A stretch of DNA of 64,000 bases, from NCBI GenBank assembly GCA_032718475.1, contig JAUCBJ010003070.1, forward strand, positions 1 through 64,000. Reading direction: 5' to 3'. Positions 1 to 64,000 of this stretch are shown piece by piece (the first letter of the stretch is position 1; every line of letters starts with the position of its first letter). The notes below the pieces were generated by a model. That model was not told the origin of the DNA. It saw only the letters and a program-made list of their open reading frames with translations, and did no database searches. The stretch is from Nemertoderma westbladi (taxonomy: Eukaryota; Animalia; Xenacoelomorpha). The position numbers were made by a program, and so were the translations under genes.

Positions 1-199
1 TTATCTGAACCACAATCTGGACTGAATTTTTTTTCAAAGGTTAAAGCAACAGTTCCAGAGAACTCTAGTTTCCATGGGAATAGAAGTTAATTATTGACAA
101 TTGCTACTAAACGAGGCTAAGCAACGAACCAAAGTGTGGCCGTTTGTTTAATTTTTCTTAGCTTCGTGGTTGCATTTCCTTTAGGAAATGCCTTTCTAG
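1..199 (+). mobile_element. 3' end of non-autonomous Helitron-like element (family A, copy 0)
   Basis: Ends with ...CTTAGCTTCGTGG, the hairpin GCATTTCCT-TT-AGGAAATGC, then CTAG followed by T. Same terminus as copies 1-3. Confidence 0.75.
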
Positions 200-273
200 T
201 AACCACCAGTCAATTAAACCTGACCGGGGATCAGTGCCTCTGCGTGGGCAATACGACTTCTTCTGTCCAACAA

Positions 274-1541
274 TCCACGAAGCTAAGGAAAATCAACTAC
301 TTTCGCTAAGAAAGATTTTCCTTAGCTGAGATGGTCTATTCATAGTGGGCTATTTTACTTGTATGAGGCAGATTTGGTTTTTTTTTGGTCGGGGAAAAAA
401 CTAGCCTTTAAAAGTACCCTGAAATTTTGCATGTATATACAACTCATCAAGGCGCGTCGTGTGGGATGGGTCTCATCTCCAGGAAAAATCTGGTTTCCAT
501 GGCAACGGACTTAGAAAAAAGTCTATGTATTTCAAGTCAATATTTGTAACTCTATTTGTAGGAAAACTATAATACATATAAACTTGGGGTTTCTCAACAC
601 AACTATAAGGTCCATAGCAGAGCCGATTGAGGTTAAATAGAAAATCCAGTTACCTTGGCAACCGGGCTAAACAGATGTTAAAATTTTTAAAATGTTAATT
701 TGAAGCCTAAGGTTAAGGTGTGATGACTTGGGACCAATCCCTACCCCCACTATATAACTTATTCTGCGTCCGAATTTGATTGTTCTATTTTGCAGTTACC
801 TTGACAACCGCTGAAAACAGATGTTTTTATACGAAAATTATTCATTTGTACATAGACTTCACGATAAAATTTTACGAAACTAGGTATGTGTTATCTGGAC
901 CACTAGTTGGAACTTTTAGTGAAACTCAAAACATTCCAGAAATATCTAGTTACCATGGTAACTGTAGTTTTTTTAAAGTTATATATCATTCAAGTCTATA
1001 ATCATAACTCTATTTGGAGAAAAACTGTAATATATATAAACTTGGGGTTTTGCAACTCATCTATAAGGTCCATATACAAGCCGTTCGAAGTTAATTAGAA
1101 AATCCATTTACCATAGCAACAAGAGTAAACAGATGTTAAAATTAATAAAATGATAATTTGAAGCACAATTTAATAGTATTATGACTTGGGACCAACACCT
1201 ACCCCCACTATATGACTTATTCTGCATCCGAATTACATTGTTCTATTTTTCAGTTTCCATGACAACCACTGCAAACAGATGCATTTTGATAGAAAATCTG
1301 TAATTTGGACATAAACTACAATATTTTCTGAAACTCGATGTGTTATCTGAAAAACAATCTGGACTGAATCTTTTTTCAAAGGTAAAACCAACAGTTCCAG
1401 AGAACTCTAGTTTCCATGGGAATAGAAGTTATTTATTGGCAAATGCTACTAAACTAGGCTAAGCAACGAACCAAATTGTGGCCGTTTGTTTAATTTTCCT
1501 TAGCTTCGTGGTTGCATTTCCTTTAGGAAATGCCTTTCTAG
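274..1541 (+). mobile_element. Non-autonomous Helitron-like element, family A copy 1
   Basis: 5' TC start and 3' CTAG end, inserted between A and T with no TSD. 3' hairpin. Asymmetric inverted repeat CCACGAAGCTAAGGAAAA / TTTTCCTTAGCTTCGTGG. Internal ~150-bp repeat modules. Confidence 0.8.
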
Positions 1542-1683
1542 TAACAAAAAGAGTGAATAAACCACAGAACAAATCGTACTTATATATCAGCTTATCAGTA
1601 AGGAGCATAGCCAATATGGCAAAATTATACAAGCTGGATATGCAGATAATGTCACTAAATGGCGTCACACCCTTAGTAAAGCA

Positions 1684-3533
1684 TCCACGAAGCTAAGGAA
1701 AATCAACTACTTTCGCTAAGAAAGATTTTCCTTAGCTGAGATGGTCTATTCATAGTGGGCTATTTTACTTGTGTGGGGCAGATTTGTTTTTTTTTGGTCG
1801 GGGAAAAAACTAGCCTTTAAAAGTACCCTGAAATTTTGCATGTATGTACTACTCATCGAGGCGCGTCGTGTGGGATGGGTCTCATATTCAGGAAAAATCT
1901 GGTTTCCATGGCAACGGACTTAGAAAAAAGTCTATGTATTTCAAGTCAATATTTATAACTCTATTTGTAGGAAAACTATAATACATATAAACTTGGGATT
2001 TCTCAACTCAACTATAAGGTCCATAGCAGAGCCGATTGAGGTTAAATAGAAATTCCAGTTACCTTGGCAACCGGGCTAAACAGATGTTAAAATTTATAAA
2101 ATGTTAATTTGAAGCCTAAGGTTTATGTGTTATGTCTTGGGACCAACCCCTACCCCCACTATATGACTTATTCTGCGTCCGAATTTCATTGTTTAATTTT
2201 GCAGTTACCATGACAACCGCTGAAAACAGATGTTTTTATACGAAAATAACTCATTTGGACATAGACTTCACGATAAAATTTTACGAAACTGGATATGTGT
2301 TATCTGGACCACTAGTTCGAACTTTTAGTGAAACTCAAAACATTCCAGAAATATCTAGTTACCGTGGTAACTGGAGTTTATTACAGATTATATCATTCAG
2401 GTCTATATTCATAACTCTATTTGTAGAAAAACCGCAATAGATATAAACTTGGGGTTTCTCAACTCAACTACAAGGGCCATAGTCGAGCAGATTGAGGTAA
2501 ATTAAAAAATCCTGTTACCATGACAACCAGGCTAAACAGACGTTAAAATTTATAAAATGATAATTTTAAGCAAAAGTTAAAGCTATTATGACATGGGACC
2601 AAGCCCTACCCCCTCTATATAACTTATTCTGCATCCGAATTACGTTGTTCTATTTCTCACTTTCCATGGCAACCGCTGAAAACATGAAAATTTGAAGCCT
2701 AAGGTTAAGGTGTTATGTCTTGGGACCAAACCCTACCCCCTCTATATGACTTATTCTGCGTCCGAATTTCATTGTTTAATTTTGCAGTTACCATGACAAC
2801 CGCTGAAAACAGATGTTTTTATACTAAAATAATTCATTTGGACATAGACTTCGCGATAAAATTTTACGAAACTGGGAATGTGTTATCTGGACCATTAGTT
2901 GGAACTTTTAGTGAAACTGAAAACATTCCAGAAATATCTTGTTACCATGGTAACTGGAGTTTATTAAAGTCTATATCATTCAAGTCTAAATTCAATAAAA
3001 ACTCTATTTGTAGCAAAATAATGTAATAAATATAAATTTGGGGTTTTGCAACTCATCTGTAAGGTCCATATACAATCCATTCGAGGTTAATTACACAATC
3101 CAATTACCATAGCAACAAGACTAAACAGATGTTAAAATTTCTAAAATGATAATTTGAAACACAAGTTAATAGTATTATGACTTGGGACCAAGACCTACCC
3201 CCACAATATGACTTATTCTGCATCCGAATTACATTGTTCTATTTTTCAGTTTCCATGACAACCACTGCAAACAGATGCATTTTGTTAGAAAATCGGTAAT
3301 TTGGACATAAACTCAATATTTTCAAAACTTGGTATGTGTTGAACCACAATCTGGACTGAATCTTTTTTCAAAGGTAAAACCAACAGTTCCAGAGAATTCT
3401 AGTTTCCATGGGAATATAAGTTATTTATTAGCAAATGCTACTAAACTAGGCTAAGCAACAAACCAAATTGTGGCCCTTTGTTTAATTTTCCTTAGCTTCG
3501 TGGTTGCATTTCCTTTAGGAAATGCTTTTCTCG
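1684..3533 (+). mobile_element. Non-autonomous Helitron-like element, family A copy 2 (extra internal modules)
   Basis: Same termini (3' end reads CTCG|T), A|T insertion site, longer internal repeat array. Confidence 0.8.
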
Positions 3534-3921
3534 TAATTTAACCAAAATAGACGATATTATATCGTAACCAACTTTATCAATATAAAATGGTGTTTTGAGC
3601 TTAAAATTAGTAAAATAAGTAATCTAAAAGGCTAAGTTCACACGTGCAGCAACAACCTAAAAGTGGATCTTTTCGTGGAATCTCGTTATTCTTAGAATTT
3701 TTCTTGGAATTTCGTTACACTTTGTAATGATAGTGTATAATGAAGTTCTATTGGTTTCATTTTTGTTCTTTTTTTCTTTGGTCGATTGTCGGTCTCTGTG
3801 AATTTAATTATAGATTGTAGGGTCCAACCCTAATTAATTTTTGTGCTACGTGTTTCGTTTAGTATATTAAAAATGTACGTAGAGTAGCATGGGTCATTAG
3901 TGCCCGATAATGGAAAGGAAA

Positions 3922-5197
3922 TCCACGAAGCTAAGGAAAATCAACTACTTTCGCTAAGAAAGATTTTCCTTAGCTGAGATGGTCTATTCATAGTGGGCTA
4001 TTTTACTTGTGTGGGGCAGATTTAGTGTTTTTTGGTCGGGGAAAAAACTAGCCTTTAAAAGTACCCTGAAATTTTGCATGTATATACTACTCATCAAGGC
4101 GCGTCGTGTGGGATGGGTCTCATATCCAGGAAAAATCTGGTTTCCATGGCAACGGACTTGTCTATGAAAAGTCTATGTATTTCAAGTCAATATTTATAAC
4201 TCTATTTGTAGGAAAACTATAATAGATATAAACTTGGGGTTTCTCAACTTAACTATAATGTCCATAGCAGAGCCGATTGAGGTTAAATATAAAATCCAGT
4301 TACCTTGGCAACCGGGCTAAACAGATGTTAAAATTTATAAAATGTTAATTTGAAGCCTAAGGTTAAGGTGTTATGACTTGGGACCAACCCCTACCCCCAC
4401 TATATAACTTATTCTGCGTCCGAATTTGATTGTTCTATTTTGCAGTTACCATGACAACCGCTGAAACAGATGTTTTTATACAAAAATTACTAATTTGGAC
4501 ATAGACTTCGCTATAAAATTTTACGAAACTGGTTATGTGTTAACTAGACCACTAGTTGGAACTTTTAGTGAAACTAAAAAACATTCCAGAAATATCTAGT
4601 TACCGTGGTAACTGGAGTTTATTACAGATTATATCATTCAAGTCTATATTCATAACTCTATTTATAGAATAACCGCAATAGATATAAACTTGGGGTTTCT
4701 CAACTCAATGATAAGGACAATAGTCGAGCTGATTGAGGTTAATTAGAAAATCCAGTTACCAGGGCAACCATGCCAAACAGATGTTCAAATTTATAAAATG
4801 GTTATTTGAAGCATAACATTAAGGTATTACGACTTGGGACCAATCCCTACCCTCACTATATCACTAATTAAGCATCCAATTTAATTTACAATCAATTTAC
4901 AATTTAATCCAATTTAATTTCCATGACAACCACTACAAACAGACGTTTTAACAATTAAATACTTTGTTTTACACATTAACTACTCAATGAAACTAAATTG
5001 AAGTATGTGTCACCTGGAACCACAAACCGGATCTTAATGTAATCCTCATCAGTTCTAGAAAATTCCGGTTGCCATTGTAATATGAGTTTTTAAGGCATAT
5101 GCCTCTTAACTCTGTAAAGCAATGAAGTGATGAGTCAAAGTGTGTTTAATTTTCCTTAGCTTCGTGGTTGCATTTCCTTTAGGAAATGCCTTTCTAG
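3922..5197 (+). mobile_element. Non-autonomous Helitron-like element, family A copy 3
   Basis: A|TCCACGAAGC...GGAAATGCCTTTCTAG|T with the same internal modules; the 3' third is more diverged. Confidence 0.8.
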
Positions 5198-6339
5198 TAA
5201 AATAAATAAATAAATAAATATTCTCAATTGCTGCAAATCTATACAACAGAATTCTATTAAATCGCATCAGGGATTCCCCTGAAGATGCTTGAATTCTGAT
5301 TGCGTCTAAAAGCATTTTTGTTATTTATATAAATGTAGCCTTGACTGGAAATCCGTACCAAAGTTTTTATATCACTTGCAAATTACATTTCTATTTACAA
5401 GCTTTTGATAAACCTCTATCAATGACCATCAATCGGTCGAGCTCAACCATCTCTGATTTAATTGATATGTTGATTTATAATAATTATATTGCCATTGCCG
5501 TGGTCGTTCTCTTTCTGTGTTTCTATATTTGAACACACTTTGATCTCTTCCTTTCATTTCATACAGTGACGTTTCTTAATAGGCCTGTATAAGGTTAATG
5601 AAATATAATGTTTACTATCCTTTTTTTAAAGATAATTCAGTTTTTCCCTTTTTTTTAACCGTATGCGATCCTTTTTCCCTTTTTTTTAATATAAATTCCT
5701 TTTTTCCTTTTTTGACTGGGAGGGCTGATTGTATCAGTGATGTTAGAGATTTTTTGTCACCTTGGCCTTTCCGAAAACACACAGTTGTTAATAATACTAC
5801 TTAATTATGTCGTATTGAACATCGAGGGTAATTTGGTGTTATTTAATCTATCGTACTTTGGTGTTTCTAATTTTCAGTGCAAATACAGTTTTATTGCAGT
5901 TTTAATACAGTTTTATTGTTCAGTTTTAATAAAACTTTGGTATCTTACTTTATTTTACTTTATATTAATTCTTGTTATTATTCAATCTGAATTTATAATT
6001 ATACTTCAGTTCAGCAAGTTTGTTCTAGTATATTACGATTTTTTTCCCCAAATATTCTCCTCTCCAATCCACATGAAAGAGTTGCAAAGTGCCGTAACAT
6101 TTTTCAGCAATTTTTATCATATTTTTCCATCTTTCGATAATTTTGGTATAATTTTTCACTAAAAAAACAGTATCCTAAATATATACCCTTGACAAACTGG
6201 CAAGAAGAGCTGGCAATTAAGCTTTAATAATTCAGATTAATAATTTAGTTAGAATAAAGTAGTCGTTTTATTGACAAGATATTGGATATCATTAACAATG
6301 TCTACTATTAAAATAATAATTATTTTGCTAGGTGGGATA

Positions 6340-8400
6340 AATATTTCTCCATTTGACGCAACACCGCCGCGGCCGCTATGAGGGAGGTGAATACCGCGGC
6401 CGCTCCTAAAGCCGCAGGCCATCGCTAACTATATAGGTTAACTTGGGATTCTGGGGGACTTTTCGATGAAGGAACTGACCAAATTTTTTTATTTTCTCAC
6501 CAGGGGAGCGGCTCGGAATTCTAAGATATTAGCAACTCTAACATTATTAAATCTAACCCTTCGACGGACACGGCGGACAAAAAACCGTCATTTTTTCGAC
6601 AATTTTAAAATTTTTTTGAAAGGCGCTCTACAGTGGCTCAAAAAAACCCTAGGTTTTTGCTTAGCCGACGCCGGGATACGATAGAAGGGATTAATTAGTG
6701 AATTCGTTTTTTTTTTCAAAAAAGATTACCACGCCTTTTTTCCGAAAATGTCCGTCAAAGTTGAAAAAACGGACAAAATGACTTTGCGGGATCCGCTATA
6801 ACTCGGCTAATATTAATCGTACGGGGACGAAAGTAACGCGGTTGGAAAGGGGAAGAGTGGTACTACCTTCGTATCGAATGGGGGTAAGATATTTATTAAA
6901 ATTTCGGGTGGAAAAAGGGGCTGTAAATTTATACGTTTTTGTCCGTCTTTTTTGGAAAACTTATTTCCGAAATGTTTAATTCGACAACGCGGGTAGGAAT
7001 CCACTAATTCTTTTATGAAACTCGTAGAAGACCATTGGGGCTACGTTCCTATCGAATGGGGGTACAAAAAATATGTCGGCAATAGGGGCCAAAAAGGGCC
7101 AGAATTTGTAAAGTAGTTTTTATCGAATAATTTTTTATTTTTAACTTTAGTTGGTTAAGGTACATTCTATACAGTCAATATCAATACGGGGAATTCAAAT
7201 ATGCTATCGGTTTTGCTCCAAGGATGATATTAAAAAAATGAGGGCCAAAATTATGCTTTCGCGCTTCAAACTTGCTTCGCGGGAAATCGTCTAGCTCGAA
7301 AACTACTTAACTTACCGGAGATTTGTTTACACAGACTTATAGTGCGTTAAATTATCTATCTAACAGCGTTAATCACAGCGCCGGAGGTATTATAAAACTG
7401 GAGCGGCAGGCGATCGTGTGAAATATAATATTTATAAAAAGGGACGAAAATTTTTTTTTTTAACAATTCGCTATTCCATTATAATTTAGCGTATTGCGCC
7501 AAAAGTACCTGTAAAAAGTATCAAATTAACTCCGCTATCTTTTATCTTAACATATATAATTAAAATTACGAATTTTAAGGGTCGAAAAATATCGCGTTAT
7601 TTTGGCCCTTTTTTTTAATTTTTTTGGGGCCAAAAATAACCCCTTCTCAAAAGATTAAGAAAAAAATTACGGCAAAGAATATACCAATTTTATTGAATTT
7701 GGACCACCAGAACCGAAGTTAGAGCGATTTTAGTGAAAAAATAAAAATAATTTTTTTTGCAAAAAAATTAAGAATGGTCAGGTCAATATTGGATTTCGAA
7801 CCCGCGAACTTAGGTTTCATTAACGTGATTGATAACCACTAGACTATGTGACCAAGAGAATTTGAAATTTTCGAGTGACTATTTTTAAACATAAATAACT
7901 TCGGTTCTACAGGGCCGTTTAATCTGAAACTTTTTTCATTGGATAGAGGATAGATTGTAGTGTGTGAAATAGAATAAAACTTGGGAAAAGACTTATGTGC
8001 ACTTAGTGCAAAATGCACTTAAACAGTGAACATTTTTTCGATATTTCAAACACTGTTATTTCCAGTTCTATTCATCGTAGAATATTATTTTTTGGATTAA
8101 AATGTAGTTTGGAATGATTTCTAACTATAATCGTAACATTTGTTCAACTTTTTATGTCTATAAAGTGACTTAAAAATGTCCATGAATATGGTCCAAAATT
8201 GCAAATCCAGATTTATTAAATTGGATTTTTGACACTTTTAGCGACTGACACTTGATCATACACCATCGTAGATCGGTAGAGGATAAACATAAGTTTTTCA
8301 TATCATATTTTCATATTAATATGTTGTTTGAACCTTACTGAGCGCATTAGGGGATATGCGTACAAATAACCGGCCCTTATGAGGCTTCGATTGGGTAAAT
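6340..8400. mobile_element. Putative non-autonomous DNA element (CpG-rich, non-coding), boundaries approximate
   Basis: Abrupt CpG enrichment, GC-rich palindromic left end (two GCGGCCGC), internal Pol III A/B-box-like pair on the minus strand near 7790-7850. No clear TIR or TSD found. Confidence 0.3.
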
Positions 8401-9540
8401 TAATAAAACATAAGGCTGTATAGTATAATATTCTAAAAACCAGTGTGATATTAAATGCACTTTAAATAATAAATAGAAATCAAATAACAATTGGACCACA
8501 CAATTAAAAACTCGCACAATTTTGTACTTATTATATCGCTTCAAATTAATTCAACAGTGGATATTTGTGGGAAGGGGGAAGTTACAGTGTGCATTCGGGG
8601 GAAGTTTGGTGAACTGCATTTATGCAGTGAATCCAAACTTCCCCCTTTGATATATCATATACTTAAGACATGCTAGGGTGACGGGGAAATATTTGTTACT
8701 GTCACACTTTGCTTCCATTTATCCTATCCTTTATTATTACCCCAGTCAGATAAGAGATAATAAATCAGTAAAAACTAAACTAAACTGTCTTTCATGCAAA
8801 CAAATTTCTAACTAAAGACGGGTGAATGACCATGACCATGGAAATAATTTTAAATATAATTGTATATCAACTATTTGGGGAGGCTTCCAAGTTAAACCCG
8901 AAAACAATTATTTTGTTACATATATAGTAAATAACGTTGTATGTTCTTCTTCCTCTCATAATAAAATATAAATGAAATATCTCAGATAGCTATGCCCTGT
9001 AACATTTCACAACCAAAATATTTAAGTGTGAAAAGTGTTGGCCTACCACACTCCGCCCAAACAACCGCAAACGCATAGCCAACAAATTTAACAAAAGGTT
9101 ACATACATGTTCGGTTCATGACGAGATGAGTGAAAATTGATGGCGTAATATAAAGTAAAAAATTAAGAGACGGGCTGGCTCTCCTCCACTTTCTTACCCA
9201 ATGGATATGTTGTTGTAATAATCTAATATTGGGGCGGCTTTCTCTCGTTTAAATAAAATAATTTACGAATTTACAAGATAATATTGTCAATAAAGCTGAC
9301 CATCAGGGCAAGATTATTTGGTCAGTTTGTACCTTTTTTTTGTTAGATTAACAATTAACAGTTTTTAGAGTGTGTAGCAGCAGTTGACAAACCCCTTAAT
9401 CTGGCCATCCAAATATACTCAATTCCGGCTCCTGTAAAATCCCACACGGATTAACTAAGGTATTATTATTTTATATATTTTACTCTGTATTATTTAGTCT
9501 GTAAAATAAACAAGATCTTTCACAACAAATAAGAATAAAC

Positions 9541-10510
9541 TTACCCCAATGAGATTCCCATGGCCTTCAGGAATATAATAGCATAGGCGTATCTTCGGAA
9601 CAGAGCAACTCCCTTAAGTCCCTTCTCTTTCCTGCCAATCAACAACGACAGAGACACCTTATTCGCTTCATTTCTTGTCGAACGATTTTCTTTAACTATC
9701 TTCTGTACCCATAGAGGTCTCACGTCGGGTTCTGGGGTTAGAGCATTCTTCTTGCAGTCATGGTTACTGGTTTTATATGCCGGTTTTAAGTAATTATCCT
9801 CCTCCTGCTCTTCAAAGTATTTAATAATAAATGGTTTCAATCTTAGATATTCTTCTTTCTCTAAAATCGCTTGTAAAGACGATTGATTATCAGTGATTGC
9901 ACATCGTCGGGATTGTGTTTCGGGTTTCATCTTTGTAGTGGCATTATCGATTGGTTGATCACCATGAATTCTAGATGTTCTTCGTTGCGTTAATGGCGGT
10001 ATCATGTCGTTGTCTGCAGCATTATCTCTATAGGTTAGTTGGCTTGTTGAGGTTAAGTTCCTCCTTTCCAGTTTGCTGTGGCGACTGCAGTTGCTTTGAG
10101 GTCGTCGCATTATCCTTACTGATGAATCACTATCCTCAGGATTAGTCCGTAATATCGAAGGACAAATGGTAGTGTGGGATTTACAAAATGGAGATTCCCT
10201 GTTTACGTCATAACCGTAATAATGTGCTGTATGTGGGCGGTTTCGAGTTACCAGAGCTCTGCGGACTTGTCTACGAACTGATTTTAATTTGGGGTTTAAT
10301 TGTTCTTCTTCGGAGCCAGCACTTTTCGATCGTTGTTTCTGGTGGTAGTCGTTCAACCTCTTCAGATCAACTTCACGCAAGGCACCACCAATTTGACTCA
10401 TCTCTAAATGGTGAGACGTATTCGCGTTTGAATGACATTTTCGTGTTGAACATAGAACCTGGTTGGGCTTCACATACCAAACTCTTGAAATCAGCGACTT
10501 AACATTAAAT
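9541..10510 (-). CDS. Terminal coding exon of an unidentified host gene (~320 aa, hydrophilic, R/S-rich)
   Basis: 310-codon ORF (its listed start is GTG) stays open up to a splice acceptor TTTCTTCTAG at 10511-10520. No TE motifs. C-terminus KGLKGVALFRRYAYAIIFLKAM. Upstream exon(s) not identified. Confidence 0.6.
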
Positions 10511-10619
10511 CTAGAAGAAACATGCGATAATTAATATATTTAAAAAATTATTATAAATAAAATCAGTAAATAATGTAATTTACTGAAAAAGAAAGGTCAT
10601 AGAGGAGAGCATGGAGGGT

Positions 10620-10900
10620 TAAAAAAGTAAAAAGTAAATTTTCTTCGGCCGCTAAGGCCAGGGATTACGCACAAAGTCTGACGACTTATTTCCAGTGCGG
10701 TCCCCCCAGAACTTTACTCCCCAGAGGAAACTCCAGTACTCATTTAGCTACCACTTAAGGATGCAAGGCAGAGATGCGCCCTGGCTGGTCCCTTTAAAGC
10801 ATTCGTGCCGAAACGAAAACTGCCCTGGCCCATGTGAGGATCGAACCCACGACCTACGGGGGATGTGAATTCAATGCAACCACTACACCAAGGTGGAACC
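10620..10900 (-). mobile_element. tRNA-derived SINE with Deu/Nin-like central domain
   Basis: Minus strand: A-box TGGTGTAGTGG, B-box GGTTCGATCC, central GCCTTGCATCCTTAAGTGGTAGCTAAATGAGTACTGG and a TTTAC/T-rich tail. A related partial copy lies at ~28905-29040. Confidence 0.7.
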
Positions 10901-10974
10901 ACATGTTTGTCCTCGTGGTTGAACCACGAGGACGGGCGAATCAGTGCAATTTAAAGAGAACGCTTGGGTTTGGC

Positions 10975-10988
10975 GTTTCCATGGATAC
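10975..10988. promoter_or_regulatory. Candidate RFX X-box
   Basis: GTTTCCATGGATAC fits the palindromic GTNRCCATGGYNAC-type X-box. It lies ~470 bp upstream of the 10510 acceptor of the minus-strand gene. Confidence 0.35.
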
Positions 10989-13449
10989 AGCATTATATAG
11001 ACAATTAAAAACTGCACCTACTGGTGTATTTAGTCCACCTCTGGCCGACGTGCTGTTTTGCTATGAAGGAAAGTATACTTTTGCCACCTGTTTTCTAGAA
11101 CGGATACCTCCGTTTTGGATCCCTCCCACTAGAATGATTTGACAATTCACCAATAAATGTGATACTTTTCTGGCGGAGAAATTATTCATCTTCAAAATTA
11201 GGTATGTGTACGAAAAGTGCAATGGTCTGCACTTTTCGTACACAATGCATTTTTCACAAAATGGAGTATTGTGGGAGGCTTGAATCACTTTGGATGGATG
11301 GGTTGAACCACTTTCCTGTTGGTTGTTATGGGTATTTATCTACAGGTACGGATAGTATTTAGTAGGAATAATGGACTATGCTTGTTTCATTGTTACTTTC
11401 TTGTCAACCTGTGGTCCCAGGTAGTAGATAACGGTAGAGGCAGAGTCGGAAGATGTTCATTGTGAGTCCAAACCAGAGCCACATGGTATAGTCACTGGAG
11501 GGGGAGAATAAGAAACGCACCGATTACCTATAATTGAACTAAATAAACAATAATTAACTCAATGTGCTGGATTTGGTATTATTGTAAAATAAAAAAACGA
11601 CAGTTTTTAATGAAGATAGAACAGTCACTGGCAGACAAACACTGAAAAAACACAAACAAACAGACAGAAAGACTAATTTTCATTAACATATATTCATTTG
11701 ATAACATTGCTTCTATGGGTGGTTCAACCCTCCTAACCCCCCTGATTCAAGCCTCCTATATGGGGTAGGAGGCGTGAACAAGAAAACTCGGCTCTGGAAA
11801 ACGCTTATTTCTCATATAATACATGATTTTAGAACCTTTAATATGTATTCCAATAGATGCGGAATAGATTGTTTTAGGTTTGTGCAATTTCAGCTTGAAG
11901 CTACGATGTGGAACAGAATAAATTATTATTTTTTGTAAAAATGGGCCGCAAAGCCCATCTCGGTGAAGTAATACAAAATTATCACTTCAGAAGTGGCACG
12001 TTATTCTAACTAAAAAAAATTAATTAAACTAAAATTAATAGAAAAGGTTACTGTTTTATTTTTAGAGCAATCAGTTATTGCATCGAATTTGCATCGATTT
12101 TCCCCTGGGGCGGGATGAACTTTTATTGCTTTGAAAGTCTCTGACTTTATCATAAACTTACCTCGATTCTCCCTGCAACACTTCTATAAGAGAATTATGG
12201 CGGTGGCTAATTTTAGAGTTGCTCTCAACTGCATTGCGAATATTCATTGTTTCAAGGACAGACCAATTCTGTTTATCTTTATGTGTGCGAGATAACATGG
12301 TTTAGGTTTATACAATAATGATGACCTTACAAGGTCTAATAGGTTGCTTATTCTTGTTCTTTACAAAATTTAAAATAATAAATATTATGATTGTTATTAT
12401 GGTTGATTATTACTAAGTTCAAAACGGTTCGATTTTTCTTGTTAGCTAAGACAAATCTAAAACCCGATTTGGAATCAGGAATGTCGAATTATGTATAATA
12501 AACATACCGAAAACATGCGAATATTATCGAAGAAACTTTTTTCTCATTACAGTGAAATAAGATATAAGTTGTGCCTGATAAGTAATTTGAGAGTTTATTG
12601 GAGATTATGAATAAACTTGTGCCAGAAAAACCTAAAACCAGATTTGGAATCAGCGTGGTTGAATTACCCCCATTGTACTAAAGCTCCTTTCAATGTTGTA
12701 AATTGGATTGTACGATTCGAGCTCATCGCTCTTATTTGTTTAATCGCGATTATCTAAGAATGGTGTTTTTTACGTTTTACCCTTTGTCTCAGCAACTAGA
12801 AGCAGTATGGACTTGAATTATTATAGTAAATATAGAATAATAAATTATAGAAATTCCTGGTGAAATTTACAACTGAACTATATGGTTGACATAAAAAATA
12901 CTAAACCTTTTACATACAGTAGTCGGGCCTACAGAAGAAACATATTATTCACAAAATTATGGAATATTTCAATATGAACTATATAGGACAATTTTTATTA
13001 ATATTATAGTCGCAGTTAGTTAGTTTGCGGTTTAATAATTTAAGATTTAATACATAGAATGCAATTTAAAATACCAATGCAACTTTACTTAGGTTATACA
13101 AACAGTAAAACAGCAGAAAGATGGAAATGTTGTTTATCGACTGACCATAATATCGGTATTATAATCAAAATCACCTTTCTGTTGAAATTTTTGATTACAA
13201 AATTATATTAAACATTAATTTGAATGAATGTAGAGAAAACAAATTGCCTTATCATTTTCAATTTTTATATTCTGTATTATCGTTGCTATAACAACCGGGG
13301 CAGGTGTTGTATAAATAATTGATTTAATATTTAGCAACAGATTAGTTAGGAATTGTCCTGTAATCTCATCGGATTGAGAAATCGATGTGACACGAATTAA
13401 ATTGCTCACAGCCATCACAGGACCGAATCATGCTGCGATAATACATTAT

Positions 13450-14677
13450 TGTAAAAGCTTCTGTGGGATGTAACTGGCCCTTCGCCCCGCAACCCAGTTT
13501 TTCCCCCATACGCTAAAATACTCTGAAACCTACTGTAAAGGTTTTTCTGAGATATGACTGATTTGTTTTCTTTGCTAACCAGTTCCCCCCTCCAAGGCGT
13601 TGGAATCCTCCAGGAGGGATCTGAGCTGTTCGATTGGCCAGCCGGCTTGGGAAGGTTGCCCCAGTTACCCATAGCCCTGCGTTGAGTTAGTTCTGATTTC
13701 GACCAATCCCGAGCTACTGAACTGAAATTATCCTATCTCACTGCCGATTACATGTGTTGAACGGGATTCTTGGAAAATAAGAGAGCTAAAGTCACGGGAC
13801 TTTTGTTATGATTTTGAGACTTTATTATCAGAGTTTTAAGACCGTGTTGAGATAGCGAAATGTTTTCTGCCTTTTTTGTAAGAACATTAGTAGGCAAAAT
13901 TATAGAAAGCATAGCTATTATCGACTCATTTAATTCATTGATCTCATCACTTGCAATCTAATTGTATCTTAACCTACCGTCATACTGCTTTTACTGTTTG
14001 TAATTTTGTATCAGTATAATTGGATGTTATTAGTTGAAGAATATCAATAATCAACCCACATTTTCCCAATATCCTTGATACACTACAGGTTAGAGAGAAG
14101 GGTTATGTACAACAATTGCGACTTTATTATTGTGTTTGTAGTGAATCTAATGTTGTTTGACAGACACTACCTGAGTCCAGTGCATATCTCTTTATACCTG
14201 ATCAAAGTCAGTAACTGTCGGCATATCAGTGAGCAGTGTTGTGCGTTACCGGTAGCGTGCGTGATTGTAAAGTGATTGGATCTGATAATAAAGCATTCCT
14301 AAAGAATGCGCCCTATGCTTGAAATTTAAGCCATATCGTTGTGTGTAGTATCAGTCATAACTCTGTTTACATAGGTAGAGCGCCACGTCCTAAAAGGAAC
14401 TGCTAATATTTCCCGAAAGTGAATAATATTTGTCAGAGATTATATATTAGTAATCAATCGAATAATACAGTAGGCTTGACCGCAAATAAATTTAAGCCCA
14501 CGAATCCAGTCTCCCGGTGTTATAAACGGGTCATTTGGACGCGCATGGACTGGCTTCGGCTAATGTTTTTGGTTTGTTTTTGTATTAAATCTTGTCATCT
14601 TATAAAAGGCAGTTTATCAATAAAGACATATAAATTTCGGCAGGTTAAACTGCTGAAGGTCTATAAAAGCGCGTACA
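13450..14677 (+). repeat. 5' LTR of BEL-1
   Basis: 1228-bp direct repeat of 26967-28194 with TG...CA ends; no differences seen by eye. Confidence 0.95.
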
Positions 14678-16710
14678 ATAATAGCTATCGATCTTATTTG
14701 CGGTAAGCAATAAGATTGAAAATACCGGCACTCCAGTAGGTCAGTAGGCCCAACTGTCATAACCGGTACTACTACCGTAGGTCCGTAGGCCCAACTGTCA
14801 TAACCGGTACTGCTGTGCAAGTACATTAGTATTATTCGATTTTGATTATTGTATACCGGTAGGTCTTGATACTAAATCGGGGACGCCTGGTTTTTATTGG
14901 GATTTTACTTAGGTTTATTTCTGTCAGTTTTATTTCCTAGTAAGTTAATATTGAGCTGAAGACGTGTAAGTCTGCTCAGATTGTTCAGATCATTGTAGGC
15001 TGGACTGTTGTCTGACGGTTGTTAGGCTTGAAGATTACAGCGTGTGTAGAGAGTCTGATAGGTGCCAGTTAGTAAGTTGGGGCAACTCGTAAGTTGTAAG
15101 GTCAACCCCTATAAAGAATAAGCCGCGCTACCTTATTAGCACGCATACTCACTAACAAGTTTCGGAATCTGCATATACTGTGGTTATTTAGGCTTGATAG
15201 TAGTCCGTCAGCGTTTATCCTGTATTGTTTGTATAGTCTGTTCAGATACCGTAATATTATTCAGATATTTTGTGGGCTGGATTGTTGCCTAGCTGTTGTT
15301 GGGTCTGAAGGAATTGCTACGTGTGTAGAGTAAGTCTGATAAAGTGCCGTTAGTAAGTTGGGGCAGCCATCGCTGTAAGGACAATCCCCTCTTAAAGAAT
15401 AAGTCGTACTACCGTATTAGCACGCATACTAACTAACAGTTTCAGAATCTGCACATACAGTAGTTTGTTTAGGCTTAGTGGTAGTCTGTCAGCATTTTAG
15501 TTTGTATTTTATTTGAGTATTCTGTACGGGTAGCGTAATATTTATTATTCAGAGTTTATGCAATTACTCGCAACATTCATGTCCCCAAGTTTATTCCTAC
15601 AGTAATTGTGTTTGTTATACATACCGTTATAGTTAAATTAACCCCAGTACTACACGGGCTGCTTGGCGTAGGTAAAGACTGGTGACTTAGTGCCCCGGTC
15701 ACTCCAGCAGATGCTGTGGTTCTTTTAACTGTTCAAGTATATTTAACTACTGGTTATCTGTTTTACAAGTACCTGTACCTAATTTAGGGTTTAGTGTACA
15801 GTGCTGTCCGAGAGTAATTAGTGTAGGCATTATTGTGTTGTAAAGTAGTTAATAGGCACGCTCGTTCTGGTAGACGGCGGTAATTAACTTCTAGGTAGGA
15901 ACACTCCGTAGATACATAACGTTGTACCTATAGCGCTACGGCTGTAGGTCGTCAGGCGGTGGTATTTTCCTATCTAGACAACGCAATATTTACTTCTGCT
16001 TATTATTTTCAAATACCGTAGTATCCTGTCCGTTGAAATAACCAGGAGATCTAACCCTTTGTTAGACTGGTTAGTAGTTTCCCTGTAAAATTGCCCTAAA
16101 AATCTGTACGTACCGTTTTTGTGTGTTTATTAGAGATTGTAATCTCACCAATAGTAAGTAACTAGTAAATAAGTAACGTAGGCCAGTAGAATTATTCTGT
16201 TTAGTGTCCCATAAGTAGCACTTCACTGAAAGCGCACAGCTTCTGTGTAGTGGTATTTTACCGGAAATAGTAACACCTATTTCAATCTTGTAACAAATCC
16301 CTTATCAGGGTATATATATATTATAAATCAACTCCAAAGATTTATAAATCAGTAGGCCTGTCATACAACAAGTAGGTCTCAATATCAGTTGGACTACTGC
16401 TTACATAACGGTAACAGAGTAAACTCAAGTAACTAAGTAACCTTATAATTTCAGAAATTCAATTATCCTAAATAATTGATATACCGGTATCTATAATAGG
16501 CTTAATATATATTTGTATATATTTGTACTGAAATTATATACCGGTACTCTGTGACAAACCTAGTCTGCAATAATTATATATACTGTGGGTGTATACCGGT
16601 ATCCTAATATATCGTAATTAATTACCGGTACTAGGCCAACAGTCCTACTGAATTACTGGACTTGCTTTAACTGTAACTATAGCAGTAGGCATTCAACTGT
16701 ATAACTAAAC

Positions 16711-19700
16711 ATGGCTGACATAAAGAAAACTCTGTCAGATAGTCTTTTAGAAACAACAGCCTGTTTCTCAGATCAAAGTGTAGAGAATCCTAGACCGAGA
16801 TCTGAGACCCCTCCTACTGTAAGAAGGGCAACCCCTGCAGTAGTTGTGTCAGAACCTAGGTTGGTAGAAGCGATTTCGCAATTTGCTAAGTTAGTGAAGC
16901 GCCGTAGGTCTGCCATAGGCACTCGGGCCCAAGTCAAACGGAACCCAGAGGAAGCTGTCCTATCGCAGCAACATCCTGATCACGAACCTAGTCCCCAGCG
17001 ACCCGATAGCTCCAGTAGTTCGGAGACTGTTGAGCGGACACCCGAACGCGGAGCGAAAATGGTGGATACGGCTTGTGATGAGCGGCCAACCTTTGAAGAA
17101 TCAACCGACGCCCCTTCTTCTCAAGTAGAAAGCGAAGTGGAAAGCGAAGTGGAAAGCGAAGTGGAAAGCGAAGTGGAAAGCGAATTAACACCAGAAGGAC
17201 CACAAAAGAGAGATGCAATTGATACCTATTTGTCAGATTATCAGCGATTCATAGGAGACAAGGAGTTGAGAAGAAGACTGCATGGATTTACACCTAATAG
17301 TGCAGGGGCTAAGCGTGTATTGGACGAACTCGATGCTGAGATGTTAGCTAAAGATCAAGCTAAATTTGATGAGGAAAGACGCATCGCTAGAGCCCAGGAA
17401 ACACAAGTCCAGAAAAAACAAATAGAAGATCGAAAGGCAGCAGCAGCGGCAGAGGCAGAGGCAGCAAGAAAGTTAGCAGCGGCAGAGGCAGAGGCAGCAA
17501 GCAAGCTAGCAGCGGCAGAGGCAGCAAGCAAGCTAGCAGCGGCAGAGGCAGAGGCAGAAAGAAAATTGACAGAAGCGGAAAAGAGAGCTTCTGACGAGAT
17601 CGCCCAACTAGAGTTGGCAAATCTGCAAGAGACACATGATTACATCAATAAACGCGACACAGAAAGTCGAATGAAGATACTGAGTCGATCTACTTCGAAA
17701 CGCCAAGGTTTTACATCCTCAGAAGAAGGAGACACTACCGACACTGAAGGTGGAAGAAATAGATCCCGTCTCAGTAGGCGTAAAAGAATGTCTCCACGTC
17801 AGAAATTGCCTGATTTGCCTCCAGCTGTTAAGAGACAACTAGCTAGCATAGCAGTAGATAGTACAGAACCCACAGACCAAACTATTACCATTACCAGACT
17901 CCCTACTATAGTAGATGAGCCGGAAATAATTAGGCCTGTTCTAGAAAACACCCCTTCGGTGAGAGAGACCCCTGTACTCCCCAAATCTACTACCAAACTC
18001 CCTTTACACAGTACTATTAAATTAACGGCACCTGGTGGAGCAGCCCAAGTCCCGGTTCTGGAGACTGAGAGAGACATACAAGATCTGTCTCCCGTCGCCC
18101 CGATACGGCCCGCTACAACGTTGGCGACTCCCGCTTCGGCGGTCGAGTGGGTTGAGAAGGGACGGCGGGAGATGAGTCTCTTGCTCGGTCAAATGCGAGA
18201 ACAGCGAGACTGTTCCTCGCAACAGATCCGGGACTTAGAAGGGACTGTCTACCAACTCAAGGGAACCGTAAGGGATAGTAGGATAGAGCTGCAAGAAGTG
18301 CAGCAAAATATCGCTCTCGAGCGCGACAAATTAGTCAATATACAAAGGGGAATACCAACACCCCCTGTAACCCTGTGTCAACCTGCTAGGTCGGAAGTGT
18401 ATCATGCGCGAGGTGTGTCGCCTACACGCATATATACTGCTAGCAAAGTAGAAACACCCCCTATAACCCTGAGTCAACCTGTTAGGTCTGAAGTACATCA
18501 TGCGCAAGGTGTGTCGCCTATACGCATATATACTGCTAGCGAAGTAGAAACTCCTATAGTAAACCCTATTACGGGAGACTACAAACCTGTGAATAATGAT
18601 ATTCCCTATAGACCTGATAATGATCTGAAAAATTTATATACCGATAATTCGATATTAAATAACACGATGGCCCAAGAAAGCTTTACGCGTCAGATGGCTA
18701 GAACAGAAGCCCGCCAAGCGGTCAAAGTGGGAGAAATTGTCAAATTCAACGGTGATGAGATGAAATGGTTACCTTTTAAAGAATATTATGAAGATAGCAT
18801 ACAGAACTCTGTACTATCTAGCGGAGAGAAACTGAGATTCCTCATCAAATGTTTGGAAGGACCTCCCAAGTTAATGGCGTTGAAGTTTATTGGACATCCA
18901 AATGGATTAAGACAAGTCTGGGATACATTAAACACCAGGTATGGTAATAAAGATAATATCGCTAAGTATTTGTATGCAAAACTGGTAGCCCCTCGAAAGT
19001 TCCTTAGTAACGAGATTATAGAGTTTTCCGATGAGATTCAAGAAATCTGCCGACAATTGGATTGGTTAGGTAAGTCCCATGAATATCAGAGCTCCATGGT
19101 CATCGGAGCCATAGTCTCTACTTTGCCAAAGGGTGGAGTATGTACACGTTGGGACAAGAAGGTGTTGCATATGATGGAGCAACAACGACGGAGCCCCACC
19201 ATGGTGGATCTCATGTCATTCCTAGACCGTGAGGTCAAACTACAACTAATAAAGCAATCCAGGGAAAAAACATCGGAAAATCAGGTAAGTGAAAAACCCG
19301 TTTCTAGGAAAAGAATAATACCCGTATGTTATACTGACGACGGCGAAAGCCAGACCTCCCATGAAGAAGACAGCGGGAAAGACACAGCAAGATCCTACGA
19401 TGACCACAAAACCCCGAGAGACGTAAGTAAATACCAGCCTCGAACCAATGATAGGAGAGACAAGCTTACCAAGACCCCTCCTCAGTCTCCCAAAGGAATT
19501 CAGGTAAGCAAGCCCGAAGAACGAGCGAAAGTGCACAGCATTGCCCAAGTTAAAGTGAGTAACATCAAACCAAAATGTGCGCTGTGCGACGGGCCCCACC
19601 GTTTGAGTGCGTGTGCGGAATTCCAAAAGAAATCCCTGGCAGATAGACGTGGAGTCCTGTGGGATAAGCGGTTGTGTTATAACTGTCTCAGACGCGGACA

Positions 19701-21009
19701 CCAGCGGCGAACCTGTTACTCTGACGCAAGGTGTGCTAAGTGCGGCGCGAAACATCATAGCTTATTGCACACAGAATTCGAACGAAACCACCCGAGTCAG
19801 GTAAGTGAGCCCAAATCACATGTCCAATTCAGTGATGTGAACGACACTGACCAAAGTTCTGAGTGGGAAGGATTCTATACTGACGAATTCTCTGATGCCA
19901 ACGAATCCTGTTATCTAATAAACACCGCAGTGTATCGAGCACTTACGTACGAAAAGGATAACGACACGGAGTTTCCATCAACCTCCTTGGACAAGCAACC
20001 ATCTCGGAAAACTCCAACATCCAACATAGGAATACGAGAATTTCCGGTAGTCCAGGTAAGAGTTCACGGTCCCAACAAAAGTTACATAGTGAACGCCCTC
20101 CTTGACTCAGGTAGCACCGGAACATTCATCGACAAGGAGTTAGCCGAGGATATTTTTGCTGGACAACCCAAATTCCGAACTAAGTTAAATATGTCCGGAA
20201 TTATGCAGGTTTGGAAATCTACCTTAATGGCAGATTATTATATCGGCGCATTGTCCACTCCACAGGATAAATTAGGGGAACAAAGTATAGAGTCAGTAAA
20301 AATGGTGGCAATAAAGAACTTCGCTACTACTCAAGTAGAACCTTATGACTGGGACGAGGACGAGAACATCCAACATTTGGGAATACCTCGATTCCAAACT
20401 GATTATCCTGGAGTACAAATCCTTATCGGCCAAAACGCGCATGAGGCGCTCGAGACGTTAGAGAAACGGCCTGCTCAACCGCAGCCATTACAACCTTATG
20501 CGGTAAGAACTCGAGTAGGTTGGTACTTCACTGGCCCTTCCCGCAGAACCCTTGAAGAAAGACTGCCACAAGACCGGATACTTCAAGTAAAAGCTTGGGA
20601 AGAGGAGAGCAGTGAGGTGGACGAAGCCACTGAGGGAACAACATACTCCTCAGATAGCGACGATATCAACTCCAATGTAGATCAATGGAGACATCGACCC
20701 GAGACGATTAATCTAGCCGACATCGCTTCCAGAGGAGTAACTCCTCAAGAACGGATAGATACTCCCGGCTGGTTGGGTGGACCCGACTCCCTAAGTAAAG
20801 AAGAAGAAGAATGGCCTCCTCGTCTTGCCGCGGCGGAGATTAGACAGGCCAAGGGAGCGGAGGAAATATCACGACGGCCTAATCGCCCAGCTGGTCGTTT
20901 AGGTTTACCGGGAAGAGACCGAAAACTGTCCGGAAACCATGGAAGGCAAGATACTCTTCCTACGACCACTTCCCTAATTCGACAAATATCTAGGGACTCC
21001 ATCACGTAA
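16711..21009 (+). CDS. gag-pro: BEL/Pao Gag-aspartic protease polyprotein, RT/RNase H/integrase deleted (1432 aa)
   Basis: DUF1759-like KFNGDEMKWLPF...EKLRFLIKCLEG; triple Cys-His knuckle CALCDGPHRLSAC / CYNCLRRGHQRRTC / CAKCGAKHHSLLH; protease ALLDSGS...TRVGWYFTG; short post-RNase H remnant WRHRPETINLADIASRG...WLGGP; no YxDD motif. Confidence 0.9.
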   Translation: MADIKKTLSDSLLETTACFSDQSVENPRPRSETPPTVRRATPAVVVSEPRLVEAISQFAKLVKRRRSAIGTRAQVKRNPEEAVLSQQHPDHEPSPQRPDSSSSSETVERTPERGAKMVDTACDERPTFEESTDAPSSQVESEVESEVESEVESEVESELTPEGPQKRDAIDTYLSDYQRFIGDKELRRRLHGFTPNSAGAKRVLDELDAEMLAKDQAKFDEERRIARAQETQVQKKQIEDRKAAAAAEAEAARKLAAAEAEAASKLAAAEAASKLAAAEAEAERKLTEAEKRASDEIAQLELANLQETHDYINKRDTESRMKILSRSTSKRQGFTSSEEGDTTDTEGGRNRSRLSRRKRMSPRQKLPDLPPAVKRQLASIAVDSTEPTDQTITITRLPTIVDEPEIIRPVLENTPSVRETPVLPKSTTKLPLHSTIKLTAPGGAAQVPVLETERDIQDLSPVAPIRPATTLATPASAVEWVEKGRREMSLLLGQMREQRDCSSQQIRDLEGTVYQLKGTVRDSRIELQEVQQNIALERDKLVNIQRGIPTPPVTLCQPARSEVYHARGVSPTRIYTASKVETPPITLSQPVRSEVHHAQGVSPIRIYTASEVETPIVNPITGDYKPVNNDIPYRPDNDLKNLYTDNSILNNTMAQESFTRQMARTEARQAVKVGEIVKFNGDEMKWLPFKEYYEDSIQNSVLSSGEKLRFLIKCLEGPPKLMALKFIGHPNGLRQVWDTLNTRYGNKDNIAKYLYAKLVAPRKFLSNEIIEFSDEIQEICRQLDWLGKSHEYQSSMVIGAIVSTLPKGGVCTRWDKKVLHMMEQQRRSPTMVDLMSFLDREVKLQLIKQSREKTSENQVSEKPVSRKRIIPVCYTDDGESQTSHEEDSGKDTARSYDDHKTPRDVSKYQPRTNDRRDKLTKTPPQSPKGIQVSKPEERAKVHSIAQVKVSNIKPKCALCDGPHRLSACAEFQKKSLADRRGVLWDKRLCYNCLRRGHQRRTCYSDARCAKCGAKHHSLLHTEFERNHPSQVSEPKSHVQFSDVNDTDQSSEWEGFYTDEFSDANESCYLINTAVYRALTYEKDNDTEFPSTSLDKQPSRKTPTSNIGIREFPVVQVRVHGPNKSYIVNALLDSGSTGTFIDKELAEDIFAGQPKFRTKLNMSGIMQVWKSTLMADYYIGALSTPQDKLGEQSIESVKMVAIKNFATTQVEPYDWDEDENIQHLGIPRFQTDYPGVQILIGQNAHEALETLEKRPAQPQPLQPYAVRTRVGWYFTGPSRRTLEERLPQDRILQVKAWEEESSEVDEATEGTTYSSDSDDINSNVDQWRHRPETINLADIASRGVTPQERIDTPGWLGGPDSLSKEEEEWPPRLAAAEIRQAKGAEEISRRPNRPAGRLGLPGRDRKLSGNHGRQDTLPTTTSLIRQISRDSIT

Positions 21010-22634
21010 TAATATATGGAGTGGGTGTGTGACTATATTATTTTATATTTGTTTTTATTTTATATTTATGTATGTATTACTATGTATTTTATTATAATCG
21101 TTTTATTTAATTTTATTTAGTAGAGTGTTATTTTAGATTATTTAGTAGATTAGTGCAATATATTAGTGTTTATTACGTAATTACATAATATACTTAGTGC
21201 GACGGCGAGAAATAATTATTTTCTCTTTCCTTACTGTCCGTATTATATTATAAATGCGAGACTACAGTAAGATGAAATGTCCGTACTTATTAAAGTACAA
21301 TAAAGCCACTACTATATTTTCAGTATTATTGGTAGGCAGAGTATTAGGAATGCAAAGTTCAGATCCTCGTGTCTCGGCTAAACCAAGCTCTGGGTAGACC
21401 TTGGAAACGACTTGCCTCTTCACACTGACATTGCCTTGTGCGATATTGCTCTTCTACCTATATTAAATAATACATATAGTAGCGTGATGTCCCTTTAACA
21501 GTAGCGTAAAACGCAAATAAATCTGTTAAACTTTTGACCATCTGTAATTCTAGTCGATTAAGATATCGTGGCACCCACCGATATACTTGAAAGACAAATT
21601 CTAGAATCAGTGGTTAACGTCCCCAGACAAGTTCTGGAATAAATCGGTGCCCATCTTAAATATTAATTTAATATTTATTAAAATCTGTCAAATTCAGATC
21701 CTTTAAAATTTCTAGTTAATTAAGATATCGTAGCACTTACCGGTATTCTTAAAAGACCATTTTATAGAATTAAGGATCTTATGTCCCCAGATATGTTCTG
21801 GAATCAAAATTGTGTCAATCTTACCATCAAATAATAAAATTCACGGGAATAAATTTAAAATTCATATTTTATGAATTTAATAAATTGTCATTTTGCACAA
21901 TTTCTAATATTCCCAAAATTCCACTAATTAATAGATCACGGGAGCGGAGATTAATCCTATTGAGTGTATTAGAGTGCAAGAATCTCCAACATATAGTCAA
22001 TAGCCGACAAAATTCATAAAATCATGTGTAAAGAGGATATGGACAAACTAAAGACTTACTATCAAACAACATCCCAGATCTGTATGCATGAGAACTACCC
22101 TAATTCTACCGCTAGCTTTACATAATGTCACCATAGCAACACCCACGCTAGAATTAAAAAACGAGTTAAAAGAACAATAGAAAACTTGTACCGTTACTCA
22201 GCATAGTGATTGTATAGCACACGGTTGGTATCCAAGGATACACAATAACAACAACGTGACATTCTGGAAGGCATTGACTAACGGACAAATGGCCTGTAGG
22301 ATGGTAGTTGGTAGCTGTTGTGTGGAATTTATGCGTTTGTAGGTGAATGTTGCTGCTAAGGTGTGTTTACAGTAGCTAGTCGCAATTGTAAGATAACCCA
22401 ACTCTCCCATAGCAAGAACCTCAAGTGATAACAAGCCTTTGGGACGGACAGTGGAGGGACTTGTGCCGGTTATCGTTGTCGTGCTGTTGCCACAACGTTG
22501 GCGTAAACACCGCGACAGCGGTACATCGGCGCTGAGAATCCCACTGTCCGGGGGGTCGCGATTAGTAGGCAGCGACGCCCGCTGACCTAAAACATATATA
22601 ACTCGTTACATATTGGTGGATTTCGATAGCAGAT

Positions 22635-25600
22635 ATGACGGAATTGATAGAAGATGATCTTGGTATCAGGGAGCGATATAATGTACCTTTGCAGGCGTTT
22701 GTGGATAGCTTGATAGGTGGTGAACCCGGTCCCACCACTACAGAGGAAGATGGTCGTTACATCGAACCGCCGATGTCCCAAGAGCAACTCACGCGTGAAT
22801 TGGACTATAGAAAATTCACCGCTCGCTATACGCACCGTAATGGTACGTATATGGACTTTCTAACCACCGGCCATCCGATCGACCTACATGATACGGACGA
22901 TGTAGACACCGAAAGAGAAATGGTTTTGTTTAAATATCACGCTCAACGGAGTCGTAACGATAAACCAAGAACAGACCACGAGAACTCTATTCGTAACCGG
23001 CTCGACCGAGAAAACGTTGAGGAACCCGATAAGCGTATCAACTTCAACGACTACCTGGAATTTTTGAGAGAAACTTATCTCAATATTGCCAGTCAACAAA
23101 ACCTAGAGACTCGATATCCTCAAGGTATACATCATGATCCCATGGTAGAACTCCAACGACTATACTTCACCATGATGTATCTCACGGCCGATCGTCCACT
23201 ACCCGTGGTTCCCGATAGCTTTGCACAAATGGAGGAGTATTGCAAAACGGGAGAACGATCACCCGCATTCCCTCTACAGGACTTACGTCTATGGTATTAT
23301 TGTGACGAATGCCCTAGACCCAACCAACAAACGGAAAGACATAAACATCCGCGGAGACGTTGCGCTAAACATAGTTTTACGCGTTGTACGTACGGGAGTT
23401 TCGAGCGAAACCTATTCGATGTGTCGCCCACGGTCGCCCGCCTCAAACGATCACTCAATAAACCCATGATCAGAGTTCCGGAGTACTCGGTTAGGCCTCC
23501 TCATTCACCCGTTAGACCTCAAACTCTTGATCCTAATAGTATCACCGATCCTCCCGAACTATATTCTCTGTTCAAAGACTTGGTGTTACCTGAACAGTTA
23601 ATAGGTGGTACTCCGGTAGTGGGCTCTTTAGACATTAGACCATCCTACCTAGCCGGATTAGGACGCGGGCATCTTATATCGCCATTTAATCCCTACAACC
23701 GCCCCGGATTAACCCCGATTCAACCTGCCACGGAAGTCGAAGAGAGCGTTATTAGAAATGCTTTAGACGCTATTCGACAGAAAATCGGGAAGGGAACACA
23801 GGATTACCTCGAAAAACGTAAATTACAGCAACAAGTTCAAGCGGTGAAGGATTTAGCCTTACCACAGTTCGATCGAGAGATACAAAACCTCGAGGACGAC
23901 ATAGAGCTGGGACGCACGTACTCTCTCCAGGAGTTTCTAGACGAGCGTATGAGACAACGAGCGGAAGAGAACCAACTCGAAAAGAAACATACGGAAATGG
24001 ACGAGAGGGAAGAAGCCGCTTTAGCTCAACCCGAAACCCAAATCCTTATGACGGACTTATACTCTAAAACTATCCGTCATCCCTCGATGATTCCCAACTT
24101 CGGAGATAAACTCTTCGCGAAAGTACAACCCCAACCGGTCGATATTAGTACAGGATCACACCAGCTAATCGCCGACGCCCCCATGTTACAGCGCCCGCCG
24201 ATCGAAGCTGCTCGCGTTGACGGTATACTCGTAGAACCTCCGGACAATCGAGCGGATCTTGTCCGTCGTATGGTACACGATGTCAACATACGCGCTCCCC
24301 CTTTAACGAACTCGTTTTATGGGATTAAAGATCACCCTTATTACGTTAATCTGACTCAATATTATATGATAAAACCGGAAGATCCTATGCATAGCTTGAA
24401 GTTTCTACCGTTAATAAATCCTCTGGACATTGTCGAACTCGAACAATTACAGAAACATTTGGATCAGTTAGTAAAGGTAAACTCTTTTAGAAAACCATAT
24501 AACATTTCTAGAATTGAGAATGATACGATACCTCCTTATAACCTCGATGGATTCATTAAAACTCGATTAGTCCATTGGAATCTCGACGTATTATTCGAGG
24601 AGGAGAGAATAAAAAGACACGGAAATATGGAGACGTGTAACACTCAATCCTTGAAGTATAGTGATCTCCCTGACGCTAACCAATGTGCTACCTTATGGCA
24701 CCCGGTAGGGATGACCCTCGAGAACGCTACAAAAGAGTGGAATGAGACCCTTAATATCATCGAGATGTATGGAGTAGTTACCTACGATAATGAAGGCAGC
24801 GTTCCAGTCGGAGAATTAGGAACCACGCGCATGATCCACATACGCGGATTAGCCGGTTCTACTCACGTGTTTACTCGAGCGTGTTCCGATGTGATTGATT
24901 ATTCTTTTGAAACTCTCACGGAAACACAAAAGAATCTTCGGCATGGTCAATTCGTACTCGCGCAGCGTTACGTCATTGATACCGAACGTAAACCGGCCAT
25001 GGGTATCGATGGATCGATGCTACCCCAACCCGTGCTCGAGATGTTGTTCAATGAAAAGATCCTTAAAATCGGTTCCGCCGTTTATGGAGATCTACAAAAT
25101 GATTTTCGAAATATGGAGGATACACCATATCCATTTGTAGACACGCAGTTAATTGCACCTTGGGCAGAAGGCCGAGGTTTCTTCCGTACCATGTACGCTA
25201 ATACGTCTAACGACATTACTAAAGTTCAACGAACTTCCATCGGACATATTGCCTTTCAGGAATACGGATGGAATTTCAAGGTTGGAAATTCCCTTAATTA
25301 TCAACAAGTATATGGAGACCATTATTCCCGATTATATTTTGACGGACCGTTGACCGCACCTGGCGCCGTGTATAGCTTCATGAGTGTTCCACTCCGTCCC
25401 TCTTTAGCTATCTACACGATCTTGGAAAATACCGCACTTTCCGGTTGGCTAGCCGACGTGTGCAGTCGTACTATACGCGCCCATCCGTTAATACTTGGAA
25501 CCAAACTCGCTAAGCTAGATGAACATAACAAATTCATACGCTTTGAATGTTTCCGGCGATTTCTAACCCCGTTCCACAACGTGGATAGCCAATTTAAAGA

Positions 25601-26888
25601 TCGCGCGTTGACCAAGCTCAGCCTGAGAAGCTCAGCTGCTGAGAAGTTGGATAGTGCCGGATTTGCCCTATTTAAGGATATTTGCATCGAGAATTTACAT
25701 TCTTCTGTTATACAAAGACCTCGACTCACCACAGGTTATTCTGTCGTTGAGATTCAAACAGTAGGTCCACCAGAAGAGTCAACTACGCTCGCCGCAGCTA
25801 CACACTGGGAAGACGAGCCTATGTGTATGGAATCTGAGGAGATTCAACCTACTACGCCCCGGAACAGCGACAACGATTATATTATCGAATGGTATCAAGG
25901 TCCACAGTGTCTCACTGCGTACGATTATCGCCATGCCAACTATGTTGATCGTCAGCGTTGTCGGTTATGCGCATCTAGAGACCATATTACGCCTATGGAT
26001 ACGAATATCCTATGTTCCTATTTCCACGAACAGCCTTCGATGGAAATTTACTGCGCTTATTGTCGACTCAATGATTCGCACATTTTTGCTGTCTGCCCCC
26101 AGTTCATGACGCAATGCCACCATTGTCAGCTGAAAGGACACGCCAGCTTTGATTGTCCCTTCAATAAAGATTTGGAGAGTGTAGACGAAATGATTGTACT
26201 CCGTTACATTCGAGCTTGGGAAGCGAACGCTGATTTACATTGTAACTCACGTCATCGCTACTACCCTGGACGCGCTTACGAAGGAGTCTATGCGTTCCAT
26301 CCGTATTTATTCGCTTCTGTCGAACAGAAAGCGTGCATCCCGAGTTACGAGCTATTAAAGCGCGTCGGAGAATGTATTTCGACTAAGTTTGTGCGCAAAT
26401 TCCTTAGGAGAGTTAACCCCAATGATATTCATTCCTATTATTTAATCAACTTTATCCGACGCGATCCGGACTATGGAGAATTATTCGTTAACTCGCATCC
26501 TGAGTTACAAGAAGTATATCGAAGGCCTTACGAATATCGAGCCCGCGAACGCGAGTTGGAGAGAACCGTTAAACCAAGACAGTTTCTGACAGCCTACGGT
26601 CCACCCACGGCTTCCGTTCAGACCACTCGCAGAGGACCTGTGAGAGCAGCCGTCCTAAAACGAGCCCTAAAGGCCGTTAGACCCCAGTCCCCCGATGTTG
26701 ATGACAACCTACCCGGAACCTCAACTGGCGGATATACCGACAACAATCCTGCACCCTCTGATGCAATTATATTGCACCCTTCACCCAGGAGTTATAGCCC
26801 TCCTTGTAAAGTGGCTCGCCCCAAAGAGAAAAGGACTCTGGCTAGCTTTAAAAAACTGCGTAAACGCCGTCCGCGCAAGAAAGACTAA
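22635..26888 (+). CDS. Cargo ORF2 of BEL-1 (1417 aa): predicted DEDDy-like 3'-5' exonuclease region, Cys/His zinc fingers, basic C-terminal NLS-like tail
   Basis: Uninterrupted 4.25-kb ORF. VVTYDNEG (ExoI-like), ILKIGSAVYGDL (ExoII-like), FVDTQ, YTILE (ExoIII-like). CAYC...H...C and CHHCQLKGHASFDC. Ends KKLRKRRPRKKD. The ORF is certain; the domain call is by eye. Confidence 0.75.
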   Translation: MTELIEDDLGIRERYNVPLQAFVDSLIGGEPGPTTTEEDGRYIEPPMSQEQLTRELDYRKFTARYTHRNGTYMDFLTTGHPIDLHDTDDVDTEREMVLFKYHAQRSRNDKPRTDHENSIRNRLDRENVEEPDKRINFNDYLEFLRETYLNIASQQNLETRYPQGIHHDPMVELQRLYFTMMYLTADRPLPVVPDSFAQMEEYCKTGERSPAFPLQDLRLWYYCDECPRPNQQTERHKHPRRRCAKHSFTRCTYGSFERNLFDVSPTVARLKRSLNKPMIRVPEYSVRPPHSPVRPQTLDPNSITDPPELYSLFKDLVLPEQLIGGTPVVGSLDIRPSYLAGLGRGHLISPFNPYNRPGLTPIQPATEVEESVIRNALDAIRQKIGKGTQDYLEKRKLQQQVQAVKDLALPQFDREIQNLEDDIELGRTYSLQEFLDERMRQRAEENQLEKKHTEMDEREEAALAQPETQILMTDLYSKTIRHPSMIPNFGDKLFAKVQPQPVDISTGSHQLIADAPMLQRPPIEAARVDGILVEPPDNRADLVRRMVHDVNIRAPPLTNSFYGIKDHPYYVNLTQYYMIKPEDPMHSLKFLPLINPLDIVELEQLQKHLDQLVKVNSFRKPYNISRIENDTIPPYNLDGFIKTRLVHWNLDVLFEEERIKRHGNMETCNTQSLKYSDLPDANQCATLWHPVGMTLENATKEWNETLNIIEMYGVVTYDNEGSVPVGELGTTRMIHIRGLAGSTHVFTRACSDVIDYSFETLTETQKNLRHGQFVLAQRYVIDTERKPAMGIDGSMLPQPVLEMLFNEKILKIGSAVYGDLQNDFRNMEDTPYPFVDTQLIAPWAEGRGFFRTMYANTSNDITKVQRTSIGHIAFQEYGWNFKVGNSLNYQQVYGDHYSRLYFDGPLTAPGAVYSFMSVPLRPSLAIYTILENTALSGWLADVCSRTIRAHPLILGTKLAKLDEHNKFIRFECFRRFLTPFHNVDSQFKDRALTKLSLRSSAAEKLDSAGFALFKDICIENLHSSVIQRPRLTTGYSVVEIQTVGPPEESTTLAAATHWEDEPMCMESEEIQPTTPRNSDNDYIIEWYQGPQCLTAYDYRHANYVDRQRCRLCASRDHITPMDTNILCSYFHEQPSMEIYCAYCRLNDSHIFAVCPQFMTQCHHCQLKGHASFDCPFNKDLESVDEMIVLRYIRAWEANADLHCNSRHRYYPGRAYEGVYAFHPYLFASVEQKACIPSYELLKRVGECISTKFVRKFLRRVNPNDIHSYYLINFIRRDPDYGELFVNSHPELQEVYRRPYEYRARERELERTVKPRQFLTAYGPPTASVQTTRRGPVRAAVLKRALKAVRPQSPDVDDNLPGTSTGGYTDNNPAPSDAIILHPSPRSYSPPCKVARPKEKRTLASFKKLRKRRPRKKD

Positions 26889-26966
26889 CGGTTTAGAGTA
26901 TTTATGTATATTAGAAACTGCGATTTTGTATATTTTATAGACTTCAATCTCATTTTCTGGGAGCGG

Positions 26967-28194
26967 TGTAAAAGCTTCTGTGGGATGTAACTGGCCCTTC
27001 GCCCCGCAACCCAGTTTTTCCCCCATACGCTAAAATACTCTGAAACCTACTGTAAAGGTTTTTCTGAGATATGACTGATTTGTTTTCTTTGCTAACCAGT
27101 TCCCCCCTCCAAGGCGTTGGAATCCTCCAGGAGGGATCTGAGCTGTTCGATTGGCCAGCCGGCTTGGGAAGGTTGCCCCAGTTACCCATAGCCCTGCGTT
27201 GAGTTAGTTCTGATTTCGACCAATCCCGAGCTACTGAACTGAAATTATCCTATCTCACTGCCGATTACATGTGTTGAACGGGATTCTTGGAAAATAAGAG
27301 AGCTAAAGTCACGGGACTTTTGTTATGATTTTGAGACTTTATTATCAGAGTTTTAAGACCGTGTTGAGATAGCGAAATGTTTTCTGCCTTTTTTGTAAGA
27401 ACATTAGTAGGCAAAATTATAGAAAGCATAGCTATTATCGACTCATTTAATTCATTGATCTCATCACTTGCAATCTAATTGTATCTTAACCTACCGTCAT
27501 ACTGCTTTTACTGTTTGTAATTTTGTATCAGTATAATTGGATGTTATTAGTTGAAGAATATCAATAATCAACCCACATTTTCCCAATATCCTTGATACAC
27601 TACAGGTTAGAGAGAAGGGTTATGTACAACAATTGCGACTTTATTATTGTGTTTGTAGTGAATCTAATGTTGTTTGACAGACACTACCTGAGTCCAGTGC
27701 ATATCTCTTTATACCTGATCAAAGTCAGTAACTGTCGGCATATCAGTGAGCAGTGTTGTGCGTTACCGGTAGCGTGCGTGATTGTAAAGTGATTGGATCT
27801 GATAATAAAGCATTCCTAAAGAATGCGCCCTATGCTTGAAATTTAAGCCATATCGTTGTGTGTAGTATCAGTCATAACTCTGTTTACATAGGTAGAGCGC
27901 CACGTCCTAAAAGGAACTGCTAATATTTCCCGAAAGTGAATAATATTTGTCAGAGATTATATATTAGTAATCAATCGAATAATACAGTAGGCTTGACCGC
28001 AAATAAATTTAAGCCCACGAATCCAGTCTCCCGGTGTTATAAACGGGTCATTTGGACGCGCATGGACTGGCTTCGGCTAATGTTTTTGGTTTGTTTTTGT
28101 ATTAAATCTTGTCATCTTATAAAAGGCAGTTTATCAATAAAGACATATAAATTTCGGCAGGTTAAACTGCTGAAGGTCTATAAAAGCGCGTACA
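26967..28194 (+). repeat. 3' LTR of BEL-1
   Basis: Direct repeat of 13450-14677, followed by the TSD ATTAT. Confidence 0.95.
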
Positions 28195-28575
28195 ATTATA
28201 ATTATTTGAAATTCTACAGCGCAGTTTAAGATTGCTAGTGCGGCTAGGAGATGCGAAACGAGTCTGTGACAAAGGCCAACAATATGACAACGTTTAGAGG
28301 CCTACAGTACTACCGTTTCCAAAATCCACGGAATATAACAGATATGGGGGGAAACTGGGCGGGAATAGGGGGGCAATAAAAATTCATCCCTCTCCAGGGG
28401 AATAACAGCATATATAGAATATAGGTATATACATATATATATAGAATAACGCAAATAACAGATGATTACTCTCAAAAATAAAACTGTAACCTGTTCTTTT
28501 GTGTTTAGTTTATTGCTTTGGTTAAAATATCGTGCCACTGTAACCTGCACCTTTCCCTAAATTCAGAATTTAACA

Positions 28576-28900
28576 TTGATGCGGGATATTACTTCGCCAA
28601 GGCGGATTTTGCGTCGAGTTCCCCCAGGAGGGCAGTATAGCTTTGCAGGACATTGCTTTCGCCGTGAGGACCAGCCAGTGCATATGCATAATCTTGTACT
28701 TTGGCAGCCTCATGGAGTGAATAAGCATGGTGGCCAGCCCATGACTTTCTTGAGACGCATCTTAAAAGACACTGGCCTTGACGATGCGGATGATCTAGCA
28801 AATGTCATGGGTGATAGGGAGTTGTGGCGGTGCAATTTTGTCGATAAGCCGGCACAGCATTCTTAAAAATTCAGCTGCAATGCAGCATGCCGATCCTAGT
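28576..28900 (+). mobile_element. RTE-clade LINE 3' fragment
   Basis: Translation FAGHCFRREDQPV...LVLWQP...DRELWR resembles the RTE C-terminus at 43415-44038. Confidence 0.7.
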
Positions 28901-28904
28901 AGTT

Positions 28905-29040
28905 GTTAATTTCGGAACGAAGTCTTCAAGGACTAGCAGGGCGCATCTCGCTTCCTTAAATGGTAGCTAAATTCGTACTGGAATTCCCTCTGGGGAGAAT
29001 ATGTGAAGGAACCATTCAAATGAATTTCGTTACACTTTTT
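28905..29040 (+). mobile_element. Partial SINE, same family as 10620-10900
   Basis: CAGGGCGCATCTC...CCTTAAATGGTAGCTAAAT...CCTCTGGGGAG matches the central domain of that SINE. Confidence 0.6.
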
Positions 29041-29269
29041 CCACCATAACCAAACCATAGACACTTTGTATACGCAATATTCCATTCCTACCCCCGGTTT
29101 TTATATACTGTATATTTAATTATTAGGGCTATTTATTCGCCCAGTTAAATGAAAGATAAAATACGGTTATGGTGGAAAATAAAATCGCCTCCTCAGCTCA
29201 TTAGAACAGGCTGCTTCTAGTGTTGGTATTTTTATTAACTCCAAAAAGACCAACATTTTTACAGTTAAC

Positions 29270-29880
29270 TTTGAAAAAGTCAGCAAATCTCTGATCGGAT
29301 GAGCATAAACTCAAAGGATGGTATGCTTGAGCATGTGGACAATTTCTGTTACCTGGGATCGTGGAACCGGAAGTCTGGTGAGGACCTTCGAATACATAAG
29401 GGAAAGGCACGGGCATTATTGAACAGAATACGTCGGAAACTTAAGGCCCAATTATTTAGAGCAGAAGTAGTTCCAGTACTCCTCTATGGGAGACCATACT
29501 GGGCTCTAACTGCTGAGGACACAAATCTCTGGATGGCACATTCACAATAATGTACTTCGGGTTCACTTGGTACAATGCACACATCTCCAATCAGACACTA
29601 TATATAACATTAGAAGTGTCTCATTGGTCCGTGAGGACCACCTTGTGCACAATCTTGTGCTTTGGCAGCCCCATGGAAAAACTTCTGTAAGCATGGTGGA
29701 CAGCCCATAACTTTCTTGTGGCGCCTCCTAAAGGACCCTGGCCTTGAAGATGCGGATGATCTAGCAAATGTCATGGGTGATAGGAAGTTCTGGAGGTGCA
29801 ACTTTGTTAATAAGCCCGCATAGAATTTTTAATGCACGCTGCATTGGGCTTGCCAATTGTGGATTTCATAGTGGTGACAA
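29270..29880 (+). mobile_element. Degenerate RTE-clade LINE 3' fragment
   Basis: LEHVDNFCYLGSW...LFRAEVVPVLLYG motifs; 3' part similar to 28670-28860. Confidence 0.7.
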
Positions 29881-30049
29881 AATGTATTTGTTAAGCAGGC
29901 ATAAATTCGTAGGACTTGCATTTAAAAACCGACGTATCCTTTTTGCTTTACCATAGAATTTAATCAATATTAATCAAACATTTATCATCTGACCAAAACC
30001 CATTTAAAAATTATTCAGTGTTTAGTATTATAGAAACATTTGATATATA

Positions 30050-32062
30050 CAGTCGGGGTCTCAAAGTGCATCTGTTCTTTGAGATTTTCTCAAAGTTTTT
30101 CTAAAAGTGTCTAAAAGTCATTACATTACTCCCAACGGCCGCTTTGAATTCTTGTAGACACTTTTAGTTTGGAATCTCAAAGTGATTTCCTGCTTTTAGG
30201 CACTTTGAATTCTTTGAGAAATGTCACTTTGAGGTAGTTTGCGGCACTTTTAATTCTTTGAGAAAATAAACTCCGAGGTATTACTGATTGACAGCTCGTG
30301 GTATGTTAACTGAGAGGCAGAGGCATTCTCGGGGAACATGCGGGCAACAAAGTGATACTTGTGTGTTGGCCAGTTGTTGCATAGAAGCTATATTCCCATT
30401 AATTTATCAAATTGAGGTTCCTGAGGTCATTACGGGATGGGTTTTCGGTCGCAAGTACAAATTGAATTTACGGCACCCTAAAGTCTTTCTAAAAAACATT
30501 CATTTAAATAATACATGAAACATAATTAGTGAAACAAGATTAATGCTTGACAAGATTGATTATTTTAATAACATAATACAATATCAGATTAACAATTAAT
30601 ATAAGAGAAACTGCACTGTAGTATCTCTGTGTATACGCAGTTTCATTATAATGACCTAAAGAAGCCCTGTTGGGAGAAAGCTTGTAATAACATTTGTTAT
30701 CGATTTTATTAGTCACCTCAGGTCAAACCGTACTACCTTAACTGTTTAATTAATATGATAACTATGTTGACGAGAGCGCGAGAATTCCTTCTTAAAAACT
30801 AAGAAAGGCTTTCGACTTTCAAGTGAACGGCTACTTGTGTTGTTTTAGCTTAATAGAGATATTAAAATATCCCCTGCCGCTGGCGTTTATATTTGAGCAT
30901 ATTTTAAATGTTTGCCTCATATTCAATTGATGTGTACCGCCTTCTGGCAAAGCGGTACCCAGTTTAAACTATCAATCACAGCTAGTGAGTAGCGACCCAC
31001 GGACGGCGACCTTCAAACAAACAGGTGCAGAGTCGGAAAGAACTGTCACATGCTTTGCTTGGCTTGTGGTACCATTTGATTACATAATAGATTTTGGCAG
31101 ACTGGGCGGTCGCTCTGACCATATGCATTGCGCACCAACAATGCCTAAAACATCTATGGGAACAGCCAATTAGTGCGCTTGAATCATTTACCTTTATTCC
31201 TGCCTCTATCTTTATTCTTTACTTTGTATAACACAATTTACAGTGCGGCAAAGTATGGCTGGTTGACCATTGAAATGCATTGGTAAAGGTATTCGGCGTT
31301 CACGTGGGCTAAACAAATTTAAACAGTACAGTTTTAGCACTATACATTAATATAGATAGGGCAACAGACAAACTGTCTATGACACAAATACCAACACATT
31401 CCGATATCCCGCAATTATGGCGTCTCTAAAGAGTCCAAATATAAATTAATAAAATCCTCTATGAAACAATAAAAATACCTACAAAAAATACTGCTGTATT
31501 AAATATTAGTTACTGCAGTAACATATAACAATTACTGCAGTAACAAATATTTATTACTGCAGTAATAAATATTTATTACTGCAGTAACAAATATTTATTA
31601 CTGCAGTAACAAATATTTATTACTGCAATAATCAATATTAATAAATTAATAAATAATTGAATAAAAATTTATACTGCAGTAATCAATATTAATAAATAAT
31701 TGAATAAAATATTTCTACTGCAGTAACAAATTATTTGTTACTGCAGAAAAATACAATTTTTTATTACTGCAGTAAGTTTAATTCTTACTTTCAGTAACAA
31801 ATATTTATTACTGCAGTATTTTTTGGAGGCATCTTTATTGTTTCATAGAGGTTTTTATTACTTATATTTTACCCTATAGTCAAAGTCAATATACACCATA
31901 CCATAGCCAGCTTCAGGCACGACTGTATGAAATGACTGACAGTACTACTTTGAAATCTTTGAGGACACTTTGTCATTTTCTTGGACCACTTTTAGAAATT
32001 TGAGACACTTTTAGTTCTTTGAGAAAATCTCAAAGAACAGATGCACTTTGAGACCCCGACTG
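30050..32062. mobile_element. Non-autonomous TIR DNA transposon
   Basis: Perfect TIR of ~45 bp (CAGTCGGGGTCTCAAAGTGCATCTGTTCTTTGAGATTTTCTCAAAG) at both ends, flanked by TA; subterminal CACTTT/TTTGAGA repeats; no transposase ORF. Confidence 0.85.
31426..31879. mobile_element. Palindromic MITE nested in 30050-32062
   Basis: Imperfect ~90-bp inverted arms (CCTCTATGAAACAATAAA / TTTATTGTTTCATAGAGG) around a ~22-bp TTACTGCAGTAA-containing tandem repeat. Confidence 0.65.
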
Positions 32063-32198
32063 TATTTCAAAATATTCCCCAATAATATGCACCTTAGATA
32101 TTTATATTAAGTAATAGTAATTAGTATTATATAGAGTACAGAAATACAACTGAAATACCAAACATTCCAGGTAGAATTCGCTGAAACTAGTTGTTTAT

Positions 32199-35100
32199 CT
32201 ACATGCAAATCATTTGCTTCTTCTCTGTGCACTTCTCAATAGATTTATCCATCGCTTTCGCGGGGAACCAAAGAGTTATAAAGAATGCTGTAATTAGAAA
32301 AAGTAAAGATTATTAGGTTAGAATATATAAGATTGAAGTACTTATTGCTATTTTTATCTGAAACATGACTCTGGAAGTAGTTTTAGTAAAAAAATATTTT
32401 AATATATCATAATGTGATATATTTTGATTCATTTAATATAATTTTCACTTTTATAAAGATTAGAGTTGTAGTTGAGTAACAACTAACGATATTTTATTGT
32501 TTCAGAATCAATTTGTTTGTTGTGAATAATATAACTCCTGAAAGGCAGAAAAATCCTCCCACGAAAATCCTTCCATCTCAGAATGAGCGACTTCCGTCGG
32601 GAAGGAATGTTGTTTTGAATGAATATTTTCATGGAATTATGTTTTATTAAGTCGAGGACTGAGCTGGAGTTGGTGAAAAAGATTGAACCGCTTTACTATT
32701 CTGAAACATACAGTACTATTCTGACTGAGCGTGCGTTACAATAATCTCTAACTCATATTCGGTATAAAGAACGTTCTCATTCAATTATTTATAATAATAA
32801 GTGGATTGTTGTGGGTTGAGTGACGCGGTGTAATAAATATACAATGTAAATAAGACAATATGATAATGTCATATTGTAATGATACAAATTCACTTATTAT
32901 TAATTAACAGCCTGGGCCAGGCATACGGGGTTACAGTGGTTTCTACAACACTGTATAATAGTTATTCTTTGAGGCATGGTTGCCATTTCTGGCAGAGCAC
33001 GGGAATAACGAAAGTTGTACTTTACTTTGAGTGATTAGTTGGCCTAAATATGATCTCCCACTCCACAGCGAAATATTCATCCGGTCTGGTAGCTCAGTAC
33101 ACTCACCCGGCTGATGATAACCAGAAGTTTGAAACCTAGGTACCGGGTTCGAGCCCCAATAGGGCCGGTTGATATTTTTCGCTATGGAGAGCATTATCAT
33201 ATTGACTTATTTACATTGTATATTTATTAATTATTTGTTTACGTTATGCGTAAACAAATATTGCGTTTACGTGTGCTATTTAACTCAACACTAACCTATT
33301 GCAGTTACACATCCAATTAGTACGAATAGTCCAGTCCACCCCAGTGGTTCAGACAATAATGTTGAAACCAACGCTCCCAAGTTTGCCATAGCAACTTGGT
33401 TCGTAAATAGAAGCCCGTAATTTGCTGCAGCATTTTCCACTCCAAAATACCTATTTAAGCAAACTATACTTTAAGGTGGCAAACTTTGAGGTGGCCAATT
33501 ATATTTATTTCACTTGAGAAAAAAATAGCTTCTTTCACTGGCCACTGGCAATTCTAAAATTTTAAAATGAAAAACCCGACACTTTTATTTTATCGAAAAC
33601 TATATTTCATCTGATAAATTCAATATGTTACCGGTACTAAATTTATATTTCATTTGCATTAATTACTTATAAACAGTAGGTATAGAAGTTACAATTATTA
33701 CTGCTGTCGCGAAAATTAGAACTTTCAGTACTGTAGGCCTACTGTACTGTAGTACCGTTAAAGGAATGTAGTCTCAATATATTAGGAAGACGGTATATCA
33801 TTTTATTTTACGAATTATAATTTTTACTAATTTACAAAATAATATGTTCAATCGCAAAACGCAAAACTATAAGTTTTTCTCCAGGTTCTTCTGGAATTAA
33901 AACGTTATTCAGGGGATCTTACTTATATGTATAAAATAGCTTCAGCGATCCATCGACTATGTCCTGTTATGCACTTGTTTTCACTACGGGAAAAATAGGT
34001 TTTTTCAAACATAATACTTTTACGTATAGAATATTTTTCTTATTTTATACTTATATCTCTGTTGTCAATAAATAAATACTTTCTGTAAAATTCTGAATTT
34101 TATTTAGTTATAAAACGGGTAGATAATAATATAAGAAAACAGAATAGTAGGTTTTGAAGATAGTTTCAGTTTGTTATTGCTAGATAGATATATATATCTA
34201 ATAGATATTTATTACGTACCGCGTTGTAGCAGATGGAAACAACGAAAAGCATCCAGAAAATGTAAAGAATGTTAAAACAATCCATATGAAGAACATTGGT
34301 TTACCCCCGTATGTGTTTAATGGAAGAGTGAGAACCAAAACAGTTACAATTCCACTTATTACAAGCATCACAGTCCTATAGGACAACCGGTCCGCTAAAT
34401 AGCCCCAGAAAGAACGTCCGAATCCGTTGCCAACAGAGGCGATCGATCCGACTATTTGGAGGAATTTGTCATCATCGATAAATGTTTGTCCGAAAGTCTG
34501 AAAGAAAAATAATACAATTAAAATCATTCCGTCACAGTATTGTCTACTATAATCTGTGGCCTGCTGCATTGAAGCTGCAGATTGAGATGCTGTGCTGGCT
34601 TGAAAATTAATTTTTCCTTTACCATGCAATCCACAATTACTTGCATCAGAAACGCAGCGTGCATTAAGAATGCTACTGTATGGCGGCTTGCTTATTAAAA
34701 AATTGCACCGCCACAACTCCTTATCCACCATGACTTTCGCGAGATATTTTCTACAGTATTCAATAGGTAATCAAGGAACCCCTAAGTTCAATTAGATGTA
34801 CGTATACTCACTACATGTACTCAAAATAAATTACTACTACAGTATTTGAACTGGATTATTTAATACCATGATGTAACCTACAGTTATTTTTGGTAAATGG
34901 TCAAACATCCACAAATCCAATACAAACATCCAAAAATACATGTTTTATACCTTTATACTGTACAGTTTACAGAATTGAATTTGCGTTGCGTACAGCTTTG
35001 CAAAGTCGTTCCCTCTGGGATCGAACCTTTAATTAATGACATTCATTTAATGAATATTACATAAAAGCACTGCCTAATTTACACATTCAAAAATTATACT

Positions 35101-38100
35101 TTTCTAATCATTAATATTCAAAATGTATACAAAATTTTGTATATTTTACTTTATTTGATCTGCAATTTTAACTTTTCAAAGACTGCCTGATTGACATATA
35201 ATTCCGTTTTTTTACTTCCCAGAGGTTAAAAGAATGTTAAAATGGAACCAAACTTCTGTTTTAGGTGTTAAGGTTACGCAAAGGTTGTACTCTGTAACCT
35301 TAACGCCGCTTTACACGTGGCAACTTTTTACATTTTGGGCAACTTGTTCAGCAACTATCACCTTAGTTTTTTAACAACTTATTCGCAGTAGTGGAAACGT
35401 GGCAAATTTTTACAGTATTATTTACAGCAACTTCGTGTTTACACGGATAAACTTGATAGGCACCGCTTTCACTAATGTTCTGTGACAGTTCTTGTAAAGT
35501 TGCCACGTGTAAACCTGCTTGATAATGATACAAGGAAGCAGAAAGCCTTTTTAAATGTTTTGGAAGGAATTTGGTTCAATTTACCTTGCTTAAACTAGGA
35601 CCCTAGATTAAAAAGAGCATGTTTGTAGCCCCTATTATGTTATACATGTATCTATCTAATTAGATTTACCTTATACAAACTTGATACAATGAATATAGTT
35701 GAACTCATTGTGAAAAAAGTGAACCACAAGTTGTAAAACACCGGTTGATGTAGAAGTTCTCTTGGAGTGTAGTTCGGTCGTGAATCATCAGATCCCGTTG
35801 TCCGAGATAATTCGTCGCTTTTGGTCACATTATCATCGTTATTTAGCAGATTGTCTCTTTCCGACTGCATAACATTTAAATATAACAACTATATTTACTG
35901 AATGTCTTATAATTTAGTATTTTATAAGATTAAAGTGTGTAAGGCGTGAGCGCCACCGAGGAGAAAGTAAGTCACTGTAAGGGAACTCATCCAGCAAATG
36001 TCACTGAAGGGATATCTTTTGTCATGGGGGTAAGAATATCGGAAGACCCATTATCCTATTCTTGAGTGCTTCCCTAGTAGAATATCTACCTCCCGTCCCA
36101 TTACACCTCCGGTTTCGTTTGAAGGGAACCTGCTGTCGGACAATTCGTATCTGTTGAAGAGGTGTGTAGTAGATCCCGGAAGCAGTGTCATCAATAATAG
36201 TTTGACTTGCAATGTACTGTATATTGGATACCTACTAGTTCAATAACTACTATCTCACCAATATGAGTTATTGCATGTATGGTGCGAATAACGTAAACAC
36301 CAAATACAGAATAATAAAGTACTAATTAATAATAAGAAAAGAACTGTTTTCTCATCAAGTACATTTTATAACAAAAGGACATATTAATTTTGTATTAATT
36401 TATCTTGTAAGATAAGAAATAAACAGACCTCTATATCATCTGGAGGTTCAAACATTAACAACGTGCCAATAAGTTGCATCACCGCATAGGTTGCACCCAG
36501 CACGAGAAACAAATCGGGAACCTTATCTAGAATTTCTGGTTGTGAGAAATATCTAAAATACATTGTGGTAAATTGTTAGGAAATTTATTGCGAATATATT
36601 TATTGTGGAGTAAATTGATTGGGGAGTACATTTATTAGGGGTGTATTTACTCTTTAACGCTTAGTATATTTATTGTGACTATATTAATTGTGGGTATAAT
36701 TATTGTAAGCATTTTTATGATCGACAAACAGCAAAATCGATCTGATATTATGCAGATTGCATCAGCAGCATGAAAAATTGCCTGCACGTGTATGGGAGCC
36801 GACTACTCTACTACTAGTACTATCGCATGTTGCATTGTAGTATTGATGCATTACAGTATGCTGCATACAAGAGTCCTTTAAGAAGCGTCCCAACAAAGTT
36901 ATGGGCTATCAAAGAGGTGAAGGGGTTAGAGGTCATGGGACACATGTTATGAAAATGAAAAATGATAACTAACTAAATAATACCAGTTTTCACCAGTATT
37001 GAATTTTATACTTACATTGTAACATTTTTCATTTCATATAATAATAATATTTCATGAACTCACTTAGTATCAGGATCTAGCGGATCTAGAGAATCTGGTG
37101 ACAAATTATTGGGATTCACATATGCAGTCTGAACAAAGTTGAATATAAACGCACCCAGACCAAATCCCCCAACAACAATTCCACTGGCAAGTCCTTTGTA
37201 ATTGGGAAGCCACTTCATAGCTAGAACTAGAGGTTGAGCGTATGCAAACCCCATTCCTAATCCGAATACCGCCCCATATGTGACGAGAAGCCAGAAGAAT
37301 GACCCTTTAATTGCAGCAGCGCTAGTTAGAACACCAATGCTAGATAAATAATTAATAACTGCAATAAATAAATTATTAAAAATATTCATTAATTAAGACC
37401 TTGCTCCTGATTACTTATGTTGGTAGAACTCATGATCTCCTGTGGTTCTTAAAGTAAAGCTGATCTTTCCCATTCACCAGCAAGCTTAGTCATGTTATCT
37501 ATTAGATCTGCAGATGCTTGTAGATCAATGTAGACCAAATCAACAGTGGCCACATCAGCAGTGGTAATATATTAATACCCTGGAAAACTGTATTCATCGC
37601 ACCTTGTCGTAGTAAAATATTTGGTTATAAATGAGGTTTTCCTTGTCCTGGGAATTCAACGCAGTCCATTCTGTGTTCCTGAATGCCCATAGCAACAATA
37701 GGGGTGTTACCAAGGGTCAGGTGGTCCTAGGACTTGCCTTAGGTTTACAATCTCGGCGAATGAATATTTCGTAACAATGTTAAATTACCAATTTAGGGAA
37801 AGGAGTAGGTTAGAGTGGCACTTTATTCTAACCATAACAATCAATGATATTCACTAGAATAGGATATTACTAATTTTGGTAGTATTTAGCTGTTTATTAG
37901 GTTCGATTTTCCGTGTGGATGATGATGACCCCCCCCCCCCCCCCCCCCCCCCCCCAATCTGGATGATATATTGTTGTTCCATTGGATTTGAGAAGAGCTA
38001 GTTTGTTCTTTTGTTCAGATAATAAAGGGTTTTTAAGTCACACGGATAATAATAAGAGAGAGGTAACACCCGAGCCCGACACGGTACTCGGTGTAAGGAC

Positions 38101-40526
38101 AAATGGCATTTTGTATATATTGTATGTCAGTCTGTAAATCAGTCCTCATATATTGCTATACCGCTGTCGCAGTTATGTTATTACAATTAAGTTATTACAA
38201 TTATGTTATTACTATTCATGGTTATTAATATTTTGATTGCTTTTGACTGAGTGAGATAGATTCGAATTTAGACTTAGAACTTTAGACGATCTACTAAACC
38301 TTAGAACTTAGAATTTTTCGGTATGTACTGGTATAAAGGGAAAAAATTGCACAATACATACATTGAGACCTATTTCAAAATGTTCCAAGACGAATTATTC
38401 CGACGATATGAAGATTATGAAGACAAATATTCCAAGAAATAATTACTCACCTCATTGTCCAACATCCAATTAAAACAGACAATCTTGTTCCAATAACCAG
38501 TGATGCCTTTCCACCAAAATACATGGCTATTCCTTGACCAGACATCATCAGAGCCTGAAGCCATACGGCTTTTTCATAAGTTAAGGTTTTTGGACCAGAG
38601 TGCTCACGTATATAGGATGTGATATAAGGGTTGATATTACCTGAAATTATGAGAGAAATGTCTGAAGTCTGTTTTATTCTTCAATTTAATTATTTATTGG
38701 TATAAATTAAGAAGCTTTCCTTCATTGTCACATTTAATCCCTCTCAATTTATTTTATTAACCTTATGTTTGAGAGACTCTACTATGAGGCGAGCCACGAA
38801 AATATGCCAGCTTAGCATACGGGTACCACTAACTCAATCGGTGTATCTGTTGATCTGTCGCTCTATCGCGTCCAATTTTTAAACGTTAATAACTCGGCCA
38901 ATTCTTTATGAAATCTAACCAAACTTGGTACACAAAAAGTCTGTCAAAAGTTTATAATTTTCCAAATAGAATTTGCGAATGGCCTTCAATATGCTATGAT
39001 AAACGCAGTGAATTAGATAATAAAGTTGATTACGGTAAAAAAACAGTATTTTTCTGCATGCTCTTTAATGGAAATTAATTTTTTTCTAGTATAAGAATTA
39101 AATAAATATAACTAAAAATTTATTATTCAGTTGTAAATCCCCATACCCCATTCCATTATAGTTTTTTAATTAGTTCAAATGATTTGCTTGAAGAAATGTG
39201 TTTTTAATTGATCTAAACGTAATTAATATATTAGTGCCCCGTCACTCCATACTTCCAGCTCTATCATTCCCTGGCGAGCTTGTTATTTTGCTTATTGTTT
39301 ATTTCGTAAAATGATTGACTGAGTATTTAATGGTGGTTCTTTAGAATAATTAGCTAAATACTTTCGTTGAGGCATTGACTTTGACATGGTAAATTTCATC
39401 AATACTCTGTGCGCCTTTGGGTTGGGGGTGGGTGGTGCAGATTTTAATTTAAGAGAAGTTTTGGAGGGGGGACTTTACCCTCCTCTTTGATTTATTGGCG
39501 GTTTAGCATAACTTAAGATTCTTGCTCTATGCAGCTGTTACAGAATAAATTATTGAATCTAAATGGCCTTGAAGCCCAAAAAGGTTACGCAACCATGAAT
39601 TCAGCTTATACCCCTACAAATATATTTTAAATTATAAATTACATACTGGAGGCCTATCATCAGCAGTATGACAGTTTCTAATACATATATCGGTATAATT
39701 ACACGATACCGATAAGTATTTATGCAAACTTTGGAGAAACATGTTAGTGGCTAAATCCGTTAATCCCGAAAATATCGGATCTCCACCTCTTGAACCAATG
39801 AATCTGAGATGTTGTAGAGTTCAGGAATCGTTTGTATTGGGCTTGATCCTCGGGCAGGCCAATACCGCGTACATGAGGCATCTCTCTCTACGGCGACCTA
39901 GAGTCAAACCTCTGCATATGCGGAGCAATAGAAACTGGCCATCACTTCCTATTCGGCTGTCCGGAAAGAAGCTCCACAAAGCTAATTGAAACTCTTTGCT
40001 ACGTACGGAACTGGGAGCTATTGGGCGTGCTCGCCAAGGTCTAAATTTGTTAGACACTTTTTAAATTTGAAATATAACTTTATTTATTTTTAAGTTGAGC
40101 CCGAACTGAACAGTCATAAATAAGCCAATTTTACTGATATGCTAATAAGTATGAATGCTATTGGATTTTAACTTTGTGCCTCCATTTGCCAGCATCTTAT
40201 GGGTTTTTAATTTAATACAAGATCAATATATATATATATAATACACAACATGTGAAATTTTCTATATGATGATTAATCATTGATGATTATCGAACAAAAA
40301 ATAAAATCGTAATCAGGGGGTTACTATAGCATCACTTACCGAAAGTATACAATGTACCAAGAGTTAGATGAACTAAGAAACCTCCAATTATTGCTAAAAC
40401 CGCTTTCTTATGAAAGGCTCCCACCAAAGCTCTAATTTTTGGCATTATCCATCCTTTGTGCGGTTCTTGTTGCTGTGAAGGAGTTTCAAATGTGTTTGTT
40501 GCATTTGATTCCGAAGTTGTTGTCAT
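32199..40526 (-). CDS. MFS transporter, oxalate:formate antiporter (OFA)-like; 8 coding exons: 40526-40340, 38640-38451, 37339-37064, 36552-36429, 35864-35670, 34497-34220, 33450-33296, 32287-32199 (497 aa)
   Basis: All introns are GT-AG and phases are consistent (1494 nt total). Motifs HLTLGTLYTFGNINPY, GLASGIVVGGFGLGAFIF, NGFGRSFWGYLADRL and YFGVENAAANYGLLF; hydrophobic pattern consistent with 12 TM helices. Confidence 0.9.
32831..33229. mobile_element. MITE-like element with internal tRNA-like Pol III boxes (intron 7)
   Basis: ~38-bp inverted repeat TAATAAATATACAATGTAAATAAG...; internal TGGTAGCTCAGT and GGTTCGAGCCC. Confidence 0.55.
34545..34740 (-). mobile_element. RTE LINE 3'-end fragment (intron 5)
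   Basis: DKELWRCNF... similar to 28800-28900 and 29760-29880. Confidence 0.6.
35304..35519. mobile_element. PIF/Harbinger-like MITE (intron 5)
   Basis: TIR TTTACACGTGGCAACTTT / AAAGTTGCCACGTGTAAA with TAA/TGA flanks. Confidence 0.55.
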
Positions 40527-41276
40527 AATTGTTTTTGTTTGTACCAATTACATTATGATCTGTAATGCTAATAATATCATACACATTCTTACAAGGGGCT
40601 GTTAAATATCACTTGATCAGTATCTATAAGTTTTAAAGATTGTTTTGTTATTTTTTATGGATCAAATTGTATTTCAATATATTAAATAAACCTAATAAAA
40701 TTAGGCAACAATAATTATTTCAGTTCTAGAATTATTCATTATAAGATATCATTAAACTATAACAGCTATAAGATCTCACCACAATGACTATATTTTATTT
40801 TTATATATATTTTTTTGTTGCTGCAGTTATAAATCCTGCCTTTAAAATTACTTATTTTACCAATTTACCCAAAATACTGTATATTTATTGATAAAGGACC
40901 AGTTACGGTATCATATTGATTATTTCTTACAAATTATTCTTTAGTAAAGGAAAGTAAACCATTTATATATGTATTAGATACTCTTGGCACTATAGTTAGT
41001 AAAGTATAGTAGTATGGTAAAGTAAACCATTTATATATGTATTAGATACTCTTGGCACTATAGTTTGCTTATTTAGAGGTGATAGGTATTCACTAATCTA
41101 CTCGATTCAATTTTGTTCACGAGTTGAGATGTTTTTTATATATTGGCTACGTACGCCCTGTATAATTCTAGTTTAATATTGATAACTGAACTATTTACAT
41201 ATTAGATTAATTTTATGTACGAATTTGAACTTATGCCTTGACTTTAACGCCCTGGTAGCTAAATTAATGGAAGCGG

Positions 41277-41759
41277 TGTTGCTGCAGTTATAAATCCTGC
41301 CTTTAAAATTAATTATTTTACCAATTTACCCAAAATACTGTATATTTATTATTGATAAAGGACCAGTTACGGTATCATATTGATTATTTCTTACAAATGA
41401 TTCTTTAGTAAAGGTTCTTACGCCATCTAATGCCATTATCTGCCTATCCAATTTGTATTTGGAGAGTGTAAGCTAGGGATCCACCTTATTGGCTATGCTC
41501 CTTACTGATAGGCTAGTATATAAGTGCGGTTGTTCTATGATTAATTTACTCTTTTTGTTATTGTTTGACAGAAGAAGTTGCACTGCCCATGCAGAGGCAC
41601 TGATCCCCGGTCAAGTTTAATTGACTGGTGGTTATTACAGGCCTAAGGTCTAAACTTAAAGAGTTAATAATTGAATTATAATTATTATTTTTGGATATTC
41701 TACTGGTAAATTCAATTTGTCTTTATAATTTGTATAATATATCGCCGATATTACGTAAT
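41277..41759 (+). repeat. LTR of BEL-2 (3' end missing)
   Basis: Near-identical to 53521-54003. Confidence 0.85.
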
Positions 41760-42082
41760 TGTAAGCAGATTCAATTCCGCCGCATTACCCTCATAAAATG
41801 GGATAGTGGCATTTTCAGCAATATGTTGGAGATACGAGATTAGCAGTAACTAATCTCGTATCACAACCAACATCGGGGACAGTACAAACCCCAAAGCCAC
41901 ACACAAAGGGAGGTTAGAGGTCAAACCACCTCGGAAGGGGAGACAGCTAGCAGGGGCTAGGAACAGGGGGAAACACTCCCAGAGAGTGGGAAGGCGTGAA
42001 GTAGGTTATTAGCCAATAAGGGCGAAGGAGAGCATCCACTAGGTAGGACGCCAAAGTAATGTAGCAGTGAAGTTTCCTGTGC

Positions 42083-43400
42083 TTGTGTGCCGGACACAAT
42101 AGAAGCAAGTGTTATTTACGGGACACCTACAAATGTGTTAAGTGTAATGGAAAACATCACTACCTATTACATCAGAAGGATATAGACCCCCGCGTGGAAA
42201 TAAAGATTAAATTGACCGATTATGCCCCTTATGACATGAGGGGAAGTACCGAACAGGAGTTCTATACGGACGAGTTCTCTATGGATGAGGAAAGTTGCAA
42301 TAATGTAGTGGTCTGTACAGCCATCACGTATGAGCCACCATTACGCCCAGAACAGCCGATTAACAGTGACATATCATTAAAGACCTCTGACCCAAAATCG
42401 CTCGGTGTTAGAGAATTCCCCGTTTTGCAAGTTCGACTACACTGTAACAACCGTAGCGTCATCGTAAACGCCCTGATGGATACAGGAAGTTCTGGATCCT
42501 TCATTGATCAAGACCTTGCAGAGGAGTTATTTAGCAAGGCAGACGGACATCCAATGAAATTAAATCTATCCGACGTAATGCAATCCTGGCAATCAGTTAT
42601 ACAAACTCGTTATTACAAAATTTATTTATCTGACCCCGGTGATATAAATGAAATATGTAAATTAAACAACATCAAGGTGGTTGCGATTAAGAACTTTACT
42701 GATAGTCAAACACCTGTGTATAACTGGGACAACGATGACTTGTGAAACGTAATAACATCCCGCGATATAAACTCGATCGACCCGGAGTTCGATTATTAAT
42801 CGGCCAGAATGCGCCAGAGGCCCTGGAAATTTTACAAAAACTCCCTAGTTCGCCTCTACCTTTAACCATATACGCTGGCAGAACCAGGATTGGTTGGTTC
42901 TGCACTGGCCGATCGATAAATACTTTAAACGAAAGAATGTCTAGTGACAATATATCAACCAATCACATTCATTCAGAAAACATATTGACCAATTATATCC
43001 ATTCTCCTAAACCCGGTTATATTGTGGAAGCGGGGGAATTCGCGGTGGGAGGACCCGATTTTGGGACAAAGTTTTCAAAATTTTGCGGTGAATCCAGTAA
43101 ACCCAGCAACAACAATCAACCGAAATCCCGACTTAATACGGACGAATATGGAGAACCTATTGACGCAGTAACCAATAACTATATAAACAAATCGGACAGC
43201 CCAAACTCAGACCACTTTTGAGTATTCACTCCCGGACTGAAGCTGTCCCAGACACCCCCCAATTATTTCAAAGTCAATCAGACTTACATAACATTAAAGT
43301 AGGTCTATCCCCACTGATAGCCAGCGCCATGAACCATTACAGCTCATGGGATAAATTATGTAGGGCTATAACTATTCTGAAACAACTATTCCACTACAGA
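42083..43400 (+). pseudogene. BEL gag zinc-knuckle/protease remnant, frameshifted
   Basis: CVKCNGKHHYLLH, FYTDEFS, REFPVLQVRLH, NALMDTGS and TRIGWFCTG are all shared with BEL-1 ORF1. Then HYSSWDKLCR (post-RNase H linker) follows with no RT in between. Confidence 0.85.
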
Positions 43401-46231
43401 TACTACTACTACTACTAGATCGAGCGAACTCGGACAGTGGAAATGAGATCCTTCCAGGCTTCCCGATTCTCCACAGTTGTCGCAATTTCGTTTCTCCTAA
43501 GTTCAGTATCCCTTTCAAGTTGATCTATATATGTTATGGCCGGTCGTCCACGACTATGCTTTCCATGAGTTGGTTGCCAGAAAAGTAGATCTGGTATGAC
43601 CTCGTCTTTACTTCGCCAGCAGTGCCCACTGAATCTTAATCTGCGTTCACGGAGGGTGGTTGATACAGGTGGTATTGTACCATAAAGCTCGGCGTTTGTC
43701 AAATGTTGTTTCCAGCTGATGTTTAGGGCTGCCTTTAGTAGTCTTGTGTAGCAACCATCAATTCGTTGTTCAAGTGATTTAGTCAGTGTCCAGGTCTCAC
43801 CCCCATATAAAAATACACTTTCCACTGTGGCTCGAAAGAACTTAGTCTTCAGGTGCCTGGAGAGATCTGATTTCCAGATGGTATCCATTTTTGATAGAGC
43901 TACCCAAGCCTTTGCTTTCCTAACTTCTATGTCCTTTTTGCTACTCTCTATCCATGATCCAAGGTACTGGAAGTCATCGACCTTCCTTAGTTGATTATTA
44001 TCAATGGTTGTCAAGTTTCCATCAACATTAAAGGTCATTATTTGGTCTTTGTAGCATTTATATGCAATCCAACCTCCTTAGCAGCCCTCTCCACTTTATT
44101 TAGTAGAAGCTGTGCATCTGCTAGGGTATTAGAGAGCAGGGCGATGTCATCCGCAAAGTCGGTGTCTGTGACTGTAGTTGCTGGATATCTACTACTTCTG
44201 CGTTCTTGAAGTGTGAATCCCAGGTCTTCACCCTTTGTGGCTGTCCTCATTGCGTAATCCAGCACAATTACAAATAGTAATGGTGCTAATGTGTCACCTT
44301 GCAGTACGCCAGCCAGGATTGAGAAAAACTCAGTTTCACCATCTGGTGAGAGTACCTGCGCTTCTGTGTCACAATATAACAATCCAATGCGAGCAACAAT
44401 TACTTCTGGTATTCCATAAGCTCTTAGGATTTCAAGCATTTTACCTCTATGGATGGAGTCGATTGCCTTCTTGAAGTCCACAAAAGTCATGACAGCGGGG
44501 AGATTCTTTGACTTAATTCCTTCAATCAGTCTCCGTAGTGCAAGTATCTGAGCTATTGTTGATCTACTTGGTCGAAATCCCTTTTGGCTCTTACGCAGTA
44601 GTTTCTCTATGTGAGGCCTAATCCTATATAGAATCATTTTATTGTATATTTTGGCAGCTACCACAAGCAGACAGATCCCACGATAGTTTGTTGGTATGCC
44701 AAGGTCTCCTTTCTTGGGGAGAGGCTTTAGTTGACCTTTAGTCCAAATTGGTGGTGGCTTTTCCCCTTTTAACATCCGGTTGCAAACATTCAATAATGGT
44801 CTGTTTAGCACTCCGGTTTTCCATACCTCCGCTGGGATTTCATCTAATCCACTCGCTTTATTATTGGACATGCTTTTAATGCTTCTTTGGAGTTCGGCAG
44901 GTGTGAAGTCCCCTGTTTCTATAGGTAGTGTCTTGTCATATATTTTCCTTGTAGGGCTGACCTCGATGTTTGGTGGCTGCCCAAGCAAGTTGCTGAAGTG
45001 ATTTTTCCACTTCCCAACACGTTCTTCAGGACTATCGGCTTTGAGGCGCCTCTTTGCACAACTTTTCCGACCAGATACCTCATTCACAGTTTGCCAGGTA
45101 AGTCTTGATTGTTGCTGTATGTGAGCAGTTGTAATTGCTTCAGTTTTATCCTGTATGTACTTTTCCTGGCTGATGTTGTAGGCCAATTTAAGATCGTCCT
45201 TAGCTTTCTCAACCTTGTTAATGTTTTCGGTGTTGGTTGTTCGGTTTTAACTTTGTAGGCTATCTTAAGATCTTCTCTCTTACAAGTAACCTCAGAGTTT
45301 GCCATGGCACATATTGTTTTCGTTTGGGTTTCTGGGGGATATGCCTCTTAGCTGATTCCTTGTGGGCTGTTATTATATTCAGGTATATTGAATTGGTGGA
45401 TTGGTCTTCATCCATTGACTGAAGTGCTTCAAAGCGGTTTTGAACTTCTACTGTATAAGCATCCTTTACAGCATTGTCAGTTCTGAGTTTTTCCCAGTCA
45501 TATTTGATTTGCTTGCTTGTCCTGGGTTTGCTGGCTCTCAAACTGAGTCTGATCTCTGCAGTCACAATTCTGTGGTCCGAACCAATTAGGTTGAATGAGC
45601 TGTATGCCTCGCAGTTGATCATGCTGTTTCTCCACTTTTTGTTTATGAGGATGTAATCCAGTTGTGCTTTGGTTCCATTAGGGTATTGAAAGGTCCATAG
45701 CTTCCCCTTACTCTTTTCGAATGTGTTGTTTGTTGGTATCAATTCACATTCTTCCATTAGGTCTAATTGTAAGTACCCATTTCTGTTAGAACTGGTGTTA
45801 TAGGTGTAACCCTTGATGTCATCTGGTCCGTTTTGGGCATTCAGGTCACCAGCAATGACTTTAACATTGTGTTTCGGAATGTCCTTTATAAATCCAGTCA
45901 GTTCTTCATAAAACTTTACTGCTTGTTCTGGCTCTGAGGCATTGGTTGGACTGTAGCAACTTATAACTGTTGCCTTGGGATTCCCATCAAATGTTGCGAT
46001 CAAAACCCTGGAATTTATAGATTCGATGTTGTTTAGGGTCTTAAGTGCAAATGGGCTTAGCAGAATTCCTACTCCACCAATTGATGCATTGGCCGAGTTT
46101 CTTACTGCTGAGCTTGTTACTAACATTCATCCATTTCCAATGTCATTGTACTTCACGGCAGTGTCTTCATGACAAATCCGATGTTCTTGGATGCAGATGA
46201 TGTCGATGTTATATTCCATTGCCAGAGACTA
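43401..46231 (-). mobile_element. 5'-truncated RTE-clade LINE (APE + RT, frameshifted)
   Basis: APE motifs (SCYSPT, AGDLNA, LDYIL, SDH); RT motifs (FVDFKKAIDS, GVLQGDTLAP, FADD); (TAG)n tail directly after the stop; 10-bp TSD CCACTACAGA (43391-43400 and 46232-46241). Confidence 0.95.
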
Positions 46232-46769
46232 CCACTACAGACATAGTACTAATAATATACCTGTTGTAAGCTTGTCACCCTCTGAAGTTGATAAATCTAA
46301 TTTACAACTGTTACGACTTTCACAGAAACTTGAGAAACCTGAGGAATATCATCAACTCAGTGTCGATTCTTTGACTTCATTGTCGGATAAATTCTCAGGT
46401 ACTATGATCAATGGATTAATTCGCGTTGGAGGTCATCTTACCAACGCTCCTATTTCTAGAGACACTATTTTCCCAATACTAATATTCGATCCCGAAATTC
46501 TAACAAAGCGACACGACATCCACTATGGACTATATCACGCCGGGAGAGAACATATATTAAGTGAGATAGGGACGAGTTACTGTTTTGTTGGCCCTCGTGC
46601 AGCTCTGGGCCAGACATTGCGGAGTTGTATACCTTGCCGAGGAATTTGCCGCACACCAGTGACGCAGTCAGAAGCGCCACCTCCAAAGAAAAGAATTGAC
46701 TACTATCATCCACCGTTCAAGCGAAAGTACACTATTTCAATCGGCCAACCGGCCGCCTTTGTTTATTAG
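46232..46769 (+). pseudogene. BEL integrase zinc-binding (HHCC) remnant without catalytic core
   Basis: GLIRVGG...FPIL...H...HAG...CIPCR; the frame continues from FHYR before the LINE insertion. Confidence 0.75.
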
Positions 46770-47562
46770 AACTGGCAAGGGACATTCTGGTAACTACGGG
46801 TAACAACGCCATAGGCCAAGTAGTTTGACTTACAAACTATAGTAACGTCTTGTAGAAGGTTACGATTGAGTAACGTAATTATTTGTTAGCCATTTAATAT
46901 AGCGTAGGTATTAGTATTAGACTGCACTGCAGGTAGCAACAAAACCTACTTATGTTAATCGTACGTTGCATATTCTGGACGCAGATACAGCAATTTAAAT
47001 TAACGACAAATTATTTGACTTAAAACTTAAATAATTCAAAATAAATGACTAATTACTAACGACAATACTCAATCGTGGAAGCGGATTTGTGTGACGTTAC
47101 CAGCATAGAAATATGCGAAAAATTTTCAAAATTTTGTATTTAATACAAATTAATAATAATAACCAAGATTAAAACATCCCAAATTAAATATCGCTATAAA
47201 ATGATCAAATAACTATTACAGTAGTTACTAGTGTGAAATAAGTGTGAGAGCTGAGCGTTCTAATTTCTAAATTTACCAGCATGTCACCGAACAATTTGGA
47301 TTAATTAAAACCGAAACAACGTGTTTCTCTGAAAACACAAATGGTGACCGTATAACTGTGAATGCAACCTTTTAGTACAGCTTGCATTACAGAAACTCAT
47401 CCTGTTATCTTGGACATTCTGGTAAATATTAAATAAGTCTTTTGAACCGTATTTTTACTTTAAATTAAATTAAATACGCAAACGACTTTTAAATTAAGCT
47501 AAAACGTGTGAATAATAAATATATCGTGTGAGTTCCTGTGAAGCGTATACAATTGTCCAACC

Positions 47563-50500
47563 TGTAGTGATATGGAATAACTCAAGGGTGAGCGTGAGGC
47601 TATATCATATCAGTATATTATGTATTAATATGTCTGACAGTGCAGTGCAGAAGTGTACAGGTGTAGGCTTTAGGAAGCCGAAGTGCAGTACTACAGAAGT
47701 ACTGATGATCAGCTGATCTGCCGATATCACTAGGCAACCAACGTAATCAGGGTACATCATAAATGTAACTTAATAGTAACCAGCCACCAAATATATGTAA
47801 AATAATATATATGTAAGAGTGTGAACCACTGGATGTCACTACACCCCCCTTCTAGCTCATTATGAGTTATAGTCGCTGTGGGGGTTTATGTTGCCGAGTA
47901 GGGTAACGGTGGGTGCGTGTAGTAACATTATTGTCAAATCTGACAGTTTTAGGTGGCCCGGCGAGGTTGATATCCGCCACGGGTTTGTGTGTTGTGGCAG
48001 TGTCGTCGGGAATCCTGGGAATTGCCGGAGCGGCACTGGAGAGTGGCGTCGAAGTGTCGAGAAGTAGGAAGCGACGGTTCCTACTTATATTACGGCCGGA
48101 AGGGGTCCTGACCGTGTATCTACGGTTGGGCCCAGCCTCGACGACCATCCCCTTTCGGTCCCAGCGTTTGGAGTGGGGGTCTTGTATCACGACGTGGTCA
48201 TGAACTGCGAGGGGTGGGAGGCTGTGGGCCACTTTGTTATAGTCGGCAATGCGTTGCGCACGTAGTGGTGGAAGAACTTCATCGAGTCGGCGCCGTGTGG
48301 CCTGGTGGTCCACCGCAAATGCACTGTGGTGTGCGGGGACGCGAGTACGGAGGGGGTGGCCGTACACTACTTGAGCGGGAGACAGACCGCTCTCCCGTGG
48401 GCTGTTCCTGAGTGAGAGTAGACCCTCGGCAAAGGCCTCGGAGGTGTGAGAGCCACCTACTTTATCTAGAAGGCTCTTGAGGGACTTTACAGTTGCCTCC
48501 GCGTGCCCATTACCCTGCGGGTATTCTGCGGAGGAGGTAACTGAAATAACACCCCATTCGTTAAGAAATGTTTTTGTCGCTGTGGCGGTGAGTGGGGTGC
48601 TGCCATCCGAGCGGAGTCGAGTTGGTATACCATACCGGGTAAACCATTGTTTTAGCGCCGCAATAGTCTGTAGAGCGGTTGGGGGACCCGGGAAGTTGTG
48701 ATGGTCGGGCCAGCCGCTGTAACGATCGGCGAGGGCGACGTAGTGCCGGCCATTTAGGATGAAAAAGTCCGCGGATATGTCTTCGAATATCCGTGTTGGG
48801 AGAGGTTCCTGGAGGAAGGGTTCCTTCGGTGGAGTCGATCGGTGGCGAAGACACGACGGACAGCTGGCGATGGATGTCCGAATGTCATTGGTGAGGCCCG
48901 GCCAGTACACGCACTGTCGGGCTCGCTGAAGGTATTTGTCAACCCCTTGATGGGGAGTGTGGAGATGTTCCAACGTGATGGCTCGGGCCGCCTGGGGGAT
49001 GACGAGGCGTTGACCATAAAGTACCAGGTCGCCATCTGTTGATAGGGAGTCCCGGAGGGACCAGTAGGCACCAACCGCGGGGTCGCTACGTGAACTGGGG
49101 GGGAAACGTGCTGGACAGCGGTATGTAGAGAACGGTAAGCCTCGTCTTCCCTAGCAGTGTTGGATAGCTCCTGGAGGACCGGGTCCTCGAGGTGATCCTC
49201 GCCGGAAATCGCGGAGACATTGGCGAGTGTAACAGAGCGCAGATTGTAGGCAATCTCGCCATCGTCGACGAGGTCGGCTGCGGTCGGTTGGTCGACGGGT
49301 GACCGGGAAAGCGCGTCTGGGATTGCGTGGTCTTTCCCGCGGCACCAAGTTGTGGTAAATATATACGGGGACAACCTTGACTTCAGCCGCTGGATCCGAG
49401 TGTTGTCAACCTCAGAGTGCCCCTTGCGGTTGAGGATGGTGACCAGTGGTTGATGGTCGGTAAAGAGCGTGAAGCTAGGGAGCCCAAGGATGAAAGTACG
49501 ACACTTTGTGGCGGCCCAGACGACTGCAAGGAGTTCAAGCTCTATTGTTGCGTAGCGCGATTCCGTATCGGAAGTGAATCTGGAGCCACATTCAACGAGC
49601 TTCCACTCGACACCGTGGCATTGGAGAAGGGCGTAGCCGAGCCCTTTGAGGCGAGAAGCGTCGGTCACAAGTCGGGTGTCGAGGGAGACATCAAAGGGAG
49701 CCAGTACTGGGGTTGTTGTGAGGGCGCGTTTAGTGGCGTCGAAGGCCCGCTGATGGTCGCTGGTCCAGATGTACGGCGACTTGATACTCAGGAGAGGTCG
49801 CAGTGGAAGGAGTAACTCGGCGATGGAGGTGGAGAAAGGAGCTAGTTGTTCCACCAAACCGACGAAACTCCGAAGGTCGGTGAGAGTTTCCGGTCGGGGG
49901 AAGGACGCGATCGCAGAAAGTTTAGCGGGGTCAGCGCGGATGCCATCCGAGCCGACGAGGAAGCCGCCAAACTTCACCTCCAATTTCGCAAGTTGTACCT
50001 TGCCAGGGTGGAGGCAGATAGCAGTCGATCTGCAGCGCTCGAGAAAGCATTGGATGCTACAGATGTGTTCCTCGAGAGTATTATCATATAGGACGACATC
50101 GTCCACGATCATAAGCATTCGTGGGATACCTCGGAGCGCGTCATCGCCCCATCGGTTGAATTCGTCGCCGGAAGAAATAAGCCCCATCACACTGCGTGTG
50201 TGTTTATATCGCCCCCATGGAGTAATGAAGGTGGTTAGGAGCTGAGATTCAGCGTCTAGGGGTACCTGCCAATACCCATGGGAGGCGTCAAACACTGAAA
50301 AGTATCGAGCAGTGGGGGAAATTTCTGCAACCGCGACTCGTGGATTGGGTGTGGGGTAGAATGGCCGTATAGAATGGCCCAGATAGGTACCGGTACCGGA
50401 CAGGGTGAGATCCACCGAGATGTAGTCCAGTTTACAGACCGCCGCGCTGTACTCGAGGCGGTTGATGGAATCCCGGGATAATATAGTGTTAGTTTTGGCG

Positions 50501-52105
50501 GGTTTCGGCGCAGGACCACTGGAACGGCATACTTTGTAAAAGTGGCCGGTTTTACCGCAACCATCGCACTGAACTTCTCGGGCGGGGCAATTGGACCTGT
50601 CGGTATGTTGCTGGTTACCGCAATTACCACTATTGCGTGCGCGAGGGTTCCCGCCACGAGAAGAGGTTCTCGTGGATTGTCCGGGAGTTGAGCGGTTTCC
50701 CAAACCGGTTTGCGGTCGATTGAGGGCACCTGGACGCATTGGTGAGCGGCCGCGCTGCTGCTTGTATTGCGAAACTTTTGCGATGGAACCGGAGCCGCCG
50801 AGAAACGACTGATTTTTGGAGCTCGACTCCCAGTTTTGGCAAGTCTGGACGCAGACGTCGAGTGTGGGCCGGGGCAAGACTTTTAAGAGCTCCTGTTGTG
50901 TCTCGGCGGAGTGGAGACCGACCAAAATTTGTGTTACAAATTGGTCGTCACGGCAATGTAGGCAGAGTTCGGCGAGGTCAGCGAGGTGCTGGAGAGCGAT
51001 GTAGAAGTCGTCGAACGTCTCCTGTGGGCCCTGGCGGTGTTTATGGAAGGCCAAGCAATCCAGGGCAATGCTGCGTTTGGAACGAAGATGATCCCGCAGA
51101 CCGTCGAGTACGAGTTTCGTAGTCGTGGCATCGTCGTCGGGATCCAGTTTTAGGTGGACTTGGACGACTTCCTGGAGTCCCGGACCTAACGCAGTCAGGA
51201 GAGTATAAACCTGTTCGCGGCGGGGGTATGTCTCCGCCCGCTGGCGGTTTGCGTTATATTCCCAGCTGTCGCGCCAGCGACGGAAAGCAGGAAGGTCGAC
51301 GGAGGTGTCGATACGGTCGAGGTTGTCGATCGAGATCAAGTGCCGTCGTCCAGGGGGTCCAGGGAATGGTGCCACGGGGGCTAATGCCGGGTTGGCAGGG
51401 TCGACGTTTTGCTGGCGAGCAGCTTCTGTCGAGAAGGTCCCGAAGTTGCGCATCGGAACGGGCCTGTTGTTCCTCTAATAGGCGATTTGCTTCTGCCTGC
51501 TGTTCGTGGTGTTCGCGTTGTTGCTGTTGCATGAACTGCAGGAGTTTATCCATGCCGCGTGGATTTTCCTCAGTTTCGATTGCGGATTGGAGCTTAGTTC
51601 TAAGCTTCACAACCGATGTTTTGTTGTCATGTGGGATGCGGGCGTCATGACAGTATTGCAACAGTTCGGCACGGGTTAATGCGTTGATCTCGTCGTGGGT
51701 TAGATCTAACCAGGGTTTATTCTCGGCGTATTCCGCTTCTGCCATCGGAACGTCAATGAACGTGCGATAAAAAAGGGTAAACCCGCGAATCGAGTTCAGG
51801 AGTAAGTGACTACTCGCAGCGCCATGTAGTGATATGGAATAACTCAAGGGTGAGCGTGAGGCTATATCATATCAGTATATTATGTATTAATATGTCTGAC
51901 AGTGCAGTGCAGAAGTGTACAGGTGTAGGCTTTAGGAAGCCGAAGTGCAGTACTACAGAAGTACTGATGATCAGCTGATCTGCCGATATCACTAGGCAAC
52001 CAACGTAATCAGGGTACATCATAAATGTAACTTAATAGTAACCAGCCACCAAATATATGTAAAATAATATATATGTAAGAGTGTGAACCACTGGATGTCA
52101 CTACA
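47563..52105 (-). mobile_element. Ty3/Gypsy (Mag-like) LTR retrotransposon, internally deleted
   Basis: 281-bp LTRs (47563-47843 and 51825-52105), TGTAGTGA...TCACTACA, identical by eye; TSD CAACC; PBS TGGCGCTGCGAG (tRNA-Ser-like); PPT AGAAGGGGGG. Confidence 0.95.
47867..51745 (-). pseudogene. gag-pol: Gypsy gag-pol with frameshifts and deletion of protease and RT N-terminus
   Basis: Gag CCHC (CDGCGKTGHFYKVC), RT (DASHGYWQ, IVDD), RNase H (TDASR, ELELLAV, TDH), integrase (H...H...CPSC, ADFF, SDG, GHAE), in three frames; no protease D[TS]G motif. Confidence 0.9.
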
Positions 52106-53520
52106 CAACCTTTCATTGATGTGAGGATTGTAGCAAACACATCTGGCTCTGGACCAGTCCCCCGCCTCCCTGGCTTGATGAGAGTTTAGCATATAGCCAC
52201 GATACTTCGGTACCGCTGGTAGTTGCAAACTCGAGTCTCACAGCTAAGGGATCGATCAGGGACTGTGTCACGGTGTGTGGCTGTCTGAGTAGGGATGTGA
52301 CGTTCGCCTACACACATTGCATTCATATACTCAAACTCGCACCTCAATATGTTAAAACACCCTCTTCCGATAAACGAGATTCTCGGGAATAGCATCCGGA
52401 GATGATGGATACGATGACGGCTGATCTCACTGGTGAATCTACAGAAGTCACTCAGAGTATGTCACCCGTATGGACGTGAAGAGGAAGAGTGGACAGAGCG
52501 TGAACGATTGCACGACGAATGCAAATTAGCTTCTTTGGTCCTACCCGCAGTCCAGACTTTAATGGAAGGGTTCCAAAGTAAAGCACGTATTCACACGTCT
52601 GGGTCTGTAAAGCGTTTTCGGTGTCATGGATTTTCTATCCTTGGTTAATCCCCTCGACGATACCGAAGTCGAGCCCCTGCAGAAGTATCTCAACCATGTA
52701 ATAAAGTCAAATATCTTTCGACTCGACCCAAAGGGACGACGAAATATCCCTTCTGAAATTTATCAGATTGTGGGATTACTCCGCGAATTTACAGCGGATT
52801 GCGCGATCACGTTAGCCTATGTAAAGTTATTGCGCTATTCTGTTCCCACATCAATCGTGGTTAGCGAACCTTAACCGGGAACATCTACTGGTGGATCGAC
52901 CGTACGAACTGTCACACACCCTCTGACTCATTGGAACTTCATCCTTCCACCACTGAGGGGCTACAAGTAATGGCTCCCGGCCACCGAAACGTCGCAAGCG
53001 ACCCACAGAAAGAAAAAGAACACGAAAATAAACGGTATTTTTTCTGGTTACTTTTTATTATGTCTATTCTTCTTTATACGACTTATATGCCTACTTTATA
53101 TTATACGTAAAATAAGTAAGTGGTATCCCCAATAATTAATTTAGCTTATTTGTTCACGAGCTGAGACATTTTATATGTATTAGATATATTCTTTAGCACT
53201 ATAGTTTGCTTATTTAGAAGTAATTGGTACCCAATAATTCATTTAATTTGATTTGTTCACGAGCTGAAACCATTTATATATGTATTAGATATTCTTGGCA
53301 CTATAGTTTGCTTATTTAGAGGTGATAGGTATTCACTAATCTACTCGATTCAATTTTGTTCACGAGTTGAGATGTTTTTTATATATTGGCTACGTACGCC
53401 CTGTATAATTCTAGTTTGATATTGATAACTGAACTATTTACTTATTAGATTAATTTTTATGTACGAATTTGAACTTCTGCCTTGACTTTAACACCCCGGT
53501 AGCTAAATTAATGGAAGCGG

Positions 53521-54030
53521 TGTTGCTGCAGTTATAAATCCTGCCTTTAAAATTAATTATTTTACCAATTTACCAAAAATACTGTATATTTATTATTGAT
53601 AAAGGACCAGTCACGGTATCATATTGATTATTTCTTACAAATTATTCTTTAGTAAAGGTTCTTATGCCATCTAGTGCCATTATCTGCCTATCCAATTTGT
53701 ATTTGGAGAGTGTAAGCTAGGGATCCACCTTATTGGCTATGCTCCTTGCTGATAGGCTAGTATATAAGTGCGGTTGTTCTATGATTAATTTACTCTTTTT
53801 GTTATTGTTTGACAGAAGAAGTCGCACTGCCCATGCAGAGGCGCTGATCCCCGGTCAAGTTTAATTGACTGGTGGTTATTACAGGCCTAAGGTCTAAACT
53901 TAAAGAGTTAATAATTGAATTATAATTATTATTGTTGGATATTCTACTGGTAAATTCAATTTGTCTTTATTATTTGTATAATATATCGCCAATATTACGT
54001 AATCAAGGAGGTTTTACACGCGCCACAACA
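53521..54030 (+). repeat. 3' LTR of BEL-2 (510 bp, TGTTG...CAACA)
   Basis: Preceded by GGAAGCGG; terminal inverted TGTTG/CAACA; direct repeat of 41277-41759. Confidence 0.85.
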
Positions 54031-55486
54031 GGTGTGTTGCTGTAACTAAGTATCAGTGATAATCTGGACAATTGTATCAGATCTGTATATTATCATACCT
54101 CTGACTTACTAAATAATTAATATATGGCGGTATTTCAGACCATTAATATAAACAAGGCTCTTATTATTAATTACATCACGATTGAGAGTTGTCACAAATT
54201 GAATACTGTAGCAATATCAATATAATTAGACCAGAGACTTGTTACAATACGTTTCCTCTAAAGGGAAACACAATCACCAGACTTGAGTCCTTACATAATT
54301 AATTAGTCAGTCATTTACTTGTTATACTTTGTTGTCACACCCTCCCGGTATAGTATCTCAGTCAAATACAATAGATAATCAAATCAATGCATCGAAGGGA
54401 AAAAGGGTAAATAAACAGATACAGTGAGCGGCCCTTGTTGACAGGTACACTAGCGCAATCCCGTTTATTGTATCAGACCGGACATCTTGCCTTCATTTTT
54501 GCATGGTTTATTAAGTAACAGAAAAGAGTCAAAATATATAAAAATTGAGAGTGAAAGAACACAATTTACTAAAAGCGCTAACATTTTTTCTATATTTTTC
54601 TATTATTTTCTATATATATTTATTATAGAATTAATTAAATGTGCTACATAGATGATAATTTATATATGATATTCAATATTTTAGTGATAATTAAAAAAAG
54701 AAACGTCTTCCAATTAAAAAATTAATATATAACAGATTGTACATTCTATAAAGTTATAAAAATACTAAAAATTAAACTTCTGTGAAAAAATCTTCCTTTG
54801 AACTGAAGTTGCCAAATAACTTTATCGGATAATTATACTAAATTATAATATAACGTTACAAATAACTGTAGTTTTCCGCAGAAATAATATCCTTCAAAAA
54901 GAGGAAACCTGTATTATAACTATCTATTTTATTAAAGTAGAAAATTATACACAAACACTGCACTGTTTATAATAATGATGTATAAGTCACTGCGGATGGC
55001 ATAGCGTTTAGTAATATTAGAAATGGAGTAGAGTACATGATACATGTAATACCATATGGAGACTGCGGATAATTTATTATCCTCCTGCTCAAAGGATAAT
55101 AATATTGATCTTGAACACGCAATGTTGTATATCTTATTGGGAATACATTACTTGTGACAGTCTATGTTTAGAAAAAGATTACATATGTTACCAATATATA
55201 AAACAAATATATATTTGAAAAAGAGCAATAATCTTAGTAGTAGTAGTATTTTTATTCACATTAATAATAAATGATATAACATAGTAACAATAACATAATA
55301 AATAATATAAAATAATAACATAGTAACATAGTAACATATAACAAAGTACAGCATAACATAACAAAGTACAGCTGATTCACAAATAACAAGCAAATAGGAA
55401 AATGAAGGAACTACATACATTAAACGAAGTATTGAGAGGGATTAATATATAGCGTGAGAGATTAATTAAGGAATTGAATTTAATGG

Positions 55487-55719
55487 AGAGAAAGGTGTAT
55501 CAGAGAAAGGTGTGTCAGAGAAAGGTGTGTCAGAAAAAGATGTGTCAGAGAAAGGTGTGTCAGAGAAAGGTGTGTCAGAGAAAGGTGTGTCAGAGAAAGG
55601 TGTCAGAGAAAGGTGTATCAGAGAAAGATGAGTCAGAGAAAGGTGGTTCAGAGAAAGGTGTGTCAGAGAAAGGTGTGTCAGAAAAAGATGTGTCAGAGAA
55701 AGGTGTGTCAAAAAGATGT
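55487..55719 (+). repeat. 15-bp minisatellite (GAGAAAGGTGTGTCA)n, left part
   Basis: About 15 direct copies; the array resumes at 58016. Confidence 0.95.
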
Positions 55720-58017
55720 ATATATTAACTTTAAGGTAAACACTAGAGTCTTACAACCTTTAACTACAAAAAAATATAGAATCAGGACATTAAGCCCAAA
55801 ATACCTTCCAGACCCTAAGGCCATCAAGGAACACAAAACAAAACAAACAAAAAACACAAACAAAATATATTATACCATGCTCCACATACAAGTATGTATC
55901 CCCTAACCCTAAAACCTAACCGCCATACACTAAATGATACCAGTATTAAACTGCACAAAAGCTAAGCCTATATTCTATAAGAAAATATATGACATTTTAG
56001 TCGCCGTGAAAGAGGTAGGACTAAGACAAAAATAATTAATTTGTTAAAAATATGGTTGCGTTTCGGCGTCTAGGACCAGTACGCGCTAATCCTCGACACC
56101 TCATCAGCTGGGCAGGGAATTAGCCAAGCCTAACTATATTGCACCATTGACCTAAATTAATCGCACCATCAACTCAATTATCACTTAGCCCAAACAGACT
56201 TCAGACGTCAGAACATTGGAACCCTATAGGCCTACGGTAAGTAAACATGTTACCAATGGGAAACTGGTACTTTGCTAGAGCAAACACACAGTACAAATAT
56301 TATGAAGATTTAACAACATGCAGTGATGCCGGATTTCTGCTCTATATTCATATGTGATAATTGAATGTACCGACATACTGACTAACAGGGGGTTGTGATG
56401 TATATATTAACTTTAAGGTAAACACTAGAGTCTTCCAACCTTTAACTACAAAAAAATATAGAATCAGGACATTAAGCCCAAAATACCTTCCAGACCCTAA
56501 GGCCACCAAGGAACACAAAACAAAACAAACAAAAAACACAAACAAAATATATTATACCATGCTCCACATACAAGTATGTATCGCAACCCTAACCCTAAAA
56601 CCTAACCGCCATACACTAAATGATACCGGTATTAAACTGCACAAAAGCTAAGCCTATATTCTATAAGAAAATATATGACATTTTAGTCGCCGTGAAAGAG
56701 GTAGGACTAAGACAAAAATAATTAATTTGTTAAAAATATGGTTGCGTTTCGGCGTCTAGGACCAGTACGCGCTAATCCTCGACACCCCATCAGCTGGGCA
56801 GGGAATTAGCCAAGCCTAACTATATTGCACCATTGACCTAAATTAATCGCACCATCAACTCAATTATCACTTAGCCCAAACAGACTTCAGACGTCAGAAC
56901 ATTGGAACCCTATAGACCTACGGTAAGTAAACATGTTACCAATGGGAAACTGGTACTTTGCTAGAGCAAACACACAGTACAAAAATTATATAAGATTTAA
57001 CAACATGCAGTGATGCCGGATTTCTGCTCTATATTCATATGTGATAATTGAATGTACCGACATACTGACTAACAGGGGGTTGTGATGTATATATTAACTT
57101 TAAGGTAAACACTAGAGTCTTACAACCTTTAACTACAAAAAAATATAGAATCAGGACATTAAGCCCAAAATACCTTCCAGACCCTAAGGCCATCAAGGAA
57201 CACAAAACAAAACAAACAAAAAACACAAACAAAATATATTATACCATGCTCCACATACAAGTATGTATCGCAACCCTAAACCTAACTGCCATACAATAAA
57301 TGATACCGGTATTAAACTGCACAAAAGCTAAGCCTATATTCTATAAGAAAATATATGACATTTTAGTCGCCATGAATGAGGTAGGACTAAGACAAAAATA
57401 ATTAATTTGTTAAAAATATGGTTGCGTTTCGGCGTCTAGGACCATTACGCGCTAATCCTCGACACCTCATCAGCTGGACAGGGAATTAGCCAAGCCTAAC
57501 TATATTGCACCATTGACCTAAATTAATCGCACCATCAACTCAGTTACCACTTAGCCCAAACAGACTTCAGACCTCAGAACATTGGAACCCTATAGACCTA
57601 CGGTAAGTAAACATGTTACCAATGGAAAACTGGTAGTTTGCTAGAGCAAACGCACAGTACAAAAATTATATAAGATTTAACAACATGCAGTGATGCCGGA
57701 TTTCTGCTCTATATTCATATGTGATAATTGAATGTACCGACATACTGACTAACAGGGGGTTGTGATGTATATATTAACTTTAAGGTAAACACTAGAGTCT
57801 TACAACCTTTAACTACAAAAAAATATAGAATCAGGACATTAAGCCCAAAATACCTTCCAGACCCTAAGGCCATCAAGGAACACAAAACAAAACAAACAAA
57901 ATATATTATACCATGCTCCACATACAAGTATCGCAACCCCAACCCTAACCCTAAACCTAAAGTTAATATATACATCACAACCCCCTGTTAGTCAGTATGT
58001 CGGTACATTCAATTATC
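55715..58017 (-). mobile_element. Tandem array of ~3.3 x ~683-bp non-coding units with terminal inversion; retrozyme/Penelope-pLTR-like
   Basis: Units start at 55715, 56397, 57084 and 57764. 57960-58017 is an inverted copy of the unit junction. The array is flanked by duplicated TCAAAAAGATGT. The array itself is certain; the classification is inferred. Confidence 0.6.
56060..56107 (-). ncRNA. Hammerhead-ribozyme-like core (also 56746-56793, mutated, and 57426-57473)
   Basis: Minus strand CTGATGA-GGTGTC-G-AGGATTAG-CGCGTA-CTGGTCCT-A-GACGCC-GAAAC: both conserved boxes flank a well-paired stem II. Stems I/III and the NUH site could not be assigned convincingly. Confidence 0.4.
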
Positions 58018-58152
58018 AAAAAGATGTGTCAGAGAAAGGTGTGTCAGAGAAAGGTGTATCAGAGAAAGGTGAGTCAGAGAAAGGCGTGTCAGAGAAAGGT
58101 GTGTCAGAGAAAGGTGTGTCAGAGAAAGGTGTGTCACTTAGTATGAGAAACC
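58016..58152 (+). repeat. 15-bp minisatellite, right part, ending in a possible transposon terminus (...GAGAAACCG)
   Basis: About 8 copies of GAGAAAGGTGTGTCA; resembles subterminal repeats of foldback/MULE-type elements. Confidence 0.85.
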
Positions 58153-59158
58153 GGGCCTAGTCCAGTCTAACTGGGTCTTGTATTTAGAACTATAAATTGT
58201 CAAGAAATAAAACTGATATAACTTCAATAATTATGCCCTTTAAGCTATGTAAGCAAACGCGAGCGTTGCGAGCGGAAATTTTTAGGGTTAGACTTATTCT
58301 GTTATGTTGTGGTGTTACTGAATAAAAATATATCGAGAGTAACAAAATAGATTTACAGTGTTTATCAAGGGGTATTTTGTCATGACATGGTGACATACCC
58401 CCTAAATCCGCCACTGGTTACTTGTAACACAATGATGAGATGAGAGGTGTGGATATATTATACATTATTATTAAAGGTCAGATGTTGTCAATGTTGGATT
58501 ATATAACTAGTGTCTTATAACTAGTGTCTTATAACTAGTGTCTTATTATTGTAAGAATTCATTTCTGTATACTTATACGTTATATTATTGGTAACTACAT
58601 CAATTGTCACCTCTCTCGTGTCCAAACGTCCTTGATATGAACTTGATACAGTATTATCGGTCACTATATTTTGTACGCTGAGCTCAACGCACTTCGGGTA
58701 GCTAGCTCTATATTCATTGAACCCGCTAAAATAATCTCGCAACAACAAATCTATTCATTTCCACCGAACTCCTCAACTCTCTATATCACCGGGATTCTGT
58801 CCCGGTGAGCTGAGTGAAGCTGAACTACAGACGAGGACGTTGACACCGGACACACATGATATACAGTGAATCGTTGAGTAGATTCCAAACCATATGTACC
58901 CGACGGAATCTTCTAACAACATAATATGGCTTTATAACAGAAGTTAATGATATTGAGCTGTAACAACCACAAACCTACCTATTCAATACTATTTTTCTAA
59001 TATGGATAAATTTGGCAATATGGAAATAAAACATTGTCATATAGACTGTGCAGTTACTTGCATTATGTGCATTTATATAGACTTACATTTTCATTTTTAA
59101 AACCACTTCTTATTTAACAATAATTATTTCAGCCGCGCTTTTCGCGGCATATAGAATA

Positions 59159-61150
59159 CTAGCACGCTATATCCGAGGCATGTTACCCGGTATTTCCCGC
59201 TACCAGCATAGGCCTACTGGCGTACTGGTACAGGTATAGGCCTACTGACGTACCGGTACCGAACGTGAATTAAACTTCGCAATAATTTTTATTGTCCGTT
59301 TAAATCCTTTTTTTGTCCTTATTTTTTGATTTTTTATGTCCTCCAAAAGTCTAATGTTAGGTTCCATGCTACCGGTTTCTCTACTGCTGTTCTCTCAGGC
59401 TATCAGTACCGGTATTAGTATATATAGCACTATTTTGCTGTATTGTATGTACAGATGTAGGTATAATGCAGGTATTTCTGTATTTTAGTACCGGCACCGG
59501 TACTGCTATAGGCCTACTGTGTAGCCTACCATTTAAATACGGTAATGGTAGGCCTACCGGTTGTGCTAATAAATTTTAAATAATTGATAGGCCAAACTGG
59601 ATTGCAGGATTGTGGAAAATGTGGATATACCTTTCACATAATTTAGGCCTATTACTGTATTAGTTTTATAATCAATAATGGATCATGACTACTGTCTGAG
59701 TAGTGTTACGGATAACCTGCTCCTTTCCCTGATTTGGTAAAGTGACTGTTTATTGTTTTGGTTAGAAAATCCGGCCTTAACCTGCTCCTTTCCATCAATT
59801 AGTTAAGTGATCGTTTATTGTTTTGGTTAGAAAATCCCGCCTCTGTAACCTGCTCCTCTCCCTCAATTGGTAATGTTATCGTTTATTGTTTTGGTTGGAA
59901 AATCCCGCCTCTGTAACCTGCTCCTTTCTCTCAATTGGTAATGTTATCGTTTATTGTTTTGGTTAGAAAATCCCGTCTCCGTAACCTGCTCCTTTCCCTC
60001 AATTAGTTAAATGATCGTTTATTGTTTTGGTTAGAAAATCCCGCCTCTGTAACCTGCCCCTTTCCCTCAATTAGTTAAATGATCGTTTATTGTTTTGGTT
60101 AGAAAATCCCGCCTCTGTAACCTGCCCCTTTCCCTCAATTAGTTAAATGATCGTTTATTGTTTTGGTTAGAAAATCCCGCATCTGTAACCTGCTCCTTTC
60201 CCTGAATTGGTAAAGTGACCGTTTATTGTTTTGGTTAGAAAGGCCCGCCTCTGTAACCTGCCCCTTTCCCTCAATTAGTTAAATGATCGTTTATTGTTTT
60301 GGTTAGAAAATCCCGCCTCTGTAACCTGCTCCTTTCCCTCAATTAGTTAAGTGATCGATTATTGTTTTTGTTAGAAAATTCCGCCTCTGTAACCTCTGTC
60401 CCTTTCCCTCAATTAGATAAATGATCGTTTATTGTTTTGGTTAGAAAATCCCGCCTCTGTAACCTGCTCCTTTCCCTCAATAAGTTAAGTGATCGTTTAT
60501 TGTTTTGGTTAGAAAATCCCGCCTCTGTAACCTGCTCCTTTCCCTCAATTAGTTAAGTGATCGTTTATTGGTTTGGTTAGAAAATCCCGTCTCTGTAACC
60601 TGCTCCTTTCCCTGATTTGGTAAAGTGACTGTTTATTGTTTTGGTTAGAAAACTCGGCCTTAACCTGCTCCTTTCCATCAATTGGTAATTGTTTTTGGCT
60701 TTAAAATGAGTGTTTTGCTACGTCATGTGGTATTCGATTATCGATAACAACCACAAACTATTAAATATAGAGTCTTTTTACCACAGGCGCATATGGAAAT
60801 CTATCTCATAGTCTATAAATCATGGAATCATGGAATGTTTTGGCACAGGCATAGTGAAATCAACTGTCTGACAGTCCAGAAATCAGCAGTCTGACAGTTT
60901 GAAGAAATACATACATAAAAAGTCATTAAAAGGACAATAAAAGTCATTAAAAGGACAACAAAAGTCATTATGCATAATTCGTAAAAAAAAATGACAAAAA
61001 AAGTCAAATAAAAGGACATAAAAAATCACTGCCATTAAACTTTTCGAAAAGTGGCCTATAACGACCGCTGGTTAATGTTATACACACATGCCATGTTCCA
61101 GCGCAATCCCTCTGCCTGTTTTGGAGGAGTTAGAACACACAGACACCCCA
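59159..61150 (-). mobile_element. Putative non-autonomous Helitron carrying a minisatellite
   Basis: On the minus strand an imperfect hairpin precedes CTAG|T at 59159; the other end has AAAAGTGGCCTAT...ACACACAGACA, reminiscent of Lep1-like Helitrons. A plus-strand hairpin GCCGCG-CTTTT-CGCGGC (59132-59148) makes the left boundary ambiguous. Confidence 0.4.
59713..60690 (+). repeat. 68-bp tandem repeat, 14 full units plus a partial
   Basis: Unit TAACCTGCTCCTTTCCCTCAATTAGTTAARTGATCGTTTATTGTTTTGGTTAGAAAATCCCGCCTCTG; starts at 59713, 59778, 59846 ... 60596, 60661. Confidence 0.95.
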
Positions 61151-61590
61151 AATATTTTTTTTTATCGAAAATAACATTATTGCGTTTTTTTGTACAGAAA
61201 TTAACGGCGATTTCAAATTTGAAATCGGTATTTTAATATCTCTTCTAGTTTTTGAATTACAGAAGTTCAAAAATGTGCTGTCAGTTACGAAAATTATCAA
61301 AAAATCGACATTTTTTCCGTTTTGGACAAATAAATTCAATGCTGCACTCAAAGAAATACAGTATTGCGATCTCCAATCAATTTAACATTTTGGAGGGAAA
61401 TTTGAAATTAATATTTATAGGTTTACAGTGTATATTTATAGTAGGCCTAGTTAAACCCGTTTGATTAACTCCTACTGCTGTAATTCATGTAAACGGTTAC
61501 CTACACGGTAAACTGTAATGTAACCTATCCACTTCTACCTTTATTCGTATATATTTTTGCAATATAAATAGCGTAATATTGTCAACAAGA

Positions 61591-62790
61591 ATGCCAAAAC
61601 TGGGTGGGCGGAAGGGGACTTTTGCAGGGACTAGAAAACAGGAAATCGTAAATGTTAATCTACCAGTTGAGGAGTCAGATCTGATTCCCGAAGCGAATCA
61701 GAGTTCCCACACGACTGATCGTCTTGGAGTGACTGGGGATGCATTTACGGGTCCTCTTATTGGAAGTGAAGGATTCCAGTTTGTCGAATATTCAACCATG
61801 AAGGATTGTATGTCCGACATTCATCGACATCACTGCAGCGGTGTTCTGAAGTTTACTCAAAATCTCCAAAACGGATATTATTTCAATATATTTCTTGAAT
61901 CTGAGACATGTGAATATATTTACAAATTCGAAAATGTAGTCAATGATATAAGCAATCATCCTAATGAGTCAAAGGCTGTATAAACACTCGTACTATATTA
62001 GCGTTTCTTATGATTGGGGGAACACATGACACTGCTCGAAGATTTTCGGAGGTGATGGAAATGTCAAATCCTGTCAATCATAGTCGCTGGTGAGTTACTC
62101 TTAGGCGAATTACTGATGCTGTTAGAAACCTGGCGATTGGTAATTGTTACAATGAAGCTCAGAAGCTGCGTAATAAGTATGGGGCAGATACAGGTAACCC
62201 TATCTCTGGTAATAGTGAGTCAATATATAATGTATCTGTTACTTTTGATGCCACTTGGCAGAAACGTGGGCATATGTCCCTTTACTGTGTGGCCTATGTG
62301 ATGTCTGCTGATACCGGCGCAGTTCTAGATATTTTTGTTGTCAGCAAATCATGTTATATTTGCCGCCATTATTCTAAACTTTGTACTATACACGTACCGC
62401 AACATAATTGTGACATAAATTTCCGTGGCAGTAGCAATGCCATGGAAACTTTTGCTGCGAAGCAACTTTGGGCAAGATCCATTGAAAGGAACAAGTTGCG
62501 ATATACAGAGCTGCTAAGCGATGGAGACAGAGATTTTCAAAGAGCTCCGAGAGAACCCTCCATATGGCATCGAGCACCCAGTAAAGAAATATGAGTGTAT
62601 TAACCATATCGCTAAACGAGTAACCAATGGCCTTGAATCAGTCCGTAAAGAAAAAAAGGATCGGTGGTGTGAATGGGCTCTCTCAGCCACGGATCAGACA
62701 ACTAGCCAGTTATTACCGGAACACTGTTGTTCACCATGTCTCTTCTGTAGACTACCGAACAATAGAGAACCTCATTGACACCATAATACG
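61591..62790 (+). pseudogene. DDE transposase pseudogene (Mutator-like/Kolobok-type), interrupted by an LTR insertion
   Basis: FDATWQKRGH, VLDIFVVSKSC..C, GSSNAME, LRYTELLSDGD, KYECINHIAKR, with stops and frameshifts. Confidence 0.75.
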
Positions 62791-63958
62791 TGTTCGCGCT
62801 TTTAAGACCTTTGGCAGTTTAACCCGCCAAATCTATATGTCTTCTAGGTTATAAATCGACTTTAGCCTATGACAAGTATTTGACACAAATAAATCCAACA
62901 TTAGCCGAAGCCAGTCTATGCGCGACCATTCACCCGCTGGATATACCCGGGGGACTGGATTTGGATGCTTTAATTTGATTGTGGTGCAGGCCTACCGTAC
63001 TATTCGATTGATCGTTAATATAATTCCTGACAAATATCATTCACTTTCGGGAAATATTAGCAGTTCCTTTAGGACGTGGCGCTCTATCTATATAAACAGA
63101 GCTATGGCTTACACTAAACACAACGGAATGGATTATAAGTTACACATAAGGCGCATTCTTTAGGAGATGCTTTGTTACGCGGACAAGCACATACAGACTA
63201 TTGCACACCGCTGCACACTGAATTGCCGATAGTCACTGATTTTAATCATACATAAAGAGAATAGCAACCGACATTTGTAGGGCCTATAAAATAGCATTCA
63301 ATTCACTACAAACCACGATAATATAAGTCGCAATTGCTATGTGTAGCCGGTCTCTCTAACCTTAGTGTATCAAGAAGATCGGGGTTTCTGATCGTTTATC
63401 GTTATTCTCCAAATAACAATATGTAAACAACCGATACAATTAATAACAAACAGCAAATAGCTGTAAATAATGTGCAATACGTACCGTACCGTTATGTGTT
63501 CTTAGTGTCTCGTACCGCTGTACCGGTAACAGTTATGTGTTCTTATAATTAAAGCCGTTCTAATGTTGGAATAATTCAGAATAATTCCATAGCCGATGTT
63601 CATGGCATCAGGAAAACCAACACACTGAACCCTGTGAGCTGTTGCAGGTAGCTTTCAACACAAAGAGGAAAGGCTCTCATTGGCAGAGTTCCATATTCCA
63701 CAGATTCCACGAATGTCTAAATGCCAAACCTCCCTAGCCTTTGCAGCCCATAGCCAACACAAGGCTAAATCGCTCTGATTGGTCGATCATTGTTCTGATT
63801 GGTTAATCGAACAGAACAAAGAGGCCATACGTACAGCAAATCAGCCAACCAGCGGGCAGATTGTGCCACTAGAAGCAACAGTTTAGAGGATTTGAGCGAA
63901 TGGGGGAAAACTGGATTACAAATGGAAAAGGCCAGTTATATCCCCAAAAGCTTTTACA
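62791..63958 (-). repeat. 3' LTR of a sister family of BEL-1, inverted; element continues beyond the window
   Basis: Minus strand CATTTTCTGGGAGCGG|TGTAAAAGCTT matches the BEL-1 PPT/LTR junction; the far end ...GGTTAAACTGC...AAAAGCGCGAACA matches the BEL-1 LTR end; the interior is diverged. Confidence 0.85.
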
Positions 63959-64000
63959 CCGCTCCCAGAAAATGGGATTTAATTATATAAAATATAAAAA

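Follow-up and report, generated by a model that had tools for sequence, protein, structure and literature searches.

Structure of the element and its insertion site

The window, by which we mean the whole stretch of 64,000 nucleotides (nts) of DNA that was analysed and that contains no N letters, carries a 14.7-kb LTR element of Nemertoderma westbladi at 13450-28194, and all of the features described below lie on its + strand. The 5′ LTR (13450-14677) and the 3′ LTR (26967-28194) are of the TG...CA type, start with TGT and finish with ACA, and their alignment gave 0 mismatches over 1228 bp, with a 95% upper bound of divergence of 0.24%. For the LTRs of Belpaoviridae, ICTV gives a range of 0.2-1.2 kb (PMC8742986), and the present LTRs are at its upper end. 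The element is flanked on both sides by ATTAT, the target site duplication (TSD) at 28195-28199 being a perfect copy of that at 13445-13449. Contig X2 record 8, from a public run, fuses position 13444 to 28195 with one ATTAT and hence carries the empty site, indicating that the insertion is real and polymorphic; the match of another contig, X4 record 15, also stops at 13444. The identical LTRs, the perfect TSD and the empty site agree with what the initial annotation had claimed of the two repeats and of the age of the element, which has been recently inserted.

ORF1 and the missing enzymes

ORF1 (16711-21009, 1432 aa) consists of a long low-complexity N-terminus, a BEL Gag, three zinc knuckles, an aspartic protease and an RNase H tail, as deduced from the ORF list, Pfam and a profile. 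Pfam identified DUF1759 (PF03564), the Gag domain of BEL/Pao, at aa 679-807 (18745-19131; E 2.7e-13, above the cut-off), and in addition gave weak protease and weak knuckle matches. The protease region (20050-20565), which runs from the LLDSG motif with Asp1132 as far as the protease match extends, was assigned by PF13650 below the cut-off (E 0.008) and by the profile. When aa 650-1400 of ORF1 were used for a search, 49 proteins were obtained, nearly all of them BEL/Pao-type polyproteins by their Pfam lists, and PF05380, the Pao-specific domain, is annotated in 45 of the 49.

A BEL profile of 1751 columns was made from 36 of the 49 polyproteins (1650-2200 aa) and was compared, unfiltered, with the six frames of the element. 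It matched in two parts, columns 115-626 from Gag to protease (iE 4e-70) and columns 1176-1228 at 20671-20829 (iE 2e-11), and no match was found in the six frames for columns 627-1175 and 1229-1751, which represent RT, the RNase H core and integrase according to names taken from the Pfam lists of the homologues and from known motifs. BEL homology was also absent from any other frame of at least 70 codons in the element. The second matched part is the end of the RNase H region with a linker, in frame behind the protease and covered by contigs across the joint; 45 of the 49 polyproteins gave an HSP there, and the tail amounts to the final ~50 residues of that region. The gap between the two matched parts is ~520 residues in the homologue P0002 versus ~40 in ORF1, and therefore an in-frame deletion has taken out RT and most of RNase H and spared the tail of the latter. 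The joint of this deletion is located within 20566-20670, probably near 20665-20670. The place where integrase is expected is occupied by a non-coding spacer (21010-22634) without remaining BEL homology in the profile search of six frames, and all of the integrase was removed by a second loss.

The tested absence of RT and integrase makes the element a BEL/Pao derivative and not an autonomous belpaovirid. The initial annotation had described an intact Gag-protease ORF and an intact second ORF in a non-autonomous element lacking RT, the RNase H core and integrase; both ORFs, of 1432 aa and 1417 aa, are indeed open, and the description of the losses is to be refined only in that the C-terminal tail of RNase H is kept in ORF1.

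Leader, priming position and purine tract

The 2-kb leader between the 5′ LTR and ORF1 (14678-16710) contains an internal duplication of ~290 nts and is poor in ATG in the sense direction, where only 3 were counted versus 30.9 expected; the numbers for the opposite strand were 19 and 27.7. Similarly, positions 462-1228 of the LTR have 7 ATGs versus 18 expected, and this loss of ATG is compatible with a long translated 5′ leader starting in the middle of the LTR. The leader is also rich in the motif ACCG(G)TA, which occurs 11 times, or 5.4 per kb, versus 0.2 per kb in the flanks.

A primer site of the tRNA type is expected to begin with TGG, and no TGG was found in the 43 nts after the 5′ LTR. 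The 11 nts at the primer-binding position (14678-14688), which are followed by a hairpin, are the exact complement of 11 nts at LTR positions 462-472 (13911-13921), a candidate self-primer. The probability of such a complement by chance, estimated post hoc, was 0.0013-0.002 (27 of 21100 flank positions, 4 of 1990 leader positions and 28 of 20000 shuffles). A TATA-like box at LTR position 452 and, close to 479, a motif resembling an initiator would put the start of the RNA downstream of the 11-mer and therefore count against self-priming. The primer site of belpaovirids is described as 18 nts complementary to the 3′ end of a tRNA (PMC8742986), and that of Tf1-type self-primed elements as complementary to the first bases of their own RNA (available part of PMC4600332). 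Self-priming of the Tf1 type is kept as a lead, though a rather unlikely one. A purine tract, an 8-nt purine-rich run at 26959-26966, precedes the 3′ LTR and is identical in a relative at the end of the window. The 3′ LTR of this relative is located at 62791-63958, and 3 of the 11 letters of the candidate self-primer are different in it.

ORF2 encodes a predicted exonuclease with zinc knuckles

ORF2 (22635-26888) encodes 1417 aa with no transmembrane stretch (maximum KD19 1.15). A DEDDy/RNase D-like 3′-5′ exonuclease domain was assigned to 24777-25439 by the aligned residues D718, E720 and D819, by profile and by HHalign, and three CCHC-type zinc knuckles were assigned to aa 1109-1174 (25959-26156) by sequence and profile. 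Pfam gave no exonuclease hit for ORF2 and no match of any kind in its N-terminal 690 residues, the homologue searches covering the remainder of the protein. In the Atlas, aa 660-1030 adjoin clusters of PF01612 (0.93; 25 of 30 hits), with a shared-feature count of 160, which is below the 170 that true family members typically reach. A profile of 29 bacterial RNase D/Pol I domains matched aa 798-842 with 8.3 bits, a score that none of 300 shuffles reached, and the match to a profile built from 20 stand-alone exonucleases was weak, being equalled by 4 of 300 shuffles (HHalign 1%). When a three-row alignment of ORF2 was compared with 49 bacterial domains by HHalign, the probability was 91.6% (E 8e-7) and the score was 48.3, with 60 column shuffles scoring no higher than 18.5.

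Searching 1.84 billion representative proteins with ORF2 gave 4 hits. Two of them, the distant homologues P0050 (E 1e-7) and P0051 (E 2e-5), combine an exonuclease with three knuckles as ORF2 does; the others, P0052 and P0053, were dismissed as compositional noise. A word-index search found no relative among proteins of near or shorter length, and none was detected by tblastn against phages and plasmids or in scans of viruses and metagenomes. One locus that came up, L134, was rejected because it is no mobile element and codes for a bacterial RNase D-like protein in a neighbourhood of bacterial genes. Against the PDB, the single sequence of ORF2 gave just 2 hits at noise level (E 1.8-2.3), and its profile only the knuckles of HIV nucleocapsid (E 0.01) and EXD2 (E 1.6). 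Two AlphaFold models, with pLDDT of 30 and 28, are unusable as evidence of the fold.

The D-x-E of ExoI, with D718 and E720, and the D of ExoII, D819, do not vary in alignment A1, and long insertions are present inside the domain. Both MAFFT and HHalign place the ExoIII motif, Y-x3-D, at Y913, which is not followed by an acid; residues 919-927 form another PL-x6-Y motif, and behind it stands E931-N-T, in register with the E-N-T of P0050. The fourth catalytic acid would accordingly be E931, with Y927 as the tyrosine of ExoIII, or would be missing if that tyrosine is Y913. We predict from these comparisons that ORF2 is a DEDDy/RNase D-like 3′-5′ RNA exonuclease with zinc knuckles.

Copies, sister contigs and selection

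The stretch, or part of it, is present in six public runs from four studies, one of which may be the source of the window itself, and contigs from 4 of the 9 listed runs were compared with the window; there was no RNA data set among the listed runs containing the stretch. Five contigs of X4, four with 0 differences from the element and one with 1, have a depth of 4629-7329 versus 40.5 for the flank contig. The resulting ratios of 114-181, and 113 for the sister contig X4 record 20, are a rough measure from per-contig or summed depth that gives no copy number, and are therefore read solely as many near-identical copies. Together with the empty site, the deep identical contigs argue, in accordance with the lineage proposed in the initial annotation, that the element is multi-copy. 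Abundant copies with deletions inside ORF2 also exist, their joints skipping 151-2862 nts at a depth of up to 3384, which indicates that ORF2 is not required in cis.

The joint of the RT deletion is crossed by contig X1 record 3 (0 differences, depth 1085) and by contig X5 record 27 with 18 differences in 120 nts. The latter is 85% alike, and the copy in the window is therefore not the sole carrier of the deletion; that the element might be a single copy with a deletion of its own, an outcome against which the initial annotation was to be judged, is countered by this contig. Most contigs that are at least 80% alike are collinear with the element over 20566-21150 in all four runs. Other contigs leave it at the joints. 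X4 record 20 (depth 4562), which is 90% alike (11 differences in 105 nts) up to 20663, the position of the deletion joint, departs there and continues for 289 nts unlike the window, and further contigs depart at 20862, carrying at least 198 extra letters, or enter at 20925, carrying at least 386. These points coincide with the two deletions, and therefore longer sisters exist; at both deletion points they (X4 record 20; X1 records 5 and 8) have a depth like that of the deleted form. The longer sisters are the best candidates for a helper.

Selection was assessed from unphased variants in two sets, the best-supported 40 of 2504 places and the best-supported 40 of 125, with a neutral expectation of 0.285 for the synonymous share. 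Among the best 40 of 2504, 12 of 17 variants listed in ORF2 were synonymous (P 4e-4), and those in ORF1 looked neutral (4 of 12). In the second set, 39 of the best 40 of 125 fell in ORF1: synonymous changes accounted for 12 of 14 at aa 1229-1285, in the protease (P 1e-5), and for 6 of 25 in the tail after aa 1285, which looks neutral. None of the 11 indels listed inside the element among the best 40 of 2504 was within an ORF, and the four listed in ORF1 among the best 40 of 125 occur as two pairs of three letters each. Because of the synonymous excess, the protease and ORF2 look constrained, unlike the RNase H tail and those places of Gag that were sampled. On the question of neutral ORFs raised beforehand, both ORFs show a synonymous excess among the listed variants, ORF1 in its protease; since these variants are unphased to RT-less copies, part of the signal may stem from complete ancestors.

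A decayed relative and the age of ORF2

A decayed relative at ~41760-53266 of the window contains four pieces of ORF2 in order (aa 456-484, 588-619, 1184-1232 and 1343-1383), with a best E of 7e-7, and the DNA matches of two of the pieces beat 200 of 200 shuffles. Upstream of them lies a remnant of the zinc-binding part of integrase. Because the pieces stand behind this remnant, ORF2 is older than the loss of integrase, and by this sequence evidence it appears to be an old third gene of the lineage, in the usual position of a third gene. The proposal that ORF2 is a cargo gene taken up into freed space is contradicted by this arrangement. The relative is also without RT and integrase core, yet it is deleted throughout. 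That it shares the same RT deletion was considered and dismissed, its likeness to the RNase H tail being not significant (108 of 200 shuffles did as well).

Proposed explanation

We consider it probable that the locus holds a BEL/Pao-derived, RT-less, multi-copy element that keeps Gag-protease and a predicted exonuclease gene and is likely moved by the enzymes of a related complete element. The LTR would drive a long RNA, with ORF1 reached by scanning of the leader, and Gag-protease would co-assemble with the Gag-Pol of the helper into mixed particles that package the RNA of the element, so that the RT and integrase of the helper could act on the retained LTR ends and purine tract. ORF2, the ancestral third gene, would be made from a separate or spliced RNA; its knuckles may bind RNA and its exonuclease may trim 3′ ends, in our preferred reading those of the element RNA or of small RNAs directed against the element, acting in trans for the whole family. 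That ORF2 is an active nuclease serving the element has about an even chance. The most extended version, an old animal BEL/Pao satellite that is self-primed by the 5′ end of its own RNA, a mode described for the Tf1/sushi group in the available part of PMC4600332, and that repays its helper by supplying capsid, protease and an active zinc-knuckle exonuclease directed against small-RNA silencing, seems improbable.

The same locus could be explained as a short-lived deletion derivative of an active complete BEL with an exonuclease, whose ORFs are intact because the deletion is young and whose synonymous excess is that of the parent. The unphased variants, the neutral look of the ORF1 tail, the equal depth of longer sisters at both deletion points and the amplification of many other internal deletions all suit such an origin, but the deletion preserves the frame, it is shared with the 85%-alike contig and, in four runs, with most contigs at least 80% alike, and the sister at the joint, with a divergence of 10%, falls short of near-identity; we regard this origin as unlikely. 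An assembly artefact or an old host duplication in place of a mobile element is largely refuted. Although no contig among those listed spans the element and collapsed contigs cannot check the identity of the LTRs, an invention of that identity by the assembly, which had been named beforehand as a pitfall, is countered by the empty-site contig with its single ATTAT and by internal joints crossed by independent contigs, and four studies contain the stretch.

The step assigned to ORF2 could alone be altered, with the rest of the preferred explanation unchanged, if the protein were a catalytically dead DEDD domain serving as an RNA-binding decoy or scaffold against silencing, like Maelstrom or EXD1 (available part of PMC5408684). 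The ExoIII alignment at Y913 without an acid and the long insertions would fit a dead enzyme, whereas the invariance of the three acids in alignment A1 and the second PL-x6-Y motif, with its E-N-T in register with P0050, speak for catalysis; a dead domain is accordingly possible but doubtful.

Comparison with known systems

Compared with BEL/Pao elements (Belpaoviridae, PMC8742986), the present element has in common DUF1759 Gag, three knuckles, protease and RNase H-tail homology in the same order, as well as TG...CA LTRs, a 5-bp TSD and a purine tract. It differs in that RT, the RNase H core, integrase and a visible tRNA-type primer site are absent, in its length of 14.7 kb versus 4.2-10 kb, and in its extra gene, which is a predicted exonuclease and not env.

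Gag-keeping non-autonomous elements of plants include TR-GAG and BARE-2. A further one is RLG_Quinta of wheat, whose helper is Cereba (available part of PMC11302176), and the present element resembles it as a long-lived partner that has Gag but neither RT nor integrase and depends on a complete relative; by this analogy it likely works as a Quinta-type helper-dependent partner. The plant elements differ in belonging to gypsy/copia, and Quinta, as far as the available text of that paper goes, in having a known helper and no protease or nuclease gene. Animal non-autonomous LTR elements with a large third gene are TelKA2n (PMC5408684) and the defective BEL-Pao element Anakin (PMC7642597), where, in the parts of these papers at hand, the third gene is an envelope glycoprotein, in contrast to ORF2 with no transmembrane stretch.

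DEDDy domains occur inside some Dada transposases (available part of PMC3706591). In bdelloid rotifers, the LTR elements Juno and Vesta and the Athena/Terminons carry a DEDDy exonuclease as ORF3, and the carriers include gypsy elements (PMC5408684, for this and the following as far as its available text describes them). Compared by description, rotifer ORF3 and ORF2 are both stand-alone RNase D-like DEDDy genes just before the 3′ LTR. The rotifer carriers keep gag and pol, whereas the present carrier is BEL/Pao-derived and RT-less, and ORF2 differs from ORF3 in having 1417 aa with three knuckles. Our search of openly accessible paper texts listed no DEDDy gene in any BEL/Pao element, and neither "exonuclease" nor "non-autonomous" occurs in the main text of PMC3118150.

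RT-less Gag-keeping partners and DEDDy third genes therefore each have precedents, in Quinta and in the rotifer elements, and their combination in BEL/Pao was not found reported in the texts searched. Such elements are missed or misfiled by classification pipelines based on RT. This intact, young and abundant family makes it testable what the targets of a retroelement exonuclease are and whether non-autonomous partners pay their helpers, and it provides an animal example of a high-copy helper-dependent element keeping Gag-protease. The DEDDy accessory gene, published for rotifer elements only within the searched literature, is hereby extended to BEL/Pao. In addition, ORF3 showed no significant departure from neutrality within the rotifer genome, according to the available text of PMC5408684, whereas the listed variants of ORF2 are mostly synonymous, which adds a sign of purifying selection on a DEDDy gene to what that study describes.

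Relatives of the main element and other repeats in the window

A decayed BEL relative was located at about 41024-54003, where Gag-protease pieces (42071-42996) with 42-59% identity to ORF1, the Gag-protease gene of the main element, are found together with an integrase zinc-domain remnant (46182-46721) and pieces of ORF2, the predicted exonuclease-plus-zinc-knuckle gene, which have kept their order (about 52515-52950). Neither an RT nor an integrase core was detected in this relative. A direct repeat of 736 bp lies at both of its sides (41024-41759 and 53267-54003), and because this repeat lacks TG...CA ends, the extent of the relative is only approximate.

Two other elements lie inside it. 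The LINE at 43415-46126 (minus strand), which we take to be RTE-like, contains endonuclease and RT frames, and its terminus is a (TAC/GTA)n run. The Gypsy-like element at 47563-52114 (minus strand) has LTRs of approximately 290 bp that are 99% alike and frames for Gag, RT, RNase H and integrase, with no obvious protease in the Gag-RT interval.

The third family member (62791-64000, minus strand) is represented by its 3′ LTR and purine tract and extends past the window end. The overall identity of this LTR is 64%, and both of its ends and its second half are conserved best. At 61519-62594 (plus strand), interrupted reading frames carry the motifs TFDATWQKRGH and ELLSDGD and are presumably what is left of a Mutator-like transposase. 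Tandem arrays were observed at 1-5200 (period about 460/1400 bp), 31444-31863 (about 22 bp, palindromic), 55418-58162 (about 15/680 bp) and 59710-60737 (about 68 bp).

Leader motif, ORF2 homologues and deletion derivatives

In the leader between the 5′ LTR and ORF1 (14678-16710), the motif ACCG(G)TA occurs 11 times, a density approximately 25 times that of the flanks. It is a candidate packaging or protein-binding signal.

The distant ORF2 homologues P0050 and P0051, carried by ENA contigs of 9-11.5 kb, are unnamed proteins of 575-648 aa with the same layout of exonuclease plus knuckles, and their family appears to have no existing annotation. Among public contigs, derivatives with internal ORF2 deletions (window positions 22931-26494) are abundant; these are second-level parasites of the main element's family.

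Follow-up and report, generated by a model that had tools for sequence, protein, structure and literature searches.

Results

Organization of the element

The stretch of Nemertoderma westbladi DNA analysed here (the window, 64,000 nucleotides) contains a 14.7-kb LTR retrotransposon of the BEL/Pao type, whose second gene, ORF2, is the subject of this work (Table 1). The two LTRs are identical at 1228 of 1228 bases, the target duplication is 5 bp long, and the element is a recent insertion. The 5' leader includes a degenerate repeat of about 290 bp (14980-15553); no TGG-type primer-binding site was seen directly 3' of the 5' LTR, and no primer was assigned. Twenty-one ATGs lie in the spacer upstream of ORF2, and an AG, possibly a splice acceptor, sits 2 nt 5' of the ORF2 start codon.

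Table 1. Features of the BEL/Pao element carrying ORF2, and of the related element B, in window coordinates.
Feature	Positions	Strand	Remarks
5' target-site duplication	13445..13449	.	ATTAT
5' LTR	13450..14677	+	TG...CA, 1228 bp
5' leader	14678..16710	+	long
ORF1	16711..21009	+	1432 aa; BEL/Pao Gag and aspartic protease, then RNase H-end remnant
RNase H C-terminal motif remnant (BEL/Pao)	20668..20817	+	QWRH...N.AD.ASRG...W..GP
Spacer between ORF1 and ORF2	21010..22634	+	non-coding, 1.6 kb
ORF2	22635..26888	+	1417 aa, env position
N-terminal Cys/His cluster	23301..23387	+	residues 223-251
Coiled-coil-like stretch	23772..24014	+	residues ~380-460; charged, proline-free; crude heptad score
Predicted DEDDy 3'-5' exonuclease domain	24702..25484	+	residues ~690-950
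Three tandem zinc knuckles	25959..26156	+	residues 1109-1174; zf-CCHC_3 E=0.002
Family-specific block after the knuckles	26157..26300	+	..A....R.R....G.F/Y..HP; aligned in P0021 and P0022, present in element B remnant
Basic C-terminal tail	26850..26882	+	residues 1406-1416
Purine-rich tract	26959..26966	+	short, before 3' LTR
3' LTR	26967..28194	+
3' target-site duplication	28195..28199	.	ATTAT
Element B	41024..54003	+	decayed related BEL element

In ORF1, Pfam recognized DUF1759 at residues 679-807 (E=2.7e-13), Cys/His knuckles are also present in Gag, and all 17 ORF1 relatives found were BEL polyproteins carrying DUF1759 and/or the Pao Peptidase_A17 domain, 12 of which matched the RNase H remnant at E<=1e-3. 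Aligned with the BEL polyprotein P0004, ORF1 residues up to 1276 extend to position ~816, and residues 1320-1368 correspond to 1376-1424, and an in-frame gap of about 510 amino acids has removed the RT along with the greater part of RNase H. The RT core is absent from ORF1, and no integrase match was found in the internal region of the element. This in-frame loss, the retention of the RNase H end only and the lack of integrase indicate a non-autonomous derivative. The preliminary description of the locus had placed ORF2 in a BEL-derived element lacking RT, a setting borne out by Pfam, the BEL polyprotein relatives, the LTRs and the comparison with P0004. The exact sequences of ORF1 and ORF2 were not present in the protein collection searched.

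Element B has terminal repeats of ~737 bp (97.6% identical) and retains remnants of Gag-protease (42080-42954) and of the integrase zinc-binding region (46185-46718). Its ORF1 is 42-59% identical to that of the 14.7-kb element, and in the same position as ORF2 it has collinear ORF2 remnants (52514-52948), which lack the central exonuclease and knuckle part.

ORF2 outside the exonuclease domain

The reading frame is open over all 1417 codons, and the N-terminal Cys/His cluster, the coiled-coil stretch, the tandem C-terminal CCHC-type fingers and the basic tail ascribed to it earlier are all present, with some qualification. The Cys/His cluster had no family match, and the coiled coil is coiled-coil-like by a crude heptad score. 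The fingers are three Cys/His knuckles (1109-1127, 1140-1154 and 1161-1174), and only the last has the canonical CX2CX4HX4C spacing. The family profile of the knuckles matched HIV-1 nucleocapsid (E=0.004); the ESM Atlas score of the knuckle region was only 0.85, which we treat as a lead. Pfam detected no HRDC domain in residues ~923-1122, where a diverged HRDC could escape detection. The basic tail may be a nuclear localisation signal. The view that the protein, despite its position, is not Env was upheld: the N-terminus is acidic, there is no transmembrane-like segment (best 19-residue hydropathy 1.15), and no Env family was found by Pfam.

The predicted exonuclease domain

The preliminary description had recognized DEDDy-type motifs, and the positions determined here (TYDNEG at 24780, the others at 25059, 25134 and 25413) agree with those it gave to within 1 nt. 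The proposed set consists of ExoI D718/E720, ExoII D819, the DTQ motif with D836, and ExoIII Y927/E931; there is an insertion of ~30-40 residues after the third strand.

Several lines of evidence point to the same fold. In the ESM Atlas, 25 of the 30 matches of this region fell in clusters bearing PF01612 (score 0.92), sharing 153-158 of 256 features, where same-family matches typically share 170. The top Atlas clusters are labelled Nucleocytoviricota, which we did not take as evidence of viral origin. When the whole of ORF2 was compared with the 18,950 NCBIfam families at E<=10, RNase D was the only match (E=0.039; E=0.0026 with a sub-piece); it scored 13-17 bits, relative to a cut-off of 299 that is set for the whole enzyme. 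Pfam gave no match for the whole of ORF2 and none, PF01612 included, for exonuclease sub-pieces at E<=10. As ORF2 stays below the curated cut-offs, we regard it as resembling the DEDDy group in its workings while lying outside the curated family. Around ExoII, 13 of 43 residues are identical with E. coli RNase D, with the Asp and the DTQ in register, and a profile built from 29 bacterial PF01612 domains gave 9.1 bits with ORF2 and at best 5.6 with 500 shuffled sequences. A scan for four motifs in order selected D718, D819, D836 and Y927 with a score of 48.4, which was reached by none of 200 shuffles (best 46.6), although this control is optimistic because the spacing windows were chosen after the motifs had been seen. 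In single-motif scans D819 and D836 ranked first, ExoI D718 only fifth. An alternative ExoI, D782 (VIDTE), scored higher alone but was rejected because ExoII follows it at a distance of just 37 residues and the relatives do not conserve it; ExoI-ExoII spacings below 45 were left out of the joint scan.

Structure-based comparisons were less informative. Human EXD2 was the best PDB match of the exonuclease region of the family profile, not significantly (E=0.68), searches of PDB with the single sequence returned nothing relevant, and PHROGs gave weak matches only, one of them an exonuclease (E=0.39). AlphaFold models of the domain had a pLDDT of 30.9 (single sequence) or 31.7 (three-sequence alignment); for the latter model Foldseek returned nothing at E<=0.001, and the best Z obtained with VIA-align was 4.1. 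At such low pLDDT these results are uninformative and do not speak against a DnaQ fold.

Taken with the family alignments described below, the Atlas and RNase D matches and the shuffle controls support the proposed combination of a DEDDy/DnaQ-type exonuclease with CCHC knuckles. We consider it very probable that residues ~690-950 adopt a DEDDy (RNase D/EXD2-like) fold, with a predicted D-E-D-E-y active site; that the protein is an active nuclease is predicted with more modest confidence, slightly above an even chance.

Distant relatives and the ExoIII register

Among 1.84 billion proteins ORF2 had four matches, two of which (P0023 and P0024) were discarded as low-complexity. The other two, P0021 (E=1e-7) and P0022 (E=2e-5), have in common with ORF2 the exonuclease, the three knuckles and the terminal block, in the same order. 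ExoI D718/E720 aligned with DTE of RNase D, DVE of P0021 and DSE of P0022; two of three MAFFT modes, as well as the joint alignment with RNase D, recovered the D-x-E for the three proteins, and the ExoII Asp is kept in all three in domain-only alignments. Word-index searches of 779-2480-aa and 30-778-aa proteins found no relatives of ORF2, nor did scans of viral contigs, plasmids and metagenome loci, where the single locus retrieved (L114) was a bacterial RNase D; the phage scan yielded two chance matches (E=5).

The putative ExoIII motif Y927-x3-E931 supplies a carboxylate, but it is Glu where the DEDDy group has Asp, and a second PL-x6-Y unit at Y913 (YSFMS), which has no acid, competes for the position. 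Alignments A1 and A2 place P0022 in this second register, and the bacterial references barely separate the two, 11 to 18 of 29 favouring Y927. It is therefore conceivable that the domain is a weak or dead DEDD fold that binds RNA or works as a decoy, in the manner of EXD1 or Maelstrom; the large insertion after the third strand would fit this, and inactive DEDD derivatives work in piRNA pathways (PMC5408684). However, ExoI D-x-E and the ExoII Asp are kept in ORF2, P0021 and P0022, the domain-only alignments show ExoIII as Y-x3-E/D in all three in 3 of 3 MAFFT modes, P0021 even sharing Y-x3-E-N-T with ORF2, and helix propensity favours Y927 (10.9 vs 16.1 for Y913; references 9.5-10.3). We judge a weak or dead fold to be unlikely.

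Copies, selection and origin

Sequence differences among family copies were evaluated in the region 24630-25650. Of the 40 best-supported differences (out of 207), 33 were synonymous, where 22-30% would be expected, giving a pN/pS of about 0.06-0.09 for the exonuclease region; choosing the best-supported differences biases these values toward synonymous changes, and the signal pools family copies whatever their autonomy. The same 40 include no indel and none in the five proposed catalytic codons. At one divergent contig end ExoI is retained: 9 codons carry 5 changes there, none of which alters the protein. These comparisons are evidence that ORF2 is under purifying selection among copies. There are also copies without the central part of ORF2, with joints at 22997-25860 and 22931-25427 (run X1), and element B is likewise such a derivative.

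LTR elements are known to capture host mRNAs, and ORF2 might have been acquired recently from a host gene and ride along without benefit to the element. The preliminary description had itself allowed for a copy of a known host gene, but three protein searches matched no named cellular gene and thus revealed no parent. The remnants in the diverged element B, the selection among copies and the agreement of GC/GC3 between ORF2 (0.46/0.44) and ORF1 (0.47/0.42) also argue against capture, which we regard as highly improbable.

Discussion

We propose, tentatively and at a little short of even confidence, that ORF2 is a conserved accessory gene of an RT-less BEL/Pao element, coding for a DEDDy exoribonuclease that acts in trans against host silencing RNAs. 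The protein would be expressed from a spliced subgenomic RNA and imported to the nucleus, and an autonomous BEL element would mobilise its carrier. T. brucei RNase D is the model for the prediction that the zinc knuckles hold single-stranded RNA; the exonuclease would trim or degrade small RNAs of the host, or RNAs of the silencing pathway, aimed at the element family. The action in trans is suggested by the existence of copies lacking the central part of ORF2. That counter-silencing is the main role is argued by analogy and is somewhat doubtful.

It is possible that an active ORF2 exonuclease serves replication instead, by trimming the primer RNA, the 3' end of the genomic RNA or the cDNA ends. 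The evidence for the fold fits this equally, the knuckles resemble nucleocapsid, a canonical primer-binding site is missing, and a role in 3'-end processing was proposed for the rotifer ORF3s (Rodriguez et al. 2017, PMC5408684). On the other hand, BEL polyproteins with full pol have no ORF2-like region (best E=0.44), no primer was identified, and derivatives without the domain exist, although supply in trans could account for these. A role in replication appears rather unlikely to us.

A broader reading of the counter-silencing proposal, which we offer as speculative and improbable as it stands, is that ORF2, P0021 and P0022 represent an undescribed family of mobile-element exoribonucleases, characterized by a DEDDy domain whose ExoIII varies between D and E, by three knuckles and by a conserved terminal block, and that this BEL lineage, having shed RT and integrase and retaining Gag, protease and a silencing-suppressor nuclease, would act as a helper, disarming small-RNA silencing for the whole family. 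If true, this would be a retrotransposon-encoded enzymatic silencing suppressor. ORF2 is an intact, conserved candidate for a retrotransposon-encoded suppressor of small-RNA silencing in animals, and four acidic residues (D718, E720, D819 and E931), together with the natural domain-less derivatives, offer handles for comparison.

Comparison with known systems

The element shares with BEL/Pao elements, as described in the main text of de la Chaux and Wagner (2011, PMC3118150), the Gag/protease homology, the domain order and the 5-bp target duplication. Its LTR is at the top of the reported range (0.2-1.2 kb) and its length exceeds the usual 4.2-10 kb, and unlike the usual elements it has no RT or integrase, while the ORF that it carries in addition does not code for an Env. 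That main text nowhere contains the word exonuclease, and a search of openly accessible literature, Repbase not included, turned up none of these elements with a DEDDy ORF.

ORF2 has the ExoI-II-III order and local sequence of the PF01612 group (RNase D, EXD2, WRN exonuclease, Mut-7), and its segment LP..l..lL.d..ilKvG is EXD2-like. It differs by falling below every curated cut-off, by the Glu in ExoIII, by the absence of a Pfam HRDC and by an ExoI-ExoII spacing of 101 as against 57 in RNase D. A similar architecture is that of TbRND of T. brucei (PDB 7c42/7c45), in which, according to PMC7797062, the DEDD exonuclease domain is also followed by tandem CCHC fingers, which replace the HRDC; the fingers bind RNA and the exonuclease trims guide RNA. 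TbRND is, however, a cellular DEDD enzyme of mitochondria that is just a few hundred residues long and has four fingers, and because it has no significant sequence match to ORF2 the common architecture may be convergent. Transposon-borne DEDDy exonucleases also occur in the Dada transposases of Laccaria and Ectocarpus, but these reside within the DDE transposase of a DNA transposon and have all four DEDD residues (PMC3706591).

The nearest parallel is the DEDDy ORF3 of the bdelloid LTR retrotransposons Juno and Vesta, and of Athena/Terminons; DEDDy cargo has thus already been published for rotifer gypsy-like elements. According to PMC5408684, ORF3 is like ORF2 in being DEDDy-type, in standing as an ORF of its own where env would lie, in lacking a transmembrane domain and in belonging to a young LTR element. 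The carriers differ, the rotifer elements having a full pol, and so do the motifs, D-E-D-E-y here and DEED in ORF3 as described. The 1417-aa ORF2 has a coiled-coil-like stretch and three knuckles, whereas the rotifer DEDDy ORFs are described there as having neither coiled coil nor transmembrane segment; its variation points to purifying selection, whereas the variation test for ORF3 in that paper, which covered the env-like and GDSL ORFs only, was neutral. ORF2 would extend DEDDy cargo to a second LTR superfamily, and the comparison suggests that DEDDy nucleases have come to occupy the env slot of LTR elements on more than one occasion.

The predicted exonuclease domain of ORF2

No Pfam family matched the exonuclease domain of ORF2 (residues ~690-950), which several weaker lines agree in predicting to be of the DEDDy type. 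RNase D was the sole NCBIfam match to the whole ORF2 (E=0.039), and in the alignment of the ExoII segment with E. coli RNase D the Asp and the DTQ were in register. With a profile built from 29 bacterial PF01612 domains ORF2 scored higher than 500 of 500 shuffles, and an ordered motif scan, whose spacing windows were set after the fact, chose D718, D819, D836 and Y927, a result equalled by none of 200 shuffles. All four lines draw for the most part on one stretch, the ExoII segment. The ESM Atlas gave evidence that is more independent: PF01612-bearing clusters made up 25 of the 30 matches (score 0.92). In the three top clusters PF01612 occurs on 28-51% of members; the shared-feature counts are under the typical same-family level.

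Residues 1109-1174 contain three Cys/His knuckles, the last one canonical (Pfam zf-CCHC_3, E=0.002). All motif positions of the preliminary description, which had proposed a DEDDy-like exonuclease with zinc fingers, were borne out; its view that ORF2 is not Env also held, since there is no transmembrane-like segment.

Protein family and putative active site

An exhaustive HMMER search with ORF2 residues 540-1290 found four proteins, two of which were discarded as low-complexity noise. The other two, P0021 (648 aa) and P0022 (575 aa), are ENA records without a name; each matches the exonuclease and knuckle regions of ORF2, they match each other in both regions alike, and a block C-terminal to the knuckles is common to all three proteins. 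Together with P0025-P0028, they are unnamed ENA-assembly proteins (575-648 aa, from 3-12 kb contigs), a compact form of the exonuclease-knuckle family.

In domain-only alignments ExoI D-x-E, ExoII D and ExoIII Y-x3-E/E/D are retained in ORF2, P0021 and P0022. For P0022, alignments A1 and A2 preferred a rival ExoIII register at Y913, which lacks the acid. P0021 is strongly for Y927 (23-28 vs -3 to 1 in three windows, a tie in the fourth), P0022 is roughly neutral to slightly for Y913, the bacterial references are divided, and helix propensity supports Y927. The putative active site most likely consists of D718, E720, D819, Y927 and E931. A pseudo-nuclease appears unlikely. Two PL-x6-Y units lie back to back at 25344-25427 (residues ~904-931) and may have arisen by an ancient tandem duplication of the ExoIII lead-in.

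The carrier element and its decayed sister

Features of the window
Feature	Position	Strand	Remarks
Repeat cluster	1-5200		interspersed
286-aa ORF	9541-10401	-	no Pfam match
LTR element A	13450-28194		ORF2 inside
ORF1	16711-21009		DUF1759, weak aspartic-protease match
Tandem repeats in ORF1	17123-17564, 18357-18551		12-, 27/33-, 96-bp units, frame kept
ORF2	22635-26888	+	1417 aa
Inverted repeats	30047-32065		perfect, 49 bp, 1.9 kb between; likely non-autonomous DNA transposon
Array	31437-31869		palindromic 22-bp units
Element B	41024-54003		decayed BEL sister of element A; integrase and ORF2 remnants
LINE-type element	43415-46126	-	endonuclease and RT ORFs, broken into three frames; inserted in element B
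GC-rich LTR element	47563-52114	-	probably Gypsy-type; 290-bp repeats at 99%; RT-RNase H ORF of 899 aa; lies within element B
Triplicate unit	55418-58177		~680 bp, with 15-bp arrays
Satellite	59710-60737		68-bp unit
Third related element	62783-64000	-	3' LTR, purine tract; ~75% to element A LTR; runs past window end

Insertion of element A was very recent, because its LTRs (1228 bp, TG...CA termini) are the same at 1228 of 1228 bases and ATTAT flanks it at either end. ORF1 matches DUF1759 (Pfam, E=2.7e-13), and BEL/Pao domains are present in all 17 relatives found. ORF1 is collinear with BEL/Pao polyproteins through the protease end; an in-frame gap of ~510 residues follows, after which the match resumes at the RNase H-end motif. 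Comparison with these polyproteins gave no integrase match in the internal region, so element A is a non-autonomous BEL/Pao derivative. ORF2 starts 1.6 kb downstream of ORF1 and stops 78 bases short of the 3' LTR. An AG 2 nt 5' of its ATG, behind 21 upstream ATGs, suggests that the ORF2 transcript may be spliced.

Element B, the terminal-repeat boundaries of which are not clean TG...CA, retains Gag-protease (42-59% identity) and an integrase zinc-binding remnant. Its ORF2 pieces are collinear with ORF2, with the centre missing; the strongest has E=9.5e-5 within the window, the remaining ones being individually weak. These remnants suggest that ORF2 is older than the divergence of the two families, with a place after pol in the ancestor. 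That ORF2 is a passenger host gene seems very improbable.

Copies, selection and possible role

Four public sequencing runs contain many element variants (85-100% identity), which cover 30 of 30 bins of 16000-27100; contig depth in these runs does not equal copy number. All 12 listed indels (of 109) lie outside ORF1 and ORF2, and none is listed in the exonuclease region. There, 33 of the 40 listed substitutions are synonymous (expectation 22-30%), these 40 being the best supported of 207, which biases toward synonymous changes. Since autonomous relatives may be among the copies, selection is not assignable to the RT-less lineage alone. Contigs of one run join across mid-ORF2 within 22931-25860, skipping 2.5-2.9 kb, a sign of deletion derivatives that lack the nuclease.

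Most likely, element A itself provides Gag and protease in cis, and RT and integrase would come from an autonomous BEL partner. ORF2 may be an RNA 3'-5' exonuclease with RNA-holding knuckles, by analogy with T. brucei RNase D, for which PMC7797062 describes knuckles that hold RNA and a DEDD domain followed by four CCHC fingers. ORF2 is conserved, yet some copies lack it, so its product would likely work in trans. By such analogy we tentatively favour counter-silencing, at somewhat under an even chance, over a role in replication, which is rather doubtful, and over the pseudo-nuclease and host-gene explanations.

Comparison with known elements

The accessible parts of PMC6431247 and PMC7998251 contain no BEL case of DEDDy cargo, and a BEL/Pao example of a DEDDy ORF was not found in the literature searched, as far as its texts were available (Repbase and subscription journals were outside the scope). 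From the portions available, Dada DNA transposons contain DEDDy domains (PMC3706591), and the rotifer LTR elements Juno and Vesta carry DEDDy ORF3s (PMC5408684). Juno and Vesta have full pol and a DEED motif, whereas element A is RT-less with a predicted D-E-D-E-y site. Apparently new are a BEL/Pao carrier that lacks RT, the large size and multidomain build of the protein, its putative D-E-D-E-y site and the separate family to which it belongs.
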